DNA of 64,000 nucleotides from Candidatus Cloacimonadales bacterium (GCA_963678315.1 OY782781.1:1792001-1856000), one strand, 5' to 3'; shown: positions 1-64,000, numbered from the stretch's first letter. The notes: a model not told the origin generated them from the sequence alone. A program made the numbers and translations.

Positions 1-2
1 CT

Positions 3-236
3 TCTGAAGTTCATTTACGTATTGGTTCTCCAGCAGTAAAATTCCCATGTTATTACGGTATTGATACTCCTACACAAACAGAGCTGATAGCTAATCAAAA
101 GAATGTTGATGAAATTAGAGAGTATGCAGGTGCAGATTCTCTTAGATATATTGATTTAGATGATTTGATAACATGCGTTAAAGACTGTACAAATTACTGT
201 CATGCTTGTTTCTCAGGAGATTATCCAATAAAATAA
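3..236 (+). CDS. purF: Amidophosphoribosyltransferase, C-terminal end (partial, runs in from the window edge)
   Basis: Manual translation of frame 3: SEVHLRIGSPAVKFPCYYGIDTPT...GADSLRYIDLDDL...YCHACFSGDYPIK*, the characteristic PurF C-terminus; not in the ORF track. Confidence 0.93.
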   Translation, partial: SEVHLRIGSPAVKFPCYYGIDTPTQTELIANQKNVDEIREYAGADSLRYIDLDDLITCVKDCTNYCHACFSGDYPIK

Positions 237-244
237 GGAAAAGT

Positions 245-1228
245 ATGGATCTAGGAAAAATTACAGAATATACAAGTGAATCTAAGAGGAAGAGAATTGT
301 CGTTATTGGTGATGTCATGTTAGACCATTACATTATTGGTAATGTCGATAGAATTTCTCCAGAAGCACCTGTTCCTATTTTAAATGCAAAGAGTGATGAT
401 TACCGTTTAGGTGGTGCTGCAAATGTGGCACTAAATATTGTAACTCTTGGCGCAGAAGCAATACTTATCGGGGTAATTGGTAATGAAGTTAATGGTAGGA
501 TTTTAAGAGAACTTCTAGTGAAAAAGAATGTTAATTCGGATTATCTAATCGTTGATGACAGTAGACCAACTACTATTAAAACAAGAATTACTTCTAAAAT
601 GCAACAAATTGTTAGAGTTGATAGAGAAGTAAAAACTGATATATCTACAGCAATAGAAGATTCTTTAATTGAAAAGTTTGCTTCTATTGTTGAATCTATA
701 GATGGGGTCATTTTGGAAGACTATAACAAAGGTCTTTTGACTTCAAGAGTGATTGGTAAAATCCTTGAATTAACTACTAGACATAAGAAAGTAGTGACAG
801 TTGATCCTAAAATGAATAATTTCTTTGACTATAAAAATGTAACTGTCTTTAAACCTAACTTACTTGAGCTAAGTAAAAACATGGGTGTTATTATCAAAGA
901 TGACAAAACCCTATATAGTGTAGCTTGGGAGCTTTTTGCTAAAATATCTCCTCAAAACTTAATTGTTACATTAGGTGAAAAAGGTATGCTGATATTTAAA
1001 AAAGATAAGAAAGTTATTTCTTTACCTACCTATGCCAGAGAAGTATTTGATGTTTCAGGTGCTGGCGATACCGTTATAAGTACACTGACATTAGCATTAA
1101 CCATTACAGAGTCTGTACTAGAATCAGCTATGGTGGCTAACCACGCTGCCGGAGTAGTTTGTGGTAAAAATGGTACTTCTCCTGTGTATTGGGATGAAAT
1201 TTATGAATCAGTTGAGCAAGAACAATAA
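245..1228 (+). CDS. rfaE1: D-glycero-beta-D-manno-heptose-7-phosphate kinase (RfaE1/HldA, PfkB family)
   Basis: IVVIGDVMLDHY...RISPEAPVP, GGAANVA, DVSGAGDTV motifs; ATG at 245 follows AAGGAA and the purF stop. Confidence 0.92.
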   Translation: MDLGKITEYTSESKRKRIVVIGDVMLDHYIIGNVDRISPEAPVPILNAKSDDYRLGGAANVALNIVTLGAEAILIGVIGNEVNGRILRELLVKKNVNSDYLIVDDSRPTTIKTRITSKMQQIVRVDREVKTDISTAIEDSLIEKFASIVESIDGVILEDYNKGLLTSRVIGKILELTTRHKKVVTVDPKMNNFFDYKNVTVFKPNLLELSKNMGVIIKDDKTLYSVAWELFAKISPQNLIVTLGEKGMLIFKKDKKVISLPTYAREVFDVSGAGDTVISTLTLALTITESVLESAMVANHAAGVVCGKNGTSPVYWDEIYESVEQEQ

Positions 1229-1710
1229 TGAAGATAATTGATAGAATTATTCCTAACGATAAAATTGAGAACTTAGTTGATAAACTGAGGAGTAATGGCA
1301 AGAAAGTTGTTTTTACAAATGGATGTTTCGATATATTACATATTGGACATGTTAGTTACTTAGAAGAAGCTAAGTCTTGTGGAGATATACTTATTGTTGG
1401 ATTAAATAGTGATGCTTCAGTAAAAAGATTGAAAGGTGAAAGTAGACCAATTAATAGCCAGCTGGAAAGAGCTTTTGTTCTTTGTGGGCTAAGACCTGTT
1501 GATTATGTGGTCGTTTTTGAAGAAGATACACCTTACAACTTGATTAGTAAAGTTTTACCTTCTGTTCTAGTAAAGGGGGGAGACTGGAAAGCTGAGCAAA
1601 TTGTTGGATCTGATATAGTTTTAGCTAATGGTGGGGAAGTGAAGAGCTTAATGTTTAAAGAAGGATTCTCTACTACAAATATCATAACAAAGATAAATGA
1701 GGAGAAATGA
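1228..1710 (+). CDS. rfaE2: D-glycero-beta-D-manno-heptose-1-phosphate adenylyltransferase (RfaE2/HldC)
   Basis: VFTNGCFDILHIGH, GLNSDASVKRLKG, VKGGDW motifs; coupled to rfaE1. Confidence 0.93.
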   Translation: MKIIDRIIPNDKIENLVDKLRSNGKKVVFTNGCFDILHIGHVSYLEEAKSCGDILIVGLNSDASVKRLKGESRPINSQLERAFVLCGLRPVDYVVVFEEDTPYNLISKVLPSVLVKGGDWKAEQIVGSDIVLANGGEVKSLMFKEGFSTTNIITKINEEK

Positions 1711-1711
1711 G

Positions 1712-2146
1712 ATGGCTGTAGATGAAACTCAAATAGGTCTGGTAAAAGATTTTAAAGATGGTAAGGCAACAGTTATAATGAATCCTCAAGGTGGTTGTTC
1801 AAGCTGTGCTATGCATGGATTATGTGGCACTTCTGATGGCTGTACTGAACATATTATTAGTACAGATATAGATTTGAAGCCTGGAGATAAAGTTATTGTG
1901 TATATTGACCCATCCAAAAGGATTCTTTCTGCCTTTCTACTGTTCATTTTCCCAATAACCTTACTAGTGATATTTTATTATATAGCGAATATCTACCTGG
2001 CTGAAAAATATGCAGTTATGTTTGGTTTAGCTGGATTTGTTCTTGCTTTTATAATTAATCGCTTAATTGATAAAGTTTGGGGAAAGAATGTAAGCTTTAT
2101 AATTGCATCAAAATATGAGGATGACTTAGATGAAAATCACTCTTAA
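1712..2146 (+). CDS. RseC/MucC (SoxR-reducing system) family membrane protein
   Basis: GCSSCAMHGLCG Cys cluster, KPGDKV, two C-terminal TM helices; GAGGAG 7 nt before ATG 1712. Confidence 0.75.
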   Translation: MAVDETQIGLVKDFKDGKATVIMNPQGGCSSCAMHGLCGTSDGCTEHIISTDIDLKPGDKVIVYIDPSKRILSAFLLFIFPITLLVIFYYIANIYLAEKYAVMFGLAGFVLAFIINRLIDKVWGKNVSFIIASKYEDDLDENHS

Positions 2147-2486
2147 AGATATGGTCTTCTATGGCTACCATGGTGTTCAAGATGAAGAGAGAGTTTTAGG
2201 ACAACGTTTTGTTGTTACTGCTAGCCTAAAAACACTTGATGAGAAAGATAGGTTTATTCATAAATTAGAAGACACTGTTGATTACACCGAAGTTTATAGT
2301 GAAATCAAAAAAATCATGGAAGAAGATAAGCACTATCTACTTGAGAACTGTGCTAATGTAATATTAGATATGTTGTTAGAAAAATTCACTTTGGTGGAAG
2401 AAGCAACAATTATAATTAGAAAGCCATCTGTCCCAATCAGAGGGCAACTAAGTTATTCAGAAATTGAAATGAGCAGAGGAAGATAA
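2130..2486 (+). CDS. folB: Dihydroneopterin aldolase
   Basis: FYGYHGVQDEERVLGQRF, TVDYTEV, LLE, KP motifs; next to folK. Confidence 0.92.
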   Translation: MKITLKDMVFYGYHGVQDEERVLGQRFVVTASLKTLDEKDRFIHKLEDTVDYTEVYSEIKKIMEEDKHYLLENCANVILDMLLEKFTLVEEATIIIRKPSVPIRGQLSYSEIEMSRGR

Positions 2487-2953
2487 TGCAAGCTGTATTG
2501 TCTCTAGGAAGTAATTTAGGAGATAAAGCAGAAAACTTAAGAAAGGCTGTTGAGTTGATTGCAAAGTTTTCTGATATAAGCAAAGAGGGAAGAGTGGTTG
2601 AAACACTTCCTTGGGGGAATGAGAATCAAGAAAACTTCTTGAATCAGATAATAGTTATTGAAACAGATTATCAAGCAGATATGTTACTGGACAAATTATT
2701 ATCTATTGAAATAGATATGGGTAGGATTAGAAAAGAGAAATGGGGACCTAGAATAATTGATTTGGATATATTATTTATTGAGAATAGAGTAATTGAATCT
2801 GAGAACTTAATAGTTCCTCATCCATTCTTACATCAAAGGGAGTTTATACTTGAACCTTTGTTGGAGATTGACCCTAACATAATTCATCCAAAGTTAAAAA
2901 AAACAGTTAGGGAACTATATCATATATTAAAAGAGACTAAGGAGAAGAAATGA
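2486..2953 (+). CDS. folK: 2-amino-4-hydroxy-6-hydroxymethyldihydropteridine diphosphokinase
   Basis: LSLGSNLGD, FLNQ, KWGPRIIDLDIL, PHP...REFILEPL. Confidence 0.95.
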   Translation: MQAVLSLGSNLGDKAENLRKAVELIAKFSDISKEGRVVETLPWGNENQENFLNQIIVIETDYQADMLLDKLLSIEIDMGRIRKEKWGPRIIDLDILFIENRVIESENLIVPHPFLHQREFILEPLLEIDPNIIHPKLKKTVRELYHILKETKEKK

Positions 2954-3981
2954 ACAAGGTAGGAGCTATTATTTTAGCAGCAGGCAAAGGTACAAGAATG
3001 AAATCTACTAAGCCAAAGGTAGCATTCGAACTCGGTGGAAAATCTTTAGTAGAAAGAGTTGTAGAAACTTCTTTATCATTAAATTCTGAGCTTACATGTG
3101 TGGTTGTCGGTTATAAGAAAGAAATTGTTATGGAGCTTGTTGCTAGCTATGACAATGTTGAATTTGCTGAACAAGTAGAACAGCTTGGAACAGGTCATGC
3201 TGTTAAGATTGCGAAACAAGTGTTTGATGGCTTTAGTGGTGATATTTTTATTCTTTGTGGTGATGTTCCTTTAACTAAAGTAGATACTCTACAAAACATG
3301 TTAGATACTCATAGAAAAAGTAAGAATGCCTGCACTGTCTTAACTCATGTAATTGATGATCCTGCAAGATATGGTAGAATTATCAGAGATGCTAATGGAA
3401 ACATTGATTCAATAGTTGAATTTAAAGATGCAAACGATTCTCAAAGAGAAATTCATGAGATAAATACAGGTATCTACTGTTTTGATAAAGAAAAGCTATT
3501 TTCTGCTTTAGATAAAATTGATAACAATAACGCACAGAATGAGTACTACCTTCCTGATACATTGAAAATACTTAACAGTGAGGGAGAAAAAGTAGGTGGG
3601 CATATTTTGGAACATTTCGTTGAAGCTGCAGGAATCAACTCTCAAAAGCAATTAGCCCAACTAGAAACTGAATTTTATGCAAAAATTAAAGATCACTGGA
3701 TGACTGAAGGTGTCTCAATAGAAAATCCAGCTAGTGTTATTATTGGCGAGGATGTAATTATTGAAAGTGATGTAAGCATAGGTGCTAATACAATTATCAA
3801 AGGAAAATCAACAATACGTGAGGGAGCTAACATTGGTCCTTTCTGTAATTTAGTTAATTGTGTGATTGAGGAAGAAGCAATTCTGGAAGGCTATAATATT
3901 ATTGTTGATTCTCATATAAATGAACAAGAAGTGATTTCTTTTAGAGAAACAGTAATTGAGGAGAATGTTGTTGATGAATAA
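2950..3981 (+). CDS. glmU: GlmU-like GlcNAc-1-P uridyltransferase with only a short hexapeptide-repeat tail
   Basis: ILAAGKGTRMKS, QLGTGHAV, GDVP, YGRI, EINTG, EYYLPD motifs; 343 aa, ends after a few hexapeptide repeats. Confidence 0.8.
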   Translation: MNKVGAIILAAGKGTRMKSTKPKVAFELGGKSLVERVVETSLSLNSELTCVVVGYKKEIVMELVASYDNVEFAEQVEQLGTGHAVKIAKQVFDGFSGDIFILCGDVPLTKVDTLQNMLDTHRKSKNACTVLTHVIDDPARYGRIIRDANGNIDSIVEFKDANDSQREIHEINTGIYCFDKEKLFSALDKIDNNNAQNEYYLPDTLKILNSEGEKVGGHILEHFVEAAGINSQKQLAQLETEFYAKIKDHWMTEGVSIENPASVIIGEDVIIESDVSIGANTIIKGKSTIREGANIGPFCNLVNCVIEEEAILEGYNIIVDSHINEQEVISFRETVIEENVVDE

Positions 3982-4468
3982 GGAATATCTATATTCACCC
4001 TGGAGAATAGATTATATCCTTTCCCAAAAAGAACAAGGATGTATATTCTGTCTCAAACCTGAAGATAATGATGATGCAAAACATGGCATAGTTTATAGAA
4101 GTGAACATTGTTTTGTAATTATCAATCTTTATCCTTATAACAACGGTCATATCATGGTAGTACCATATAGTCATGTATCGTCTTTAGCAGACCTAAAAGC
4201 AGAGGAAGTAAATGATCTTTTCTCGGTAGTTAGGCTTTCTGAAATTGTTCTCAATGAAGTTTATCATTGTGAAGGAATGAATATTGGGATAAATGAAGGA
4301 AAATCAGCAGGTGCTGGAATAGCAGAACATATTCATGTTCACCTGGTACCAAGATGGGTCGGCGATGTTAATTTTATGACTTCTATCGGTGGTAAACGTG
4401 TGATACCAGAGGCTTTTGAATCTACATATATAAAATTAAAAGAACAATTTGACAAATTCAAGGGGTAA
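3974..4468 (+). CDS. HIT-family hydrolase (Ap4A phosphorylase-like)
   Basis: SPWR..YI, CIFC, NLYPYNNGH, AGAGIAEHIHVHLVPRW histidine triad. Confidence 0.9.
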   Translation: MNKEYLYSPWRIDYILSQKEQGCIFCLKPEDNDDAKHGIVYRSEHCFVIINLYPYNNGHIMVVPYSHVSSLADLKAEEVNDLFSVVRLSEIVLNEVYHCEGMNIGINEGKSAGAGIAEHIHVHLVPRWVGDVNFMTSIGGKRVIPEAFESTYIKLKEQFDKFKG

Positions 4469-4474
4469 AATAAT

Positions 4475-4942
4475 TTGTCCAGAAAGCTCAAAATCTTAAT
4501 AGCGATTGTTTTGTTAATAGCAATTAGCTTTTTAGGTTTATATTTATTTAAAATTTTTAACGAAGAAGAAGATATCCTTGCTGATATTGATAAGAGAGAA
4601 ATCTCTGTTCAAATTCTCAATGGTTGTGGAATTTCTGGATTAGCAAGAGAATATGAAGAATTCTTGGTTAAAAAATTTGAAGAATATGGAGCTAATATGT
4701 TCAAATTCTCTGAAGCTTCAAATACTCGTAAATCAATATATAATAAGAGTATAATTGTTGTTGTTAGAGAAGTTGATTTCGCAGAAGAACCTAATAACTT
4801 AGAAATTTTACAAGAAAGAACTGGTATTGAAAACTGGATATATGCTATAGATGAAAATGAGAAGCCAGACAATCAGTTTATAATAATAATTGGAAATGAT
4901 TTCCAAAATTTAATGGAACAAGAGAGAGAATATGCAAGGTAA
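4475..4942 (+). CDS. LytR C-terminal domain protein with N-terminal TM helix
   Basis: VQILNGCGISGLA and terminal IIIGND motifs; lies upstream of rsfS. Confidence 0.75.
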   Translation: MSRKLKILIAIVLLIAISFLGLYLFKIFNEEEDILADIDKREISVQILNGCGISGLAREYEEFLVKKFEEYGANMFKFSEASNTRKSIYNKSIIVVVREVDFAEEPNNLEILQERTGIENWIYAIDENEKPDNQFIIIIGNDFQNLMEQEREYAR

Positions 4943-5300
4943 AGAACTTGTTGAGAAAATAATTGAATGGGCTGTAGACAAAAAAGGTGATAACATAAAA
5001 TTTTATGATCTAAAAGGCAAAACATCTTACACTGATTATGTATTAGTTGTAGAGGGTGGTTCAGATTTGCATATAAATGCAATTGCTGAAAATATAGTCC
5101 AGAACTCTAAAAAAGAGAAAGTTCATATTTCTGGTAAAGAAGGATTTAAAAGTAGTTCATGGGTGTTACTTGACTTTGTCGATGTGATACTACATGTAGT
5201 TACACCTTCTACAAGAGAATTTTATAAGCTAGATAGTTTATTTACAAATATTCAAAATGATGTAGCAGAAGAAGCTATTCAAGAGGATATAGATGATTAA
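4932..5300 (+). CDS. rsfS: Ribosome silencing factor RsfS (Iojap)
   Basis: DKKGDNI, TDYVLV, WVLLDFVDVILHV, REFYKLD. Confidence 0.92.
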   Translation: MQGKELVEKIIEWAVDKKGDNIKFYDLKGKTSYTDYVLVVEGGSDLHINAIAENIVQNSKKEKVHISGKEGFKSSSWVLLDFVDVILHVVTPSTREFYKLDSLFTNIQNDVAEEAIQEDIDD

Positions 5301-7011
5301 GGAAATTTTAAAAAATAGCATTAATAATTGTATTGATACGCTTAACTTAGAAAATAACAATAAATTTAATGTTGAAGTTCCGAATAATAAGAATCATGGA
5401 GATTATTCAACTAATGTTGCAATGGTTCTTTCTAAACTAAACCAGAGAAAACCTAGAGAATTAGCTGAAGAAATTAAAACAGAACTTCTTAATGACGCTC
5501 ACATTGAAAAAGTTGAAATAGCTGGTCCTGGATTTATTAATATTACCCTAGCTAAGTCATTATTTCAAGAACTATTATACGATATATTAAAAGCAAAAGC
5601 TGACTATGGAACAACTCAACATGGTGCGGGAAAGAAGATTTTGTTAGAGTTTGTGTCTGCAAATCCAACTGGACCTTTAAACATCGTAAGTGCTAGAGCT
5701 GCTACTTATGGCGATACCTTATATCGTATCATGAATAAAGTTGGTTATGAAGCTAAAAGAGAATTCTATGTTAATGATGCTGGTAATCAAGTAGATATCT
5801 TAGCTGAATCACTAGAACTTAGACTTCGTCAGGTTCGTGGTGAAAATATTGGAGAATTTCCTGTAGAAGCTTATCATGGTGAGTATCTTGTTGAAATGGC
5901 TGATGAACTAAACTCAAATGAAGGTAATAGACTTCTAATGTTACCTGAAAAAGATAGAATTGAAAAACTCAAAGATTATGCACTCAATTCAATTCATGAG
6001 ATGCAACTCAACAGTCTTGAAAAATATGATGTAGAATTTGATAACTGGGTATCAGAAAAGAAACTTAGAAATCAAGGTGTTGTCGAAGAAGTATTAAGTT
6101 TCTTAGCTGAAGCTGAATGTACTTATGAGAAAGATGACGCTATATGGTTTAGTTCAAGTAAGTATGGTGATGATAAAGACCGTGTTTTAATGAAAGCAGA
6201 TGGTTCTATTACCTACTTTGTTCCTGATTTAGCTTATCATTTAACTAAATATCAACGTGGTTTTGATTACATCATAGACGTTCTTGGTCCTGACCATCAT
6301 GGTTATGTGCCTAGATTAAAAGCAGCAATTAAAGCTCTTAAATATGATGAAGAAAAGCTTGAAGTTGTTTTCTTACAACAAATCAATCTATTTGAAGATG
6401 GTGAAAAAATCAAGATGTCAAAACGTCTTGGTAAGATTATCACAATGGATGATTTAGTTGATGAGGTAGGTAAAGATGTAGCTCGATTCTTCTTTATTGA
6501 TAGAAGAACTAATGCTCATTTAAACTTTGATATGGATTTAGCTAGAAAGCAAAGTGATGAAAATCCTGTGTACTATATCCAGTACGCTCATGCAAGAATT
6601 TCTAGTATTATCAAGAAAGCTAGAAAAGAACATGAGATTAGAATAGGAAAACCATCTAGAACAGCATGTAATTTCTTAAATGAAGAAGCGGAAATTGAAT
6701 TAATGAAAAAATTAATTGGCTTCCCACAACTTCTAGAAAGTGTTGCCGATACTAGAGAACCTCACAGATTAGCAACTTATGTGTTTGAATTAGCTGGAAT
6801 GTTCCATAAATACTATGCAAAGCATAAAGTTATTGATGAAGAAAACATTGATGTAACTAAAGGAAGACTTTTCTTAATTACTGCTGTTAAAAATGTTCTT
6901 GCAATTGCTCTAGACTTATTAGGTGTGAATGCTCCAGATAGAATGAAGAAGACAAGTGCAGCTAAAGGAGCTAAGAAAAAGACTCCAACAAAAAAAAGTA
7001 AAGAAAAATAG
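5293..7011 (+). CDS. argS: Arginine--tRNA ligase
   Basis: HGDYSTNVAM, IAGPGFIN, EFVSANPTGPL, YVNDAGNQ, KMSKR, NPVYYIQYAHAR. Confidence 0.97.
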   Translation: MIKEILKNSINNCIDTLNLENNNKFNVEVPNNKNHGDYSTNVAMVLSKLNQRKPRELAEEIKTELLNDAHIEKVEIAGPGFINITLAKSLFQELLYDILKAKADYGTTQHGAGKKILLEFVSANPTGPLNIVSARAATYGDTLYRIMNKVGYEAKREFYVNDAGNQVDILAESLELRLRQVRGENIGEFPVEAYHGEYLVEMADELNSNEGNRLLMLPEKDRIEKLKDYALNSIHEMQLNSLEKYDVEFDNWVSEKKLRNQGVVEEVLSFLAEAECTYEKDDAIWFSSSKYGDDKDRVLMKADGSITYFVPDLAYHLTKYQRGFDYIIDVLGPDHHGYVPRLKAAIKALKYDEEKLEVVFLQQINLFEDGEKIKMSKRLGKIITMDDLVDEVGKDVARFFFIDRRTNAHLNFDMDLARKQSDENPVYYIQYAHARISSIIKKARKEHEIRIGKPSRTACNFLNEEAEIELMKKLIGFPQLLESVADTREPHRLATYVFELAGMFHKYYAKHKVIDEENIDVTKGRLFLITAVKNVLAIALDLLGVNAPDRMKKTSAAKGAKKKTPTKKSKEK

Positions 7012-7034
7012 ATTATAAATGTAACTTTCTAACT

Positions 7035-7060
7035 ATCCCACGTTCTACACGTGGGATTTC
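7035..7060 (+). terminator. Hairpin after argS (weak terminator or processing stem)
   Basis: ATCCCACGT-tctac-ACGTGGGAT, followed by only a short T run. Confidence 0.5.
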
Positions 7061-7075
7061 ATTATAAGGAGAATT

Positions 7076-7594
7076 ATGAAAGTTCTGCTAGTGTCAGATA
7101 CACATAAAAATATACCCCTCCTCACTGAAGTACTTAATATGCATGAATTTGATATTCTAGTACATCTTGGAGATTATTATGAAGACCCAATAAAAGCAGG
7201 TTTCAAAAAATACTGTAAAACTCTCTATAGAGTTCCTGGAATTTATCATCCTGCCTATATATCAGGAGAAATAGATGCCATAGATAAACTAGATTTTGTA
7301 TCTATTCCTACATATATTGTGCATAGTATTGATGATATAAGTTTGACAGATATTGATAATAGCATAATCTTTTATGGACATACTCACATCCAAAAGATTG
7401 AGAAAGTTGGGTCAAACTTGTTAATTAATCCAGGACATTTAAAGCTAGAAAGGGATAGAGGGCAGTCTTGTTCATACATTATTCTAGAGGTTGAACATGA
7501 TAAGGTTATTGTGAATATGTATGAAGTTAGAAGTGGTTTGAAAAAGAAAGTTATAATAAAAGATAAAGAAAAATTGGAGCTAAAGATATGCTAG
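7076..7594 (+). CDS. YfcE/MJ0936-like metallophosphoesterase
   Basis: SDTH, HLGD, GHTH, INPG motifs. Confidence 0.8.
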   Translation: MKVLLVSDTHKNIPLLTEVLNMHEFDILVHLGDYYEDPIKAGFKKYCKTLYRVPGIYHPAYISGEIDAIDKLDFVSIPTYIVHSIDDISLTDIDNSIIFYGHTHIQKIEKVGSNLLINPGHLKLERDRGQSCSYIILEVEHDKVIVNMYEVRSGLKKKVIIKDKEKLELKIC

Positions 7595-8568
7595 ATAATT
7601 ACATACCTAATAATGAGAATAGTTACTCATTAAATCAACTAATTGCAGAGATTAGAAAGGTCATAGTTGGACAAGATTACATGATTGAAAGGATTCTTAT
7701 AGGTCTTTTAGCAGATGGACATATCTTAATTGAAGGTGTTCCAGGATTAGCAAAAACCTTGGCAATTAGCACTGTTGCCAAAGCACTCAAAGTTTCTTTT
7801 AAAAGAATTCAGTTTACTCCAGATTTATTACCAGCCGATATTACTGGAACCTTGATTTATAATCAAAAGACTAGTGAATTTATACCTAAGAAGGGTCCAA
7901 TATTTTCGAATTTCGTATTAGCTGACGAAATTAATAGAGCACCTTCAAAAGTACAGTCTGCTCTTCTTGAAGCTATGCAGGAAAAACAGATAACTCTTGG
8001 AGATACAACCTACAAACTCGAAAAACCTTTCTTAGTCTTAGCAACTCAAAATCCTTTAGAACAAGAAGGAACTTATCCTCTTCCTGAAGCTCAATTGGAT
8101 AGATTTATGCTTAAATTACAAGTTGAATATCCAAGTAAAGAAGAAGAAAAAGAAATTCTTAGAAGAATGGTTAAGAATACATCTATTGAAGTTAATCCAG
8201 TATTTTCTCCAGAGGATATCTTTAAAATGCGTAAAGAGGTTGAAGAAGTTTATATAGATGAAAAGCTATACGACTATATAATAGACATAGTTTTTGCAAC
8301 AAGGTTTCCATCTAAATATAGAAATCTAAAAGATCTAGAAAGCTATATTGAGTGTGGAGCTTCTCCGAGAGCAACAATCAATATTGCTAGAGCAGCTAAA
8401 GCTCATGCTTATTTACAAGGTCGAAACTTTGTGATTCCTGATGATATAAAGGCTATCAGCAAAGATGTTTTACGACACAGAATAATACTTTCTTATGAAG
8501 CTGAAGCAGAACAGTTGAGTAGTGATTTAATCATAGAAAAAATATTTGATGAAGTAGAAGTTCCGTAA
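7588..8568 (+). CDS. moxR: MoxR-family AAA+ ATPase
   Basis: EGVPGLAKT, RIQFTPDLLPADITG, LADEINRAP, ATQNPLEQEGTYPLPEAQLDRF. Confidence 0.95.
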   Translation: MLDNYIPNNENSYSLNQLIAEIRKVIVGQDYMIERILIGLLADGHILIEGVPGLAKTLAISTVAKALKVSFKRIQFTPDLLPADITGTLIYNQKTSEFIPKKGPIFSNFVLADEINRAPSKVQSALLEAMQEKQITLGDTTYKLEKPFLVLATQNPLEQEGTYPLPEAQLDRFMLKLQVEYPSKEEEKEILRRMVKNTSIEVNPVFSPEDIFKMRKEVEEVYIDEKLYDYIIDIVFATRFPSKYRNLKDLESYIECGASPRATINIARAAKAHAYLQGRNFVIPDDIKAISKDVLRHRIILSYEAEAEQLSSDLIIEKIFDEVEVP

Positions 8569-8569
8569 A

Positions 8570-9445
8570 ATGGATGCTAAAGAGATAATTAAGAAAATAA
8601 AGAAGATTGAGATTTCAACTAAGAACATTGTTGAAGAGATGTTCGCAGGGGAATATCATTCTCTTTTCAAAGGGCAAGGATTAGAATTCTCAGAAGTAAG
8701 AGAATATACTCCTGGGGATAATTATCGTCTTATAGATTGGAATGTTACAGCTAGGAGTCAAAAGCCTTTCATTAAAACATTTGAAGAGACAAGGGAACTA
8801 AATGTACTCTTTTTAGTTGATTGTTCTTCTTCTAACATATTTGGAACAAAGAACCAACTAAAATCTGAGTATATAGCTGAGATAACAGCTGTTCTATCTT
8901 TCTCTGCTTTGATGAATCAAGACAAGTGCGGACTTCTTATGTTCTCAGATGAGATTGAGAAATACATCCCTCCTCGCAAAGGAAAGAAAGCAGCTCTACA
9001 AATGTTAAGAGAGATTCTTTTTTACGAAGCAAAGAATCATGGGACTAATATCAAAAAAGCTCTGCAATTCATATCCAAAGTTATAAAAAAGAGATCAATT
9101 ATCTTTATTATATCTGACTTTATTGATAATAGTTATACTGATTCCCTTAAGTATTTAGGACGAAAGCATGATGTTATTGCAATTAAAGTAACTGATCCCG
9201 CAGAGGAAGAACTACCAAATGCTGGCTTACTTAGGGTTTTTGATCCTGAAACAAATCAAAATATGATGATAAATACTTCAAGTAAAAGAATTAGGAAGCT
9301 TTACTCACGAGAATCACAGAAGTTAGAGAATATTACTGACAGTATCTTTAAAGATTCCCAAATTGATTTGCTGAAACTCAGAACAGATCAATCTTATGTT
9401 AAAGAACTGCAAAAGTATTTTAAAAAGAGGCTCAGAAGAAAATGA
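8570..9445 (+). CDS. DUF58 domain protein
   Basis: GEYHSLFKGQGLEFSEVREY.PGD...IDWNVTAR, ISDF; directly after moxR. Confidence 0.92.
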   Translation: MDAKEIIKKIKKIEISTKNIVEEMFAGEYHSLFKGQGLEFSEVREYTPGDNYRLIDWNVTARSQKPFIKTFEETRELNVLFLVDCSSSNIFGTKNQLKSEYIAEITAVLSFSALMNQDKCGLLMFSDEIEKYIPPRKGKKAALQMLREILFYEAKNHGTNIKKALQFISKVIKKRSIIFIISDFIDNSYTDSLKYLGRKHDVIAIKVTDPAEEELPNAGLLRVFDPETNQNMMINTSSKRIRKLYSRESQKLENITDSIFKDSQIDLLKLRTDQSYVKELQKYFKKRLRRK

Positions 9446-10389
9446 GGCGTTTTATAATATTAATTAGTTTATTATTAGTTTTTACTGGTATATTCGCTCA
9501 AGAGGTATTGTTTGAGCAAAGTAATGATGTTCCAAATCCTCTTAAAGTGATGTATCCTTTCTCAGTAAAAGTTAAATTTGATAAGAATTTTAGTTATCTA
9601 AAAGCAAACTTAGTTGATGACAAAGATATAATGGTTGCGGATCAAGAATCATTAACTGCAAGTTCAACAGATAGCCTTGTCGTTAAACTAGTCGCTACGA
9701 GAACAGGTCTTATAGAAGTTGCTCCTATAAAGTTGTTATTATTCGATGAAATAGGTACTGATACCTTACTAACTAGTCCTTTTAAAATTGATGTCATAGC
9801 TTTAACTGATTCAACTTCAGTTATTACAGATATCAAGACAGTTAAAACCGATAGTGACCCTTTAACTCTTAAGAGTAATTTTGATTGGTTAACCAGTTGG
9901 ACGTTTTGGATTATTGTTATTTCTGCAATCTTGTTATTGATTATAGGCTTTATAATTTATAGAAAGTGGGACTATATTAGAAGCTTACTAGTCAAAACTG
10001 GAATTCTTGAAGATGATGAAGTTTTACCTGTTTGGGATTTAACTATTCAAGAACTCTTAAATATCAAGCAAAGAATGTTATTAACTGAAACTAATAAATA
10101 CAAATTCTCAATCGAAGAGTCTTTAGTTATTAGAAGATTTTTAGAAGGATACTATAACTTTCCTGCAGCTGAAAAAACAACCTTAGAACTCAAGAATATG
10201 CTTACTAAATACAGAGTTAAAGAGGGAATAAAAATCATTGATATACTCCAAAAACTTGATATAATCAAATATACAGAGGGCAAACAAGATAATAGTAACT
10301 TTAAATCTGAAGACATACATGCTTGGTTTTCAAAATATGTTTCAGATATTAAAAAGTATGAAGAATCGAAAGAAGAAAAAAGAGGGTAA
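9442..10389 (+). CDS. Bat-operon membrane protein (signal peptide, internal TM helix)
   Basis: Signal peptide, TM at ~aa 150-175, RRFLE...AEKTTLE and IKY motifs; usual position between DUF58 and batA. Confidence 0.65.
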   Translation: MRRFIILISLLLVFTGIFAQEVLFEQSNDVPNPLKVMYPFSVKVKFDKNFSYLKANLVDDKDIMVADQESLTASSTDSLVVKLVATRTGLIEVAPIKLLLFDEIGTDTLLTSPFKIDVIALTDSTSVITDIKTVKTDSDPLTLKSNFDWLTSWTFWIIVISAILLLIIGFIIYRKWDYIRSLLVKTGILEDDEVLPVWDLTIQELLNIKQRMLLTETNKYKFSIEESLVIRRFLEGYYNFPAAEKTTLELKNMLTKYRVKEGIKIIDILQKLDIIKYTEGKQDNSNFKSEDIHAWFSKYVSDIKKYEESKEEKRG

Positions 10390-10392
10390 AAG

Positions 10393-11373
10393 ATGATTCA
10401 GTTTGAAAACAAATGGATGTTATTAGCTTTATTGGTTATACCTTTCTATATCTTCTTGCAACACTATTTTACTAAGAAGTATGCAACAAAGATACCTTTC
10501 TCTAAAGCTAGTTATTTATTGAGAACATTAGTTAAAGGAAGTAAGTTCTCTAGCTTAGATATTATTCGATATCTAGCTTTAACAATCTTGATTTTCTCGC
10601 TATCAGAACCACAAATTGAAAGTGGTACTAAGGTAGAAGGTATTTGGCAGAGATCTGATACAGATGTTGTTATTTGTTTGGATGTAAGTGGTTCAATGTT
10701 AGCAGAGACCTATAATCAATTTTCCAGCAAAAGAGGACTCTCGAATAGACTAGAAGATGCTAAAATGGTTATTGATAATTTCATTGAAGGACTAAATAAT
10801 CAGCAAGTTGCTCTTGTTACGTTCTCTAATAGTGCTGAGATTCTTACACCATTATCTGATGATTATAATCTGGTTTCAACAAAGTGTAATGAAATTGCAA
10901 TTAATCGTAATCAGCAAGCATTGACTTCAATTGGTATGGGAATAGCTTTATCATCAGCAATTCTTAAAGATTCTCCAGCAAAATCTAAGTTTATTATACT
11001 GATTACGGATGGTGTAAATACTACAGGGCAATACTCTCCTTTAGAAGCTACAAAATCTTTTGCGGTTCCTTTTGATATACGTATTTATCCAATAGGATTT
11101 GATGCTTCTGCTGCAATGGTAAAATCATCTGTGGATATTGAAACTTTGAATGAGATAGCAAAGTTAACAGGTACTGGACAAGCAGGAAGAGCGAGTTCGA
11201 GTAAAGACTTAGATGACTTAGTTAAGAAGATTAGTGAATCAGAGAAAATACATGAAAAGAAGGAACTTCCGGTTGCATATAAATCGATTCATGTCTATTT
11301 GCTCATCTTATCACTGATTCTTTTATTCGTTGAATTGATAGCAAGAAAAGTACTCTATTATGAGTTCCAATAA
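10393..11373 (+). CDS. batA: BatA-like VWA domain protein
   Basis: N-terminal F...W.LLALL TM, MIDAS DVSGSM, T.IG, ILITDGVN, C-terminal TM. Confidence 0.8.
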   Translation: MIQFENKWMLLALLVIPFYIFLQHYFTKKYATKIPFSKASYLLRTLVKGSKFSSLDIIRYLALTILIFSLSEPQIESGTKVEGIWQRSDTDVVICLDVSGSMLAETYNQFSSKRGLSNRLEDAKMVIDNFIEGLNNQQVALVTFSNSAEILTPLSDDYNLVSTKCNEIAINRNQQALTSIGMGIALSSAILKDSPAKSKFIILITDGVNTTGQYSPLEATKSFAVPFDIRIYPIGFDASAAMVKSSVDIETLNEIAKLTGTGQAGRASSSKDLDDLVKKISESEKIHEKKELPVAYKSIHVYLLILSLILLFVELIARKVLYYEFQ

Positions 11374-11382
11374 GAGGTTTAT

Positions 11383-12387
11383 ATGATTTGGGGTAATGAA
11401 TATTCGGAACTAATTATTTATGTTGGAATTGTCTCAGTGTTAGTATTAGTCGTTGGGATTATTATATTGACTGGTAGATTAAGAAAACTAAAATTTTCTA
11501 AGTTTGCAGAAGCAAGATTCTTTAATTTTTATAATCAAGGCTTTATTGATTTTTTCTGGAATCTAAAAACAGTTCTTTTTGGTTTTGCATTAGCGCTAAT
11601 TTTACTTGGTATAGCTTCTCCAAAATGGGGTAAGAAAGAAACAGACTACGTCCGCTCTGGCATAGATATAGTAGTAATGCTTGATGTCTCAAAGAGCATG
11701 GATGTAGCTGATGTGTCTCCATCTAGATTAAAACGTTCATTATCTTTAATTAGTATGTTATCCGATAAGTTACAGGGTGATAGAATTTCTTTAATCACTT
11801 TTGCTGGTGAAGCTAAAACAGTATTTCCGTTTACAGATAATATAACTATAGCAAAATCTTTATCTAATCTTGTAAATACTGATGATGTAAAGGTTATGGG
11901 AACTAATATCCCAGTTGCTCTTGCTCATGCAGAAGAACTGATAGAGCGTTCTGCGAAGAAGAATGTAGTGATTTTTCTCTTTAGTGATGGAGAGAATCTT
12001 GAGAAATCAGAAAAGCATATCATGAGTAAAGTGAAAGATTTAAATAGAAAAGGTGCTAAAATATATTCTATTGGAGTGGGTACACCAAACGGAGAACTTC
12101 TTAGTGATGATAAATCTGTTAGATCTAAACTTAATGAGGATCTTTTAACTAAGATTGCTGATGAAACAGGTGGTAAGTACATAAGCTTAAATTCTGAGAC
12201 TAATTCTGTTCAAGAGTTAGAAGAGATAATTAAAGATTATGATAAGAATAGATATATGTCCAAGAATCCACTATTTTACAAAGACCAGTTCTGGTTACCA
12301 GTTTTGATTGCAATAATATTATTAATTATTGAGTCTTTTATTCCATACAACAAAAAAATAAAATTTAAACGCTACATAGAGAGTTAA
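11383..12387 (+). CDS. batB: BatB-like VWA domain protein
   Basis: PKWG, GIDIVVMLDVSKSMDVADVSPSRL, FAG, GTNI, SDGE, GVGT. Confidence 0.85.
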   Translation: MIWGNEYSELIIYVGIVSVLVLVVGIIILTGRLRKLKFSKFAEARFFNFYNQGFIDFFWNLKTVLFGFALALILLGIASPKWGKKETDYVRSGIDIVVMLDVSKSMDVADVSPSRLKRSLSLISMLSDKLQGDRISLITFAGEAKTVFPFTDNITIAKSLSNLVNTDDVKVMGTNIPVALAHAEELIERSAKKNVVIFLFSDGENLEKSEKHIMSKVKDLNRKGAKIYSIGVGTPNGELLSDDKSVRSKLNEDLLTKIADETGGKYISLNSETNSVQELEEIIKDYDKNRYMSKNPLFYKDQFWLPVLIAIILLIIESFIPYNKKIKFKRYIES

Positions 12388-12390
12388 AAT

Positions 12391-13362
12391 ATGAAAAAGG
12401 TTATATTTCTTGTCTTATTATCAGTTCTAGTATGTAGTCTTATGGGCTCTAGAGTTAATCGAGAGAATAATAAAGGGACAGAATTGTTTCTTGATTCTTT
12501 ATATACTGAAGCAGAAGAACACTTCAAAGTTGCTCTAGAAGAAGATGAGTTTAACCCCATTGTTAATTACAATTATGGCTTGAACTTACTTAAAAAGTAT
12601 CAAGATTTCAAGAGTCGAGATGATTTGAAGCAGGCGATAGATTACATGTCAAAAGCTAAGCAAGATACAGTTAAATCATTAGATTATCTCGCAAGTTATA
12701 ACTTAGGAAATTTATACTACTTCAATGAGGAATATGATAAGGCTCTTGAAGAGTATAGTTCAGCAGCCTCCTTATTAGATTCTACAGCAGTAGATTTAGA
12801 TTTAGTATATAACACAGCCAATACAATCTACAAACTAACAGAGAAAGAATCGTCTAAAGATAGTCTTTTAACTCTAGTAGCTAGTATGTATAATTCAATC
12901 ATTGAGGATGTTCCTGATAATGAGAAAGCTAATATTTTACATAATCTTGGGAATGTATGTATGCAAAAACAGGATTTTCAAGGAGCTGTTGAACAATATA
13001 GCAAAGCTCTGCTAAGCAATCCTTATGATGATGAAACTAGGTATAACTATGAAATAGCTTTGCGTAAGCTAAAAGAACAAGAACAACAAAATCAACAAAA
13101 GCAGGACCAGAAACAACAAGATAAGAAGCAAGATAAGAAAGAGCAAAAGCAGGATAAACAGAATCAACAAAATCAAAAAGAACAGCAGAAAAAGGAATCT
13201 GAAAGAAAGCAAGATGAGTATAAGCAGATGAATAAGAAAGAGAAGCAGAAGTTAGATGCAGAAAAGAAATTAAATGCTCTAATACAACAGCAATCACAAG
13301 ATAAAAAAGATAAAGACAAGAAGCCTGTGATTAAGGTGCCACCATCAGGAAGGTTCTGGTAA
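12391..13362 (+). CDS. batC: BatC-like TPR protein with Q/K/D-rich linker
   Basis: YNLGN/HNLGN TPR motifs, ETRYNYE, long QQKQD low-complexity tract, terminal W. Confidence 0.8.
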   Translation: MKKVIFLVLLSVLVCSLMGSRVNRENNKGTELFLDSLYTEAEEHFKVALEEDEFNPIVNYNYGLNLLKKYQDFKSRDDLKQAIDYMSKAKQDTVKSLDYLASYNLGNLYYFNEEYDKALEEYSSAASLLDSTAVDLDLVYNTANTIYKLTEKESSKDSLLTLVASMYNSIIEDVPDNEKANILHNLGNVCMQKQDFQGAVEQYSKALLSNPYDDETRYNYEIALRKLKEQEQQNQQKQDQKQQDKKQDKKEQKQDKQNQQNQKEQQKKESERKQDEYKQMNKKEKQKLDAEKKLNALIQQQSQDKKDKDKKPVIKVPPSGRFW

Positions 13363-15089
13363 TGAAGAAGCTACTTATAATATTAGTAATTCTATCTTCT
13401 GTATTTATACTCTCAGGTAATGTTACAGTTGATACAGATATTTCTTCTACTACAATCGGACTTGAAGATGTACTTACCTGGAAAGTTAGTGCTGAATCTG
13501 ATAAACAAGAAGATCTTGATATTAAGATTGATTTTAAAGATTTTGATTTCACAGTCTACGGTCCAAGTGTATCTTCAGGAACATCAATAAGCTTTGTTAA
13601 TGGTCGCTCTACAACAGCTCAATCAAAAGATTATACTTATACTCTCAAACCTAACAAAAAAGGTAAACTTCAAATTCCTTCAATGAAGATTATCGTTAAT
13701 AACAAGACATATTATTCTAAGGAATATGTTATTGATGTTAAAGAAGGCTCATTAGCTAGACGCCATGCACCCAATCGATTTGGTAGATCTTCTATTTTTG
13801 ATGATTTTTTTGGAAGTCCAGAACCCAGAAGAAGAAGTAGGGAAGAGGTATTTGTTGAAGTTGAATTTTCTAATCAGAATGTATACTTCGGAGAAGAAGT
13901 TGAGGTTAAATATATAGTCTATAACAATTTTGAGATGTTTGGTTATAATCTATCTATAGAACCTCATGTTGGTTATGGCTATGTCCTTACTGAAGAAGGT
14001 GAAAAACGATTCCAAAGAGTTAGGAAAGATGGTAAAATATATAATCGTAAAGTTATTGGAACTTATACAATAACTCCTAACATAACAGGTAAGATTAAAG
14101 TTCCAACTGTTAATATCATCAATCAATTCTATGGCTCAACTTATAAGAGCCCAGATAAATATGTTAATGTGAAAGCTCTTCCTGAGAAGAATAAAAGTAT
14201 TGATTTCTCTAACGGTATAGGTAAATTTACTATTAAAGCTAAATTATCACGTCATACGTTGCTAGTTAACAATCAATGTGATTTGATTGTAGAGATAGAA
14301 GGACAGGGTAATCTTGAAGATGTTATTTATCCTGAAGCTCCAGAAATCGAAGGAATTGAGTTTTTAGATCCTACAGGTGAATTAATACAAGATGCAGAAA
14401 ACAATAAATTAGTTTTAAAATATACTATTATACCTTCTGAGGTTGGTAAATTTATAATCCCTCCGATGTCATTCAATTTCTTTGATAAAGATAAGAAAGA
14501 TTATGTAACAGTCTATTCTGGAGAAGAAGTTTTGAAAGTTGCTTCTAATGGAAATTATAAATTAGCAGGAAATTCTAGTGATCAATTTTATACTAGAAAT
14601 AAACCCTTTATGGGGAAAATCAGTCATGAGATTATCTTATTCCATAAATCATGGTATTGGCTTTTATTAGCTATTGCTCTCATCTCTCTTATCGCTTACC
14701 TAGTTTTATACAAAATTTCTAAGCTAAGGAATAGTAACATTTCTTATGTTAGAAGGACTAGTGCAGAAAAGAAACTAAAGGAAGCTATCAAAAATGCTGA
14801 GGAGCAATCTACTTTAAACAGTACAGCCTTCTATAGTATTATTGAGAATAGTTTGCTTAGCTTCATTGCAAAGGTTACAGGTGTATCATTACAGAAATCC
14901 CAAGAAGAAATTATTCAAGCTCTAGAAAATAGCTATATAAAGAAAGTAACAGCAGAAAAGATTAATTACATGCTAAAGCATTGTGAAAGAATAAAATTTC
15001 AACCTAATAGTTCTAATCCTCAAAATCTAGAAAATGATCTAAATAGGTTTAAAGATATTTTTAAGGAGATTGTTAATGCAAGTAAGTAA
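13362..15089 (+). CDS. batD: BatD-family protein
   Basis: Signal peptide, GPSVSSGTSISFVNG, VKALP, GIGKF, GQGNL, C-terminal TM; operon position. Confidence 0.85.
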   Translation: MKKLLIILVILSSVFILSGNVTVDTDISSTTIGLEDVLTWKVSAESDKQEDLDIKIDFKDFDFTVYGPSVSSGTSISFVNGRSTTAQSKDYTYTLKPNKKGKLQIPSMKIIVNNKTYYSKEYVIDVKEGSLARRHAPNRFGRSSIFDDFFGSPEPRRRSREEVFVEVEFSNQNVYFGEEVEVKYIVYNNFEMFGYNLSIEPHVGYGYVLTEEGEKRFQRVRKDGKIYNRKVIGTYTITPNITGKIKVPTVNIINQFYGSTYKSPDKYVNVKALPEKNKSIDFSNGIGKFTIKAKLSRHTLLVNNQCDLIVEIEGQGNLEDVIYPEAPEIEGIEFLDPTGELIQDAENNKLVLKYTIIPSEVGKFIIPPMSFNFFDKDKKDYVTVYSGEEVLKVASNGNYKLAGNSSDQFYTRNKPFMGKISHEIILFHKSWYWLLLAIALISLIAYLVLYKISKLRNSNISYVRRTSAEKKLKEAIKNAEEQSTLNSTAFYSIIENSLLSFIAKVTGVSLQKSQEEIIQALENSYIKKVTAEKINYMLKHCERIKFQPNSSNPQNLENDLNRFKDIFKEIVNASK

Positions 15090-15861
15090 AATGTATAAAT
15101 ATGTGATAATCATTTTGTTTATGATTAATCTATCCTCTTTAATGAGTAGTAACCTAAAAGATACTAACATAACTTTTTCAGCTGGACTGGATTACTTTTC
15201 TAAAGCCCAGTATGAAGAAGCTCTTGATAAGTTTGAGCATTTAGAGAAATTCTCTAATGATCCAAATTTATATTATAATATTGGAACGTGTCATTATCAG
15301 CTAAACAATATTGGCAAGGCAGTCTTGTATTATAAACGTGGACTCTTGCTTGATAGTTCTAATCAAAGAATTCGTGATGCACTTGCAAGCATAGAAGAAC
15401 AAATTATTAACACTGATGATTATTCTCAAAGCTTTTTAAATAGATTGATTATGGATAGCTATAATTATTTAAGTCTTAACAGGTTAGCATGGCTGACTTT
15501 ATTTTGTATATTTCTTTTTGGCTTAATGTTATTTCTTTCATTGTCTAGTAAGTTGAATATCTCAGTTCTTGCAAAAAGATTTTATTTAACCTTCTCAGTA
15601 TTCTTACTCGCTTCAGTAGTTACTATTTCATTCATTAAGTACATTTCATTCAAAAACAATGACCAAATAGTTATTATAGAAGATAAAACAATTATTAAGA
15701 AAGCTGATGAGAATAGGGTTTTGCTTACTCAGAAGAAGTTAAAAGCTGGTACAACTCTTAAATATCTTGGTCAGAAAGATGATAATTCTATTGTTGCACT
15801 TCCTAATGGAGAACGTATACTCATAGATAAAGATTCATACAGTTTTGTTAAAGCAAAGTAG
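15076..15861 (+). CDS. batE: BatE-like TPR/membrane protein
   Basis: LYYNIG...IGKAVLYYKRGL TPR, two TM helices, C-terminal SH3-like segment; AAGGAG before ATG 15076. Confidence 0.8.
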   Translation: MQVSKMYKYVIIILFMINLSSLMSSNLKDTNITFSAGLDYFSKAQYEEALDKFEHLEKFSNDPNLYYNIGTCHYQLNNIGKAVLYYKRGLLLDSSNQRIRDALASIEEQIINTDDYSQSFLNRLIMDSYNYLSLNRLAWLTLFCIFLFGLMLFLSLSSKLNISVLAKRFYLTFSVFLLASVVTISFIKYISFKNNDQIVIIEDKTIIKKADENRVLLTQKKLKAGTTLKYLGQKDDNSIVALPNGERILIDKDSYSFVKAK

Positions 15862-16037
15862 CCTTTCAACTCAATAAAACTGATTAGCTATAAAGAAAAA
15901 GCTTATGTTATTTACAAGTCTTTCTGCCTTTTGAAAAAAATATATGTATAAACTTATTTTATAAAGTACAAAATAAATTTGTTTTTGTAAAAAACAAAGC
16001 AAAAACACACAGACTTATAGCTTTGGCAAAAATCTAG

Positions 16038-16067
16038 AAAGAGCTTTGATTATTCAAAGCTCTTTTT
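16038..16067. terminator. Bidirectional intrinsic terminator between the bat operon and the PDZ gene
   Basis: AAAGAGCTTTGA-ttat-TCAAAGCTCTTTTT between convergent genes. Confidence 0.8.
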
Positions 16068-16091
16068 CAATATGTTTTGGGCTACACCTTT

Positions 16092-17282
16092 CTATAAGAG
16101 TGCATCTTCTTTTAAATCATATAAGTTTTCAATAATCTTTAGACCATCGAACTTAAAATGTTTGATATCTAAATCTTTAATCAAATCATCGATATCTACA
16201 TCGAATTGAAAATTATCAAAGTCTTCAGTATGCTTAAAAATATTATTACGTTCTGCAATTTCAACTGAAAAATCTTTTATTTCATCATTTCTTTTTACTT
16301 TAATTGATATTTTATCTCCAACATTATGTCGCTGGATTTCTTCTATGAAATCTTTGATTGATGTAACTTCCATATCTCCTATTGAAATGACAATATCATC
16401 TTTTTCTAATCCTGCTTTGCCTGCTGGGCTTTCTGGCATCACTTCTTCAATAACTAGACCTGACTTCTTCCCATTAACATTGGAATAACTGACCTTTACT
16501 CCGATAACATTATTATCTTGAGAATCAAATTTAAACATATAAGTTTTTTTATTCTTGTTATCAAACCAATCTGCATCTAAAAAAGAACTTGAATTGCTGA
16601 GGATTTGGGATAAATCGCTTTCTCCAAGCTCTACTTCTATTTTCCTTTCTTTTTCTTGAGAAGCTTTATAAACTAGAAGTTTAACTATATCTCCTGGTTT
16701 ATAATTCTTAAGCATACTAGCTAATTGTCCATGAGTGTATACTTTTTCACCATCCATTTTCATTATGATGTCATTAGGCTCAAGTCCAGCTTCATAAGCA
16801 GGTGAATCTTCTATAATAGTTGACAGAATCACACCATAATTGTTATTGTAGTTTAAATCTTTTTTTATTATAGAAGTTAGGGTTCCAGAAATAATACCTA
16901 GATATGCGCTTCTTGGTTGAACATCTTCTCGGGATCCTAACTCTATTTTTTTTGATATCTCTTCATTCTTACGTAAAATTACAAGTTTAACTTCATCACC
17001 TTTTTCTTTAACTGATAACATCTTAGATAATTGATTAGAAGTGTATATTTTTTCTCCATCTAGCTTTAGAACAATATCTCCAACTTCTAAATTAGCATTA
17101 TGTGCAGGACTTTTGTCAATAATTTCTTCAATCACCAGACCTTTGTTTTCTAGCTTATTTTTGGCATACTCATCTGAAGTAGGTTCTCTTAATAATACAC
17201 CAAGAAAACCCTCTGCAAATAGGACGCTACTAGTAATAAATAAGACAGTGGTTAATATTATTTTGACTGGATTCTTAATCAT
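16092..17282 (-). CDS. Exported protein with three PDZ domains and no protease domain
   Basis: Signal peptide, then three repeats GFLGV/AYLGI/VIGV...SPA..A.L...DI. Confidence 0.85.
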   Translation of the reverse strand: MIKNPVKIILTTVLFITSSVLFAEGFLGVLLREPTSDEYAKNKLENKGLVIEEIIDKSPAHNANLEVGDIVLKLDGEKIYTSNQLSKMLSVKEKGDEVKLVILRKNEEISKKIELGSREDVQPRSAYLGIISGTLTSIIKKDLNYNNNYGVILSTIIEDSPAYEAGLEPNDIIMKMDGEKVYTHGQLASMLKNYKPGDIVKLLVYKASQEKERKIEVELGESDLSQILSNSSSFLDADWFDNKNKKTYMFKFDSQDNNVIGVKVSYSNVNGKKSGLVIEEVMPESPAGKAGLEKDDIVISIGDMEVTSIKDFIEEIQRHNVGDKISIKVKRNDEIKDFSVEIAERNNIFKHTEDFDNFQFDVDIDDLIKDLDIKHFKFDGLKIIENLYDLKEDALL

Positions 17283-17290
17283 ACTTTACC

Positions 17291-17815
17291 TCACATTTTT
17301 CTTATTACTTTCCTATTGTTATTACTTTCAATTTCGTTAATCAAGATAATACCATCAGAATTTTCTCTTTGAATTTTTCTAATCATATATATCTTTCCTT
17401 CTTCAAAATCATCAGGATTTATAGAATTGATAGTTTGAATATTATTGTTGTTTACGACATTATACTGCTTGTCCTTCTGTGTTTCCATCTTGTTTTTTGC
17501 TATAGCAGACAAGCCTTCAAAACCATTGATTTGTTCATTATTGTCACTTTCAACTGATTTAGTTACTTCAGTTTTTGGTGAATTCTCTCCCATAACTAGA
17601 TTATTTGCTTTACTTGCTAGAGAAGGCTTAATTACTAGAACCATGGAAAGTATTAAAAATAAAAATGCACTACTAAGGGCAAACCTAAATGAATTATGAT
17701 AAGTTTTTCTAAAGTACTTATTTTGTATCTTATCTCTTAATTCATACTTCAAAGAAATATCTTCAATTTCGGGAATCTTAAGGTTTGCAAGCCTTTCTTC
17801 AAATTTCTCCATCAT
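17291..17815 (-). CDS. Putative membrane anti-sigma factor
   Basis: Short cytoplasmic N-terminus, single TM (aa ~45-62); overlaps the ECF sigma stop. Confidence 0.6.
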   Translation of the reverse strand: MMEKFEERLANLKIPEIEDISLKYELRDKIQNKYFRKTYHNSFRFALSSAFLFLILSMVLVIKPSLASKANNLVMGENSPKTEVTKSVESDNNEQINGFEGLSAIAKNKMETQKDKQYNVVNNNNIQTINSINPDDFEEGKIYMIRKIQRENSDGIILINEIESNNNRKVIRKM

Positions 17816-18347
17816 TACTCCCTTCGAGGTTAATCATAATTTTTTTGAGTTTCTTCATTGCTCTATGCAGTTGGACCTTAACAGCACCTTCTTTTTTATT
17901 AAAAATCTCAGCTAATTCTTTATTGCTTTTCTTTTCAAAGTATTTAAGAATGATTATATTCTGATCTTTTTCTGATAATCTGCTTATTCCAACTTTTAGA
18001 TTTGAATAATCAATATGTATATCTTCCCCTAACGGGTCAGCTATATTATGCTTAACTTCTCGATCTAATTTTCTACTTCTACCAGATTTTCTATAAAAAT
18101 CTGTAACTTCATTCATAGCAATTCTATATATCCATCCAGAAAAAGCACCTTTGTATAAATATTTAAATTTATAGAGGTTTTTCATAGCCTTCATGAAGGT
18201 GTTAGATACTATGTCTCTACGTGTTTCTTCATCACTGACCTTGTGATAAACAAATCTATTTATCATAGGAAAGTACTTGTTATAAAGTTCTTCGAAGGCA
18301 TTTATATCCTTCTTTGCTTTGTTAACTAATTCTCTATCTTCCATCAT
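17799..18347 (-). CDS. ECF sigma-70 factor
   Basis: AFEELY, DIVSNTFMKA, FSGWIYRIAMN (region 2); ELAEIF...AVKVQLHRA (region 4). Confidence 0.93.
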   Translation of the reverse strand: MMEDRELVNKAKKDINAFEELYNKYFPMINRFVYHKVSDEETRRDIVSNTFMKAMKNLYKFKYLYKGAFSGWIYRIAMNEVTDFYRKSGRSRKLDREVKHNIADPLGEDIHIDYSNLKVGISRLSEKDQNIIILKYFEKKSNKELAEIFNKKEGAVKVQLHRAMKKLKKIMINLEGSNDGEI

Positions 18348-18405
18348 CCTCTCTCATATATTTGTAACGATAAAGGGGCTTGAAGTTACATATAAATTGT
18401 AATTA

Positions 18406-19200
18406 TTATTGTATTATTGATTTTAGTGCTTTCTTATAAGTTTCAAATCCAGTTTCAGAATGTTTTAAATCTTTTAAATGTAGAATATGAAGGTTTATAT
18501 TAATCGAAGTTTTCATAGTGAACTTCCCCCAGAATGCATCAAATTTAGAAACAATTCTTGAATCATCAAAATTGCTTGTGCTAGTAAAAATATTCACTTC
18601 CTTGTTTAGCAAAGAGCTATTCCAATCATTAACTTTTGAGAATAAATAATCATCTGCCCACCAAACACTTGGGCTTGCTAATATGAAATCAGTAAACTTA
18701 GTGTCATTGTTGCATTCCATCAGGTAATATAAGCCCAAAAAACCACCTAATGAATGACCAAAAAAGACTCTTTTCTCTACTACAATATCTAAGTGACTTT
18801 CAACTTGTGGAATTAGCTCTTCATTGATAAAGTTAACATATTTATGAGCATATCCATGAAAAGATGTTGGCTTTTGAGGAGGCGCAGTAAAATCCTTTTC
18901 TCTATAATTAATACCTTTATAAGCTATGCTAATCAAGATTAGTGGCTGGTCTGGGTACTTAGCTTTCAAATAAGACCTAAATTGACTTAGAAAAGAGTCT
19001 CCATCGAGAATATACAAGACTATTGCAGGAGAGTCTTTTGCAATAGTCCCATTCTCAAATTTATCAATAACATAACTGTTCCCAGTATATTCCGAATCAA
19101 TATTATACCAAGCATTACAAGTATTTTTATGAATTCTAAAATACCATAGAAGTAGCAAGATAGATAATATAACGAATATTAATGTTAACAGTCTTTTCAT
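18406..19200 (-). CDS. IroE/BesA-like alpha/beta hydrolase (esterase) with N-terminal TM or signal
   Basis: LYILDGD, REKDFT, GHSLGG nucleophile elbow, SPSVWW, terminal H. Confidence 0.8.
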   Translation of the reverse strand: MKRLLTLIFVILSILLLLWYFRIHKNTCNAWYNIDSEYTGNSYVIDKFENGTIAKDSPAIVLYILDGDSFLSQFRSYLKAKYPDQPLILISIAYKGINYREKDFTAPPQKPTSFHGYAHKYVNFINEELIPQVESHLDIVVEKRVFFGHSLGGFLGLYYLMECNNDTKFTDFILASPSVWWADDYLFSKVNDWNSSLLNKEVNIFTSTSNFDDSRIVSKFDAFWGKFTMKTSININLHILHLKDLKHSETGFETYKKALKSIIQ

Positions 19201-19218
19201 AGATTTTACTTATTCTTC

Positions 19219-20292
19219 TTAAATTACTTCACTAATCTTTTCAGTTTTTTTGAAGTGCTCATTTTCTAAATCTTCCATTTCACTTAAAGCTTTATTAAGC
19301 AGTTCAACTCTTTCAGAATAAGGAATAAAAGCTGATTTAAAACCATTGATAATAATGTTTTTAACATCTTTATATGTTAAATTCAACTTCTCAATAACAA
19401 ACATAAATTCATCAGTCATTGTTGTGTTAGAAACAGTTCTATTATCAGTATTTAAAGTTACTCTTAAACCGTAATCCAAGTAGAATCCTAGTGGATGAAC
19501 TTCTAATGATGACACTGCTTTTGTATGGAAGTTACTTTTAAAACATATTTCTAAAGGAATTCTGTGATCATTAACATAGTTTAACAAATCACCATCTTCG
19601 ATTAACCTAGTGCCATGCCCAATTCTATGTGTTCCGCAATAGTGAAGAGCCTGATGTATTGATTCAGGACCGTAGGCTTCACCAGCATGAATAGTGATGT
19701 TTAAATTGTTTTTAAGCGCTAATCTAAAAGCCTCTTCATGATCTTTAGCTGGATAATTATACTCAGCTCCAGCTAAATCAAAGCCAATAACACCCTTGTT
19801 TTTATAAGCAACAGCCAGTTCAGCTAATCTTAGAGAAGTCGCTGGGTTAATATTTCTTATACCACAAATTATCACAGCTGTCTTTATATTATAGTCATGT
19901 TCTGCTCTTCTTAATCCCTTTATTACCGCATCAGAAATTTCTGTTAGCTTCAAGCCATTGTTAGTGTGCAGAATAGGTGAGTAGCGAACTTCTATATATC
20001 TTACATTTTCTTTAGCTGAATCTTCAGCAAGTTCGTAAGCAGCTCTTTCAAGTCCTTCTTGATCTTGAAGAACTAGATTAGCAATGTGGAAACCTTGTAA
20101 ATACTCATCTAAACTCTTACAATCATCTCCACAAGAAACCATTTCCATTAACTTATCTTTATCCATGGTAGGAAGCTTTATATTATTTTTCTTGGCTAAT
20201 TCTAGCATTGTATCGATTCTAACTGAACCATCTAGGTGCACATGTAAATCACTTTTAGGTAATTTTTCAACAAATTCTCTTGTTAATTTCAT
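19219..20292 (-). CDS. add: Adenosine deaminase
   Basis: LPKSDLHVHLDGS, GFDLAGAE, HAGE, RIGHG, NTDN; GGAGGA before ATG 20292. Confidence 0.93.
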   Translation of the reverse strand: MKLTREFVEKLPKSDLHVHLDGSVRIDTMLELAKKNNIKLPTMDKDKLMEMVSCGDDCKSLDEYLQGFHIANLVLQDQEGLERAAYELAEDSAKENVRYIEVRYSPILHTNNGLKLTEISDAVIKGLRRAEHDYNIKTAVIICGIRNINPATSLRLAELAVAYKNKGVIGFDLAGAEYNYPAKDHEEAFRLALKNNLNITIHAGEAYGPESIHQALHYCGTHRIGHGTRLIEDGDLLNYVNDHRIPLEICFKSNFHTKAVSSLEVHPLGFYLDYGLRVTLNTDNRTVSNTTMTDEFMFVIEKLNLTYKDVKNIIINGFKSAFIPYSERVELLNKALSEMEDLENEHFKKTEKISEVI

Positions 20293-20703
20293 TTTTCCTC
20301 CATTAATTTTATATAATATGAGTGACAAGTGCTTTATTGTCAAAGTTTATCTAGATTTTTTTTTATTTTCTTGTTCTTGTGTGTATCCATTGATAGCTCC
20401 AAAATATTGATTTTAATGAGCCAAAACACGTTATCAGACTCACATAATAAATACAATTATTTAGAAATGAAATATTATAATAAGTATAAACATCTGGATA
20501 AAACTTTTCTTGACACATCTATTTAAGCACTCTTTCATTGGCTTATCAATAAATGATTGTATTCTAAATAAAGAGGTTGTTATGATAAGGTCTATATTTT
20601 TACTTCAACTACAATTTCTACAACTATGCCAAATTTTAACTATAACTATTTCATTACATATCAATAATAATCTAAAAGTTACAATACCTACTAAGGAGCC
20701 CCC

Positions 20704-22320
20704 ATGTATAAATTTTTAATTACTATGCTATTTTTTATAAGCTTATTATGCTGTTTTGCTGAAAATGAAATGCCTATAATGTATACCTTTCAAGGCCCTT
20801 GGGAAGGATCAAAATATGGTAAATTAATGACCTCGTTAGATTTCAATGCTGATGGTATTGATGACTTACTTATCTTTTCTAATGGAAATCCAGAAAACTA
20901 TCATAATGAAGTATATATCCACTATGGAGGAGAAACTTTTTCACCAGTTGCAGATGATACACTAAAAGCTATTTGCACTGGACAATTTTATTTAGGGCTT
21001 TTTGCTACAGGAGATGTTAATGGTGATGGTTATGATGATTTTGCAACTTTTGGAAGAACACCAAATATCGACAATGCCTACACTTATAACTTTTACTACG
21101 GTGGCCCAAATCCTGATTTACTTGTAGATCACCAATGTAGCTACTATGTCGGACAATCAGCAGGATATGACTGGTCTTATCCTAAAATGATCTCATGCCT
21201 TGGAGATGTTAATGGTGATGGCTGTGACGAACAAGGTATCATCTTGGAAAGAGGGTATAACGAATCATCATTTGCTTTACTAACAGGTGGAAGCTTTGAA
21301 ATGTTAGAAGTATATCCTAGTGAATATAATTTAGGCTCTCTAGATATCGACCCACTAGGAGATTTAAACAATGATGGCTATGATGATTTTTCTATAGGTT
21401 ACTGGATATATCCAGAATATAGTTATACCTATGTCTATTGGGGCAATCCTGATTTTGATTTTAATCAACATGATAGTATTGCTATCTACAATCATTCTTC
21501 AATTTCTTATCATTTTTCAGGAAGTCTTGGAGTTGGAGACTTCAACAATGATGGCTATGATGATTTTATCTATCCTCGTCAAGACAATTTAAGTAACCAT
21601 GGTTATGGCCTTAAGTTAATGACTAATGATTTACATCAAGCCCAAGGTTTTCCACTACAAAGACCTTCTTACCACCCTTACTATATAAATAATGAAAGCT
21701 ACAATGGACGCTACATCAAACATGGAGATTTTAATGGAGATGGTTATAGTGATATAGTTGGAGCAAATCCTTCTGCATATTTAAATGATGGTATCGCTGG
21801 AGTTTGGTTAGGAGGTCAAGTCCCTAATGGCACTTGTGATTTAACTTTAAATGAGGTTAGTCAGCAAGCTGACCAATTTGGATATTCTTTAGCAGTAGGC
21901 GATTTTGATAATGATGGTTATGATGATATTGCTATCTCAGAGCCCTTCATGGTTTCAGGATGGGATCAGTTTGGCTTTGTAACTATATTTAGTGGATCCG
22001 ACCAACTAACTGATACAACAGTGGCTAATGACGATACAGAAGAAGTCATAAAAGATTCATTAAAACTAAATTTATATCCAAACCCTGTAAAATCTAATAA
22101 CTTACAACTTAATTACGAAATTAAAGGAGACATCCCTAAGAATTGTTTAACCTCAAAAATGGATATATACAATTTAAAGGGACAGAAAGTACAAAGTAAT
22201 AATATCAATATCGTTAGCAAATCTGGAACTGTAGAACTAAACTCTATAGCTTCAGGAATGTACTTAGCTAAAATTAAAATCAATAATGAGATTATCTCAG
22301 CTAAATTCATTGTTAAATAA
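20704..22320 (+). CDS. Secreted FG-GAP repeat protein with T9SS type-A-like CTD, array copy 1 (V1 allele A)
   Basis: Signal peptide, seven D-x-[ND]-x-D-G-x-x-[DE] motifs, CTD LYPNPV...YNLKGQKV...ASGMY...KFIVK. Confidence 0.88.
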   Translation: MYKFLITMLFFISLLCCFAENEMPIMYTFQGPWEGSKYGKLMTSLDFNADGIDDLLIFSNGNPENYHNEVYIHYGGETFSPVADDTLKAICTGQFYLGLFATGDVNGDGYDDFATFGRTPNIDNAYTYNFYYGGPNPDLLVDHQCSYYVGQSAGYDWSYPKMISCLGDVNGDGCDEQGIILERGYNESSFALLTGGSFEMLEVYPSEYNLGSLDIDPLGDLNNDGYDDFSIGYWIYPEYSYTYVYWGNPDFDFNQHDSIAIYNHSSISYHFSGSLGVGDFNNDGYDDFIYPRQDNLSNHGYGLKLMTNDLHQAQGFPLQRPSYHPYYINNESYNGRYIKHGDFNGDGYSDIVGANPSAYLNDGIAGVWLGGQVPNGTCDLTLNEVSQQADQFGYSLAVGDFDNDGYDDIAISEPFMVSGWDQFGFVTIFSGSDQLTDTTVANDDTEEVIKDSLKLNLYPNPVKSNNLQLNYEIKGDIPKNCLTSKMDIYNLKGQKVQSNNINIVSKSGTVELNSIASGMYLAKIKINNEIISAKFIVK

Positions 22321-22338
22321 CTTATAGAAGGAGCCTCC

Positions 22339-23955
22339 ATGTATAAATTTTTAATTACTATGCTATTTTTTATAAGCTTATTAAGCTGTTTTGCTGAAAA
22401 TGAAATGCCTATAATGTATACCTTTCAAGGCCCTTGGGAAGGATCAAAATATGGTAAATTAATGACCTCGTTAGATTTCAATGCTGATGGTATTGATGAC
22501 TTACTTATCTTTTCTAATGGAAATCCAGAAAACTATCATAATGAAGTATATATCCACTATGGAGGAGAAACTTTTTCACCAGTTGCAGATGATACACTAA
22601 AAGCTATTTGCACTGGACAATTTTATTTAGGGCTTTTTGCTACAGGAGATGTTAATGGTGATGGTTATGATGATTTTGCAACTTTTGGAAGAACACCAAA
22701 TATCGATAATGCCTACACTTATAGCTTTTACTACGGTGGCCCAAATCCTGATTTACTTGTAGACCACCAATGTAGCTACTATGTCGGACAATCAGCAGGA
22801 TATGACTGGTCTTATCCTAAAATGATCTCATGCCTTGGAGATGTTAATGGTGATGGCTGTGACGAACAAGGACTTATCCTTCAAAGAATAGGACTAGAAG
22901 CATCAATAGGACTTTTAGTAGGAGGAAGCTTTGAAATTTTAGAAGTTATCCCAGCTGGATTAATTTTTTCTTGTATAGATATCGATCCACTAGGAGATTT
23001 AAACAATGATGGCTATGATGATTTTTCTATAGGTTACTGGATTTATCCAGAATATAGTTATACCTATGTCTATTGGGGCAATCCTGATTTTGATTTTAAT
23101 CAACATGATAGTATTGCTATCTACAATCATTCTTCAATTTCTTATCATTTTTCAGGAAGTCTTGGAATTGGAGACTTCAACAATGATGGTTATGATGATT
23201 TTATCTATCCTCGTCAAGACAATTTTTCTAATAATGGTTATGGCCTTAAGTTAATGACTAATGATTTACATCAAGCCCAAGGTTTTCCACTACAAAGACC
23301 TTCTTACCATCCTTGTTATATCTACGATGATGGCTACAATGGGCATTACATCAAACATGGAGATTTTAATGGAGATGGTTATAGTGATATTGTTGGAGCA
23401 AATCCTTCTGCATATTTAAATGATGGTATCGCTGGAGTTTGGTTAGGAGGTCAAGTCCCTAATGGCACTTGTGATTTAACTTTAAATGAGGTTAGTCAGC
23501 AAGCTGACCAATTTGGATATTCTTTAGCAGTAGGTGATTTTGATAATGATGGTTATGATGATATTGCTATCTCAGAACCCTTCATGGTTTCAGGATGGGA
23601 TCAGTTTGGCTTTGTAACTATATTTAGTGGATCCGACCAACTAACTGATACAACAGTGGCTAATGACGATACAGAAGAAGTCATAAAAGATTCATTAAAA
23701 TTAAATTTATATCCAAACCCTGTAAAATCTAATAACTTACAACTTAATTTCGAAATTAAAGGAGACATCCCTAAGAATTGTATAACCTCAAAAATGGATA
23801 TATACAATTTAAAGGGACAGAAAGTACAAAGTAATAATATCAATATCGTTAGCAAATCTGGAACTGTAGAACTAGACTCTATAGCTTCAGGAATGTACTT
23901 AGCTAAAATTAAAATCAATAATGAGATTATCTCAGCTAAATTCATTGTTAAATAA
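22339..23955 (+). CDS. Secreted FG-GAP repeat protein, copy 2 (V1 allele A)
   Basis: Same scaffold as copy 1; different V2/V3 blocks. Confidence 0.88.
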   Translation: MYKFLITMLFFISLLSCFAENEMPIMYTFQGPWEGSKYGKLMTSLDFNADGIDDLLIFSNGNPENYHNEVYIHYGGETFSPVADDTLKAICTGQFYLGLFATGDVNGDGYDDFATFGRTPNIDNAYTYSFYYGGPNPDLLVDHQCSYYVGQSAGYDWSYPKMISCLGDVNGDGCDEQGLILQRIGLEASIGLLVGGSFEILEVIPAGLIFSCIDIDPLGDLNNDGYDDFSIGYWIYPEYSYTYVYWGNPDFDFNQHDSIAIYNHSSISYHFSGSLGIGDFNNDGYDDFIYPRQDNFSNNGYGLKLMTNDLHQAQGFPLQRPSYHPCYIYDDGYNGHYIKHGDFNGDGYSDIVGANPSAYLNDGIAGVWLGGQVPNGTCDLTLNEVSQQADQFGYSLAVGDFDNDGYDDIAISEPFMVSGWDQFGFVTIFSGSDQLTDTTVANDDTEEVIKDSLKLNLYPNPVKSNNLQLNFEIKGDIPKNCITSKMDIYNLKGQKVQSNNINIVSKSGTVELDSIASGMYLAKIKINNEIISAKFIVK

Positions 23956-23974
23956 CTTTTAAGAAGGAGCCCCC

Positions 23975-25591
23975 ATGTATAAATTTTTAATTACTATGCT
24001 ACTTTTTATAAGTTTATTAAGCTGTTTTGCTGAAAATGAAATGCCTATAATGTATACCTTTCAAGGCCCTTGGGAAGGATCTTACTATGGTGAGTTTGTT
24101 ATATCATTAGACTTCAATGCAGATAACATCGACGATTTGTTAATATATAATGCTGGAGAAGAAAATCTGTACAATGGGGTTATTGATATCCATTTTGGAG
24201 GAAACGAATTTGGAATAGTCCCAGATTTACAGTTAGAGGGTACTTTTTTAGGGGAGCATGGAAAAGGATTATATGCTGTGAATGATGTTAACGGTGATGG
24301 TTATGAAGATTTCGCGACACTGAGTCCATCTGCAAATATCGACAATGCCTACACCTACAACTTTTACTACGGTGGCCCAAATCCTGATTTACTTGTAGAC
24401 CAGCAATGTAGCTACTATGTAGGACAATCAGCAGGATATGACTGGTCTTATCCTAAAATGATCTCATGCCTTGGAGATGTTAATGGTGATGGCTGTGACG
24501 AACAAGGACTTATCCTTCAAAGAATAGGACCAGAAGCATCAATAGGACTTTTAGTAGGAGGAAGCTTTGAAATTTTAGAAGTTATCCCAGCTGGATTAAT
24601 TTTTTCTTGTATAGATATCGATCCACTAGGAGATTTAAACAATGATGGCTATGATGATTTTTCTATAGGTTACTGGATTTATCCAGAATATAGTTATACC
24701 TATGTCTATTGGGGCAATCCTGATTTTGATTTTAATCAACATGATAGTATTGCTATCTACAATCATTCTTCAATTTCTTATCATTTTTCAGGAAGTCTTG
24801 GAATTGGAGACTTCAACAATGATGGCTATGATGATTTTATCTATCCTCGTCAAGACAATTTTTCTAATAATGGTTATGGCCTTAAGTTAATGACTAATGA
24901 TTTACATCAAGCCCAAGGTTTTCCACTACAAAGACCTTCTTACCATCCTTGTTATATCTACGATGATGGCTACAATGGGCATTACATCAAACATGGAGAT
25001 TTTAATGGAGATGGTTATAGTGATATTGTTGGAGCAAATCCTTCTGCATATTTAAATGATGGTATCGCTGGAGTTTGGTTAGGAGGTCAGGTCCCTAATG
25101 GCACTTGTGATTTAACTTTAAATGAGGTTAGTCAGCAAGCTGACCAATTTGGATATTCTTTAGCAGTAGGCGATTTTGATAATGATGGTTATGATGATAT
25201 TGCAATCTCAGAACCCTTTATGGTTTCAGGATGGGATCAGTTTGGCTTTGTAACTATATTTAGTGGATCCGACCAACTAACTGATACAACAGTGGCTAAT
25301 GACGATACAGAAGAAGTCATAAAAGATTCATTAAAATTAAATTTATATCCAAACCCTGTAAAATCTAATAACTTACAACTTAATTTCGAAATTAAAGGAG
25401 ACATCCCTAAGAATTGTTTAACCTCAAAAATGGATATATACAATTTAAAGGGACAGAAAGTACAAAGTAATGATATCAATATCGTTAGCAAATCTGGGAC
25501 TGTAGAACTAAACTCTATAGCTTCAGGAATGTACTTAGCTAAAATTAAAATCAATGATGAGATTATCTCAGCTAAGTTCATTGTTAAATAA
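23975..25591 (+). CDS. Secreted FG-GAP repeat protein, copy 3 (V1 allele B)
   Basis: Same scaffold; V1 begins YYGEFVI. Confidence 0.88.
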   Translation: MYKFLITMLLFISLLSCFAENEMPIMYTFQGPWEGSYYGEFVISLDFNADNIDDLLIYNAGEENLYNGVIDIHFGGNEFGIVPDLQLEGTFLGEHGKGLYAVNDVNGDGYEDFATLSPSANIDNAYTYNFYYGGPNPDLLVDQQCSYYVGQSAGYDWSYPKMISCLGDVNGDGCDEQGLILQRIGPEASIGLLVGGSFEILEVIPAGLIFSCIDIDPLGDLNNDGYDDFSIGYWIYPEYSYTYVYWGNPDFDFNQHDSIAIYNHSSISYHFSGSLGIGDFNNDGYDDFIYPRQDNFSNNGYGLKLMTNDLHQAQGFPLQRPSYHPCYIYDDGYNGHYIKHGDFNGDGYSDIVGANPSAYLNDGIAGVWLGGQVPNGTCDLTLNEVSQQADQFGYSLAVGDFDNDGYDDIAISEPFMVSGWDQFGFVTIFSGSDQLTDTTVANDDTEEVIKDSLKLNLYPNPVKSNNLQLNFEIKGDIPKNCLTSKMDIYNLKGQKVQSNDINIVSKSGTVELNSIASGMYLAKIKINDEIISAKFIVK

Positions 25592-25609
25592 CTTATAGAA
25601 GGAGCCCCC

Positions 25610-27223
25610 ATGTATAAATTTTTAATTACTATGCTATTTTTTATAAGCTTATTAAGCTGTTTTGCTGAAAATGAAATGCCTATAATGTATACCTTTCAAG
25701 GCCCTTGGGAAGGATCAGCCTATGGTAGAGATGTAATATCACTTGACTTTAACGCTGATGGAATTGATGACTTTATGACAACAGCTCAAGCAGAAGTAGA
25801 TAATCTGTATAACGTATATATCCACTATGGCGGAGAAAACTTCTGTCCTGTTCCAAATGATACTCTTCAAGTAGGTTATGATAATATTTATAGAATAGGT
25901 TTGTTTGCTACAGGAGATGTTAATGGTGATGGTTATGATGACTTTGCAACTTTTGGTAGATACCCTAATCAAGAAATAGAATACACCTACAACTTTTACT
26001 ACGGTGGCCCCAATCCTGATTTACTTGTAGATCACCAATGTAGCTACTATGTCGGACAATCAGACGGATATGACTGGTCTTATCCTAAAATGATCTCATG
26101 CCTTGGAGATGTTAATGGTGATGGCTGTGACGAACAAGCTATCATCTTGGAAAGAGGGTATAACATAGCATCCATTGCTTTACTTAGAGGAGGAAGCTTT
26201 GAAATTTTAGAAGTTATCCCAGCTGGATTAATTTTTTCTTGTATAGATATCGATCCACTAGGAGATTTAAACAATGATGGCTATGATGATTTTTCTATAG
26301 GTTACTGGATTTATCCAGAATATAGTTATACCTATGTCTATTGGGGCAATCCTGATTTTGATTTTAATCAACATGATAGTATTGCTATCTACAATCATTC
26401 TTCAATTTCTTATCATTTTTCAGGAAGTCTTGGAATTGGAGACTTCAACAATGATGGTTATGATGATTTTATCTATCCTCGTCAAGACAATTTTTCTAAT
26501 AATGGTTATGGCCTTAAGTTAATGACTAATGATTTACATCAAGCCCAAGGTTTTCCACTACAAAGACCTTCTTACCATCCTTGTTATATCTACGATGATG
26601 GCTACAATGGGCATTACATCAAACATGGAGATTTTAATGGAGATGGTTATAGTGATATTGTTGGAGCAAATCCTTCTGCATATTTAAATGATGGTATCGC
26701 TGGAGTTTGGTTAGGAGGTCAAGTCCCTAATGGCACTTGTGATTTAACTTTAAATGCGATTAGTCAAGCCCCAGACCAATTTGGATATTCTTTAGCAGTA
26801 GGTGATTTTGATAATGATGGTTATGATGATATTGCTATCTCAGAGCCCTTCATGGTTTCAGGATGGGATCAGTTTGGCTTTGTAACTATATTTAGTGGAT
26901 CCGACCAACTAACTGATACAACAGTGGCTAATGACGATACAGAAGAAGTCATAAAAGATTCATTAAAATTAAATTTATATCCAAACCCTGTAAAATCTAA
27001 TAACTTACAACTTCATTACGAAATTAAAGGAGACATCCCTAAGAATTGTTTAACCTCAAAAATGGATATATACAATTTAAAGGGACAGAAAGTACAAAGT
27101 AATAATATCAATATCGTTAGCAAATCTGGAACTGTAGAACTAGACTCTATAGCTTCAGGAATGTACTTAGCTAAAATTAAAATCAATAATGAGATTATCT
27201 CAGCTAAATTCATTGTTAAATAA
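25610..27223 (+). CDS. Secreted FG-GAP repeat protein, copy 4 (V1 allele C)
   Basis: Same scaffold; V1 begins AYGRDVI; 537 aa. Confidence 0.88.
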   Translation: MYKFLITMLFFISLLSCFAENEMPIMYTFQGPWEGSAYGRDVISLDFNADGIDDFMTTAQAEVDNLYNVYIHYGGENFCPVPNDTLQVGYDNIYRIGLFATGDVNGDGYDDFATFGRYPNQEIEYTYNFYYGGPNPDLLVDHQCSYYVGQSDGYDWSYPKMISCLGDVNGDGCDEQAIILERGYNIASIALLRGGSFEILEVIPAGLIFSCIDIDPLGDLNNDGYDDFSIGYWIYPEYSYTYVYWGNPDFDFNQHDSIAIYNHSSISYHFSGSLGIGDFNNDGYDDFIYPRQDNFSNNGYGLKLMTNDLHQAQGFPLQRPSYHPCYIYDDGYNGHYIKHGDFNGDGYSDIVGANPSAYLNDGIAGVWLGGQVPNGTCDLTLNAISQAPDQFGYSLAVGDFDNDGYDDIAISEPFMVSGWDQFGFVTIFSGSDQLTDTTVANDDTEEVIKDSLKLNLYPNPVKSNNLQLHYEIKGDIPKNCLTSKMDIYNLKGQKVQSNNINIVSKSGTVELDSIASGMYLAKIKINNEIISAKFIVK

Positions 27224-27242
27224 CTTTTAAGAAGGAGCCCCC

Positions 27243-28859
27243 ATGTATAAATTTTTAATTACTATGCTACTTTTTATAAGTTTATTAAGCTGTTTTGCTG
27301 AAAATGAAATGCCTATAATGTATACCTTTCAAGGCCCTTGGGAAGGATCTTACTATGGTGAGTTTGTTATATCATTAGACTTCAATGCAGATAACATCGA
27401 CGATTTGTTAATATATAATGCTGGAGAAGAAAATCTGTACAATGGGGTTATTGATATCCATTTTGGAGGAAACGAATTTGGAATAGTCCCAGATTTACAG
27501 TTAGAGGGTACTTTTTTAGGGGAGCATGGAAAAGGATTATATGCTGTGAATGATGTTAACGGTGATGGTTATGAAGATTTCGCGACACTGAGTCCATCTG
27601 CAAATATCGACAATGCCTACACCTACAACTTTTACTACGGTGGCCCAAATCCTGATTTACTTGTAGACCAGCAATGTAGCTACTATGTAGGACAATCAGC
27701 AGGATATGACTGGTCTTATCCTAAAATGATCTCATGCCTTGGAGATGTTAATGGTGATGGCTGTGACGAACAAGGACTTATCCTTCAAAGAATAGGACCA
27801 GAAGCATCAATAGGACTTTTAGTAGGAGGAAGCTTTGAAATTTTAGAAGTTATCCCAGCTGGATTAATTTTTTCTTGTATAGATATCGATCCACTAGGAG
27901 ATTTAAACAATGATGGCTATGATGATTTTTCTATAGGTTACTGGATTTATCCAGAATATAGTTATACCTATGTCTATTGGGGCAATCCTGATTTTGATTT
28001 TAATCAACATGATAGTATTGCTATCTACAATCATTCTTCAATTTCTTATCATTTTTCAGGAAGTCTTGGAATTGGAGACTTCAACAATGATGGCTATGAT
28101 GATTTTATCTATCCTCGTCAAGACAATTTTTCTAATAATGGTTATGGCCTTAAGTTAATGACTAATGATTTACATCAAGCCCAAGGTTTTCCACTACAAA
28201 GACCTTCTTACCATCCTTGTTATATCTACGATGATGGCTACAATGGGCATTACATCAAACATGGAGATTTTAATGGAGATGGTTATAGTGATATTGTTGG
28301 AGCAAATCCTTCTGCATATTTAAATGATGGTATCGCTGGAGTTTGGTTAGGAGGTCAGGTCCCTAATGGCACTTGTGATTTAACTTTAAATGAGGTTAGT
28401 CAGCAAGCTGACCAATTTGGATATTCTTTAGCAGTAGGCGATTTTGATAATGATGGTTATGATGATATTGCAATCTCAGAACCCTTTATGGTTTCAGGAT
28501 GGGATCAGTTTGGCTTTGTAACTATATTTAGTGGATCCGACCAACTAACTGATACAAAAGTGGCTAATGACGATACAGAAGAAGTCATAAAAGATTCATT
28601 AAAATTAAATTTATATCCAAACCCTGTAAAATCTAATAACTTACAACTTAATTTCGAAATTAAAGGAGACATCCCTAAGAATTGTTTAACCTCAAAAATG
28701 GATATATACAATTTAAAGGGACAGAAAGTACAAAGTAATGATATCAATATCGTTAGCAAATCTGGGACTGTAGAACTAAACTCTATAGCTTCAGGAATGT
28801 ACTTAGCTAAAATTAAAATCAATGATGAGATTATCTCAGCTAAGTTCATTGTTAAATAA
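27243..28859 (+). CDS. Secreted FG-GAP repeat protein, copy 5 (V1 allele B)
   Basis: Translation differs from copy 3 at one visible residue (DTT vs DTK). Confidence 0.85.
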   Translation: MYKFLITMLLFISLLSCFAENEMPIMYTFQGPWEGSYYGEFVISLDFNADNIDDLLIYNAGEENLYNGVIDIHFGGNEFGIVPDLQLEGTFLGEHGKGLYAVNDVNGDGYEDFATLSPSANIDNAYTYNFYYGGPNPDLLVDQQCSYYVGQSAGYDWSYPKMISCLGDVNGDGCDEQGLILQRIGPEASIGLLVGGSFEILEVIPAGLIFSCIDIDPLGDLNNDGYDDFSIGYWIYPEYSYTYVYWGNPDFDFNQHDSIAIYNHSSISYHFSGSLGIGDFNNDGYDDFIYPRQDNFSNNGYGLKLMTNDLHQAQGFPLQRPSYHPCYIYDDGYNGHYIKHGDFNGDGYSDIVGANPSAYLNDGIAGVWLGGQVPNGTCDLTLNEVSQQADQFGYSLAVGDFDNDGYDDIAISEPFMVSGWDQFGFVTIFSGSDQLTDTKVANDDTEEVIKDSLKLNLYPNPVKSNNLQLNFEIKGDIPKNCLTSKMDIYNLKGQKVQSNDINIVSKSGTVELNSIASGMYLAKIKINDEIISAKFIVK

Positions 28860-28877
28860 CTTATAGAAGGAGCCCCC

Positions 28878-30491
28878 ATGTATAAATTTTTAATTACTAT
28901 GCTATTTTTTATAAGCTTATTAAGCTGTTTTGCTGAAAATGAAATGCCTATAATGTATACCTTTCAAGGCCCTTGGGAAGGATCAGCCTATGGTAGAGAT
29001 GTAATATCACTTGACTTTAACGCTGATGGAATTGATGACTTTATGACAACAGCTCAAGCAGAAGTAGATAATCTGTATAACGTATATATCCACTATGGCG
29101 GAGAAAACTTCTGTCCTGTTCCAAATGATACTCTTCAAGTAGGTTATGATAATATTTATAGAATAGGTTTGTTTGCTACAGGAGATGTTAATGGTGATGG
29201 TTATGATGACTTTGCAACTTTTGGTAGATACCCTAATCAAGAAATAGAATACACCTACAACTTTTACTACGGTGGCCCCAATCCTGATTTACTTGTAGAT
29301 CACCAATGTAGCTACTATGTCGGACAATCAGACGGATATGACTGGTCTTATCCTAAAATGATCTCATGCCTTGGAGATGTTAATGGTGATGGCTGTGACG
29401 AACAAGCTATCATCTTGGAAAGAGGGTATAACATAGCATCCATTGCTTTACTTAGAGGAGGAAGCTTTGAAATTTTAGAAGTGATACCTAATGAAAACAA
29501 TTTAGGTTCTATAGATATCGATCCACTAGGAGATTTAAACAATGATGGCTATGATGATTTTTCTATAGGTTACTGGATATATCCAGAATATAGTTATACC
29601 TATGTCTATTGGGGCAATCCAGATTTTGATTTTAATCAACATGATAGTATTGCTATCTACAATCATTCTTCAATTTCTTATCATTTTTCAGGAAGTCTTG
29701 GAATTGGAGACTTCAACAATGATGGCTATGATGATTTTATCTATCCTCGTCAAGACAATTTTTCTAATAATGGTTATGGCCTTAAGTTAATGACTAATGA
29801 TTTACATGAAGCCCAAGGTTTTCCACTACAAAGACCTTCTTACCATCCTTGTTATATCTACGATGATGGCTACAATGGGCATTACATCAAACATGGAGAT
29901 TTTAATGGAGATGGTTATAGTGATATTGTTGGAGCAAATCCTTCTGCATATTTAAATGATGGTATCGCTGGAGTTTGGTTAGGAGGTCAAGTCCCTAATG
30001 GCACTTGTGATTTAACTTTAAATGCGATTAGTCAAGCCCCAGACCAATTTGGATATTCTTTAGCAGTAGGTGATTTTGATAATGATGGTTATGATGATAT
30101 TGCAATCTCAGAACCCTTTATGGTTTCAGGATGGGATCAGTTTGGCTTTGTAACTATATTTAGTGGATCCGACCAACTAACTGATACAACAGTGGCTAAT
30201 GACGATACAGAAGAAGTCATAAAAGATTCATTAAAATTAAATTTATATCCAAACCCTGTAAAATCTAATAACTTACAACTTAATTTCGAAATTAAAGGAG
30301 ACATCCCTAAGAATTGTATAACCTCAAAAATGGATATATACAATTTAAAGGGACAGAAAGTACAAAGTAATGATATCAATATCGTTCGCAAATCTGGAAC
30401 TGTAGAACTAGACTCTATAGCTTCAGGAATGTACTTAGCTAAAATTAAAATCAATGATGAGATTATCTCAGCTAAGTTTATTGTTAAATGA
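28878..30491 (+). CDS. Secreted FG-GAP repeat protein, copy 6 (V1 allele C)
   Basis: Same V1 as copy 4 but V2b NENNLGS; ends in TGA rather than TAA. Confidence 0.88.
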   Translation: MYKFLITMLFFISLLSCFAENEMPIMYTFQGPWEGSAYGRDVISLDFNADGIDDFMTTAQAEVDNLYNVYIHYGGENFCPVPNDTLQVGYDNIYRIGLFATGDVNGDGYDDFATFGRYPNQEIEYTYNFYYGGPNPDLLVDHQCSYYVGQSDGYDWSYPKMISCLGDVNGDGCDEQAIILERGYNIASIALLRGGSFEILEVIPNENNLGSIDIDPLGDLNNDGYDDFSIGYWIYPEYSYTYVYWGNPDFDFNQHDSIAIYNHSSISYHFSGSLGIGDFNNDGYDDFIYPRQDNFSNNGYGLKLMTNDLHEAQGFPLQRPSYHPCYIYDDGYNGHYIKHGDFNGDGYSDIVGANPSAYLNDGIAGVWLGGQVPNGTCDLTLNAISQAPDQFGYSLAVGDFDNDGYDDIAISEPFMVSGWDQFGFVTIFSGSDQLTDTTVANDDTEEVIKDSLKLNLYPNPVKSNNLQLNFEIKGDIPKNCITSKMDIYNLKGQKVQSNDINIVRKSGTVELDSIASGMYLAKIKINDEIISAKFIVK

Positions 30492-30520
30492 CGGTAACAC
30501 AGTTGATTATATTCCATCTT

Positions 30521-30613
30521 GAGAGATGTTTTTCCAAAGGTCTCTACATCATTAATAGCCCCCTTGAAAAATTGGCTTTTTTTCAATGAGACCAGTAAGG
30601 GAGGAGTTAGGAG
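30521..30613. repeat. Small cluster of palindromic elements after the array
   Basis: Imperfect AGAGA...TCTCTAC hairpin (30521-30547), TTGAAAAA-ttggctt-TTTTTCAA palindrome (30564-30586) shared with 63195-63217, and GGAGTTAGGAG. Confidence 0.55.
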
Positions 30614-30773
30614 ATGTACTGCTAGTAAAATGGAGTTAGCAACATCAGAGCAGCAAGCTACTAACAATAGCTAAAAACTCATTCAATGACTGATAAAATA
30701 ATGTTTGACAGATTTTGAAAAGGCTAGTTATTATACAAAGTTGTAATTAAGAGATCTGTAATAGGAGGAAAAT

Positions 30774-31580
30774 ATGAAGAAATCAAGTTACCAAGAACAT
30801 ATAGAAAAAAAGATATTGAAACGTCTAGATAATAAAGCACTGGAAGTAACAAAATATATATTTGAAAACGAAGAGATACAAACACTTCAGGATTACTGCA
30901 ATAATGTATCAATTAAACGCTTAGGATTCAATGATCATGGACCAGTTCACATGAGGAAGGCTACATTGAATGCAATAGTTATGTTTAGGCTTCTTAAAAA
31001 GAATGGGATTGAATTTAATCTTGAAAAAGAGTGTTGGGGTAATGAAGAAGATAGTTTAATTGCTGTCATACTTGCTTCATTGTTCCATGATTTCGGGATG
31101 TCAATTGCTAGAGAGAACCATGAACTTATGAGTGTAGAAATTGCTAGACCATATATCCAAAAAATACTAGAGAAATTCTATGAGGAAAGTGATTTAAAGA
31201 AAAAAGTAGCTATTATGTCAATAGCAACTGAAGGTATTTTAGGACACATGGGTACACAGAAGATACATTCCTTAGAGGCTGGACTAGTCTTAATTGGTGA
31301 CGGAACGGATATGGAGAGGGGGAGAGCTAGAATACCAATATTGTTAGCTTCAGCACCTAAACCTGGTGATATTCATAGAACATCTGCAGATGCTATCGAG
31401 AGAGTTCGATTTGAAGAAGGCAAGGAAAAACCTATCGAGATAAAAGTAACTATGAACTCTTCAGTTGGTTTCTTCCAAATTGAAGAAGTACTATTCCCAA
31501 AAATAGCTATTAGTCCGATTAAGAAATACATTGAATTATATGCTGGTGTTGAAGGCGAAGAGTATCTTCAATATTTATAG
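30774..31580 (+). CDS. HD-superfamily phosphohydrolase (MJ1020-like)
   Basis: RLGFNDHGPVH, FHDFGMS, H..., GDGTDM..GRARIP, DIH. Confidence 0.85.
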   Translation: MKKSSYQEHIEKKILKRLDNKALEVTKYIFENEEIQTLQDYCNNVSIKRLGFNDHGPVHMRKATLNAIVMFRLLKKNGIEFNLEKECWGNEEDSLIAVILASLFHDFGMSIARENHELMSVEIARPYIQKILEKFYEESDLKKKVAIMSIATEGILGHMGTQKIHSLEAGLVLIGDGTDMERGRARIPILLASAPKPGDIHRTSADAIERVRFEEGKEKPIEIKVTMNSSVGFFQIEEVLFPKIAISPIKKYIELYAGVEGEEYLQYL

Positions 31581-31595
31581 AGTAGTATAGGAAAG

Positions 31596-33140
31596 ATGAA
31601 AAACTTACTTAGAATAAGACCGATTAAAAAAAGATTCATAATATCTTTGATAATTTCAATTCTTGTTATTGTAGGGATTATTCTATATTTTAGATTTTTT
31701 GACAATACTATTAGTTTTTCCTCACTATGGACAGCATTAACTGTCCTTACTACTTCAGCAATTATATGGGTTTTGATAAATGAACGGAAAAACTATGTTC
31801 ACACATTTGCCTGGATTCTAGTATTAATATTTCTACCACTGGTAGGTATATTTTTCTACTTTGCAGTTGGTAGAAACTTTCGTAAAAATAAACTTTTCTC
31901 TAATAAAGAAATAGCTGATAGACTAGAATTCAAGGCAATCAATAAGTTTCTAGATGTTAACTATCAAGACTACAATTTCATGATTGATAGTCAAAGTAGT
32001 AAAATCATGAAACTGTTATATAACAACAGTAAAGCTTTTCTAAGTCATAATAATAACATAGAATTGTTTCCTGATGGTATTAAGCTGTTTGATAAAATGT
32101 TACTTGATATTAAACAGGCAAAGCACCACATACATTTGGAGTATTTTGGTTTTGCAAATGATGAGACAGGTAAGAGATTCAGAGATGCCCTGATTAAAAA
32201 AGCACAAGAAGGTGTGGAAGTTAGAATCATTGTTGATGATGTAGGTTCATGGAAATTCAGATTTATGTTAGGCAAAATCTTTAAATCGTATGGAGTTAAA
32301 GTATATTACTTCAACAAGGTTAGAATTCCTTTCATGAATAGTAGATTTAACTATAGAAATCATCGTAAAATTATTGTTATAGATGGTAAGATAAGCTACT
32401 TAGGAGGCTTAAATATTGGGAATAAATATGCTTCCAAAGATAAGTATTTTGGTTATTGGAGAGACACGCACATGAGAATTCAAGGAGGGGCTACTCTTGG
32501 CTTGCAAACTGTCTTCTTGACTGACCTATATTTTCTTTCTAAAGAATATCTTTTTAAGGAAGAGTACTTTGATAATAGCTATACTAGTGGTGATATCTCT
32601 ATGCAAGTTGTAACATCAGGTCCAGATTCTGATTGGGAAAGCATTATGCAGTCATATTTTATAGCTATTACAGGTGCAACCCGAAATATTTATATTACTT
32701 CCCCTTATCTTATACTTAATGAAAGCCTGAATATTGCTCTTATTACTGCAGCCCTAAGTGGGATTGATGTTCGCATTATTGTTCCAGGAAAGCCTGATCA
32801 TCTAATTGTATTTTGGGGGTCTAGGTCATATTATCAAGACTTGATAGAAGCAGGTGTGAAGATTTATGAGTATAGCAAAGGATTTATTCATGCAAAGGTT
32901 CTGTCTGTTGATAGCAAACTTGTATCTATTGGTACTGCAAACATGGATATAAGATCGTTTAATCACAACTTTGAGATAAATGGCATAATCTATGATTCAA
33001 TTGTAAGTAGAGAAATTGATAATCAATTCTTCAAAGATATCGAAGATTCCAGGCAAATTACTATTGAAGATATCAATAATATATCAAGGTTCACTAAAGT
33101 AAAGTTAGGTATTTCTAGGTTATTCTCACCTCTACTGTAA
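31596..33140 (+). CDS. cls: Cardiolipin synthase
   Basis: N-terminal TMs/PLDc_N; two HKD motifs (NHRKIIVIDG, HAKVLSVD...GTANMDIRSF). Confidence 0.93.
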   Translation: MKNLLRIRPIKKRFIISLIISILVIVGIILYFRFFDNTISFSSLWTALTVLTTSAIIWVLINERKNYVHTFAWILVLIFLPLVGIFFYFAVGRNFRKNKLFSNKEIADRLEFKAINKFLDVNYQDYNFMIDSQSSKIMKLLYNNSKAFLSHNNNIELFPDGIKLFDKMLLDIKQAKHHIHLEYFGFANDETGKRFRDALIKKAQEGVEVRIIVDDVGSWKFRFMLGKIFKSYGVKVYYFNKVRIPFMNSRFNYRNHRKIIVIDGKISYLGGLNIGNKYASKDKYFGYWRDTHMRIQGGATLGLQTVFLTDLYFLSKEYLFKEEYFDNSYTSGDISMQVVTSGPDSDWESIMQSYFIAITGATRNIYITSPYLILNESLNIALITAALSGIDVRIIVPGKPDHLIVFWGSRSYYQDLIEAGVKIYEYSKGFIHAKVLSVDSKLVSIGTANMDIRSFNHNFEINGIIYDSIVSREIDNQFFKDIEDSRQITIEDINNISRFTKVKLGISRLFSPLL

Positions 33141-33141
33141 C

Positions 33142-33174
33142 AAAAAAAAGAGTAAAGACTTGGTCAATACTCTT
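33142..33174 (-). terminator. Intrinsic terminator on the minus strand, downstream of the small ORF
   Basis: Minus strand reads AAGAGTA-ttGACcaaGTCtt-TACTCTT followed by a T run. Confidence 0.6.
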
Positions 33175-33197
33175 CAAAAACTATAAATAACTATAAT

Positions 33198-33362
33198 CTA
33201 TGCTTCTATTTTAGCAGGATCTATTTTTTTACAAACTTTACATACCATAATAGTTTTATCATCTTTTTTTAATTCGTGTAATAATTTAACACCTGTTCTT
33301 CCACATGAAGGACAAGTTCCACGTTTTTTATCAATATTCTTTCCACGGAAATTCTTTGCCAT
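33198..33362 (-). CDS. Small basic zinc-ribbon-like protein, 54 aa (not in ORF track)
   Basis: MAKNFRGKNIDKKRGTCPSCGRTGVKLLHELKKDDKTIMVCKVCKKIDPAKIEA*; GAGGAG SD upstream, two CxxC pairs, downstream terminator. Confidence 0.85.
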   Translation of the reverse strand: MAKNFRGKNIDKKRGTCPSCGRTGVKLLHELKKDDKTIMVCKVCKKIDPAKIEA

Positions 33363-33541
33363 CTTAGCTCCTCAATTTTTTACGATTTATTAAACAACAA
33401 CTATTTACAAATAAAAATAGTCAAGAAAAAATTAAAACAATATTCATAATTAGTTAAAATAGGGGTAAATCTATAAAAAAAGTTAAAAATAAACTTGCAA
33501 ACTTTTGCAATACAGTAATAATTTTGTATGAGGACAATATC

Positions 33542-36500
33542 ATGAAGAAAATTATACTGATTATAGTGTTATTAGTTGTAATGTTGGCAGCGTTTGGTTT
33601 GGATATATCTTATAAGATACCTTCAGTTTTAGTAATCCAATCATACCACAGTGGTTTTATGTGGTCAGATCAGATTAATAAAGGATTTACAGAGAATCTG
33701 AAAGGAAAAGATCCTAAAATAAGAATAACAACAGAATATTTAGATACAAAAAGATTTAATAGCCCAGAATATTTTGAATCTATCGAAGCTATGTTGATTA
33801 AAAAGTATACAGATTCTGATATTGATGTACTTGTTGTTGTGGATAATAATGCTTTCAACCTTGTAAAAAAACTAAGATATAGTCTATTTGATGATATACC
33901 GATTGTCTTTTGTGGGGTAAACAATTTTCAAGACTATATGATTAACGACATGGTAGATATTACTGGAATAAGTGAAAATATTGATGTTCCTAGTAATATA
34001 AAATTGATTCATCAATTGAATCCTAATGCAAAAAAACTGCTTATAATCAATGATACTTCTGAAACTGGTAACAAAATCCAAGAAGAGTATAATGTGGCGA
34101 TTAGACCATATAAGAATAGTTTTGAGGTAGAATTCATTAGAGATGTTTCCTTTTCTGAACTACTTAGTAAATTAAAAAACCTATCTGATGATTATGTCGT
34201 ATTATATTCTTTGTTCTTAATTGATGGTGATGGAGAACATATTGAATATGATGAGAGTATCGTTAAAGTTGTAGAATCTACCAATGTTCCTGTCTTTATA
34301 ACTTGGGATTTTTCTTTGGGATCTGGAGCTGTTGGAGGTTCTTTAACTAGTGGCTATAAGCAGGGTAATGAAGCTGCAGAGTTAGCTTACAGGATTCTTG
34401 ATGGTGAGTCTGCAGACAATATTGCTATCAGAAAGATTGTTGAACCGGAAATTGTTCTTGATTGGAATGCAATTCAAGAAGCTAATATTGATGTTTCTTT
34501 GTTGGGTGAAGAGGTTAGATATATTAACAAACCTCAGACTTTTATCGAGAAGAATAGAACCTTAATATTCAAATTTAGTTTGGTTATTTTTGTCCTTACT
34601 ATTATAATAATTATTTTAATATTCTTAACCTATAAGAAAATGGTTCTACAAAGAAAACTACAGAGTACCAATAATGATCTAAATGATTTAAAAAGTGGGC
34701 TTGAAGAGGAAGTAGAAAGAAGAACTCTGGAATTATCCAATGAGAGAGATTTTGCTAACAAGATTTTTAATAATGAATATGCAATAGTACTAGTTATTAA
34801 TATGAATGGGAAAGTTATTAGAGTAAACAATTACACTAAACAACTTCTTAATCTTCAAGGATTCGAGGAGAAGGATACTGAATTTTGGACATTGATTGTT
34901 AATAATGAGGCAAAACATGTAATGGAAGACTATTTTCATACAAAGAAAACTGGTTCTATTGGCCCCACAGTTCTTATGAGAAATCAAAAAGGTAGCATAT
35001 ATAGTGTTCAAGGCTCTTTGAATTATACCGAAGATTCAAGTAAAGATGCTTATTTTATTTTTAATGGTGTCAATGTTACTGAAAAAGAGATCTTTTATGA
35101 AAAGCTCAAAAACCAAGAGAGTAAGTTTAGAGCAGTATATGATTATAATGGAATATCTCTAGCAACAATCAGTCATAATGGTATCGTTACAATGGTAAAC
35201 CAACAGTTTGTAGAACAATTTGGATTCACTAAAGAAGAAGTTGAAAATAAAATGAAGTGGAGTGAATTTATTCATCCTTCATCCTTAGATTTGATTAAAA
35301 GTAAACGAAATAGAAGGTTTGATAATAGAGAAAATAGAAATTATGATTCCTATGAAATCAAAGGAACAGATAAAAAAGGAAGAGTACTCGATATAATGCT
35401 AAGTGTTGTTTTAGTGCCATCTACAGGAGATGTGATCGCATCCTTAGCTGATATAACTCATAAGAACAGAGAAGCTTCGCAACAGAAGAAAGAACTTCTT
35501 CTAAGTAAAGCCCAAATGAATCAAAATATAGACTTTATAGCAGACTTCTGTAATGATTTAGTTCATCCAATTGAAAATATTTCTGGAATTAGCTCTATTA
35601 TTTCTCGTCAAATGATTGAATCTGAATATGGAGATATGATTTGCAATATCAATGACTCCGCTCTCCAAATGTTCTATATCATTAAAGAAACTTTAAACTA
35701 TATTGATGGGAATATTAATAAAAACTACTATACTGATATAAGTATAGAAAAAGAAACAATTAAATCTGTAAAAGCAGTAATAGATAGATTGGGTATTAGA
35801 AAAATAAATTACCAGATTGCTGAAAATGTACCTGATAGATTTAGAACTGATAAATTCAAGTATATAAAAATACTACTTATCCTAATAACTAAATTCTATA
35901 AGCCACAAAAGAATGATTCCATAATTGTTGCTATTAATTATAATAAAAACAAGAAGGTTCTTGACTTACTTATTAATTGGACATCTCAATTAGAAACAAA
36001 AGATAGTGATTTGAAAGCTATAAATAATCAAGGAGGTGAACTTAATAATCTACTTGAACTTAATAGATTTAAGTTAAATCTAATAGTTTGTAAGCAGTTG
36101 ATTAAGTCCTTGGGTGGTAATTTTGAGATTGCTTTGAATAATGATAAAAGCCCTTATTACAAATTCTCTATAGCCGAAAGTGAAGAGTTAGTGAATGAAG
36201 AAGTCGCTGAAAGTGTTAGAAACTTCACAACAATAAAAGAACTCTTCAATAGCCTACTTGAAGAAAATGACCTAGCACAAAGTGATGTAGATAATTCTAA
36301 TTATCCTTTAAAAGTTATTATTCTGAACTATTCTGGTGTTTACCATCATGTTGTTAAAAGAATGTTTGAAGTGCTTAATTATGAAGTAGTCACTATTGAA
36401 TATGAAAGAAATATTGAGGAAGTGTTTAGTAGAAACACATTTGACCTTGCTCTAATTGATTCACATCCTAAATTCAATAATTATGATGATTTAAGTAGAA

Positions 36501-36685
36501 TTAGAAAGATGGGGAATAAGATTAATCAACCGTTTATAGTATCACTTAACTCTTTCTTTAACTACAATGATAATGAAATTGATTCTAAGAAGGGTTTGAT
36601 TGATTATCAATATGATGATACACTCAGCTTTGAATCTTTAGCTAAAGTAATTAAGCTTGCTTGGAAGTTCAAGAATAGTAAATAA
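33542..36685 (+). CDS. Membrane sensor: ABC-substrate-binding-like periplasmic domain, TM, two PAS, degenerate HisKA/HATPase, REC-like domain
   Basis: SYHSGFMWS, EYLDTKR, PIVFCGVN, GAVGG periplasmic motifs; PAS-like VNQQF..FG...EE; kinase motifs eroded. Confidence 0.75.
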   Translation: MKKIILIIVLLVVMLAAFGLDISYKIPSVLVIQSYHSGFMWSDQINKGFTENLKGKDPKIRITTEYLDTKRFNSPEYFESIEAMLIKKYTDSDIDVLVVVDNNAFNLVKKLRYSLFDDIPIVFCGVNNFQDYMINDMVDITGISENIDVPSNIKLIHQLNPNAKKLLIINDTSETGNKIQEEYNVAIRPYKNSFEVEFIRDVSFSELLSKLKNLSDDYVVLYSLFLIDGDGEHIEYDESIVKVVESTNVPVFITWDFSLGSGAVGGSLTSGYKQGNEAAELAYRILDGESADNIAIRKIVEPEIVLDWNAIQEANIDVSLLGEEVRYINKPQTFIEKNRTLIFKFSLVIFVLTIIIIILIFLTYKKMVLQRKLQSTNNDLNDLKSGLEEEVERRTLELSNERDFANKIFNNEYAIVLVINMNGKVIRVNNYTKQLLNLQGFEEKDTEFWTLIVNNEAKHVMEDYFHTKKTGSIGPTVLMRNQKGSIYSVQGSLNYTEDSSKDAYFIFNGVNVTEKEIFYEKLKNQESKFRAVYDYNGISLATISHNGIVTMVNQQFVEQFGFTKEEVENKMKWSEFIHPSSLDLIKSKRNRRFDNRENRNYDSYEIKGTDKKGRVLDIMLSVVLVPSTGDVIASLADITHKNREASQQKKELLLSKAQMNQNIDFIADFCNDLVHPIENISGISSIISRQMIESEYGDMICNINDSALQMFYIIKETLNYIDGNINKNYYTDISIEKETIKSVKAVIDRLGIRKINYQIAENVPDRFRTDKFKYIKILLILITKFYKPQKNDSIIVAINYNKNKKVLDLLINWTSQLETKDSDLKAINNQGGELNNLLELNRFKLNLIVCKQLIKSLGGNFEIALNNDKSPYYKFSIAESEELVNEEVAESVRNFTTIKELFNSLLEENDLAQSDVDNSNYPLKVIILNYSGVYHHVVKRMFEVLNYEVVTIEYERNIEEVFSRNTFDLALIDSHPKFNNYDDLSRIRKMGNKINQPFIVSLNSFFNYNDNEIDSKKGLIDYQYDDTLSFESLAKVIKLAWKFKNSK

Positions 36686-36694
36686 GTTTATACA

Positions 36695-36725
36695 AGAAAA
36701 GCTCTTAGACTTAAGAGCTTTTTCT
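36695..36725. terminator. Bidirectional intrinsic terminator
   Basis: AAAAGCTCTTA-gact-TAAGAGCTTTTT between convergent genes. Confidence 0.8.
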
Positions 36726-37209
36726 ATTTCAATGCATATATTAAAGCAGTAGTTAGTTTTAAGATATCAGAGTCTGTTTTCTCGAGAATTGAAGCTAGTT
36801 TCAAGGCTATTTGCATGAGGATATTAGAACCTATATTGGGATAATCCTTTAAAATGCTTGTAAAGTCTTTATGATTTATTGTAAGTAACTCGCAATCTGT
36901 TCTTGCTATTGCTGAAGCAGTTCTAAGCTGCTTTCCAAGAAGTCCTACTTCACCGAAGAAGGGATGCGAATCTCCAGATAATGTGAGTAGGGTCTTTTCT
37001 ATACCATCATCTTCAAGAAGGGTCATTTTCTTTGATATGCTAACATCTCCTGAATACAATATATATAATTCATTGCCTGCACTATCTTCCAAGAAGATTG
37101 TTTCTCCAGCCTTGAACTTGACTTTCTTTAACTTGGTCTCAACCAAACTCAATTCATTATTATCTAAATTAGCAAAGAGTGTTATCTCTTTTAAAAAGTT
37201 GTAATTCAT
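36724..37209 (-). CDS. Stand-alone cyclic-nucleotide-binding domain protein
   Basis: LF..L, GETIF.E, LYILYSG.V, FFGEVGLL...RTASAIA; no HTH; GAGG SD. Confidence 0.85.
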   Translation of the reverse strand: MNYNFLKEITLFANLDNNELSLVETKLKKVKFKAGETIFLEDSAGNELYILYSGDVSISKKMTLLEDDGIEKTLLTLSGDSHPFFGEVGLLGKQLRTASAIARTDCELLTINHKDFTSILKDYPNIGSNILMQIALKLASILEKTDSDILKLTTALIYALK

Positions 37210-37216
37210 AGCTTCC

Positions 37217-38368
37217 TCACAGTACAATCCCCTTATCGTTTATTTCAATAAGGTAGTTATCATCGGGTTTAATTTTTAGATTAGATCTTTCTTTCTTAAT
37301 AGCAAGTTTCTTGCCAGATAACTCAAATTGTCTCTTTATAAATGTGTCTATATTGGACGAATCATCTGAAAGGATATCTTCTATACTGAAATCAGGGTTG
37401 TCCGTAACTACTCCCAGAAGAAGTAGCTTATGTTCTCTTTTAAAGTACATAGAAAGCTCTTCAAATGTTCTTCCAACATATTCATGAGGTATCTCTATCT
37501 CTCTTAGTCCTTGGTTATCTTTATTGCTAACAATCTGTTTAATTACAGAAGGAACGCTAGGATTTATTGTTGCATTTGCAAGTAAGTCTCCACCAATATC
37601 GTCATAAATAATGACATTTTGAATCTTTTCTCTTTGTATATTTGGAAGGTACTTTTCTTTCTTTAGTTGAATATTTATCTTTCCTTTGACTTTCATAGAA
37701 CACAGGTTATGAGTGGCAATAATAGTTCTTTCATCTGAAGGTGAAGAGTCTGGTTTACTTTCATCGTAAAGCAGCATTATCTGTCTTGCATCTTTAACAT
37801 TAGCTCTATCAATTATTTCTTGGTTGGTAAAATCACCTTTGATGAATTTAATTGTCATGTCTTCGTACTTGCTTCTAATAGAAGAGATTTTGTCCTCTGA
37901 TAGCTCATTTACTAAAACAATATCGCTATTAAAGTTGCCTGATTTGTGTGATAGGAAATCCAATATCCTGCTGGCACTACTATTCCAACCGCAGACAATG
38001 ATGTGATTTTTTAATTTAATTCTAGTCAAACCTTTACGCTCCTTAATTTTTTGGTCGATAAAGTTACTTGCTATATAAGCTGTAAATGTAGAAAATGAAA
38101 TAAATCCAAGAAAGATAAATATGATACCCACAATTCTACCCCAGAATGAAATAGGGTATAAGTCTCCATATCCAACTGTAGTAATGGTAACAAGTGACCA
38201 CCATATCGCATCAAAAAAGTCTTTGATATTGCCATTGTCTGATTCTACCAAGCTAATAGCTATAGCCCCTAAGAGAGTCACGGCTAGAACCAGCATAACT
38301 TTCTTAAATAGCTGTATAAGTTTTCTATTACGATGAATCAAGTTCTTGAACTTAGAATGTCTAAACAT
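37217..38368 (-). CDS. Two-TM potassium channel with RCK (TrkA-N) domain
   Basis: DAIWWSLVTITTVGYGD selectivity filter; HIIVCGW RCK start; GDFT. Confidence 0.92.
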   Translation of the reverse strand: MFRHSKFKNLIHRNRKLIQLFKKVMLVLAVTLLGAIAISLVESDNGNIKDFFDAIWWSLVTITTVGYGDLYPISFWGRIVGIIFIFLGFISFSTFTAYIASNFIDQKIKERKGLTRIKLKNHIIVCGWNSSASRILDFLSHKSGNFNSDIVLVNELSEDKISSIRSKYEDMTIKFIKGDFTNQEIIDRANVKDARQIMLLYDESKPDSSPSDERTIIATHNLCSMKVKGKINIQLKKEKYLPNIQREKIQNVIIYDDIGGDLLANATINPSVPSVIKQIVSNKDNQGLREIEIPHEYVGRTFEELSMYFKREHKLLLLGVVTDNPDFSIEDILSDDSSNIDTFIKRQFELSGKKLAIKKERSNLKIKPDDNYLIEINDKGIVL

Positions 38369-38557
38369 TACTACCTCTAAAAATGTTAAAATCCATATTT
38401 AACTTTCAACAATAATTAATAATGAAATCTATAATTATAAATTATCTGTTAACTATTTTGTTGTCAAGCCTATAATTGTTTTTATAAACTTCTTGACTAA
38501 CTTAAACTTATAGTGTAAAATAGTAATTATTAACAAGATATAAAAATAGGATGTATT

Positions 38558-41500
38558 ATGAAGAAAATCAGTATAGTATTGTTTTTGTTTTTTCTAGCCC
38601 TAAGTTTGAATTCTGTTGTACAAGAAGAAGGTGACTTACTTAACTTCTTTTTTGCTAGTGAGCCTAGTTGTGCTTATGATCACTGGGAGTCACACATTGT
38701 TGAGGGAATAGCCCAAGAAGGTTATAATTCTTATGCTCCTTATGATAGACAAACTGATGGATTCGGTTCTTTTACTATACCAACAGAAAGCCAATCTTCC
38801 AATTGGAACAATGCTATTGATTATTTCTTCAATGAGCAGTATAATTTAGCTCAAATGACTCTCAGTAATGCAGATATACCTTATACTGTTGTTGAATTTA
38901 CTTATAATGGTGACATTTATTATATGTTGCGTGAGAATCTAAATACTTCCTACATAGATGATAATGGAACAGCTATTGCTTATGATGATGAAATCGGCTC
39001 TTTTGACTTTGGTTGGGGTATTTTTATATATAAGCCTAACTCTCAAAATCCAATTATGGTTTCAGCTCCACATCCTAATGATGACTTTGTTTCTACATAC
39101 TTTAGTGTTCAGGCTTTTCTAGATTACGATTGTCAATACCTAATGATAAATGGAGCGGGAAGAGAAGTAGAATGGTGGGGTTATAACTACAATAATAGTA
39201 AGTCTCTTTGCGACCCATCTAGAAATGAAGACCTTCCTTTTAATTATTTCTATCTTAAATCCGCTCAAAAGATTAGAGAAGATTTTGATAGGCATGAGCT
39301 TTCAATTCAAATTCATTCCTACGATTGGAACAATCATGCTGGTAGAGCGAGTCTTCAAATATCTCCGGGTCAATCAGGAGTTCCTACAGGATTACCAATT
39401 CGTGATTGGTCACAAGACCAGAATGATGTAGTTCAGAACACTGATTATATTATCTTTAATCAAAATGAACTAGGTAATAATTCTGAAGTTACAGTATTAG
39501 ATTATTATGCTATATACAATCCTGATTTTCCAACAATCTATCAAGACACTCTATATATCACTAATCAAGTTAATTTACCTGGTTATGGTAACTCTTCACA
39601 TGAAGCTATTAGTCAGCAAGACTATCAGCCATGGTCTGCATTTAGTCCTTTCTTTCATGTAGAATATGATGAACTTCCTAATTGCTTTGAACAAGATCTT
39701 GAGACATATCACTGGTTTTATGGCTTTAATCAGTCAACAAATTCATGGATTACTAACAACAAATTCAATCTTGCTAATCAATATTATGAGCCTTTCATGG
39801 AAGCTCTTGGTCAATCTATTGAAGCATTCATTGAATATGATGATGGAAGTGACCAAGTTCCTGATATTACTAGTTTCGAACGTACTTATGCAGGTTCAGG
39901 TGTAACATTATCATGGGAAGCTGAGACGCCTTATGACTTTGATTCCTACCTACTTTATGTTTCAGAAACGCCAATAGGACAAGACAATTATGATGTATAT
40001 GATAATCTAGGCGTAAATGGTAGTAATAATAATGGATTGATGGAATTGGGTTATCCAGGAACTAAAAGCATAAACTTTGAAGAATTATCAATGAATCAGA
40101 CTTATTATTTTGCATTAGGTCAAAGAGATAGGCAAGGAAATGTGTCTTCTATGTCGGAACAAGTTTCTCTTACTACTTTACCTATTGTTACAAGCACATT
40201 TGATGCCTTATCTTATGATGATCAGATTGGAATTTCATGGACAGTTTATGACCAGGATAATAATCAAGGATTTGAGATTTATAGAAAGCAGGAAGGAGAA
40301 GAATATGAACTTTTAGATAGTTACATAACTAACTCTGAGTTGGCGATAACTTCTTCTAATACCCAAGATTTTGAATACTATGACACAAGTTTAAACTCTA
40401 ACATAGTATATTACTATAAAGTTCATTTAGTAAATAATGATAATGAAAGTAACCAGCTTTCCCAAGAAATTGAGATTGCAAGGTCTGATTATTTTCAACT
40501 TACTGTTGAGAATATTATAGCTTCAAGTACTTTTAAGTTTGGCTCAAACTTACTTGCTACAGATGATTATGATGAAGTTTATGATAGACTTTTCCCAAGT
40601 TGGTATATTTATGGTATATATAATGAACTTGGACTAAATAAGCTAAAAGCAAGCTTGGTGAATCATTTTGATTCTAACTCTGAATATCATGAACTTAGCA
40701 TGGCTTTCTTAAATCCTAGCGGAAGTGAAACCTTCACCCTCGATAATAGTTCTAGCAAGAATAGTGAGCGCTTCTACATCTATTATGATAGCCAGCTATA
40801 TGACCTTAGTCAGGGACCAATTCAAATAGACTTCGGAAATACTCAACTAGCTAACTTCAAGCTCATCTGGGGTAATCTTCAAGCAGACTTATCTTTTAAC
40901 AATAGCCCAGATATTGTTGCTTCTTCAAATCAAGGAGCAGATATATCATGGGATGTACAATATCCTGAACTCGTTGACCATTACTCAATTTTCTTTAGGA
41001 ATGAAGAAGATTCTTTAATGGCTGTTGAGAATCTTCCGTCCTCTGCAAGTAGCTATAATTATGTTTATAATGCTAATCAAAATCTTCGTTCAATAGCTTG
41101 CTTTATTAGAGTTCATTCTATTGATGGTCAAGTTATTGATTTTGAGTTCCCTAAAGCAGCTGTTTTGATTGGCAATATAAACGAATATGTCTACAATAAT
41201 GATAGTAATAATTATCTAATATCATATCCTTATTCAAGCAGTGTTGATATAAACCCATTTACAATGATTACAGGACTTTATAGTCTAGGGGAAGATGGCT
41301 TTGAAGAAGATGGCATTATCAATAAAGAACAAGCAAACTTACTACTTACTGATGATGTATTTACTCTGCCTTTTGAAGGTAACTATAGTCTACAAGATAG
41401 TTTGCAAGTTCTAGACTATGGCTGGAATTTATTAGTTAATCCTCATCCTATTGATTACAAAGTGTCCGATCTTATGTTCTATTATAACAACACCTACCGA

Positions 41501-42415
41501 AGCTTGGAATATATCTTAACTAGAAACTTATTTATTCCAACATTTATTACTATTCGTGATGGTGCTTATGTTCAAACTGATTCTATCAAGGCTTTCGAAA
41601 GTGCCTTTGTATTCTCAATGAGTTATGATGAAGTTGCAGTTAATTTCCGACCTAATAATTTCAATGAAGATTTCGCTCCCTTGCAAGCATCATTCTATGC
41701 AACATTAGAGTTTTCTACCCAATCTGGAGCAAAAGATCAACTAACAATTGGCATAAGAGAAGGTATAGAAGCAAATATAGATCCATATTTTGATGCTGTA
41801 AAAGCCCCAACCAGACCTGTAGCAGGTATTTCTGAAGCATATATCATTCCTGATGATAGTATTATTGATTACTTCCCTAAGTTCCAAAAGAAGATTGAAG
41901 CAGAGATTCCAGGGGAAGGATATTCATGGAATTTTGCATTTATAAACTCAATAGATGCTGATGTTCAGGTAAGAATAGTTGATAGCAATCTAGGAGAAAA
42001 CTACCATGTTGAGTTGACTTTAAATGGAGAAAATTATAATATCTCAGAAAATAATGTAACTCTTGATTGTGGTAATTCTAGTGGTCAATTCCAAGGAAGT
42101 CTAAATCTCCTATCAGGAACTCCTAATGCTAGCCAAGAGCTTTCACCTGCTAGTATTCTATCAGTTTACCCAAATCCATCTTCTAAACACTTTAATATTG
42201 AGGTTGTAAGTTCTAAATCAAATTACCAAGTATCTGTTTATAATATCAAAGGTCAAAGAGTTAAGAAGTTTAATGTTAGGGATAATAAATCTTCAAGAAA
42301 TACTCTAAGCTGGGGAAAGGATAAAAAGTTAAAGAATCTTGCTTCAGGAATCTACTTTGTTAAATATTCTGATGAAGATACAAGTGATATAAGGAAGATC
42401 TGTCTGATTAAATAG
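38558..42415 (+). CDS. Large secreted multidomain protein (putative N-terminal hydrolase, FN3/Ig-like domains, T9SS type-A-like CTD)
   Basis: Signal peptide; VTLSW...YYFAL FN3; ISW...GFEIYR...YYYKV; CTD SVYPNPS...YNIKGQRV...LASGIYF...KICLIK. Confidence 0.8.
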   Translation: MKKISIVLFLFFLALSLNSVVQEEGDLLNFFFASEPSCAYDHWESHIVEGIAQEGYNSYAPYDRQTDGFGSFTIPTESQSSNWNNAIDYFFNEQYNLAQMTLSNADIPYTVVEFTYNGDIYYMLRENLNTSYIDDNGTAIAYDDEIGSFDFGWGIFIYKPNSQNPIMVSAPHPNDDFVSTYFSVQAFLDYDCQYLMINGAGREVEWWGYNYNNSKSLCDPSRNEDLPFNYFYLKSAQKIREDFDRHELSIQIHSYDWNNHAGRASLQISPGQSGVPTGLPIRDWSQDQNDVVQNTDYIIFNQNELGNNSEVTVLDYYAIYNPDFPTIYQDTLYITNQVNLPGYGNSSHEAISQQDYQPWSAFSPFFHVEYDELPNCFEQDLETYHWFYGFNQSTNSWITNNKFNLANQYYEPFMEALGQSIEAFIEYDDGSDQVPDITSFERTYAGSGVTLSWEAETPYDFDSYLLYVSETPIGQDNYDVYDNLGVNGSNNNGLMELGYPGTKSINFEELSMNQTYYFALGQRDRQGNVSSMSEQVSLTTLPIVTSTFDALSYDDQIGISWTVYDQDNNQGFEIYRKQEGEEYELLDSYITNSELAITSSNTQDFEYYDTSLNSNIVYYYKVHLVNNDNESNQLSQEIEIARSDYFQLTVENIIASSTFKFGSNLLATDDYDEVYDRLFPSWYIYGIYNELGLNKLKASLVNHFDSNSEYHELSMAFLNPSGSETFTLDNSSSKNSERFYIYYDSQLYDLSQGPIQIDFGNTQLANFKLIWGNLQADLSFNNSPDIVASSNQGADISWDVQYPELVDHYSIFFRNEEDSLMAVENLPSSASSYNYVYNANQNLRSIACFIRVHSIDGQVIDFEFPKAAVLIGNINEYVYNNDSNNYLISYPYSSSVDINPFTMITGLYSLGEDGFEEDGIINKEQANLLLTDDVFTLPFEGNYSLQDSLQVLDYGWNLLVNPHPIDYKVSDLMFYYNNTYRSLEYILTRNLFIPTFITIRDGAYVQTDSIKAFESAFVFSMSYDEVAVNFRPNNFNEDFAPLQASFYATLEFSTQSGAKDQLTIGIREGIEANIDPYFDAVKAPTRPVAGISEAYIIPDDSIIDYFPKFQKKIEAEIPGEGYSWNFAFINSIDADVQVRIVDSNLGENYHVELTLNGENYNISENNVTLDCGNSSGQFQGSLNLLSGTPNASQELSPASILSVYPNPSSKHFNIEVVSSKSNYQVSVYNIKGQRVKKFNVRDNKSSRNTLSWGKDKKLKNLASGIYFVKYSDEDTSDIRKICLIK

Positions 42416-42423
42416 TGTTTTCA

Positions 42424-42721
42424 TGGATTGTAAGCTTCCAGCTACGAAAGGAAATTTCGGGTTGTTTTTGGGTTGCAAGCTTCCAGCTTGCGAAACATAA
42501 TTCATCAAGAATGATGTTAAAGAACTATCTCTTTAAACATGCAAGCATGTTTAAAGATGCGCATTCAGGGATGAATGCACTCCAGAAGAGAGAATATGTT
42601 TTTGGACAGCATTTTTTGGGTTGCAAGCTTCCAGCTTGCGAAATATCATTCATCAAGAATGATGTTAAAGATGCGCATTCAGAATGGACCGTGATCGGCG
42701 AAGACGATTGAATGCATTCCA
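42424..42721. repeat. Cluster of REP-like palindromes (GGGTTGCAAGCTTCCAGCTTGCG / GCGCATTCA..TGAATGCA family)
   Basis: Hairpins at ~42424, 42469, 42559, 42617, 42673; homologous block at 61759-61998. Confidence 0.8.
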
Positions 42722-42871
42722 AGCCTCTAATAAGACTTTATCTTTAAGGGCTTCCTGTATCAAATTGACTTTTAATGCAGGAGGTCCAAAACCACAAAGT
42801 GAAACTAAACTGTTTATCTTGACGACAAACCATATATTTAAATCATTGATTCAAAAAATAAAGGATATTAA

Positions 42872-43375
42872 ATGGAATATAATTACGTTCTTAAAAAGGT
42901 TAGATATGCCCTAAACTTTAATGATAATACTTTGATTGGCATCTTCAAACTTGGCAAATTAGATCTTTCAAGAGAATTATTACTTAATTATTGTGCTAAG
43001 TTTGATGCTGATGAATATGAAATATGTGATTCAAGAGCTATAGAAGCTTTTCTAAATGGACTTGTAATCTTCAAACGTGGAGATAATGGAATGAATCAGT
43101 CTCTTGATGGAGAAATTACAAACAACCATATTTTGAGAAAGTTAAAAATAGCACTTGATCTCAAAGATTTTGAGATGATAGAGGTTTTTAAACTTGGAGG
43201 ATTTGATTTAACAAAGAATCAGTTAAGTTCTCTTTTCAGGTCAGAAGATAACAAACATTATCAATCTTGCAGGGATCAATTGTTACGTAAATTTTTACAA
43301 GGAATGATAGAAAAATACCGTAACAAAAAAACTCGCAAGAGTAATGCAATACTTGATTTTGATAACTTCTCATAG
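42872..43375 (+). CDS. DUF1456 (YehS-like) protein
   Basis: NYVLKKVRYAL, FLNGLVIFKRG, NNHILRKLKIAL, C.DQLLRKFL.G. Confidence 0.88.
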   Translation: MEYNYVLKKVRYALNFNDNTLIGIFKLGKLDLSRELLLNYCAKFDADEYEICDSRAIEAFLNGLVIFKRGDNGMNQSLDGEITNNHILRKLKIALDLKDFEMIEVFKLGGFDLTKNQLSSLFRSEDNKHYQSCRDQLLRKFLQGMIEKYRNKKTRKSNAILDFDNFS

Positions 43376-43488
43376 TATTATATCTTAAATTTACTGTTAA
43401 TCAATAAACTTTTATTGACATAAATAGGCAAAATTATTCTATGACTTAAGAAAAATGAGTACACAAAATAATAATTAAGGAGTGTAAC

Positions 43489-46400
43489 ATGGCTCAGTTC
43501 AAGAAACAAACTATGGATGGAAACACAGCTGCTGCACACGTGGCTTACGCTTTCAGTGAAGTTGCTGCTATTTATCCTATTACTCCATCTTCTCCAATGG
43601 GAGAATATACAGACGCATGGGCTGCGAATGGAAGAAAAAACATTTTTGGGACTACTGTTGATGTAGCTGAACTTCAATCTGAAGGTGGTGCTTCAGGTGC
43701 TGTTCATGGTGCTTTATCAGCTGGTGCACTTACTACTACTTTCACTGCTTCACAAGGTTTAATGCTTATGTTACCAAACATGCACAAAATCGCTGGTGAA
43801 ATGTTGCCTACTAACTTCTGGGTTTCTGCTCGTTCATTAGCAGCACAATCACTATCAATCTTTGGTGACCATTCAGACGTTATGTCTGCAAGAAACACTG
43901 GTTTTGCTATGATGTGTTGTAATTCTATCCAAGAAATCATGGATTTAGGTGTTGTTTCACATTTATCAACTTTGAAAACAACAATTCCTTTCATGACTTA
44001 CTTTGATGGTTTCAGAACTTCACACGAAATTCAAAAAATCGAAGTTATTGATTATGATACAATTAATACATTAGTAGAAAAAAAATATATTGAAGATTTC
44101 AGAGCAAGAGCTTTGAATCCTGAAAACCCAAGATTAAAAGTTGGTGCTCAAAACCCTGATGTATATTTCCAAGGTAGAGAAACAACTAATAATCAATACA
44201 AAGCTACTCCAGCTGTTGTTGAAGAATATATGAAACAAGTTTCTGCTATTGTAGGTAGAGAATACAACTTGTTTGATTATGTTGGTGCAGAAGATGCTGA
44301 ATCAGTAATTATTGCTATGGGTTCTGGTTGTGAAACTATCGATGAAGCTGTAACTTATCTTAACGCTCAAGGTAAAAAATATGGTTTAATCAAAGTTAGA
44401 TTATTTAGACCTTTCTCAGTTGAACACTTTGTTAACGCACTTCCTAAAACTGTTAAGAAAATTGCTGTTCTTGACAGAACAAAAGAACCAGGTGCTATCG
44501 GTGAACCTTTATACTTAGATATCGTTACTGCACTTAAAGATAAAGGCATCTTTATCATTGGTGGACGTTACGGTCTTTCTTCAAAAGAATTCACACCTGG
44601 TATGGTTAAATCAGTATTTAATCACTTAGATGCTAATGGTTTCCATGGCTTTACAGTTGGTATTAATGATGATGTTTCTAACTTATCATTACCAATGGAT
44701 GAAGTAATCAATGCTATACCAGAAGATACTATTTCTTGTAAATTCTGGGGATTAGGTTCTGACGGTACTGTTGGTGCTAACAAGAACTCAATTAAAATTA
44801 TTGGTGATAACACTGACCTATGGGCTCAAGGTTACTTCCAATACGATTCAAAGAAATCTGGTGGTATCACACGTAGCCACTTAAGATTCGGTAAATCAAA
44901 AATTAGAGCTCAATATACAGTTAATAGTCCTGACTTTGTTGCTTGTCATAACCCTGCTTTCATCGGTAGATATGACATCTTAGAAGGTATCAAAGAAAAC
45001 GGTGTATTCTTATTAAACTCACAAATTCCTAACGAAGAAGTTTTTGCTTACTTAACAGAAGATATGCAAAAAACTATCATCGAAAAAAATATTAGTTTCT
45101 ATAATATCAACGCATTAGAAATTGCTGGTAGCGTTGGTCTTGGTGGAAGAATTAACACAGTTATGCAAGCTGCATTCTTTATTATTTCAAAAGTTCTTCC
45201 AAAAGAAAAAGCAATTGAGTTAATCAAAGGTGCTATCAAAAAATCATATATCAAAAAAGGTGAAGATATTGTTAATATGAATATCGCTGCTGTTGATAAA
45301 GTTGAAGAAGCTTTAGTTAAAATCGACACACCTGCATCTATGATTGCTGACCACCAAGAAATGACTAAACTTATTGCTGATGATGCAGATGATTTCACAA
45401 AGAATATCATTGAACCAATCATGAGAGAAAAAGGTGACGATATTCCTGTATCAGCTATGCCTCATGACGGTTTCGTACCTACTGGTACTGCTGCTTTAGA
45501 AAAACGTGGTGTTGCTCCATTCGTTCCTCATTGGGATGCTGAAAAATGTATTCAATGTAACCAGTGTTCAATGGTTTGTCCTCACGCTGCAATTAGAGCT
45601 AAACTTATTCCTGTTGATGCTTTAGAAGGTGCTCCTGAATCATTCGTTACTTTAGATGAAATGATGGAAGCTAGAAAAGGCGATGTTCAACACAAATATA
45701 AAATCCAAGTTTATATCGATGACTGTCAAGGTTGTAAGGTATGTGTTCTTGAGTGTCCTAAAGGTGCTTTAGAAATGAGACCTATCGAAGAAGAAAGAGA
45801 AGCTGGTGAAACAGAAAACTACAAATTCTTCGAATCATTACCAACTGATATTCTTGGTGCTTACAAAGAAGATAGCGTAAAAGGTTCACAGTTCAAACAA
45901 CCTCTTCTTGAGTTCTCAGGTGCATGTGCTGGTTGTGGTGAAACTCCTTATGTTAAACTTGTTACACAATTAGTTGGTGACAGAATGCTTATTGCTAACG
46001 CTACAGGTTGTTCATCAATCTGGGGTGGTACTTTCCCAACAATCCCTTACTGTAAGAATAAAGATGGTCACGGTCCTACATGGGCAAACTCATTATTCGA
46101 AGATAATGCTGAATATGCTTATGGTTTCAGATTAGCTGTTAATGCTAACAGAAAACAATTAAAATACAATGTAGAAAGACTTCTTCCTATCCTTAGCTGT
46201 GAAGGTTGCAAAGAAAAACTACAATTTGCTATTGATAACTGGAACATCGTTTCAGATGAAGTAAAAGAAAACTCAAAAGCTATCCAAGCATTACTTCCAA
46301 AAATGCTTGAAGGTGCAAATGATGAAACAAGAGCAATCATCGAAAAAATCATTGAATTAAAATCATACTTTGTTGAAAAGTCTGTTTGGGGATTCGGTGG

Positions 46401-47016
46401 TGATGGTTGGGCTTATGACATCGGTTACGGTGGATTAGACCATGTTCTTGCATCAAACAAAAATGTTAATATCTTAGTTATGGATACTGAAGTTTACTCA
46501 AATACTGGTGGACAAGCTTCAAAAGCTACTCCATTAGGTTCAGTTGCTAAATTTGCTGAATCAGGTAAAACTACAGTTAAAAAAGACTTAGGTAAAATGA
46601 TGATGGATTATGGTTATATCTATGTTGCATCTATTTCTATGGGTGCTAACAAAAACCAAGCTATCAAGGCTATCAAAGAAGCTGAAGCTTATGATGGTCC
46701 TTCAATCATTCTTGCTTATGCTCCATGTATTAATCATGGTATTGATATGGCAAAAGCACAAAAGATTGAAAAAGCTGCTGTTGATTGTGGTTACTGGATT
46801 AATTACAGATATAACCCAGCTCTTAAAGATCAAGGAAAGAACCCTCTTCAACTTGATTCAAGAGAACCAACTGGCGATCCTATCGCATTTGTTGAAGCTG
46901 AAAAACGTTATACTGCTCTAGAAAGAACTTTCCCTGAAAAAGTTGAAGCTTACAGAGAAGGCCTTAAGAAGTGGGTTAATGATAGATATGCTTCTTACAA
47001 AAAAATGGCTGAATAA
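43489..47016 (+). CDS. nifJ: Pyruvate:ferredoxin (flavodoxin) oxidoreductase
   Basis: DGNTAAAHVAY, YPITPSS, GLGSDGTVGAN, two 4Fe-4S motifs, EFSGACAGCGETPY, GGDGWAYDIG, YSNTGGQ; codon usage typical of a highly expressed gene. Confidence 0.97.
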   Translation: MAQFKKQTMDGNTAAAHVAYAFSEVAAIYPITPSSPMGEYTDAWAANGRKNIFGTTVDVAELQSEGGASGAVHGALSAGALTTTFTASQGLMLMLPNMHKIAGEMLPTNFWVSARSLAAQSLSIFGDHSDVMSARNTGFAMMCCNSIQEIMDLGVVSHLSTLKTTIPFMTYFDGFRTSHEIQKIEVIDYDTINTLVEKKYIEDFRARALNPENPRLKVGAQNPDVYFQGRETTNNQYKATPAVVEEYMKQVSAIVGREYNLFDYVGAEDAESVIIAMGSGCETIDEAVTYLNAQGKKYGLIKVRLFRPFSVEHFVNALPKTVKKIAVLDRTKEPGAIGEPLYLDIVTALKDKGIFIIGGRYGLSSKEFTPGMVKSVFNHLDANGFHGFTVGINDDVSNLSLPMDEVINAIPEDTISCKFWGLGSDGTVGANKNSIKIIGDNTDLWAQGYFQYDSKKSGGITRSHLRFGKSKIRAQYTVNSPDFVACHNPAFIGRYDILEGIKENGVFLLNSQIPNEEVFAYLTEDMQKTIIEKNISFYNINALEIAGSVGLGGRINTVMQAAFFIISKVLPKEKAIELIKGAIKKSYIKKGEDIVNMNIAAVDKVEEALVKIDTPASMIADHQEMTKLIADDADDFTKNIIEPIMREKGDDIPVSAMPHDGFVPTGTAALEKRGVAPFVPHWDAEKCIQCNQCSMVCPHAAIRAKLIPVDALEGAPESFVTLDEMMEARKGDVQHKYKIQVYIDDCQGCKVCVLECPKGALEMRPIEEEREAGETENYKFFESLPTDILGAYKEDSVKGSQFKQPLLEFSGACAGCGETPYVKLVTQLVGDRMLIANATGCSSIWGGTFPTIPYCKNKDGHGPTWANSLFEDNAEYAYGFRLAVNANRKQLKYNVERLLPILSCEGCKEKLQFAIDNWNIVSDEVKENSKAIQALLPKMLEGANDETRAIIEKIIELKSYFVEKSVWGFGGDGWAYDIGYGGLDHVLASNKNVNILVMDTEVYSNTGGQASKATPLGSVAKFAESGKTTVKKDLGKMMMDYGYIYVASISMGANKNQAIKAIKEAEAYDGPSIILAYAPCINHGIDMAKAQKIEKAAVDCGYWINYRYNPALKDQGKNPLQLDSREPTGDPIAFVEAEKRYTALERTFPEKVEAYREGLKKWVNDRYASYKKMAE

Positions 47017-47042
47017 TAACTTAAGTTATTAATCATAGATTA

Positions 47043-47080
47043 AACAAGAGCTTTGGCTATGCCAAGGCTCTTGTTGTTTT
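47043..47080 (+). terminator. Intrinsic terminator after PFOR
   Basis: AACAAGAGCTTTGGC-tat-GCCAAGGCTCTTGTT then GTTTT. Confidence 0.85.
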
Positions 47081-47165
47081 ATCTACTTTATCTAGGAAAA
47101 TATGAAAAAAGATTGACTAAAATCTTAGACTATTGATAATAATAAAAAATAAAATAGAGGACAAA

Positions 47166-47957
47166 ATGAGTTTCTATATAAACAACAAGAACATTAAGAA
47201 TCCTTTTCTTAAAGTCTTAATATCTTTACTTGCAATTGTAATAGTTGTTCTAGTTGGAGCTATTGTTATAAGTGCAGTATCATCAATTTTATTAATAGTT
47301 GCTGTTATAGTGGGTTTTTCATTACTGATAATTCCTATTGCTCTTGTTTTTGGTCTAGGAAAATGGATGAAAGGTATTAGAGGTAGCGGAAACTTGCTAA
47401 CTGAGATTAGAGAAGTAAAGCCATTCTCCAAGATAAAATTATCAATTGCCTGTAACTTTAATATTATTGCTAGTGACAGGAATGAAATTGAAATCACAAG
47501 CGACGACAATCTATTAGGTTACATTTTAACTTATGTGCAAGAAGATATTCTTTATATTACAAGTGATAACTCATTGAATCCCTCAAAGAATACAACTTTA
47601 AACATGCAATTAAATCACTTCGACACTCTTATTATTTCTGGGTCAGCAACAGGTAAAATAAAAGATTTACATCAAGATGATATGACTATTAAAATTTCCG
47701 GTAATGGGAACTTGACTAGTAATGGAAAAGTTGATAAACTAGATATTGGCATCAGTGGAGTAGGCAGGCTGTCTTTCAAAGAATTAGTATCAAAAGATGC
47801 TAAAATAAAGATTTCAGGTACCGGCAAAGGTGATCTTACTGTTACTGAAAAAATAGATGCTACAATTAATGGTACGGGTAAGATTGATGTCTACGGAAAT
47901 CCAAACACTGTTCAAAAGAGAGTTAATGGTGTTGGAAAAGTGAATATTATTAAATAG
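47166..47957 (+). CDS. GIN/DUF2807 (head GIN) repeat protein with hydrophobic N-terminus
   Basis: GSGN....R....F, DDNL, repeated ISGxG motifs, YGNP; ATG 47166 after GAGG. Confidence 0.8.
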   Translation: MSFYINNKNIKNPFLKVLISLLAIVIVVLVGAIVISAVSSILLIVAVIVGFSLLIIPIALVFGLGKWMKGIRGSGNLLTEIREVKPFSKIKLSIACNFNIIASDRNEIEITSDDNLLGYILTYVQEDILYITSDNSLNPSKNTTLNMQLNHFDTLIISGSATGKIKDLHQDDMTIKISGNGNLTSNGKVDKLDIGISGVGRLSFKELVSKDAKIKISGTGKGDLTVTEKIDATINGTGKIDVYGNPNTVQKRVNGVGKVNIIK

Positions 47958-47972
47958 AGGATTATTTAGATT

Positions 47973-48944
47973 ATGAAGATTGGAATAGTTGGTGCAACTG
48001 GAGAAGTTGGACGCATGATGATTAAATGTCTAGAAGAATACGATGTGAAGATAGATGAACTAAAATTGTTTGCTACTAAGAAATCAGCAGGGCAATCATT
48101 ATATTTTAATGGTAATCAATATTTTGTAGAAGAATTACTAGAAGACTCAATGAAAGAAAATTATGATTATCTTTTATTCTCAGCAGGAAGTGATGTTTCT
48201 AAAAAGTATGCTAAAATTGCAGAAGAGAATGGAAATACAATAATTGATAATTCTTCTGCTTGGAGAAGAGATGAAGCAAAACCTTTAATTATACCTGAAA
48301 TTAACTCAGAAGTTATCGCTAGTTATAGCGGTATTATTGCTAATCCAAACTGTTCTACTATCCAGATGCTACTTAGCTTATACCCAATTCATAAAATAAA
48401 CCCTATTAAGAAGATTGTCGTATCAACATATCAATCAGTGTCAGGTAGTGGTAAAAAAGGGATTGAAGCCCTCTCAAGAGAAGAGATAGATAGGTATAAT
48501 GAAAGCTATTATAAAAAGCAAATACGGAATAATGTTATTCCTGAAATCGGAGACTATCTCGACAATGGTTACACTGAAGAAGAAGAAAAGATGAGATTTG
48601 AAACAAACAAGATTTTTGGAACAGACTCTATTAAAGTCTCTGCAACAGCAGTAAGAGTGCCAGTTGTTTATGGCCATTCTGAATCAATCTATGTTGAGTT
48701 AACAAATAAGTTACTCGCAGAAGATTGTAAGAATCTTTTCAGTGAAAATGACAGTGTAGTTTTACTAGAAAATGAAATAATTACACCTGTTGAACTTAAA
48801 AAAGATAATAATACTTATATCTGTAGACTGAGAAATGGAGTTGATGATTATTCACTAGCATTCTGGAATGTCGCAGATAATATTAGAGTAGGTGCTGCGA
48901 CTAATGCTGTGCGAATTCTTAAATACTTGATATCTCGAGGATAA
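47973..48944 (+). CDS. asd: Aspartate-semialdehyde dehydrogenase
   Basis: GATGEVG, IDNSSAWR, ANPNCSTIQ, STYQSVSGSG, RVPV..GHSE, DNIRVGAATNAV. Confidence 0.95.
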   Translation: MKIGIVGATGEVGRMMIKCLEEYDVKIDELKLFATKKSAGQSLYFNGNQYFVEELLEDSMKENYDYLLFSAGSDVSKKYAKIAEENGNTIIDNSSAWRRDEAKPLIIPEINSEVIASYSGIIANPNCSTIQMLLSLYPIHKINPIKKIVVSTYQSVSGSGKKGIEALSREEIDRYNESYYKKQIRNNVIPEIGDYLDNGYTEEEEKMRFETNKIFGTDSIKVSATAVRVPVVYGHSESIYVELTNKLLAEDCKNLFSENDSVVLLENEIITPVELKKDNNTYICRLRNGVDDYSLAFWNVADNIRVGAATNAVRILKYLISRG

Positions 48945-48945
48945 A

Positions 48946-50043
48946 ATGGATATATACAAGATTAGAGAAGATCTTCATAGGATTCCAGAGATAGGATTTG
49001 ATTTAGAAAAAACTTATAAATATATACTAGATTTATTCTTACATAAAGAAGAACTAGAAATAGTGAGCTTAGATTTTAATGCTATAGTAATATTCTACAA
49101 GAATGGCCTTGAAAAAGAATATTCTTTGTTTCGTGCTGATATGGATGCTTTACCAATAACAGAGGCTACTGGCATAGAATATCAATCATGTCATGACGGA
49201 GCAATGCATGCTTGTGGACATGATATTCATATGTCTGTATTAATTGGACTTATTGATAGAGTATTATCAGAGAAACCTCAAGAAAACTTGATATTTGTCT
49301 TTCAACCAGGTGAAGAAGGGCATGGGGGAGCACTGAAAATTATTGAAAGCGGTGTATTAGATGGATACAAAATCAAGCAATGCTATGCTTTGCATGTAGC
49401 TCCCAACATGGAAGTAGGAACTGTAGCTTCAAAAGCTGGAATAATCTTTGGGATTCCGCAAGAATTCGATGTTGTTTTTACAGGTCTTACCACTCATATA
49501 GCTTCTCCACAATTAGGCAAAGATGCGCTACTTGCAGGAGTACAATTCTATTCTACAATGAAACAACTAGTTCCCCAAACAATTAATCCGATAGAACCCA
49601 CTGTTTTCCAAATAGGAAAAGCTGAGGCTGGAGTAGTAAGAAATTCAATTGCTGAAACATGTTTATTCCAAGGGACCCATAGAACATTAACTAAAGAAAA
49701 TAGAGATATATTAAATAATCTGATGAAAGAAGTAGCTGAAGGAACAGCCAAATCACATGGGCTCAAAGCAGAAGTAAAACTTTTAGGTACATTTGACCCA
49801 GTAGTAAATGACCAAGATTTATATAAAAGATTTAAAGATATCATTACTAGTAGTCAATACAAGTTTCAAGAATGTGACTTCACAATGACAGGAGAAGATT
49901 TTGGTTTCTTTACTAGCTACTACAAAGGGCTTTTATTCTGGTTGGGATCAGGAGACTTTAACAACGGACTACACTCTTCAAAGTTTCTACCTAAAAAGGA
50001 AGCAATCAAAGTGGGAATTGATATAATGTGGAGTCTAATTTAA
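48946..50043 (+). CDS. M20 amidohydrolase (N-acetyl-diaminopimelate deacetylase-like)
   Basis: LHRIPE, FRADMDALP, MHACGHD, FQPGEEG, MTGEDFG, LH. Confidence 0.85.
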   Translation: MDIYKIREDLHRIPEIGFDLEKTYKYILDLFLHKEELEIVSLDFNAIVIFYKNGLEKEYSLFRADMDALPITEATGIEYQSCHDGAMHACGHDIHMSVLIGLIDRVLSEKPQENLIFVFQPGEEGHGGALKIIESGVLDGYKIKQCYALHVAPNMEVGTVASKAGIIFGIPQEFDVVFTGLTTHIASPQLGKDALLAGVQFYSTMKQLVPQTINPIEPTVFQIGKAEAGVVRNSIAETCLFQGTHRTLTKENRDILNNLMKEVAEGTAKSHGLKAEVKLLGTFDPVVNDQDLYKRFKDIITSSQYKFQECDFTMTGEDFGFFTSYYKGLLFWLGSGDFNNGLHSSKFLPKKEAIKVGIDIMWSLI

Positions 50044-50081
50044 TTAAATAATAAAAATAAATAACAATAAATGAGGAAGAA

Positions 50082-51116
50082 ATGTCAAAAAGTTTTGGAA
50101 GTGATAATCACTCAGGAGTGCATCCTAATATATTAAGAGCAATTGAAAAGGCAAATGTCGGTCATACTCATTCTTATGGTGATGATGTTTATACAGAAAC
50201 AGCGATTGCTAAGCTAAAAGAATTCTTTGGAGATAACATTGATGTATATTTTGTCTTAACTGGGACAGGTGCTAATGTTTTATCTTTGTTAAATTATCTC
50301 AAGCCATTTGAAGCTGTAATATGTGCAGAGTCTGCTCATATCAATGTAGATGAATGTGGAGCACCTGAACATTTTACAGGTTCAAAGCTAATAACTATTC
50401 CTACTGAAGATGGAAAGTTAACTCCTGAACTTATAGAAAAGGCAATTTTTGGTGTTAGAGATGAACATCATGTTCAAGCTAGACTTGTTTCAATAGCTGA
50501 AGTTACCGAACTCGGAACATTATATAGTCCCCAAGAGATTAAAGCAATATGTGATTTTGCACATTCAAAAGGCTTATATGTTCATCTTGATGGGGCTAGA
50601 TTAGCTAATGCTTGCGTTTCTTTAGGATGTTCTTTTAGAGATATTACTCTTGATGCAGGAATAGATATAATGTCATTTGGTGGAACCAAGAATGGTATGA
50701 TGTTAGGAGAATCAATAATTTCATTTAGGCCTGAATTATCAACTAATATGAAATATCTAAGAAAAATGGCTATGCAACTTTATTCTAAGATGAGATACGT
50801 AGCTGCTCAGTTTACTGAATATCTTTCTAATGACTTATGGTATGAAAATGCTAAAAATGCTAATAATATGGCTAAATATTTGTATGATGAACTTAGTAAG
50901 ATCCCAGAAGTAAAACTTACTCAGAAAATATATGCTAATGCAATCTTTGCCCTAATTCCAAATGAATTAATAGAAACACTTAGAGATGAATATTTCTTCT
51001 ATACTTGGGATGAATTCACTGGTGAAATTAGATTAATGTGCTCTTTTGATACTACAAAAGAAGATGTTGATGGCTTAGTTAAATATCTTAAAGAACTTCT
51101 TGCAAAGAGGATTTAA
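50082..51116 (+). CDS. ltaE: Low-specificity L-threonine aldolase (PLP)
   Basis: FGSDN, YGDD, TGTGAN, HINVDECGAPE, HLDGARLANA, SFGGTKNG. Confidence 0.9.
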   Translation: MSKSFGSDNHSGVHPNILRAIEKANVGHTHSYGDDVYTETAIAKLKEFFGDNIDVYFVLTGTGANVLSLLNYLKPFEAVICAESAHINVDECGAPEHFTGSKLITIPTEDGKLTPELIEKAIFGVRDEHHVQARLVSIAEVTELGTLYSPQEIKAICDFAHSKGLYVHLDGARLANACVSLGCSFRDITLDAGIDIMSFGGTKNGMMLGESIISFRPELSTNMKYLRKMAMQLYSKMRYVAAQFTEYLSNDLWYENAKNANNMAKYLYDELSKIPEVKLTQKIYANAIFALIPNELIETLRDEYFFYTWDEFTGEIRLMCSFDTTKEDVDGLVKYLKELLAKRI

Positions 51117-51896
51117 GTGCTGAAAATAAAGAATATAAGAAACATAATTCAATCTTTAGGTATCTTGTTTATAGTTTACTTAGTGATTGCTACTTTTATG
51201 GGAAAAGGGCTTAATCTTCATAGGTTATGCCCTTATTCTGTAGTTTGCTTTGGTGTTTCATCCTTCATAGGTAAACTATCTATTAGTCCTTTCATGATAG
51301 TTTTTGCTGCAAGTTCAATTATATTACTACTTACTCTCTTTCTAGGACGTTTCTTTTGTGGATGGCTATGTCCTCTAGGTACTATCCAAGAGTTTTTATT
51401 CAAGATTGGTAAAAAGAAGAAACTTAGTAATCAAAACAAATATGATAGTTTTCATCGAATAATGTCTAAAGTGAAATACCTGATTCTGCTAGCTCATATT
51501 GTATTAGCCTACAATATGGTGAATTATATTTTTATAAATAAATGCCCAATCATTGCTGTTGCCAACTTTAAACTCTTAGGAGGGATTGCCCTTAATGTGA
51601 TATTAATATTGCTTGCTTCTCTCTTTATAGAAAGATTCTTTTGTAGATATATCTGCCCTTATGCAGCTCTGATGAATATTATGCAATTTATTGGCAAGGT
51701 GCTAAGAATACCAAGACTCAAAATCACAGTGAATAAAGAAGCTTGTGTTGATTGTAAAATATGTAATAAAAGTTGTCCAATGCAGATAGATATTAGTAAA
51801 AAAGCAGTTATTAATGATCCTAACTGTATCATTTGTGGAAGATGTAAAACAGCTTGCCCTAAAGAAGATGGCATTAGCTTTAAAATAAAGAAGTAG
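51117..51896 (+). CDS. NapH/YccM-like 4Fe-4S membrane protein
   Basis: GRFFCGWLCPLG, ERFFCRYICPY, C-terminal CxxCxxCxxxCP pair; GTG start. Confidence 0.85.
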   Translation: MLKIKNIRNIIQSLGILFIVYLVIATFMGKGLNLHRLCPYSVVCFGVSSFIGKLSISPFMIVFAASSIILLLTLFLGRFFCGWLCPLGTIQEFLFKIGKKKKLSNQNKYDSFHRIMSKVKYLILLAHIVLAYNMVNYIFINKCPIIAVANFKLLGGIALNVILILLASLFIERFFCRYICPYAALMNIMQFIGKVLRIPRLKITVNKEACVDCKICNKSCPMQIDISKKAVINDPNCIICGRCKTACPKEDGISFKIKK

Positions 51897-51899
51897 AAT

Positions 51900-52478
51900 A
51901 TGAAAAAAAATAAATCAAAAGTAATTATAGCTATTTTAATTATTGTAATTGGAGTTATTTCTATAAGCAAAGTAATTAGTCCTAAAGGCCTTTATACAGT
52001 TAATAGTGTTAGATGTATTGGCTGTGAAGAGTGTGTTTCTGTTTGTCCTGTTAATGCAATAAGTGTGGTTAATGGTAAAGCTCTTATTGACCAAGAAAAA
52101 TGTGTTCATTGTGGAATGTGTTTCAATGGAAATGGGCGAGATTATGAAGGATGTCCGGTAAATGCGATAGTATTTAATGATACATTAACTAGTTCTTCTC
52201 TTGAAGCTACAGAGGTGGAAGAGAAACAATATACTTCTGTTAGTTCAGAAGAGAATGCTACAAAACAAGATTCAATTTATGTAGTTTTACCTCAGCAATG
52301 TATTGGATGCCAATTGTGTGTTTCCAACTGTCCTGTTAATGCAATTGAAATGGTTGATGGCAAGGCTGTTATTGACCAAGAGAAGTGTATTCAATGTGGA
52401 ATATGCATTAACGGAAATGGTGAATTCAATGGTTGTCCAGTGCAAGCAATAATTAAGGAGCAAGATACTAAGAAATGA
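51900..52478 (+). CDS. Membrane-anchored polyferredoxin with two duplicated 2x[4Fe-4S] modules
   Basis: N-terminal basic + hydrophobic helix; CIGCEECVSVCP/CVHCGMC and CIGCQLCVSNCP/CIQCGIC repeats. Confidence 0.85.
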   Translation: MKKNKSKVIIAILIIVIGVISISKVISPKGLYTVNSVRCIGCEECVSVCPVNAISVVNGKALIDQEKCVHCGMCFNGNGRDYEGCPVNAIVFNDTLTSSSLEATEVEEKQYTSVSSEENATKQDSIYVVLPQQCIGCQLCVSNCPVNAIEMVDGKAVIDQEKCIQCGICINGNGEFNGCPVQAIIKEQDTKK

Positions 52479-53281
52479 GAGATGTAACAGTAGTTCTAGG
52501 TGGTGGTGCAGCATTAGGATATGCTCATATCGGTGTATTATCAGTCTTGGAAAAGTATTTCAATATAACCCGTATCATCGGAACTAGTATGGGCTCTTTG
52601 GTAGGTTGTCTTTACGCTTATGGGCTCAGTCCAAAAGAAATAGAAGCTTTTGCAAAGACTTTTAAATATCTTGATGTAATTAATCCTCTGAACATAGATA
52701 TCAAGTTTCAAGGCTTGATAGATGGATCATTTATAGAAAAGAAGCTTAATGAGAAGATAAGTAAAGCAAAGATTGAAGATTTGAAGATTGATTTCTCTGC
52801 TGTAGCATTTGATTTAAATTCTAAGAAGACAATTATCTTTGACCAAGGAAATGTAGCAACAGCATGTAGAGCTTCATCTTCAATTCCTTATATCTTTAAT
52901 CCTGTTAAAATGGATAGCATGAGTTTAGTTGATGGAGGAATTGAATACCCTCTACCAATACTAGATATTTCCGAAAATGAGTATGTAATCGCTGTAAATG
53001 TTCTACCTGCAGTGCAAATGGATATTGTTAAAAAGTCAATGCACCAAGATAAATCGGTTAGTAAGGATAAAACAAAGCGTTGGTATGATATAATTATTGA
53101 AGCTATCAATGCTAATCAATCATTTCTAGTAAAGCAAATCGTAAAAGATAGCAAGATTGATATCTACATAGATTGCAATGTTAATACAATAATGCCAACA
53201 GCATTTAACAAGTTAAAAGACATTAAAGAGATAGGGAAGAAGGCAACTGAGAATAAACTAAAAGAACTTAATATTTTCTAA
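52475..53281 (+). CDS. Patatin-like phospholipase (RssA/NTE-like)
   Basis: GGGAALG, GTSMG, ASSSIP, DGG. Confidence 0.9.
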   Translation: MRDVTVVLGGGAALGYAHIGVLSVLEKYFNITRIIGTSMGSLVGCLYAYGLSPKEIEAFAKTFKYLDVINPLNIDIKFQGLIDGSFIEKKLNEKISKAKIEDLKIDFSAVAFDLNSKKTIIFDQGNVATACRASSSIPYIFNPVKMDSMSLVDGGIEYPLPILDISENEYVIAVNVLPAVQMDIVKKSMHQDKSVSKDKTKRWYDIIIEAINANQSFLVKQIVKDSKIDIYIDCNVNTIMPTAFNKLKDIKEIGKKATENKLKELNIF

Positions 53282-55703
53282 GTAAGTCTTGTAATTCAAT
53301 TATATCAATTGGTTTAGCTATATAGTCATTCATTCCGTGTTTTAAACAATTCTCTTTATCTCCCTGCATAGCATTAGCTGTCATTGCAACGATAATTACT
53401 TCTTCATTAGAGAGTTTTTCTCGAATATATGAAGATGTTGCAAGCCCATCCATTATAGGCATTTGAATATCCATGAAGATTATATCATAAGTCTTCTTAA
53501 GCATAAGCTCTATAACATCATTTCCATTTTCAGCTAAATCAATAGTATAGCCCATTCTATTAAGTAGTTTTTTTGCAAGTTTCTGATTAATCTTGTTATC
53601 TTCAGCAAGAAGAATAGTATGTGGGTGACTACTGGCTAAATCTCTATCAATTCTATTACTAGTCTTTCTTATTACTTGGTCTTTAGTGTTCTTTGCAATC
53701 AGTTTGCTACTTAAGAAAGATTGCTTGAAAGGATTATTCAGAAGAAGGCTTATAAATTCAGGACAATCTTTATAAGCATCTGGAACGTTATATAAAGCAA
53801 TCTTGTTAATATTAGAATTTGTTTTGAGTTGCTGCAGTAGCTCATTGTTGAAGTTCATGAATATATCAAAAGAAATAAAGAGCATGTCAATGTCCGTCAT
53901 CTTAGAATTCTGTAGTTGGAGATAACTGCTATAAATAGAAATGTTCTTAAAGTAAGGATGTAAATTATTCACTAACATTCCACAAGAATGCTCATCTTTA
54001 TCAATAACTATGGCATTAGTAAAGATCTCTTTTGTAGTAGCTCTCTTTATTTGCTTATTAGTTTTCATTTTAATTGTAAAATGGAATTCAGAACCTATGT
54101 TTGGACTACTATCAACCCATATCTTTCCACCCATTAATTCAGTTAATGACTTAGATATAGCTAAGCCTAACCCAGTACCACCATACTTTCGGCTAACTGA
54201 GGAATCTACTTGAGAGAAAACTCTAAATAGCTTGGATATTTTCTCTGAAGATATTCCTACTCCTGTATCTTTAACATCAAATCGCAATATTTGTTCACTT
54301 TTATTATCGCAATTGTCAATGCAAGATACTGTGATATAAATTCCACCTGAATGAGTAAATTTGATAGCATTATTTATAAGATTAACCAAGATCTGTTTTA
54401 ATTTACTTACATCTCCCAAGAATTCTTCAGATAAGTTTTGATTAATATGATACATTAAATTTAGACCTTTGTCGTTAACTTTAGTTCTTAATAAATCAAA
54501 TACTTCATCAAGAGTTTTGCTTAAACTGAAATTAGTAAAATCAAGTTCCATTTTTCCTGATTCTATCTTAGAAAAATCTAGTATATCGTTGATTATGTTT
54601 AGAAGAGAATATCCACTAATCTGGATAGTTGAGACATAATCTTCTTGTTCCGGTGTAAGTAAAGTATCGCCTAGAAGTTCAGTCATACCGATAACTCCAT
54701 TCATCGGTGTTCTAATTTCATGACTCATAGTCGCTAAGAAATCAGCTTTAGCTCTTGTTGCTGCTTCAGCTTTATCCCTTGCATCAATAAGGGCAATCTT
54801 TTGTTCAATCAAGGTGGTATTATCAATAAAAGAGAATATAACTCTTTCGTAGCGAAGACCTTCTGTAGGAACTTCAACCCATCTAACTGATAGCTGCATC
54901 ATCTCTTTGTGTAAGTTATACATAATTGTATCACTTTCATAGCTTGAATGGCCACTAGCTAAAGCAACCATTTCATCGATTAAGAAGTTGTAGAATTCTT
55001 TTGAGACTATCTTATCTATGTTACTGTACAAATCATTCATATTGTTAGCTTTAAATAAATCTAATAGAGCTTGATTTAAATCTAGAAACTTAGCTTTATT
55101 CGTAATATCAATCAACTTTTCATGATTATCTTTGAAGTAGGCTTTTAAGTCGTTTATTCCACTACGTTTTAAGTCTAAAAGCGCAGTGTATACTTCTGAA
55201 AAATCTCTTTCCCACAGTCCAATAGGGGTTGATTGAAAAATCGTTTGATATCTTTTATTGCTTATTTCAAAGCTTCTCGCAATTTTGGTTCTGATAGCAA
55301 GTTCTCTTTCTACTTCTTTCTTTTTGCTAACGAGTTCTAAGAATAACTTAACTTTACCAGTAAGGATTTGCGGAACTATTGGTTTAGTTAGGAAATCAAT
55401 TCCTCCCGACTCAACTCCTTTAATTTTGTAGAAATCATCAGAATAAATAGCTGAGATGAATATCACTGGGATATCTTTAGTTTTCTTTAATGATTTCATG
55501 TATTTGACCATTTCAAATCCATCCATCCCAGGCATTTGAACATCTGTAATAATTAGTGAAATATCTCTTTCTAATGCTATATTTAAAGCTTGCTCACCTG
55601 AAGTTGCTCTCAGGATGCTAGCATCAAACTTCTTTAAAACAGTTTCAAGAGCAATTAGATTTGCTACTTTATCATCAACTATTAGTATTTTTGGTCTATA
55701 CAT
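53268..55703 (-). CDS. Hybrid histidine kinase (REC-PAS-HisKA-HATPase-degenerate REC-REC)
   Basis: ILIVDD...DVQMPGMDG; FLATMSHEIRTPMN; NAIKFT; DTGVG; GGTGLGL; MDIQMP. Confidence 0.93.
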   Translation of the reverse strand: MYRPKILIVDDKVANLIALETVLKKFDASILRATSGEQALNIALERDISLIITDVQMPGMDGFEMVKYMKSLKKTKDIPVIFISAIYSDDFYKIKGVESGGIDFLTKPIVPQILTGKVKLFLELVSKKKEVERELAIRTKIARSFEISNKRYQTIFQSTPIGLWERDFSEVYTALLDLKRSGINDLKAYFKDNHEKLIDITNKAKFLDLNQALLDLFKANNMNDLYSNIDKIVSKEFYNFLIDEMVALASGHSSYESDTIMYNLHKEMMQLSVRWVEVPTEGLRYERVIFSFIDNTTLIEQKIALIDARDKAEAATRAKADFLATMSHEIRTPMNGVIGMTELLGDTLLTPEQEDYVSTIQISGYSLLNIINDILDFSKIESGKMELDFTNFSLSKTLDEVFDLLRTKVNDKGLNLMYHINQNLSEEFLGDVSKLKQILVNLINNAIKFTHSGGIYITVSCIDNCDNKSEQILRFDVKDTGVGISSEKISKLFRVFSQVDSSVSRKYGGTGLGLAISKSLTELMGGKIWVDSSPNIGSEFHFTIKMKTNKQIKRATTKEIFTNAIVIDKDEHSCGMLVNNLHPYFKNISIYSSYLQLQNSKMTDIDMLFISFDIFMNFNNELLQQLKTNSNINKIALYNVPDAYKDCPEFISLLLNNPFKQSFLSSKLIAKNTKDQVIRKTSNRIDRDLASSHPHTILLAEDNKINQKLAKKLLNRMGYTIDLAENGNDVIELMLKKTYDIIFMDIQMPIMDGLATSSYIREKLSNEEVIIVAMTANAMQGDKENCLKHGMNDYIAKPIDIIELQDLLRKY

Positions 55704-55710
55704 GTGTCTC

Positions 55711-58700
55711 CTAACTCAACCAAACTCTTAATGTTGATAGTAGTTTATCAACATCCAGAGGTTTTGCTAAATAATCACTAGCGCCAGCATTTAAAAATCT
55801 TTCTTTATCACCTTTCATTGCTTTTGCTGTCAAAACAATTATTGGAAGATTCTTAAATCTATTAATTTGTCTAATCTTTTTAGTTGCTTCTTCACCATCC
55901 ATCACTGGCATCATAATATCCATAAGTACTATATCAAAATCATCTTCTTGGTCCAAGATATCTAAAGCTTTTTGACCATTTACCGCTGTATTGACATTCA
56001 TATCTCTGCTTTCGAGAACATGAGATACTGCAAAAATATTTCTAATGTCATCATCAACAACAAGGATCTTTTTACCTTTAAGAGGTTTGTCTTTATCGGT
56101 TTTCATACTTACTGTTGGAATTGAATTATTATTTGTATCTTCTTTCTTAATTTTTGATATGTTATTAATCTCGTCTATAACTCTTTCAGATGATTTTCCA
56201 CCTTTCACGATAATTGATTTTATCTTAGTATTTAAATCAAATTTTACAGATGGAATATTGTCATTATCACAGAATACAATAATTGAAGGTATATCATCTT
56301 TAGTTTTTGTAAGTATTTTATCAAGTTCTTCAAAGGAGTTGACTTTATTATCTATATTAATCAATATAAAGTTGCAAGCATCGATTATCTTTTCATCAAG
56401 TAAGGCACTAAGTTTATCTGTATATTCAATATGAAGATTATTTAAGTCTCCGATTTCAGATAGCTCATTGTTAAGAGAGTTCTTTTCTCCAATTACTAGT
56501 ATATGAGAAGATGTTTGATTGTTATCTTTTGTGACATTCTGGAAGAAATTAATTAAGTTGTTTTTATCTATTGGCTTGTTTAAAACACCGAAAACTGGAA
56601 AGGCTAGATTTTCTTCATCTATATCATTTGCAGACATAATTTGCACAGGTATAGATTCAAGTTCTTTATCCTTCTTTAAGTTGCTAAGAATTTCCCAGCC
56701 ATCCATTCCTGGTAGCATGATATCTAGTATTATAGCTCGTGGTTTAATTTCTTTAGCTAGCTTTAATCCTGATATACCTTCTGATGCGTGCACAAAAAGC
56801 AATTCTTGCTTATGACAGAACTGTTTCAAGATTTCGGCAAAGGTTAAATCATCTTCTATAGATAGTATCACTTTGTTAACATTCTCAGCGTTGATTAGTT
56901 TCCTATCATCATCAATATGAGGAGCTTGAACTACTGAATTCTCTTTTCCCTTCTTTTTTGTCTCTGTTTCAACATCATCTGTTTTAGGCATCTTTATTTT
57001 GCTTCTTGTTTTAATTTCATTAAGCATAACTTCATCATTTGGTTTGATTGGTAAAAGTAATCTAAAGGTTGTTCCTACATTTAGTTTACTTTCAAGGTAT
57101 ATTTCTCCTTTGAGTAGATGAGTTAGTTCTTTAGATATGGAAAGTCCTAAGCCTGTTCCACCATATTTTCTAGAAGTAGTTCCATCTGCTTGTTGGAAAG
57201 CTTCGAAGATTGCTTCTTGCTTCTCATTGGCTATTCCTATTCCTGTATCTGTAACTTTTATAACAATATAGTCTTTTAACTGGTCATTATTAGCAAAGAA
57301 TTCATCTTCATCTACACCTATTACATCGAGAGTAATTGATCCTTCATGAGTGAACTTAAATGAATTTGATAGAAGGTTTTTTATAATCTGACGCAATCTT
57401 TGTTGGTCTGTTACAATCTCAGAAGGTAAGTTTGGAGAACAAGCAGTTGTGAATTTAACACCTTTTTCTTCAGCAGTTCTATGGTAGATGCCATAAATAT
57501 TTGATAAGATGTCCTTAATGGAAACTTCTTCGAAGTCAACCGACATTTTTCCTGCTTCAACTTTGGATAAATCAAGTATATCATTAATTAAATCAAGTAA
57601 ATCTTTACCACTATTATGAATAATTGTAGCAGCTTCAATTTGGTCATCTGATAAGTTATTATCATTATTATCCGCTAAATCTTTAGATAATATTAGAAGA
57701 CTGTTGAGAGGTGTTCTTAGCTCATGACTCATGTTGGCTAAAAACTCAGATTTATATTTACTAGCTTGAGCTAGTTGCTTTGCTTTTATTTCAAGGATTT
57801 TTTTAGCTTCAGTTATCTCATCATTTTTTATCTGTATTTCTCTTTTCTTCTCTTCTAGATATTCAGTCTTTTCTTCAAGTGATATATTGGCTTCTTGTAG
57901 TTCATCTTGCTGTATTTTTAGTTTTTCACTGGTTGCTCTAAGCTCTTCAGTTTGTTCCTTTAATTCTTCATTTGCAACTCTTAATTCTTCCTGTTGAACT
58001 TGAAGCTCTTCAGCTTGTTGCTGGGTCATATCTAAGAGTATTTGCATTTTTTCTCTGGCAAAGCATGAATTAATACTTACGCCTAGACTATCAATTATTG
58101 ATTCTAAGAAAGAAACTTGTTTTTGGGTGAAGTTTGTAATAGACCCTATTTCTATAACACCTAGAACTTTATTTTCAAACTTAATTGGGATAACAATAAT
58201 GTTTTTAGGAGGAGTTTTTCCTAATCCGGAATTTATTGTAATGTAGTCTTTAGGAACATCGTGAAGAAGAATCATTTCTTTTTCCAAGAAGGCTTGCCCT
58301 ACTAATCCTTCACCAGGCCTGATTTTATTTGATACGTGATTCCTTGATGAGAAAGCATAAGAGCTGGTTAGTTGTAATATATTTCTATCTGATTCTGAGA
58401 TTAGATATATTGCCCCTATTTGGGCATCTATGTATTTAACTAGAAAGGTTATTGCATTCTTGGTTAAATCATGGTGGCTTATTTCTCCTCTAAGGTTTTC
58501 TAAAAGTAGTGTTTCACCTGTTTTATACCAGTTTTTTAATTCAACTTCTTCTGTTCTTTCTTCAATTTCTTTTTGATTTTTTACACTTTCAGATATATCA
58601 CTAATGTTTTCAACAACTCCAATTACATTATCATCTAAATCTTTTAGAGCTACGCCAGTTATAAATATATCAGAAACACTACCATTATTCATATCGGTTT

Positions 58701-60252
58701 TGATGTGTTTAGTATACTTAGTATGAGTTTTCATAATCTGCTTCATAACACATTCATCTGAATGGCATATTTCTAAATCAAGTACTTCATAGCATTTTTT
58801 ACCAATTAAATCCTCATGAGTGTTGAATAGTGAACAGAATGTCTCATTAACTTTCTCTATTTTATAATCTTTACCAATGGCTACAATAGGACGTGTACAA
58901 CTTAGAATTTGTTCAATTTCTTGGTTGTTTTTTCTTACTTCATTTAATAGCTCTTGATGCTTATCCTGACTTTCGGCTAAACTGTTACTCATTGTGTTTA
59001 GAGAATTTATAAGTAAATCGTGCTTAGAACGTGGAGTTAATCTAGTATCATAGTTGCCTCCTGATATTGATATAGCTGTTTCTGTTATCTTCTTTACTCC
59101 TACTTGAAGCTTTCTAAATGACCTAGTTAAAGATCCTATCTCATCAATAGATTGAACTCTTATCGTTTCAGGTGTTTCTCCAATAGTCATTTTATTAGCT
59201 ATTTTTGTCAAATTTACGATTGGACTTGTAATAAGTCTTGAGAAGTATTTTGATATTAGAATAATCAATAGAAATACAATAAAACCAAATATAATATAAA
59301 ACAGTATTAAAGAGTTTGAAAATCCTAGAGCTTCCTTGGAGTCTATTTCAGCAATGATAATCCAATCAAAATCAGTATTGAATTTCTCTGAAAGTTTAAT
59401 TGGTTCTTGATAACTATAAACATCTACTCCCCGATAGTCATTTATAGTCCCATATTTTGCTTCATCTTTTGTTGTAGGGTTTGTAATTAGCCTATAATCA
59501 AAGCCTTTAGTATTTACTTGTTTACTTAAAATTGCTTGATTTTTAACGAATTTTGAGTTTGACCTCATAAGGTAATCGCCACCAATTAGAAATGTTTCCC
59601 CCGTTTCACCAAGAATAGATTCTTCAACAACAATGTCATTTATTCCTTTTGGAGATAAGGCAAAAATTAGATAATAAATGTTGTCTGCTTCTTGGTCGTT
59701 GGTCATCGTAGCTACAATATACATCATAGGTGAGTCATTATCAATAAAATCATTGTAGAAGTCGGTTATATCTATATTTGAATCATTCTGAAGATTTCTT
59801 TTTAAGTAGCTTATAAAAGGAGGCTTTTTATATAACAATTTAGTATCAGTATTTAATGAAGATATATCATGTGCAGTTGAATAGATAACTTCTCTATTCC
59901 TGTTGTATATATACATAGCATCGAATTTATTTACTTTTATATAATTTTGAAAACGTGCTGAAATATTTTCATTATATACCTTATTATCATAATCTTTGGA
60001 AAGAGAGAACATGTTTTTTGTGTTAGCCAAGATTTCTACTGTATTGATTTGTTTGTCAAAATACTTAATTAATTGTTCTTTTTTCAAAGTCGAAACAGCT
60101 TGCAGAGATTGTTGTGTTTGATTTGAAATGTTGTTACGAACGAAACTTACTGTGAGTATATTCAACACAATATATGGGACAGCAGCAATTGAAACGATTA
60201 ATAACAATATCTTAAGACTAAAACTTTTCTTTACTTTCTTAATAAAAGACAT
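55711..60252 (-). CDS. Membrane hybrid histidine kinase (Cache-like, HAMP, PAS, GAF, coiled coil, HisKA, HATPase, three REC)
   Basis: Two TMs, DEIG HAMP, IGKKCYEV PAS, GEGLVGQ GAF, QQEELRVANEEL coil, FLANMSHELRTPLN, GGTGLGL, REC domains (middle one degenerate). Confidence 0.93.
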   Translation of the reverse strand: MSFIKKVKKSFSLKILLLIVSIAAVPYIVLNILTVSFVRNNISNQTQQSLQAVSTLKKEQLIKYFDKQINTVEILANTKNMFSLSKDYDNKVYNENISARFQNYIKVNKFDAMYIYNRNREVIYSTAHDISSLNTDTKLLYKKPPFISYLKRNLQNDSNIDITDFYNDFIDNDSPMMYIVATMTNDQEADNIYYLIFALSPKGINDIVVEESILGETGETFLIGGDYLMRSNSKFVKNQAILSKQVNTKGFDYRLITNPTTKDEAKYGTINDYRGVDVYSYQEPIKLSEKFNTDFDWIIIAEIDSKEALGFSNSLILFYIIFGFIVFLLIILISKYFSRLITSPIVNLTKIANKMTIGETPETIRVQSIDEIGSLTRSFRKLQVGVKKITETAISISGGNYDTRLTPRSKHDLLINSLNTMSNSLAESQDKHQELLNEVRKNNQEIEQILSCTRPIVAIGKDYKIEKVNETFCSLFNTHEDLIGKKCYEVLDLEICHSDECVMKQIMKTHTKYTKHIKTDMNNGSVSDIFITGVALKDLDDNVIGVVENISDISESVKNQKEIEERTEEVELKNWYKTGETLLLENLRGEISHHDLTKNAITFLVKYIDAQIGAIYLISESDRNILQLTSSYAFSSRNHVSNKIRPGEGLVGQAFLEKEMILLHDVPKDYITINSGLGKTPPKNIIVIPIKFENKVLGVIEIGSITNFTQKQVSFLESIIDSLGVSINSCFAREKMQILLDMTQQQAEELQVQQEELRVANEELKEQTEELRATSEKLKIQQDELQEANISLEEKTEYLEEKKREIQIKNDEITEAKKILEIKAKQLAQASKYKSEFLANMSHELRTPLNSLLILSKDLADNNDNNLSDDQIEAATIIHNSGKDLLDLINDILDLSKVEAGKMSVDFEEVSIKDILSNIYGIYHRTAEEKGVKFTTACSPNLPSEIVTDQQRLRQIIKNLLSNSFKFTHEGSITLDVIGVDEDEFFANNDQLKDYIVIKVTDTGIGIANEKQEAIFEAFQQADGTTSRKYGGTGLGLSISKELTHLLKGEIYLESKLNVGTTFRLLLPIKPNDEVMLNEIKTRSKIKMPKTDDVETETKKKGKENSVVQAPHIDDDRKLINAENVNKVILSIEDDLTFAEILKQFCHKQELLFVHASEGISGLKLAKEIKPRAIILDIMLPGMDGWEILSNLKKDKELESIPVQIMSANDIDEENLAFPVFGVLNKPIDKNNLINFFQNVTKDNNQTSSHILVIGEKNSLNNELSEIGDLNNLHIEYTDKLSALLDEKIIDACNFILINIDNKVNSFEELDKILTKTKDDIPSIIVFCDNDNIPSVKFDLNTKIKSIIVKGGKSSERVIDEINNISKIKKEDTNNNSIPTVSMKTDKDKPLKGKKILVVDDDIRNIFAVSHVLESRDMNVNTAVNGQKALDILDQEDDFDIVLMDIMMPVMDGEEATKKIRQINRFKNLPIIVLTAKAMKGDKERFLNAGASDYLAKPLDVDKLLSTLRVWLS

Positions 60253-60836
60253 TAGTTCTCCTTCATTATATCTAACAAATATTCTCCAATTTTATTTATA
60301 GAAAGAATATTATCAATTGAGTTATTATTTATAGCGCTTTCAGGCATTTCTGGAAATTGAGCTTCTTTAGGATTTTGAGCAATTGTGCAACCATTATATT
60401 TTTTTACTGTTAACGATCCATTGGCACCATCATTATTAGCTCCTGTCAAAAGAATTGATAATAATCTATCTTGGAACACTCGAGCTGCAGACTCAAATAG
60501 TACATCAATTGAAGGTCTGGAATAATTAACCTTCTCGTCACTTGACAAGACTAACAATTCTCTATTTTCGACCAATAAATGATAATTAGCAGGAGCTATA
60601 TATATTGTATTAGCTTTAATTTCTGCCATATTATCAACTAGAACTATTCTATTTTTTGTTAGTTTTTTATACATTTCAACAAAGAAATAATCTGTGTCCT
60701 TGTTAAGATGTTGAGAAATAACAATCGGAATACTAATTTCGTCTGGTAATACTTCAATTATTTTTCTTATACATTCAAATGCCCCAGCAGATCCACCTAT
60801 CACAATGCAATCGAATGTTGTTTGATTATTAGTCAT
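60252..60836 (-). CDS. cheB: CheB-type methylesterase lacking a receiver domain
   Basis: IGGSAG, QH, APANYHL, SRPSIDVLFESAA, LTGANNDG. Confidence 0.9.
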   Translation of the reverse strand: MTNNQTTFDCIVIGGSAGAFECIRKIIEVLPDEISIPIVISQHLNKDTDYFFVEMYKKLTKNRIVLVDNMAEIKANTIYIAPANYHLLVENRELLVLSSDEKVNYSRPSIDVLFESAARVFQDRLLSILLTGANNDGANGSLTVKKYNGCTIAQNPKEAQFPEMPESAINNNSIDNILSINKIGEYLLDIMKEN

Positions 60837-61668
60837 TATTATTCACCAACTGGTATATCTTGTTTTTCAAATCAACATTGTCAAATTTAGACTTATGTTG
60901 CCAAAAATCAATAGTTTCTTTGCTTCCAATAGCTAAAAATCCTTTATCAACTAAGCTTGTAAGGAATAAAGTTAAGACTGAATTCTGAAGTTGTCTATCA
61001 AAATATATTAGAACATTACGACATATAACTATATTCATGTGTCCAAATGGTTTATCGTGAACTAAATTATGATTAGCAAAGGTAATATGCCTCCTAATAG
61101 ATTCATCTATCTTATATGAATTGCCATGTTTTTGTAAGTTCTTTGCTAGTGAAGACTGTGGAAAAACTTGCTTGAAGTTCTCTTGATATTCTCCAAATTG
61201 TTCACTTGTGTATATTCCCATCTTTGCTTTCTCTAAAGCCACCTCATTGAAGTCGGTTGCAAAAAGGGTAGTTCTCTCTAAAATGCCTTCTTCTTTGAGC
61301 AATATTGCCATTGAATAAACTTCTTCTCCAGTAGCACAACCTGCGTGCCATATTTTGATATATGGGTAGGTTTTCAGATATGGGATGATATTCTTTCTTA
61401 TAGATTGCCAAAATGTTGGGTCTCTAAACATTTCTGTAACAGTTATTGAGAACTCCAATAATAATTTATTAATAAAAGCATTATCATGAATTGCTAAAGG
61501 TATCATTTCACTAATGTGGTTCATTTTGTTAAGATCAAGCAAGCGCATAATCCTTCTGTTTAATGAAGCACGAGAATAATTCTTGAAGTTAAAACCGTGA
61601 TAATCATTAATCACAGATAGAAGTAATTCTATCTCATAATTCTCTATTTCTATTACTGATTTATTCAT
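60829..61668 (-). CDS. cheR: CheR-type methyltransferase
   Basis: TEMFRDP, IWHAGCATGEEVYS, ATD, HNL, CRNVLIYF. Confidence 0.93.
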   Translation of the reverse strand: MNKSVIEIENYEIELLLSVINDYHGFNFKNYSRASLNRRIMRLLDLNKMNHISEMIPLAIHDNAFINKLLLEFSITVTEMFRDPTFWQSIRKNIIPYLKTYPYIKIWHAGCATGEEVYSMAILLKEEGILERTTLFATDFNEVALEKAKMGIYTSEQFGEYQENFKQVFPQSSLAKNLQKHGNSYKIDESIRRHITFANHNLVHDKPFGHMNIVICRNVLIYFDRQLQNSVLTLFLTSLVDKGFLAIGSKETIDFWQHKSKFDNVDLKNKIYQLVNNND

Positions 61669-61758
61669 GATTTAATAAATAGTATAAAATAAGAAAGTGT
61701 CAAGTAAATTGAACTTAAACTTATTTTTTACCTTGTTTCTTTGCGTAAGCACAATCAT

Positions 61759-61998
61759 CTGGGTACACAAGCTTCTAGCTTGTAAAATATTCTTGGTACG
61801 CATGCTTCTAGCATGCGAAAGGTTTTTTATGGGTTGCAAGCAACAGTCTTCGCCTGTCACAGTCCTTGCTTGCTTGCGAAACATCATTAATCAAGAATGA
61901 TGTTAAAGTAAAGTATCTTCTCTTTAACCATGCAAGCATGTTTAAAGATGCGCATTCAGAAGGGACCGTGATCGGCGAAGACGATTGAATGCACCCCT
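61759..61998. repeat. Second cluster of the REP-like family seen at 42.4-42.7 kb
   Basis: Shares GGGTTGCAAGC, CTTGCGAAA..CA...ATCAAGAATGATGTTAAAG, CATGCAAGCATGTTTAAAGATGCGCATTCAG and GGACCGTGATCGGCGAAGACGATTGAATGCA. Confidence 0.85.
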
Positions 61999-62776
61999 AA
62001 AAGTGGCTGGCGATCCCAGTGTGTCCTCACTCCTAACATCACCCACGATTGAAATCATGGGCTTTGTGGTGAGATGTCCCCAAGGGACATAAAGGTATTT
62101 ATACCCTGTAAGGGTAAATCAATAAAGAGCCCATGGTTTTAACCATGGGTGATAAAATTGAGCTCAACTCTCTTCCTTCATTTTTGATTTAGCCGAACGT
62201 CCGTTCGTCTCTACAATTTCACTTATAATTACGTTCTAACCCCTAAAAGAGGCTGGCGATCCCAGTATGTCCTAACTCCTAACTCCACCCACGATTGAAA
62301 TCATGGGCTTTGTGGTGAGATGTCCCCAAGGGACATAAAGGTATTTATAACCTGTAAGGGTAAATCAATAAGAGCCCATGGTTTTAACCATGGGTGATAA
62401 AATGGAGCTCAACTCTCTTCCTTCATTTTTGATTTAGACGAACGTCCGTTCGTCTCTACCATTTCACTTATAACTACGTTCTAACCCCTAAAAGACGCTG
62501 GCGATCCCAGTATGTCCTAACTTCTAACTCCACCCACGATTGAAATCATGGGCTTTGTGGTGAGATGTCCCCAAGGGACATGAAGGTATTTATACCCTGT
62601 AAGGGTAAATCAATAAAGAGCCCATGGTTTTAACCATGGGTGATAAAATGGAGCTCAACTCTCTTCATTCGTTTTTGATTTAGACGAACGTCCGTTCGTC
62701 TCTACAAATTCACTTATAACTAGCTTCTAAGTGAAGCCAGCACGGAGGCTGGAGATCCCAGTGTGTCCAGTCCTAA
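61994..62776. repeat. Three tandem ~246-bp palindrome-rich direct repeats plus a partial fourth
   Basis: Units begin CCCCTAAAAG at 61994, 62240, 62485 (periods 246, 245); last full unit ends 62730; GGCTGGAGATCCCAGTGTGTCC recurs at ~62747. Confidence 0.93.
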
Positions 62777-62791
62777 ATAATTTGACTGTTT

Positions 62792-63181
62792 TTCGTGTTA
62801 TTCGTGCTTTTCGTGGTAAACTTCTCTGTTTGCAGATAAAGCTTAGCCTTTATGTCGCCCTTTCAGGGCTTTTTTTATTTTTTAACTATTACATGGAGGG
62901 CAAGCCTCCATGCTTAGTATATGCCACCCCTTCGGGGTTTTTATGGATAGCATCTCCTCAATTCTTCAATCATTCTTCATTCATCATTCTTCATTTTTCC
63001 CCTTTATCCGTGCTTATCTGTGTAATCCGTGGTCTAAAACAATTAAGACTTTCTTTCGTGTCTTTTTGTTTCTTTCGTGGTAATATCTCTTCTTAATTTG
63101 TGAGATTTGTGCCATTCGTGGCTAACTCCTAACTCCTAACTCCTAACTCCTAACTCCTCATTCCTCACTCCTCACTCCACC
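62792..63181. repeat. Mixed short-repeat region (TTCGTG-type triplet motifs, hairpin trio, heptamer runs)
   Basis: Four copies of a ~27-nt motif ending TCGTGG/CCGTGG (62792, 63007, 63055, 63097); hairpins 62852-62938; TCATTC(T/A) run 62958-62996; (CTCCTAA)4 plus variants 63126-63181. Confidence 0.8.
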
Positions 63182-63378
63182 ATTACGCCCCACATTGAAA
63201 AATCGGCCTTTTTTCAAGGAGGCAAGTAAGGCTGGGATATAAATAAATAAAAAATCGGGATTGAGTTAATCAAAAATATTAAGATTTGTTAGAGAAATAG
63301 ACTAGTTGTAAGCTATTATAAGATAATGCTTTGAGATGTGTAATAGGAGAAAGCGGGCTAGATAGATAAAATATTTTT

Positions 63379-63426
63379 TTAGCAGACTAAGTTTTTGATT
63401 GACAATTTTTATAAACGAATTAAATT
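63379..63426 (+). promoter_or_regulatory. Degenerate CIRCE overlapping a sigma70-type promoter
   Basis: TTAGCAGAC-N9-GATTGACAA (63379-63405) contains TTGACA (63399-63404); TAAATT follows 16 bp later. Confidence 0.55.
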
Positions 63427-63436
63427 GTCATTGTAT

Positions 63437-63463
63437 TTAGCAGAAAAGATTGTTTAGTGCTAA
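63437..63463 (+). promoter_or_regulatory. CIRCE operator (HrcA binding site)
   Basis: TTAGCAGAA-N9-TAGTGCTAA vs consensus TTAGCACTC-N9-GAGTGCTAA, 10 bp upstream of the hrcA start. Confidence 0.8.
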
Positions 63464-63473
63464 GGGGTAAAGA

Positions 63474-64000
63474 ATGAAAAAGAATGAAATAAGGCTTAAT
63501 ACTACTTTAAAGAATCTAATTGAAGAGTACTTGATTGAGAATGAACCAATATCTTCTCGTATAATATATGAGAAGTATATGAGCAATGTTAGTCCGGCAA
63601 CTTTAAGAATAGATTTGAATAAATTGGAACAGAGGGGATATATTTGGCAACCTCATACTTCTGCAGGTAGAACACCTACAGTTAAGGGTTTTAGAAAGTA
63701 TATTGAACTAATCAGAGATGAATTGGATCAGCATCAATATCCTAGACTCTCTGCTTTACGTGAGTTGTTGATTTCTAACTACAAGAATACTCCTCTTGGT
63801 TTGCACTATATTATGCAGATTTTAGCACAGGAATCAGACCAACTATCTTTTGTAGCAGAACCAGAGATTTCAACAGGTTTTCTTTCTAATCTTGAAGTAT
63901 TTAACATAGGTGGTAACAAGCTTTTATTTGTGGTAAGCCTAGATTCAGGAATGGATAAGACTGTTATTTTACACTGCGACTATGATATCAATGATGCACA
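63474..64000 (+). CDS. hrcA: Heat-inducible transcription repressor HrcA (partial, runs off the window)
   Basis: Manual translation MKKNEIRL...IEEYL...EPISSR...VSPATLRIDLNKLE..GYIWQPHTSAGRTPTVKGFRKYI. Confidence 0.93.
   Translation, partial: MKKNEIRLNTTLKNLIEEYLIENEPISSRIIYEKYMSNVSPATLRIDLNKLEQRGYIWQPHTSAGRTPTVKGFRKYIELIRDELDQHQYPRLSALRELLISNYKNTPLGLHYIMQILAQESDQLSFVAEPEISTGFLSNLEVFNIGGNKLLFVVSLDSGMDKTVILHCDYDINDA

Follow-up and report, generated by a model that had tools for sequence, protein, structure and literature searches.

Six tandem integrin-type FG-GAP propeller genes in a Cloacimonadales genome: a mosaic array with a probable origin in duplication and gene conversion

Neisseria opa and Helicobacter bab/sab are families of complete, expressible gene copies, in which the backbones are homogenised by conversion and the hypervariable segments stay distinct and are reassorted; their members are dispersed, phase-variable and found in host-adapted pathogens. 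Borrelia vls, Neisseria pilE/pilS and Anaplasma msp2 are built around one expression site and a set of truncated, promoterless donors. Cloacimonadota are abundant, uncultured anaerobes about whose cell surface very little is known; a literature search found no paper combining Cloacimonadota names with FG-GAP.

The six-gene array analysed here resembles opa and bab/sab in its complete copies, homogenised backbones and reassorted variable segments, but its genes, unlike theirs, stand in a compact tandem array, show no sign of repeats for phase variation and belong to an anaerobe lineage that is free-living or syntrophic. With vls, pilE/pilS and msp2 it shares segmental conversion between similar sequences and conserved flanks around variable cassettes, whereas all six of its copies are complete and its alleles are stable between genomes.

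A further parallel comes from Porphyromonas gingivalis, whose T9SS surface proteins (the adhesin domains of Kgp, RgpA and HagA, and others) vary by domain rearrangement and allelic exchange (PMC5266723). The features that they have in common with our locus are T9SS cargo with a C-terminal sorting domain, few conserved variants per domain, a mosaic of variants unrelated to strain phylogeny, and an origin attributed to gene conversion or homologous recombination, with no dedicated machinery. The P. gingivalis genes are described there as dispersed, varying mostly between strains and encoding adhesin or protease domains in a host-associated pathogen, whereas here six complete head-to-tail paralogs lie in one uncultured Cloacimonadales genome, use a beta-propeller scaffold and make intra-array conversion directly visible. 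As to the scaffold, bacterial seven-bladed FG-GAP/Cage beta-propellers are described as carrying a calcium motif in every blade and were assumed to be cytoplasmic (PMC3192720). The array proteins share the seven FG-GAP repeats and the calcium motif per blade but, unlike that assumption, carry a predicted export signal and T9SS sorting domain. In structure they match the propellers of integrin alpha headpieces (PDB) but, unlike integrins, they lack a beta subunit, a transmembrane helix and an I domain.

Array layout and recent duplication

Six intact head-to-tail ORFs had been proposed in a reading made from the sequence alone, and all of them are present on the + strand at 20704-30491 of the window (the whole 64,000-nt stretch of DNA analysed), encoding 537-538 aa and separated by 18-19 nt (Table 1). 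A GGAG-bearing spacer of this length lies ahead of each gene, and the same AAGGAGCCCCC motif stands before copy 1. Across positions 20300-30900, promoter-like sites are not enriched (45 found, against 57.1 expected) and terminator-like sites were not found, hence none lies inside the array. The six genes are probably co-transcribed, presumably from a sole promoter whose placement in the upstream intergenic region is inferred, not located. The array is flanked by an adenosine deaminase gene (19219-20343) on one side and by a gene at 30774 on the other.

Table 1. Features of the array; positions refer to the window
Feature	Position	Strand	Description
Upstream intergenic region	20344..20703	+	AT-rich; Shine-Dalgarno-like AAGGAGCCCCC immediately before copy 1
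Copy 1	20704..22320	+	538 aa; V1-A; private V2a, V2b and V3 alleles; V4 EVSQQA
Copy 2	22339..23955	+	538 aa; V1-A linked to the V2/V3 alleles found in copies 3/5
Copy 3	23975..25591	+	538 aa; V1-B
Copy 4	25610..27223	+	537 aa; V1-C; V2a type 4/6; V2b AGLIFSC; V4 AISQAP
Copy 5	27243..28859	+	538 aa; recent duplicate of copy 3
Copy 6	28878..30491	+	537 aa; duplicate of copy 4; V2b NENNLGS; 3' end like copies 3/5
Duplication unit 1	23956..27223	+	spacer, copy 3, spacer, copy 4
Duplication unit 2	27224..30491	+	spacer, copy 5, spacer, copy 6
Block V1	copy 1 20811..21087	+	gene nt 108-384, aa 37-129; other copies at matching gene offsets
Blocks V2a + V2b	copy 1 21237..21351	+	gene nt 534-648, aa 178-216
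Block V3	copy 1 21591..21756	+	gene nt 888-1053, aa 296-351; copy 1 vs copies 2-6
Block V4	copy 1 21854..21870	+	gene nt 1151-1167, aa 384-389; copies 1,2,3,5 vs 4,6
T9SS type A C-terminal sorting domain	copy 1 22069..22317	+	aa 456-538; in all six copies

The copies are related to different degrees. Copies 3 and 5 show 1 difference in 1617 nt; there are 30 differing nt between copies 4 and 6, and 76 between copies 1 and 2. The two 3268-nt units listed in Table 1 differ at 31 nt in all; the spacers between copies 2-3 and 4-5 are identical to each other, as are those between copies 3-4 and 5-6. Copies 3-4 and 5-6 are a very recent two-gene tandem duplicate, and the six copies are not independent. 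This duplication reduces the six copies to four gene types, to which conversions were added later, and two of the three 'allele pairs' (copies 3/5 and 4/6) simply reflect it. With copies that differ by 1 nt, the duplication provides a dated internal clock of the array.

The differences between copies 4 and 6 form two clustered tracts, one spanning nt 609-705 of the gene and the other nt 1230-1616. In the first of these, copy 4 has the letters of copies 2/3/5 at every site that differs from copy 6, so that its V2b sequence AGLIFSC would most simply be explained by a short conversion tract from a neighbouring copy after the duplication. The duplication has since been succeeded by at least two conversion tracts, at least one of them with a donor allele present in the array.

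Fold, family and export of the array proteins

Three of the six copies were scanned against Pfam. All three matched PF01839 FG-GAP (108.4, 92.1 and 103.8 bits; cut-off 22.1), PF13517 (76, 49.9 and 68.5 bits; cut-off 26.9) and, at residues 457-537, PF18962 Por_Secre_tail (36.9-37.5 bits; cut-off 27). Copy 1 matched FG-GAP, FG-GAP_3 and Por_Secre_tail in Pfam as well as TIGR04183 (42.4 bits; cut-off 23). Seven Dx[DN]xDGxxD motifs are found at aa 46-54, 104-112, 168-176, 220-228, 279-287, 342-350 and 400-408; these putative calcium loops, each between strands 1 and 2, are identical among the copies, and the Asp residues in them do not vary across 99 family members.

The AlphaFold model (pLDDT 88.6, pTM 0.77) shows seven blades of four strands followed by a C-terminal beta-sandwich at residues 454-537, and the modelled N-terminal strand 25-30 is likely to be the closing strand of the propeller. 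When this model was compared with the PDB by Foldseek, the best matches were the integrin alpha headpieces 6djp_A, 4irz_A and 8xfg_A, with E-values of about 5e-15 (4.6e-15 to 7.1e-15), a probability of 1.00, a TM-score of 0.44-0.51 over the whole chain and 11-15% sequence identity within the structural alignments. The description of these proteins as integrin-alpha-like is borne out by both lines of evidence, and profile and model alike predict that they are seven-bladed integrin-type FG-GAP propellers.

As regards export, a genome scan placed all six copies above the sorting-domain cut-off. Such matches number 127 in the 2.99-Mb genome, which would bring its T9SS cargo to at least 127 genes, and a PorU sortase (NF033707, 573.6 bits; cut-off 420) is encoded at genome position 1013127-1016348. 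By inspection, the N-terminus has a hydrophobic stretch at aa 4-18 whose last residues, CFA, precede ENEM; the model has a helix at residues 2-16, and homologues have A-x-A-like sites at the place matching the CFA/ENEM junction. The proteins, which had been called simply secreted, would more precisely be T9SS cargo with a type A sorting domain, exported by Sec and sorted by the T9SS. Most likely they are cell-surface or released binding proteins.

Variable blocks, their age and their recombination

Alignment of the six proteins returned exactly the alleles of blocks V1 to V4 that had been read from the sequence. V1 spans blade 1, the 4-1 loop and, in blade 2, everything from strand 1 to the 2-3 loop. 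It exists as three alleles, A (copies 1,2), B (3,5) and C (4,6), each a mosaic in turn; specifically, the claimed sub-mosaic is visible in the DNA, where A is identical to C across nt 299-358 and to B across nt 360-375. V2a comprises strands 2-3 and the hairpin of blade 3 and occurs in three types, with an L in copy 2 vs a P in copies 3/5. It is parted by the conserved GGAAGCTTTGAAAT from V2b, which takes in strand 4 of blade 3, continues into blade 4 (strand 1) and reads SEYNLGS in copy 1, AGLIFSC in copies 2-5 and NENNLGS in copy 6. V3 corresponds to blade 5's 2-3 hairpin together with the long 4-1 loop preceding blade 6, and V4 to the 4-1 loop preceding blade 7 (EVSQQA in copies 1,2,3,5 vs AISQAP in 4,6). 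Both strings proposed as conserved anchors occur in 6/6 copies, with 0 chance matches expected.

On the structure, variable residues favour the 2-3 loops (17/40) and the 4-1 loops (24/72) over the 3-4 loops (9/57) and the nearly invariant, putatively calcium-binding 1-2 loops (2/57). The 2-3 and 4-1 loops are assigned to a putative ligand-binding face by the topology of integrin propellers, not from coordinates. The variable positions are also the least conserved ones across the whole family (2.69 vs 1.95 bits), which makes relaxed constraint about as good an explanation of where they lie as selection for diversity.

The blocks and the segments between them have clearly different ages. Synonymous divergence (dS) amounts to 0.98-1.7 in V1, 0.36-0.87 in V2, 0.30 in V3 and 1.0 in V4, against 0-0.13 in the conserved segments between blocks. 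Against the paralog used for comparison, a single-copy gene at genome position 1746658 (64 kb away, 52% identical), dS is saturated everywhere. In the segments outside the blocks, identity is 94-98% among the array copies and only 53-57% to this paralog, whereas the V1 alleles are 46-61% identical among themselves and 41-51% identical to it. The V1 alleles thus differ from each other as much as from the paralog, and are as old as that split. The variable blocks are old alleles rather than fresh mutations. In addition, when the 1746658 paralog is compared between two genomes, it is 81% identical overall, but only 56% in the V1 segment and 45% in V2, against 91% over aa 130-177 and aa 218-430 and near-identity in the last 300 residues; the same regions therefore vary at another locus.

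Calculation of dN/dS for each block, as proposed with the original claim, gave 0.26-0.67 (0.26-0.34 in V1), with a single comparison, of copies 4 and 6 in V2, at 0.97. Since all blocks stay below 1 and the variable positions are the least conserved of the family, there is no positive sign of selection favouring diversity. Selection, and not just divergence acting as a barrier to conversion, may be what keeps the blocks different.

The claim that the blocks follow no single tree was examined with a breakpoint-type test, PHI, on the alignment of the six copies (1617 columns, 260 variable, 214 parsimony-informative). The pattern far exceeds chance: at none of three neighbourhood sizes did any of 2000 permutations reach the observed value. 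Of 22791 site pairs, 2688 are incompatible, and the Hudson-Kaplan Rmin of 8 requires at least eight recombination events. The partitions 12|35|46, 146|235, 16|2345, 1|rest, 1235|46, 124|356 and 135|246 contradict one another. A single bifurcating tree for all segments is contradicted by these data and, since no one tree fits the blocks, segmental recombination is required. Both the conflicting partitions, with their significant test, and a dS that is low outside and high inside the blocks point to concerted evolution by gene conversion.

A search for new block combinations in related genomes had been proposed as a check, and at the protein level such combinations were found. Specifically, protein P0002, encoded on a separate 3,016,564-bp contig, joins V1-B, the V2a type of copies 4/6, the V2b of copy 6, the V3 of copy 1 and the V4 sequence EVSQQA, a combination shared by 0/6 copies of the window; P0001, also from this second, closely related genome, has V1-A joined with the 3/5 form of V2a. 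The block alleles are amino-acid-identical in the two genomes, yet differently linked. Judged from these sequences, the re-linking between genomes would fit intragenomic conversion and strain exchange alike.

Origin of the mosaic

We consider it probable, at about 0.8, that the array is a tandem paralog family shaped by duplication and gene conversion through ordinary homologous recombination. Unequal crossing-over would add copies by tandem duplication, the latest event being that of genes 3-4 into 5-6, and gene conversion would hold most of each gene near-identical. Blades 1-2, part of blade 3 and three 4-1/2-3 loop segments would retain old, deeply diverged alleles, which conversion tracts ending in the identical DNA between blocks may occasionally re-link. 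Recombination here mostly homogenises the regions outside the blocks and occasionally re-links existing ones. Of the earlier proposal that segmental gene conversion or unequal crossing-over generates a repertoire, the segmental recombination is supported; a 'system' making diversity is not, given that the blocks are old, with saturated synonymous sites and the dN/dS values reported above, and that identical alleles in two genomes mean that nothing is newly made. The array gives no evidence of a new diversification mechanism and is an ordinary outcome of duplication and gene conversion in a surface-protein family, of which it offers a clean natural example: concerted evolution with escaped blocks.

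A selected repertoire is a tentative and distinctly less likely explanation, in which balanced ancient cassettes on the ligand-binding face are reassorted within and between genomes and several specificities are displayed together, with uses such as attachment to polymers or partner cells, or evasion of phages whose receptor is the propeller. The preference of variable residues for the 2-3 and 4-1 over the 1-2 loops, the identical alleles linked otherwise in two genomes, the variation of the 1746658 paralog in the same regions, the V1 alleles dating back to the split from that paralog and the recurrence of arrays across Cloacimonadales all speak for it. However, every block has dN/dS below 1, the variable positions are simply the least conserved in the family, two genomes are too few to demonstrate balancing selection, and the same islands would also result from divergence, which is in itself a block to homologous conversion. 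It is doubtful that the blade 1-3 blocks in particular are balanced ancient cassettes exchanged among tandem copies, strains and the 1746658 paralog, so that one operon would yield combinatorial ligand-binding faces on a calcium-stabilised propeller that is identical in all other respects. If they were, the Cloacimonadales arrays would be a receptor repertoire of an uncultured phylum, with possible roles in the recognition of partner cells or substrates and in escape from propeller-docking phages; and if the blocks set binding specificity, the copies would be ready-made chimeras for tracing recognition to particular propeller loops.

Duplication with gene conversion also accounts for the array better than a dedicated device, which we regard as scarcely credible even though the genome has four reverse-transcriptase loci and the sharp block borders are flanked by conserved 'anchors'. 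A diversity-generating retroelement is contradicted by the position of those loci (0.98, 1.08, 2.51 and 2.88 Mb, at least 0.7 Mb from the array at 1.81-1.82 Mb), by the genome, in which off-array matches to any block do not exceed 37 nt and no template-like or partial copies were found, and by the allele differences, which comprise all six substitution kinds at every codon position, not adenines only. As claimed before, the window encodes no recombinase, transposase or reverse transcriptase (0/45 other ORFs). A shufflon or invertase is further opposed by the copies, all direct repeats, and by the inverted repeats upstream of the array, which are only weak, AT-rich and 10-17 nt long. Silent-cassette antigenic variation, from which the locus had already been set apart, with its single expression site, conflicts with six full-length copies, each with start codon, SD, predicted signal sequence and sorting domain, and with alleles stable between genomes. 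Very improbable, too, is an assembly or polishing artefact, that is, a smaller or uniform repeat expanded, or a chimera of metagenome strain variants. Copy number and order come from the assembly, and no short-read contig of the four public runs examined spans the array: its 9.8 kb of 85-99.9% identical repeats, with copies 3/5 almost identical, are hard to assemble, and the short-read contigs of 4/4 runs end at the array edges (the gap in run X1 lies between 20722, the end of record 1, and 30449, the start of record 8). Against this, the source genome is a single 2,988,751-bp contig, all six frames are intact, and the block borders are clean at codon level. Pieces of V1-A, V1-B and V1-C occur with 0 other letters in the contigs of X1 and again in those of X2, from a different study, and the runs of a third study contain V1-B at 0 and V1-A at 3 other letters. 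The same alleles are encoded on the independent 3.02-Mb contig, and comparable arrays exist in related closed genomes.

Of the 41 Cloacimonadales genomes searched, at least 10 contain tandem copies of the family. Four of the seven relative arrays retrieved have at least four copies, and in all four of them the PHI value was reached in 0/300 shuffles; the two largest relative arrays, from one genome, hold up to 9 and 6 copies.

Predicted architecture of the array proteins

The six head-to-tail genes (copies 1 to 6) are separated by spacers of 18-19 nt, every one of which contains GAAGGAGCC, and AAGGAGCCCCC lies immediately 5' of copy 1. A previous sequence-only reading had described the products as secreted integrin-alpha-like proteins, a description that domain profiles, a structural model and Foldseek support. 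Specifically, in the Pfam scan, which covered the products of copies 1, 3 and 4, FG-GAP scored 92-108 bits against a cut-off of 22.1, FG-GAP_3 also matched in each, and the T9SS sorting domain PF18962 was found at residues 457-537 of all three; NCBIfam TIGR04183 matched copy 1 with 42.4 bits (cut-off 23). Seven Dx[DN]xDGxxD motifs (aa 46, 104, 168, 220, 279, 342 and 400) are unchanged across all copies; integrin-type propellers of bacteria in which each blade bears a calcium motif are described in PMC3192720. The AlphaFold2 model of copy 1, obtained from an alignment of 99 family members (pLDDT 88.6, pTM 0.77), predicts seven four-stranded blades and a C-terminal beta-sandwich, with a poorly ordered linker at aa 440-448, and the PDB structures that Foldseek ranked closest to it are integrin alpha headpieces (E about 5e-15, probability 1.00). 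Stated more exactly, the array proteins are predicted to be T9SS type A cargo. Genome G000, the single contig of 2,988,751 bp that contains the window, encodes a PorU sortase above the profile cut-off and holds 127 sorting-domain matches. Judged by the names that homologues carry, the organism belongs to the Cloacimonadota, order Cloacimonadales.

Tandem Repeats Finder, whose longest searchable period was 500, reported no repeat, and Rfam gave 0 matches between window positions 19000 and 32000. In addition, scans revealed no enrichment of promoter-like sites in the array region and no terminator-like sites inside the array. The minus strand has open frames of 114-176 aa opposite the 3' ends of copies 2, 3, 5 and 6; they recur because the underlying DNA is repeated, and we treated them as spurious and probably not genes. 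Elsewhere in the window, the array is preceded by an 'aerotolerance' operon of the Bat type, which comprises genes for a MoxR-type AAA ATPase, a DUF58 protein, two VWA proteins (BatA/BatB-like), TPR proteins and BatD, while a 1285-aa protein whose sole Pfam match is a C-terminal T9SS sorting domain is predicted to be another large T9SS cargo.

Coordinates of the array, of the segments within its genes and of other features (w, window; C1, contig of the genome concerned; nt, position within the aligned gene)
Feature	Coordinates	Strand	Remark
Window in genome G000	C1:1792001-1856000
Array	w 20704-30491	+	six ORFs, each 537-538 aa
Duplication units	w 23956-27223; 27224-30491		3268 nt
Antisense frames	w 23601-23945; 25237-25611; 28505-28879; 30137-30667	-	probably spurious
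Inverted repeats	w 20450-20571		upstream of copy 1
Example of these repeats	w 20450-20463 with 20550-20563		14 nt, 93%
Bat-type operon	w 7588-15861	+
1285-aa protein	w 38558-42415	+
Single-copy paralog P0005 (locus L019)	C1:1746658-1748307	-	G000
Second six-gene array	C1:2972703-2988751, then 1-1524		G000, spans contig start
Reverse-transcriptase pair 1	C1:2505986-2506615; 1079753-1080382		G000
Reverse-transcriptase pair 2	C1:983457-984099; 2875199-2875841		G000
Loci L015, L016	C1:2534000-2553999; 3689000-3702500		G013, arrays of 9 and 6 members
Gene segment	nt 108-384		copies 12 / 35 / 46; internally A=C at 299-358, A=B at 360-375
Gene segment	nt 534-580		copies 146 / 235
Gene segment	nt 609-635		copies 16 / 2345
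Gene segment	nt 888-1053		copy 1 / rest
Gene segment	nt 1151-1167		copies 1235 / 46
Gene segment	3' end, scattered sites		124/356, 135/246, 14/2356, 26/1345

Mosaic structure, duplication and conversion

In a codon-consistent DNA alignment of the six copies (1617 columns), 260 columns vary, and they are arranged in runs with mutually contradictory groupings. All the alleles that the sequence-only reading had assigned to blocks V1, V2a, V2b, V3 and V4 were correct in the protein alignment, both of its conserved anchor strings bordering the blocks occur in six of six copies, and a test of the PHI type, one of those it had proposed, detected recombination. Specifically, our own PHI-type permutation statistic was below all 2000 permutations with neighbourhoods of 5, 10 and 20 sites each, 2688 of the 22791 pairs of informative sites were incompatible, and Rmin set the number of recombination events at 8 at least.

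Copies 3 and 5 differ by 1 nt and copies 4 and 6 by 30 nt, and the spacers flanking the duplicated copies are identical pairwise. The two units are thus a very recent tandem duplication, and the six copies do not represent six independent genes. The differences between copies 4 and 6 are confined to two tracts, nt 609-705 and nt 1230-1616. Within the former, copy 4 is identical to the allele found in copies 2, 3 and 5, and NENNLGS is retained by copy 6; the simplest reading is that, following the duplication, a neighbouring copy donated a short conversion tract to copy 4. Within the latter, copy 6 matches copies 3 and 5, and copy 4 matches copy 1. Set against the one difference between copies 3 and 5, these tracts indicate that at least two conversions took place while that single point difference was gained.

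Synonymous divergence (dS) and dN/dS by segment (Nei-Gojobori)
Segment	dS	dN/dS
V1	0.98-1.7	0.26-0.34
V2	0.36-0.87	0.41-0.67; small copy 4/copy 6 tract 0.97
V3	0.30	about 0.26-0.29
V4	1.0	about 0.35
Conserved segments	0-0.13	not applicable

The backbone has been homogenised by conversion, since identity at synonymous sites is beyond the reach of purifying selection on the protein. The V1 alleles share 46-61% aa identity among themselves and 41-51% with the single-copy paralog P0005 (identity to copy 1, 52%). Beyond the blocks, the array copies share 94-98% identity with one another and 53-57% with this paralog. As V1 dS and dN do not differ between comparisons inside the array and comparisons with P0005, the V1 alleles are about as old as the split from it. 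Differences between alleles span all six base-pair classes and all codon positions, and adenine-targeted mutagenesis is therefore excluded.

Possible sources and meaning of the variation

Among the systems known to diversify genes by dedicated machinery, silent cassettes, retroelements and shufflons were considered, and for each of them a defining feature that was looked for is missing from the array. Nothing longer than 37 nt of the blocks was matched elsewhere in genome G000, and the 37-nt match falls in the calcium motif. In agreement with the sequence-only reading, which had noted no recombinase or RT in the window, none of its 45 other ORFs is a recombinase, transposase or reverse transcriptase. 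Genome G000 has four reverse-transcriptase loci, all at least 0.7 Mb from the array; they form two pairs, each near-identical as judged by nearly equal scores, and the second is split by a frame break. These loci, possibly group II introns or retroelements, have no relation to the array. An invertible promoter was also considered: the inverted repeats upstream of copy 1 are imperfect (14-17 nt around about 86 nt) and AT-rich, too weak and such as AT-rich DNA gives, with no invertase nearby.

Taking strands and loops of copy 1 from the DSSP string of the model, we counted the residues that vary among the six copies: 17/40 in the 2-3 loops and 24/72 in the 4-1 loops, 9/57 in the 3-4 loops, 2/57 in the 1-2 (calcium) loops, 21-24% in the strands and 7/85 in the sorting domain. 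The ligand-binding face of an integrin propeller is made up of its 4-1 and 2-3 loops, with the calcium hairpins on the other side; a search of the open literature found no paper that states this assignment. Over 95 other family members, the mean entropy is 2.69 bits at array-variable positions vs 1.95 bits (Mann-Whitney p = 9e-9), and the contrast persists with V1 left out (37 variable vs 263 invariant positions, p = 1e-6). This pattern, mapped on a predicted structure, fits a binding face under diversifying pressure and fits equally well loosely constrained loops that have become too diverged for conversion. A selected combinatorial repertoire is possible, at a rough probability of one in four.

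Neisseria opa and Helicobacter bab are expressed paralog families with homogenised backbones, in which variable segments are reassorted, and the array parallels them in both respects. We conclude that the array is a real, unusually clean mosaic tandem family, of a kind already known. The closest described case is that of the Porphyromonas gingivalis T9SS surface proteins (PMC5266723), a mosaic of conserved variants for which domain rearrangement, allelic exchange and gene conversion are held responsible there. No literature combining Cloacimonadota or Cloacimonetes with FG-GAP was found; published work joining Cloacimonadota and T9SS exists, in which we found no treatment of the family of the array.

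Related genomes, sequencing runs and further arrays

In a search of 5.8 billion protein clusters, only three representatives were more than 52% identical to an array protein. One (P0003) is copy 5, and the other two, P0001 (94%; a cluster of 7 member sequences) and P0002 (89%), are encoded on the different, 3,016,564-bp contig of a closely related genome. P0002 starts with V1-B, Asp153 and the V2a type of copies 4 and 6 (one Met for Ile), and continues with the copy-6 form of V2b (NENNLGS), the copy-1 form of V3 and the V4 EVSQQA. This combination, absent from all window copies, supplies at the protein level the new block assortment that the sequence-only reading had suggested looking for in related genomes. 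P0001 joins V1-A to the V2a form of copies 3 and 5. The blocks are identical in aa sequence between the two genomes, except for the one V2a residue of P0002, and are combined differently, so the alleles are stable and their linkage differs. The re-linking is seen in proteins, in which intragenomic conversion and exchange between strains would look the same. When the array DNA of the second genome was sought in related contigs other than those of the genomes nearest the window's, the best segments were 24-41% identical, with the exception of one 29-residue stretch at 76%.

The single-copy paralogs of the two genomes, P0004 (second genome) and P0005, are 81% identical. Most of their differences lie within residues 1-250, and their final 300 residues are almost the same; identity is 56% in the V1 segment, 45% in V2 and 91% in the intervening segments. 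This divergence falls in the same blade 1-3 regions as the array variation.

Four public runs from three studies (X1, X2, X6 and X7) were compared with the window as Logan short-read contigs, whose depths are not copy numbers and whose uncovered parts are uninformative. Pieces of V1-A, V1-B and V1-C occur with 0 other letters in both X1 and X2, while X6 and X7 hold V1-B at 0 and V1-A at 3 other letters. The runs show that the alleles exist elsewhere; since their contigs break off where the array begins or ends and no contig crosses it, copy number and order rest on the assembly. An 849-nt contig of X2 covering 21352-22200 has copy-1 letters at 12 of 13 V3-core sites, yet at nt 705, 829, 888-895 and 1053 it matches the other allele, and its V4 is altered; it could represent one more combination of blocks or a chimera of short-read assembly, and was left out of the count. 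A joint in X1 from 24009 to 30695 was ignored, its shorter side being only 20 letters. No RNA runs holding array sequence were listed among the public runs. A metagenome scan with a 20-nt anchor returned 1 contig, unrelated: on inspection of the translations, none of its 10 ORFs of at least 150 aa has the conserved N- or C-terminal sequence of the array proteins.

When copy 1 was searched against 41 related Cloacimonadales genomes, 36 gave a match and, from the places listed, 10 of 41 have adjacent same-strand copies (G000, G001, G002, G005, G007, G013, G021, G025, G031 and G036). Seven arrays were taken from six of these ten genomes, with 4 (3 adjacent and 1 nearby), 3, 9, 6, 4, 2 and 2 copies. 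Nucleotide diversity is uneven along the gene: in six of the seven it is lowest in the signal-peptide region, and in several it is nearly as low in the last blade and sorting domain. In all four arrays of at least 4 copies, the PHI value was reached by 0 of 300 shuffles. Some copies in the G013 arrays carry an N-terminal extension of about 30 aa (MLTCYLKETATVSEIKLP...), which probably reflects upstream in-frame starts and not a real extension.

Genome G000 has a second six-gene array of T9SS cargo, whose members are 743-756 aa long, with one of 473 aa. Identity between their bodies is about 30%, with two exceptions: one pair reaches 95%, and the 473-aa member is 91% identical to both proteins of that pair; the last 15 residues are identical in all six, which suggests, at the sequence level, homogenisation of the sorting domain only.
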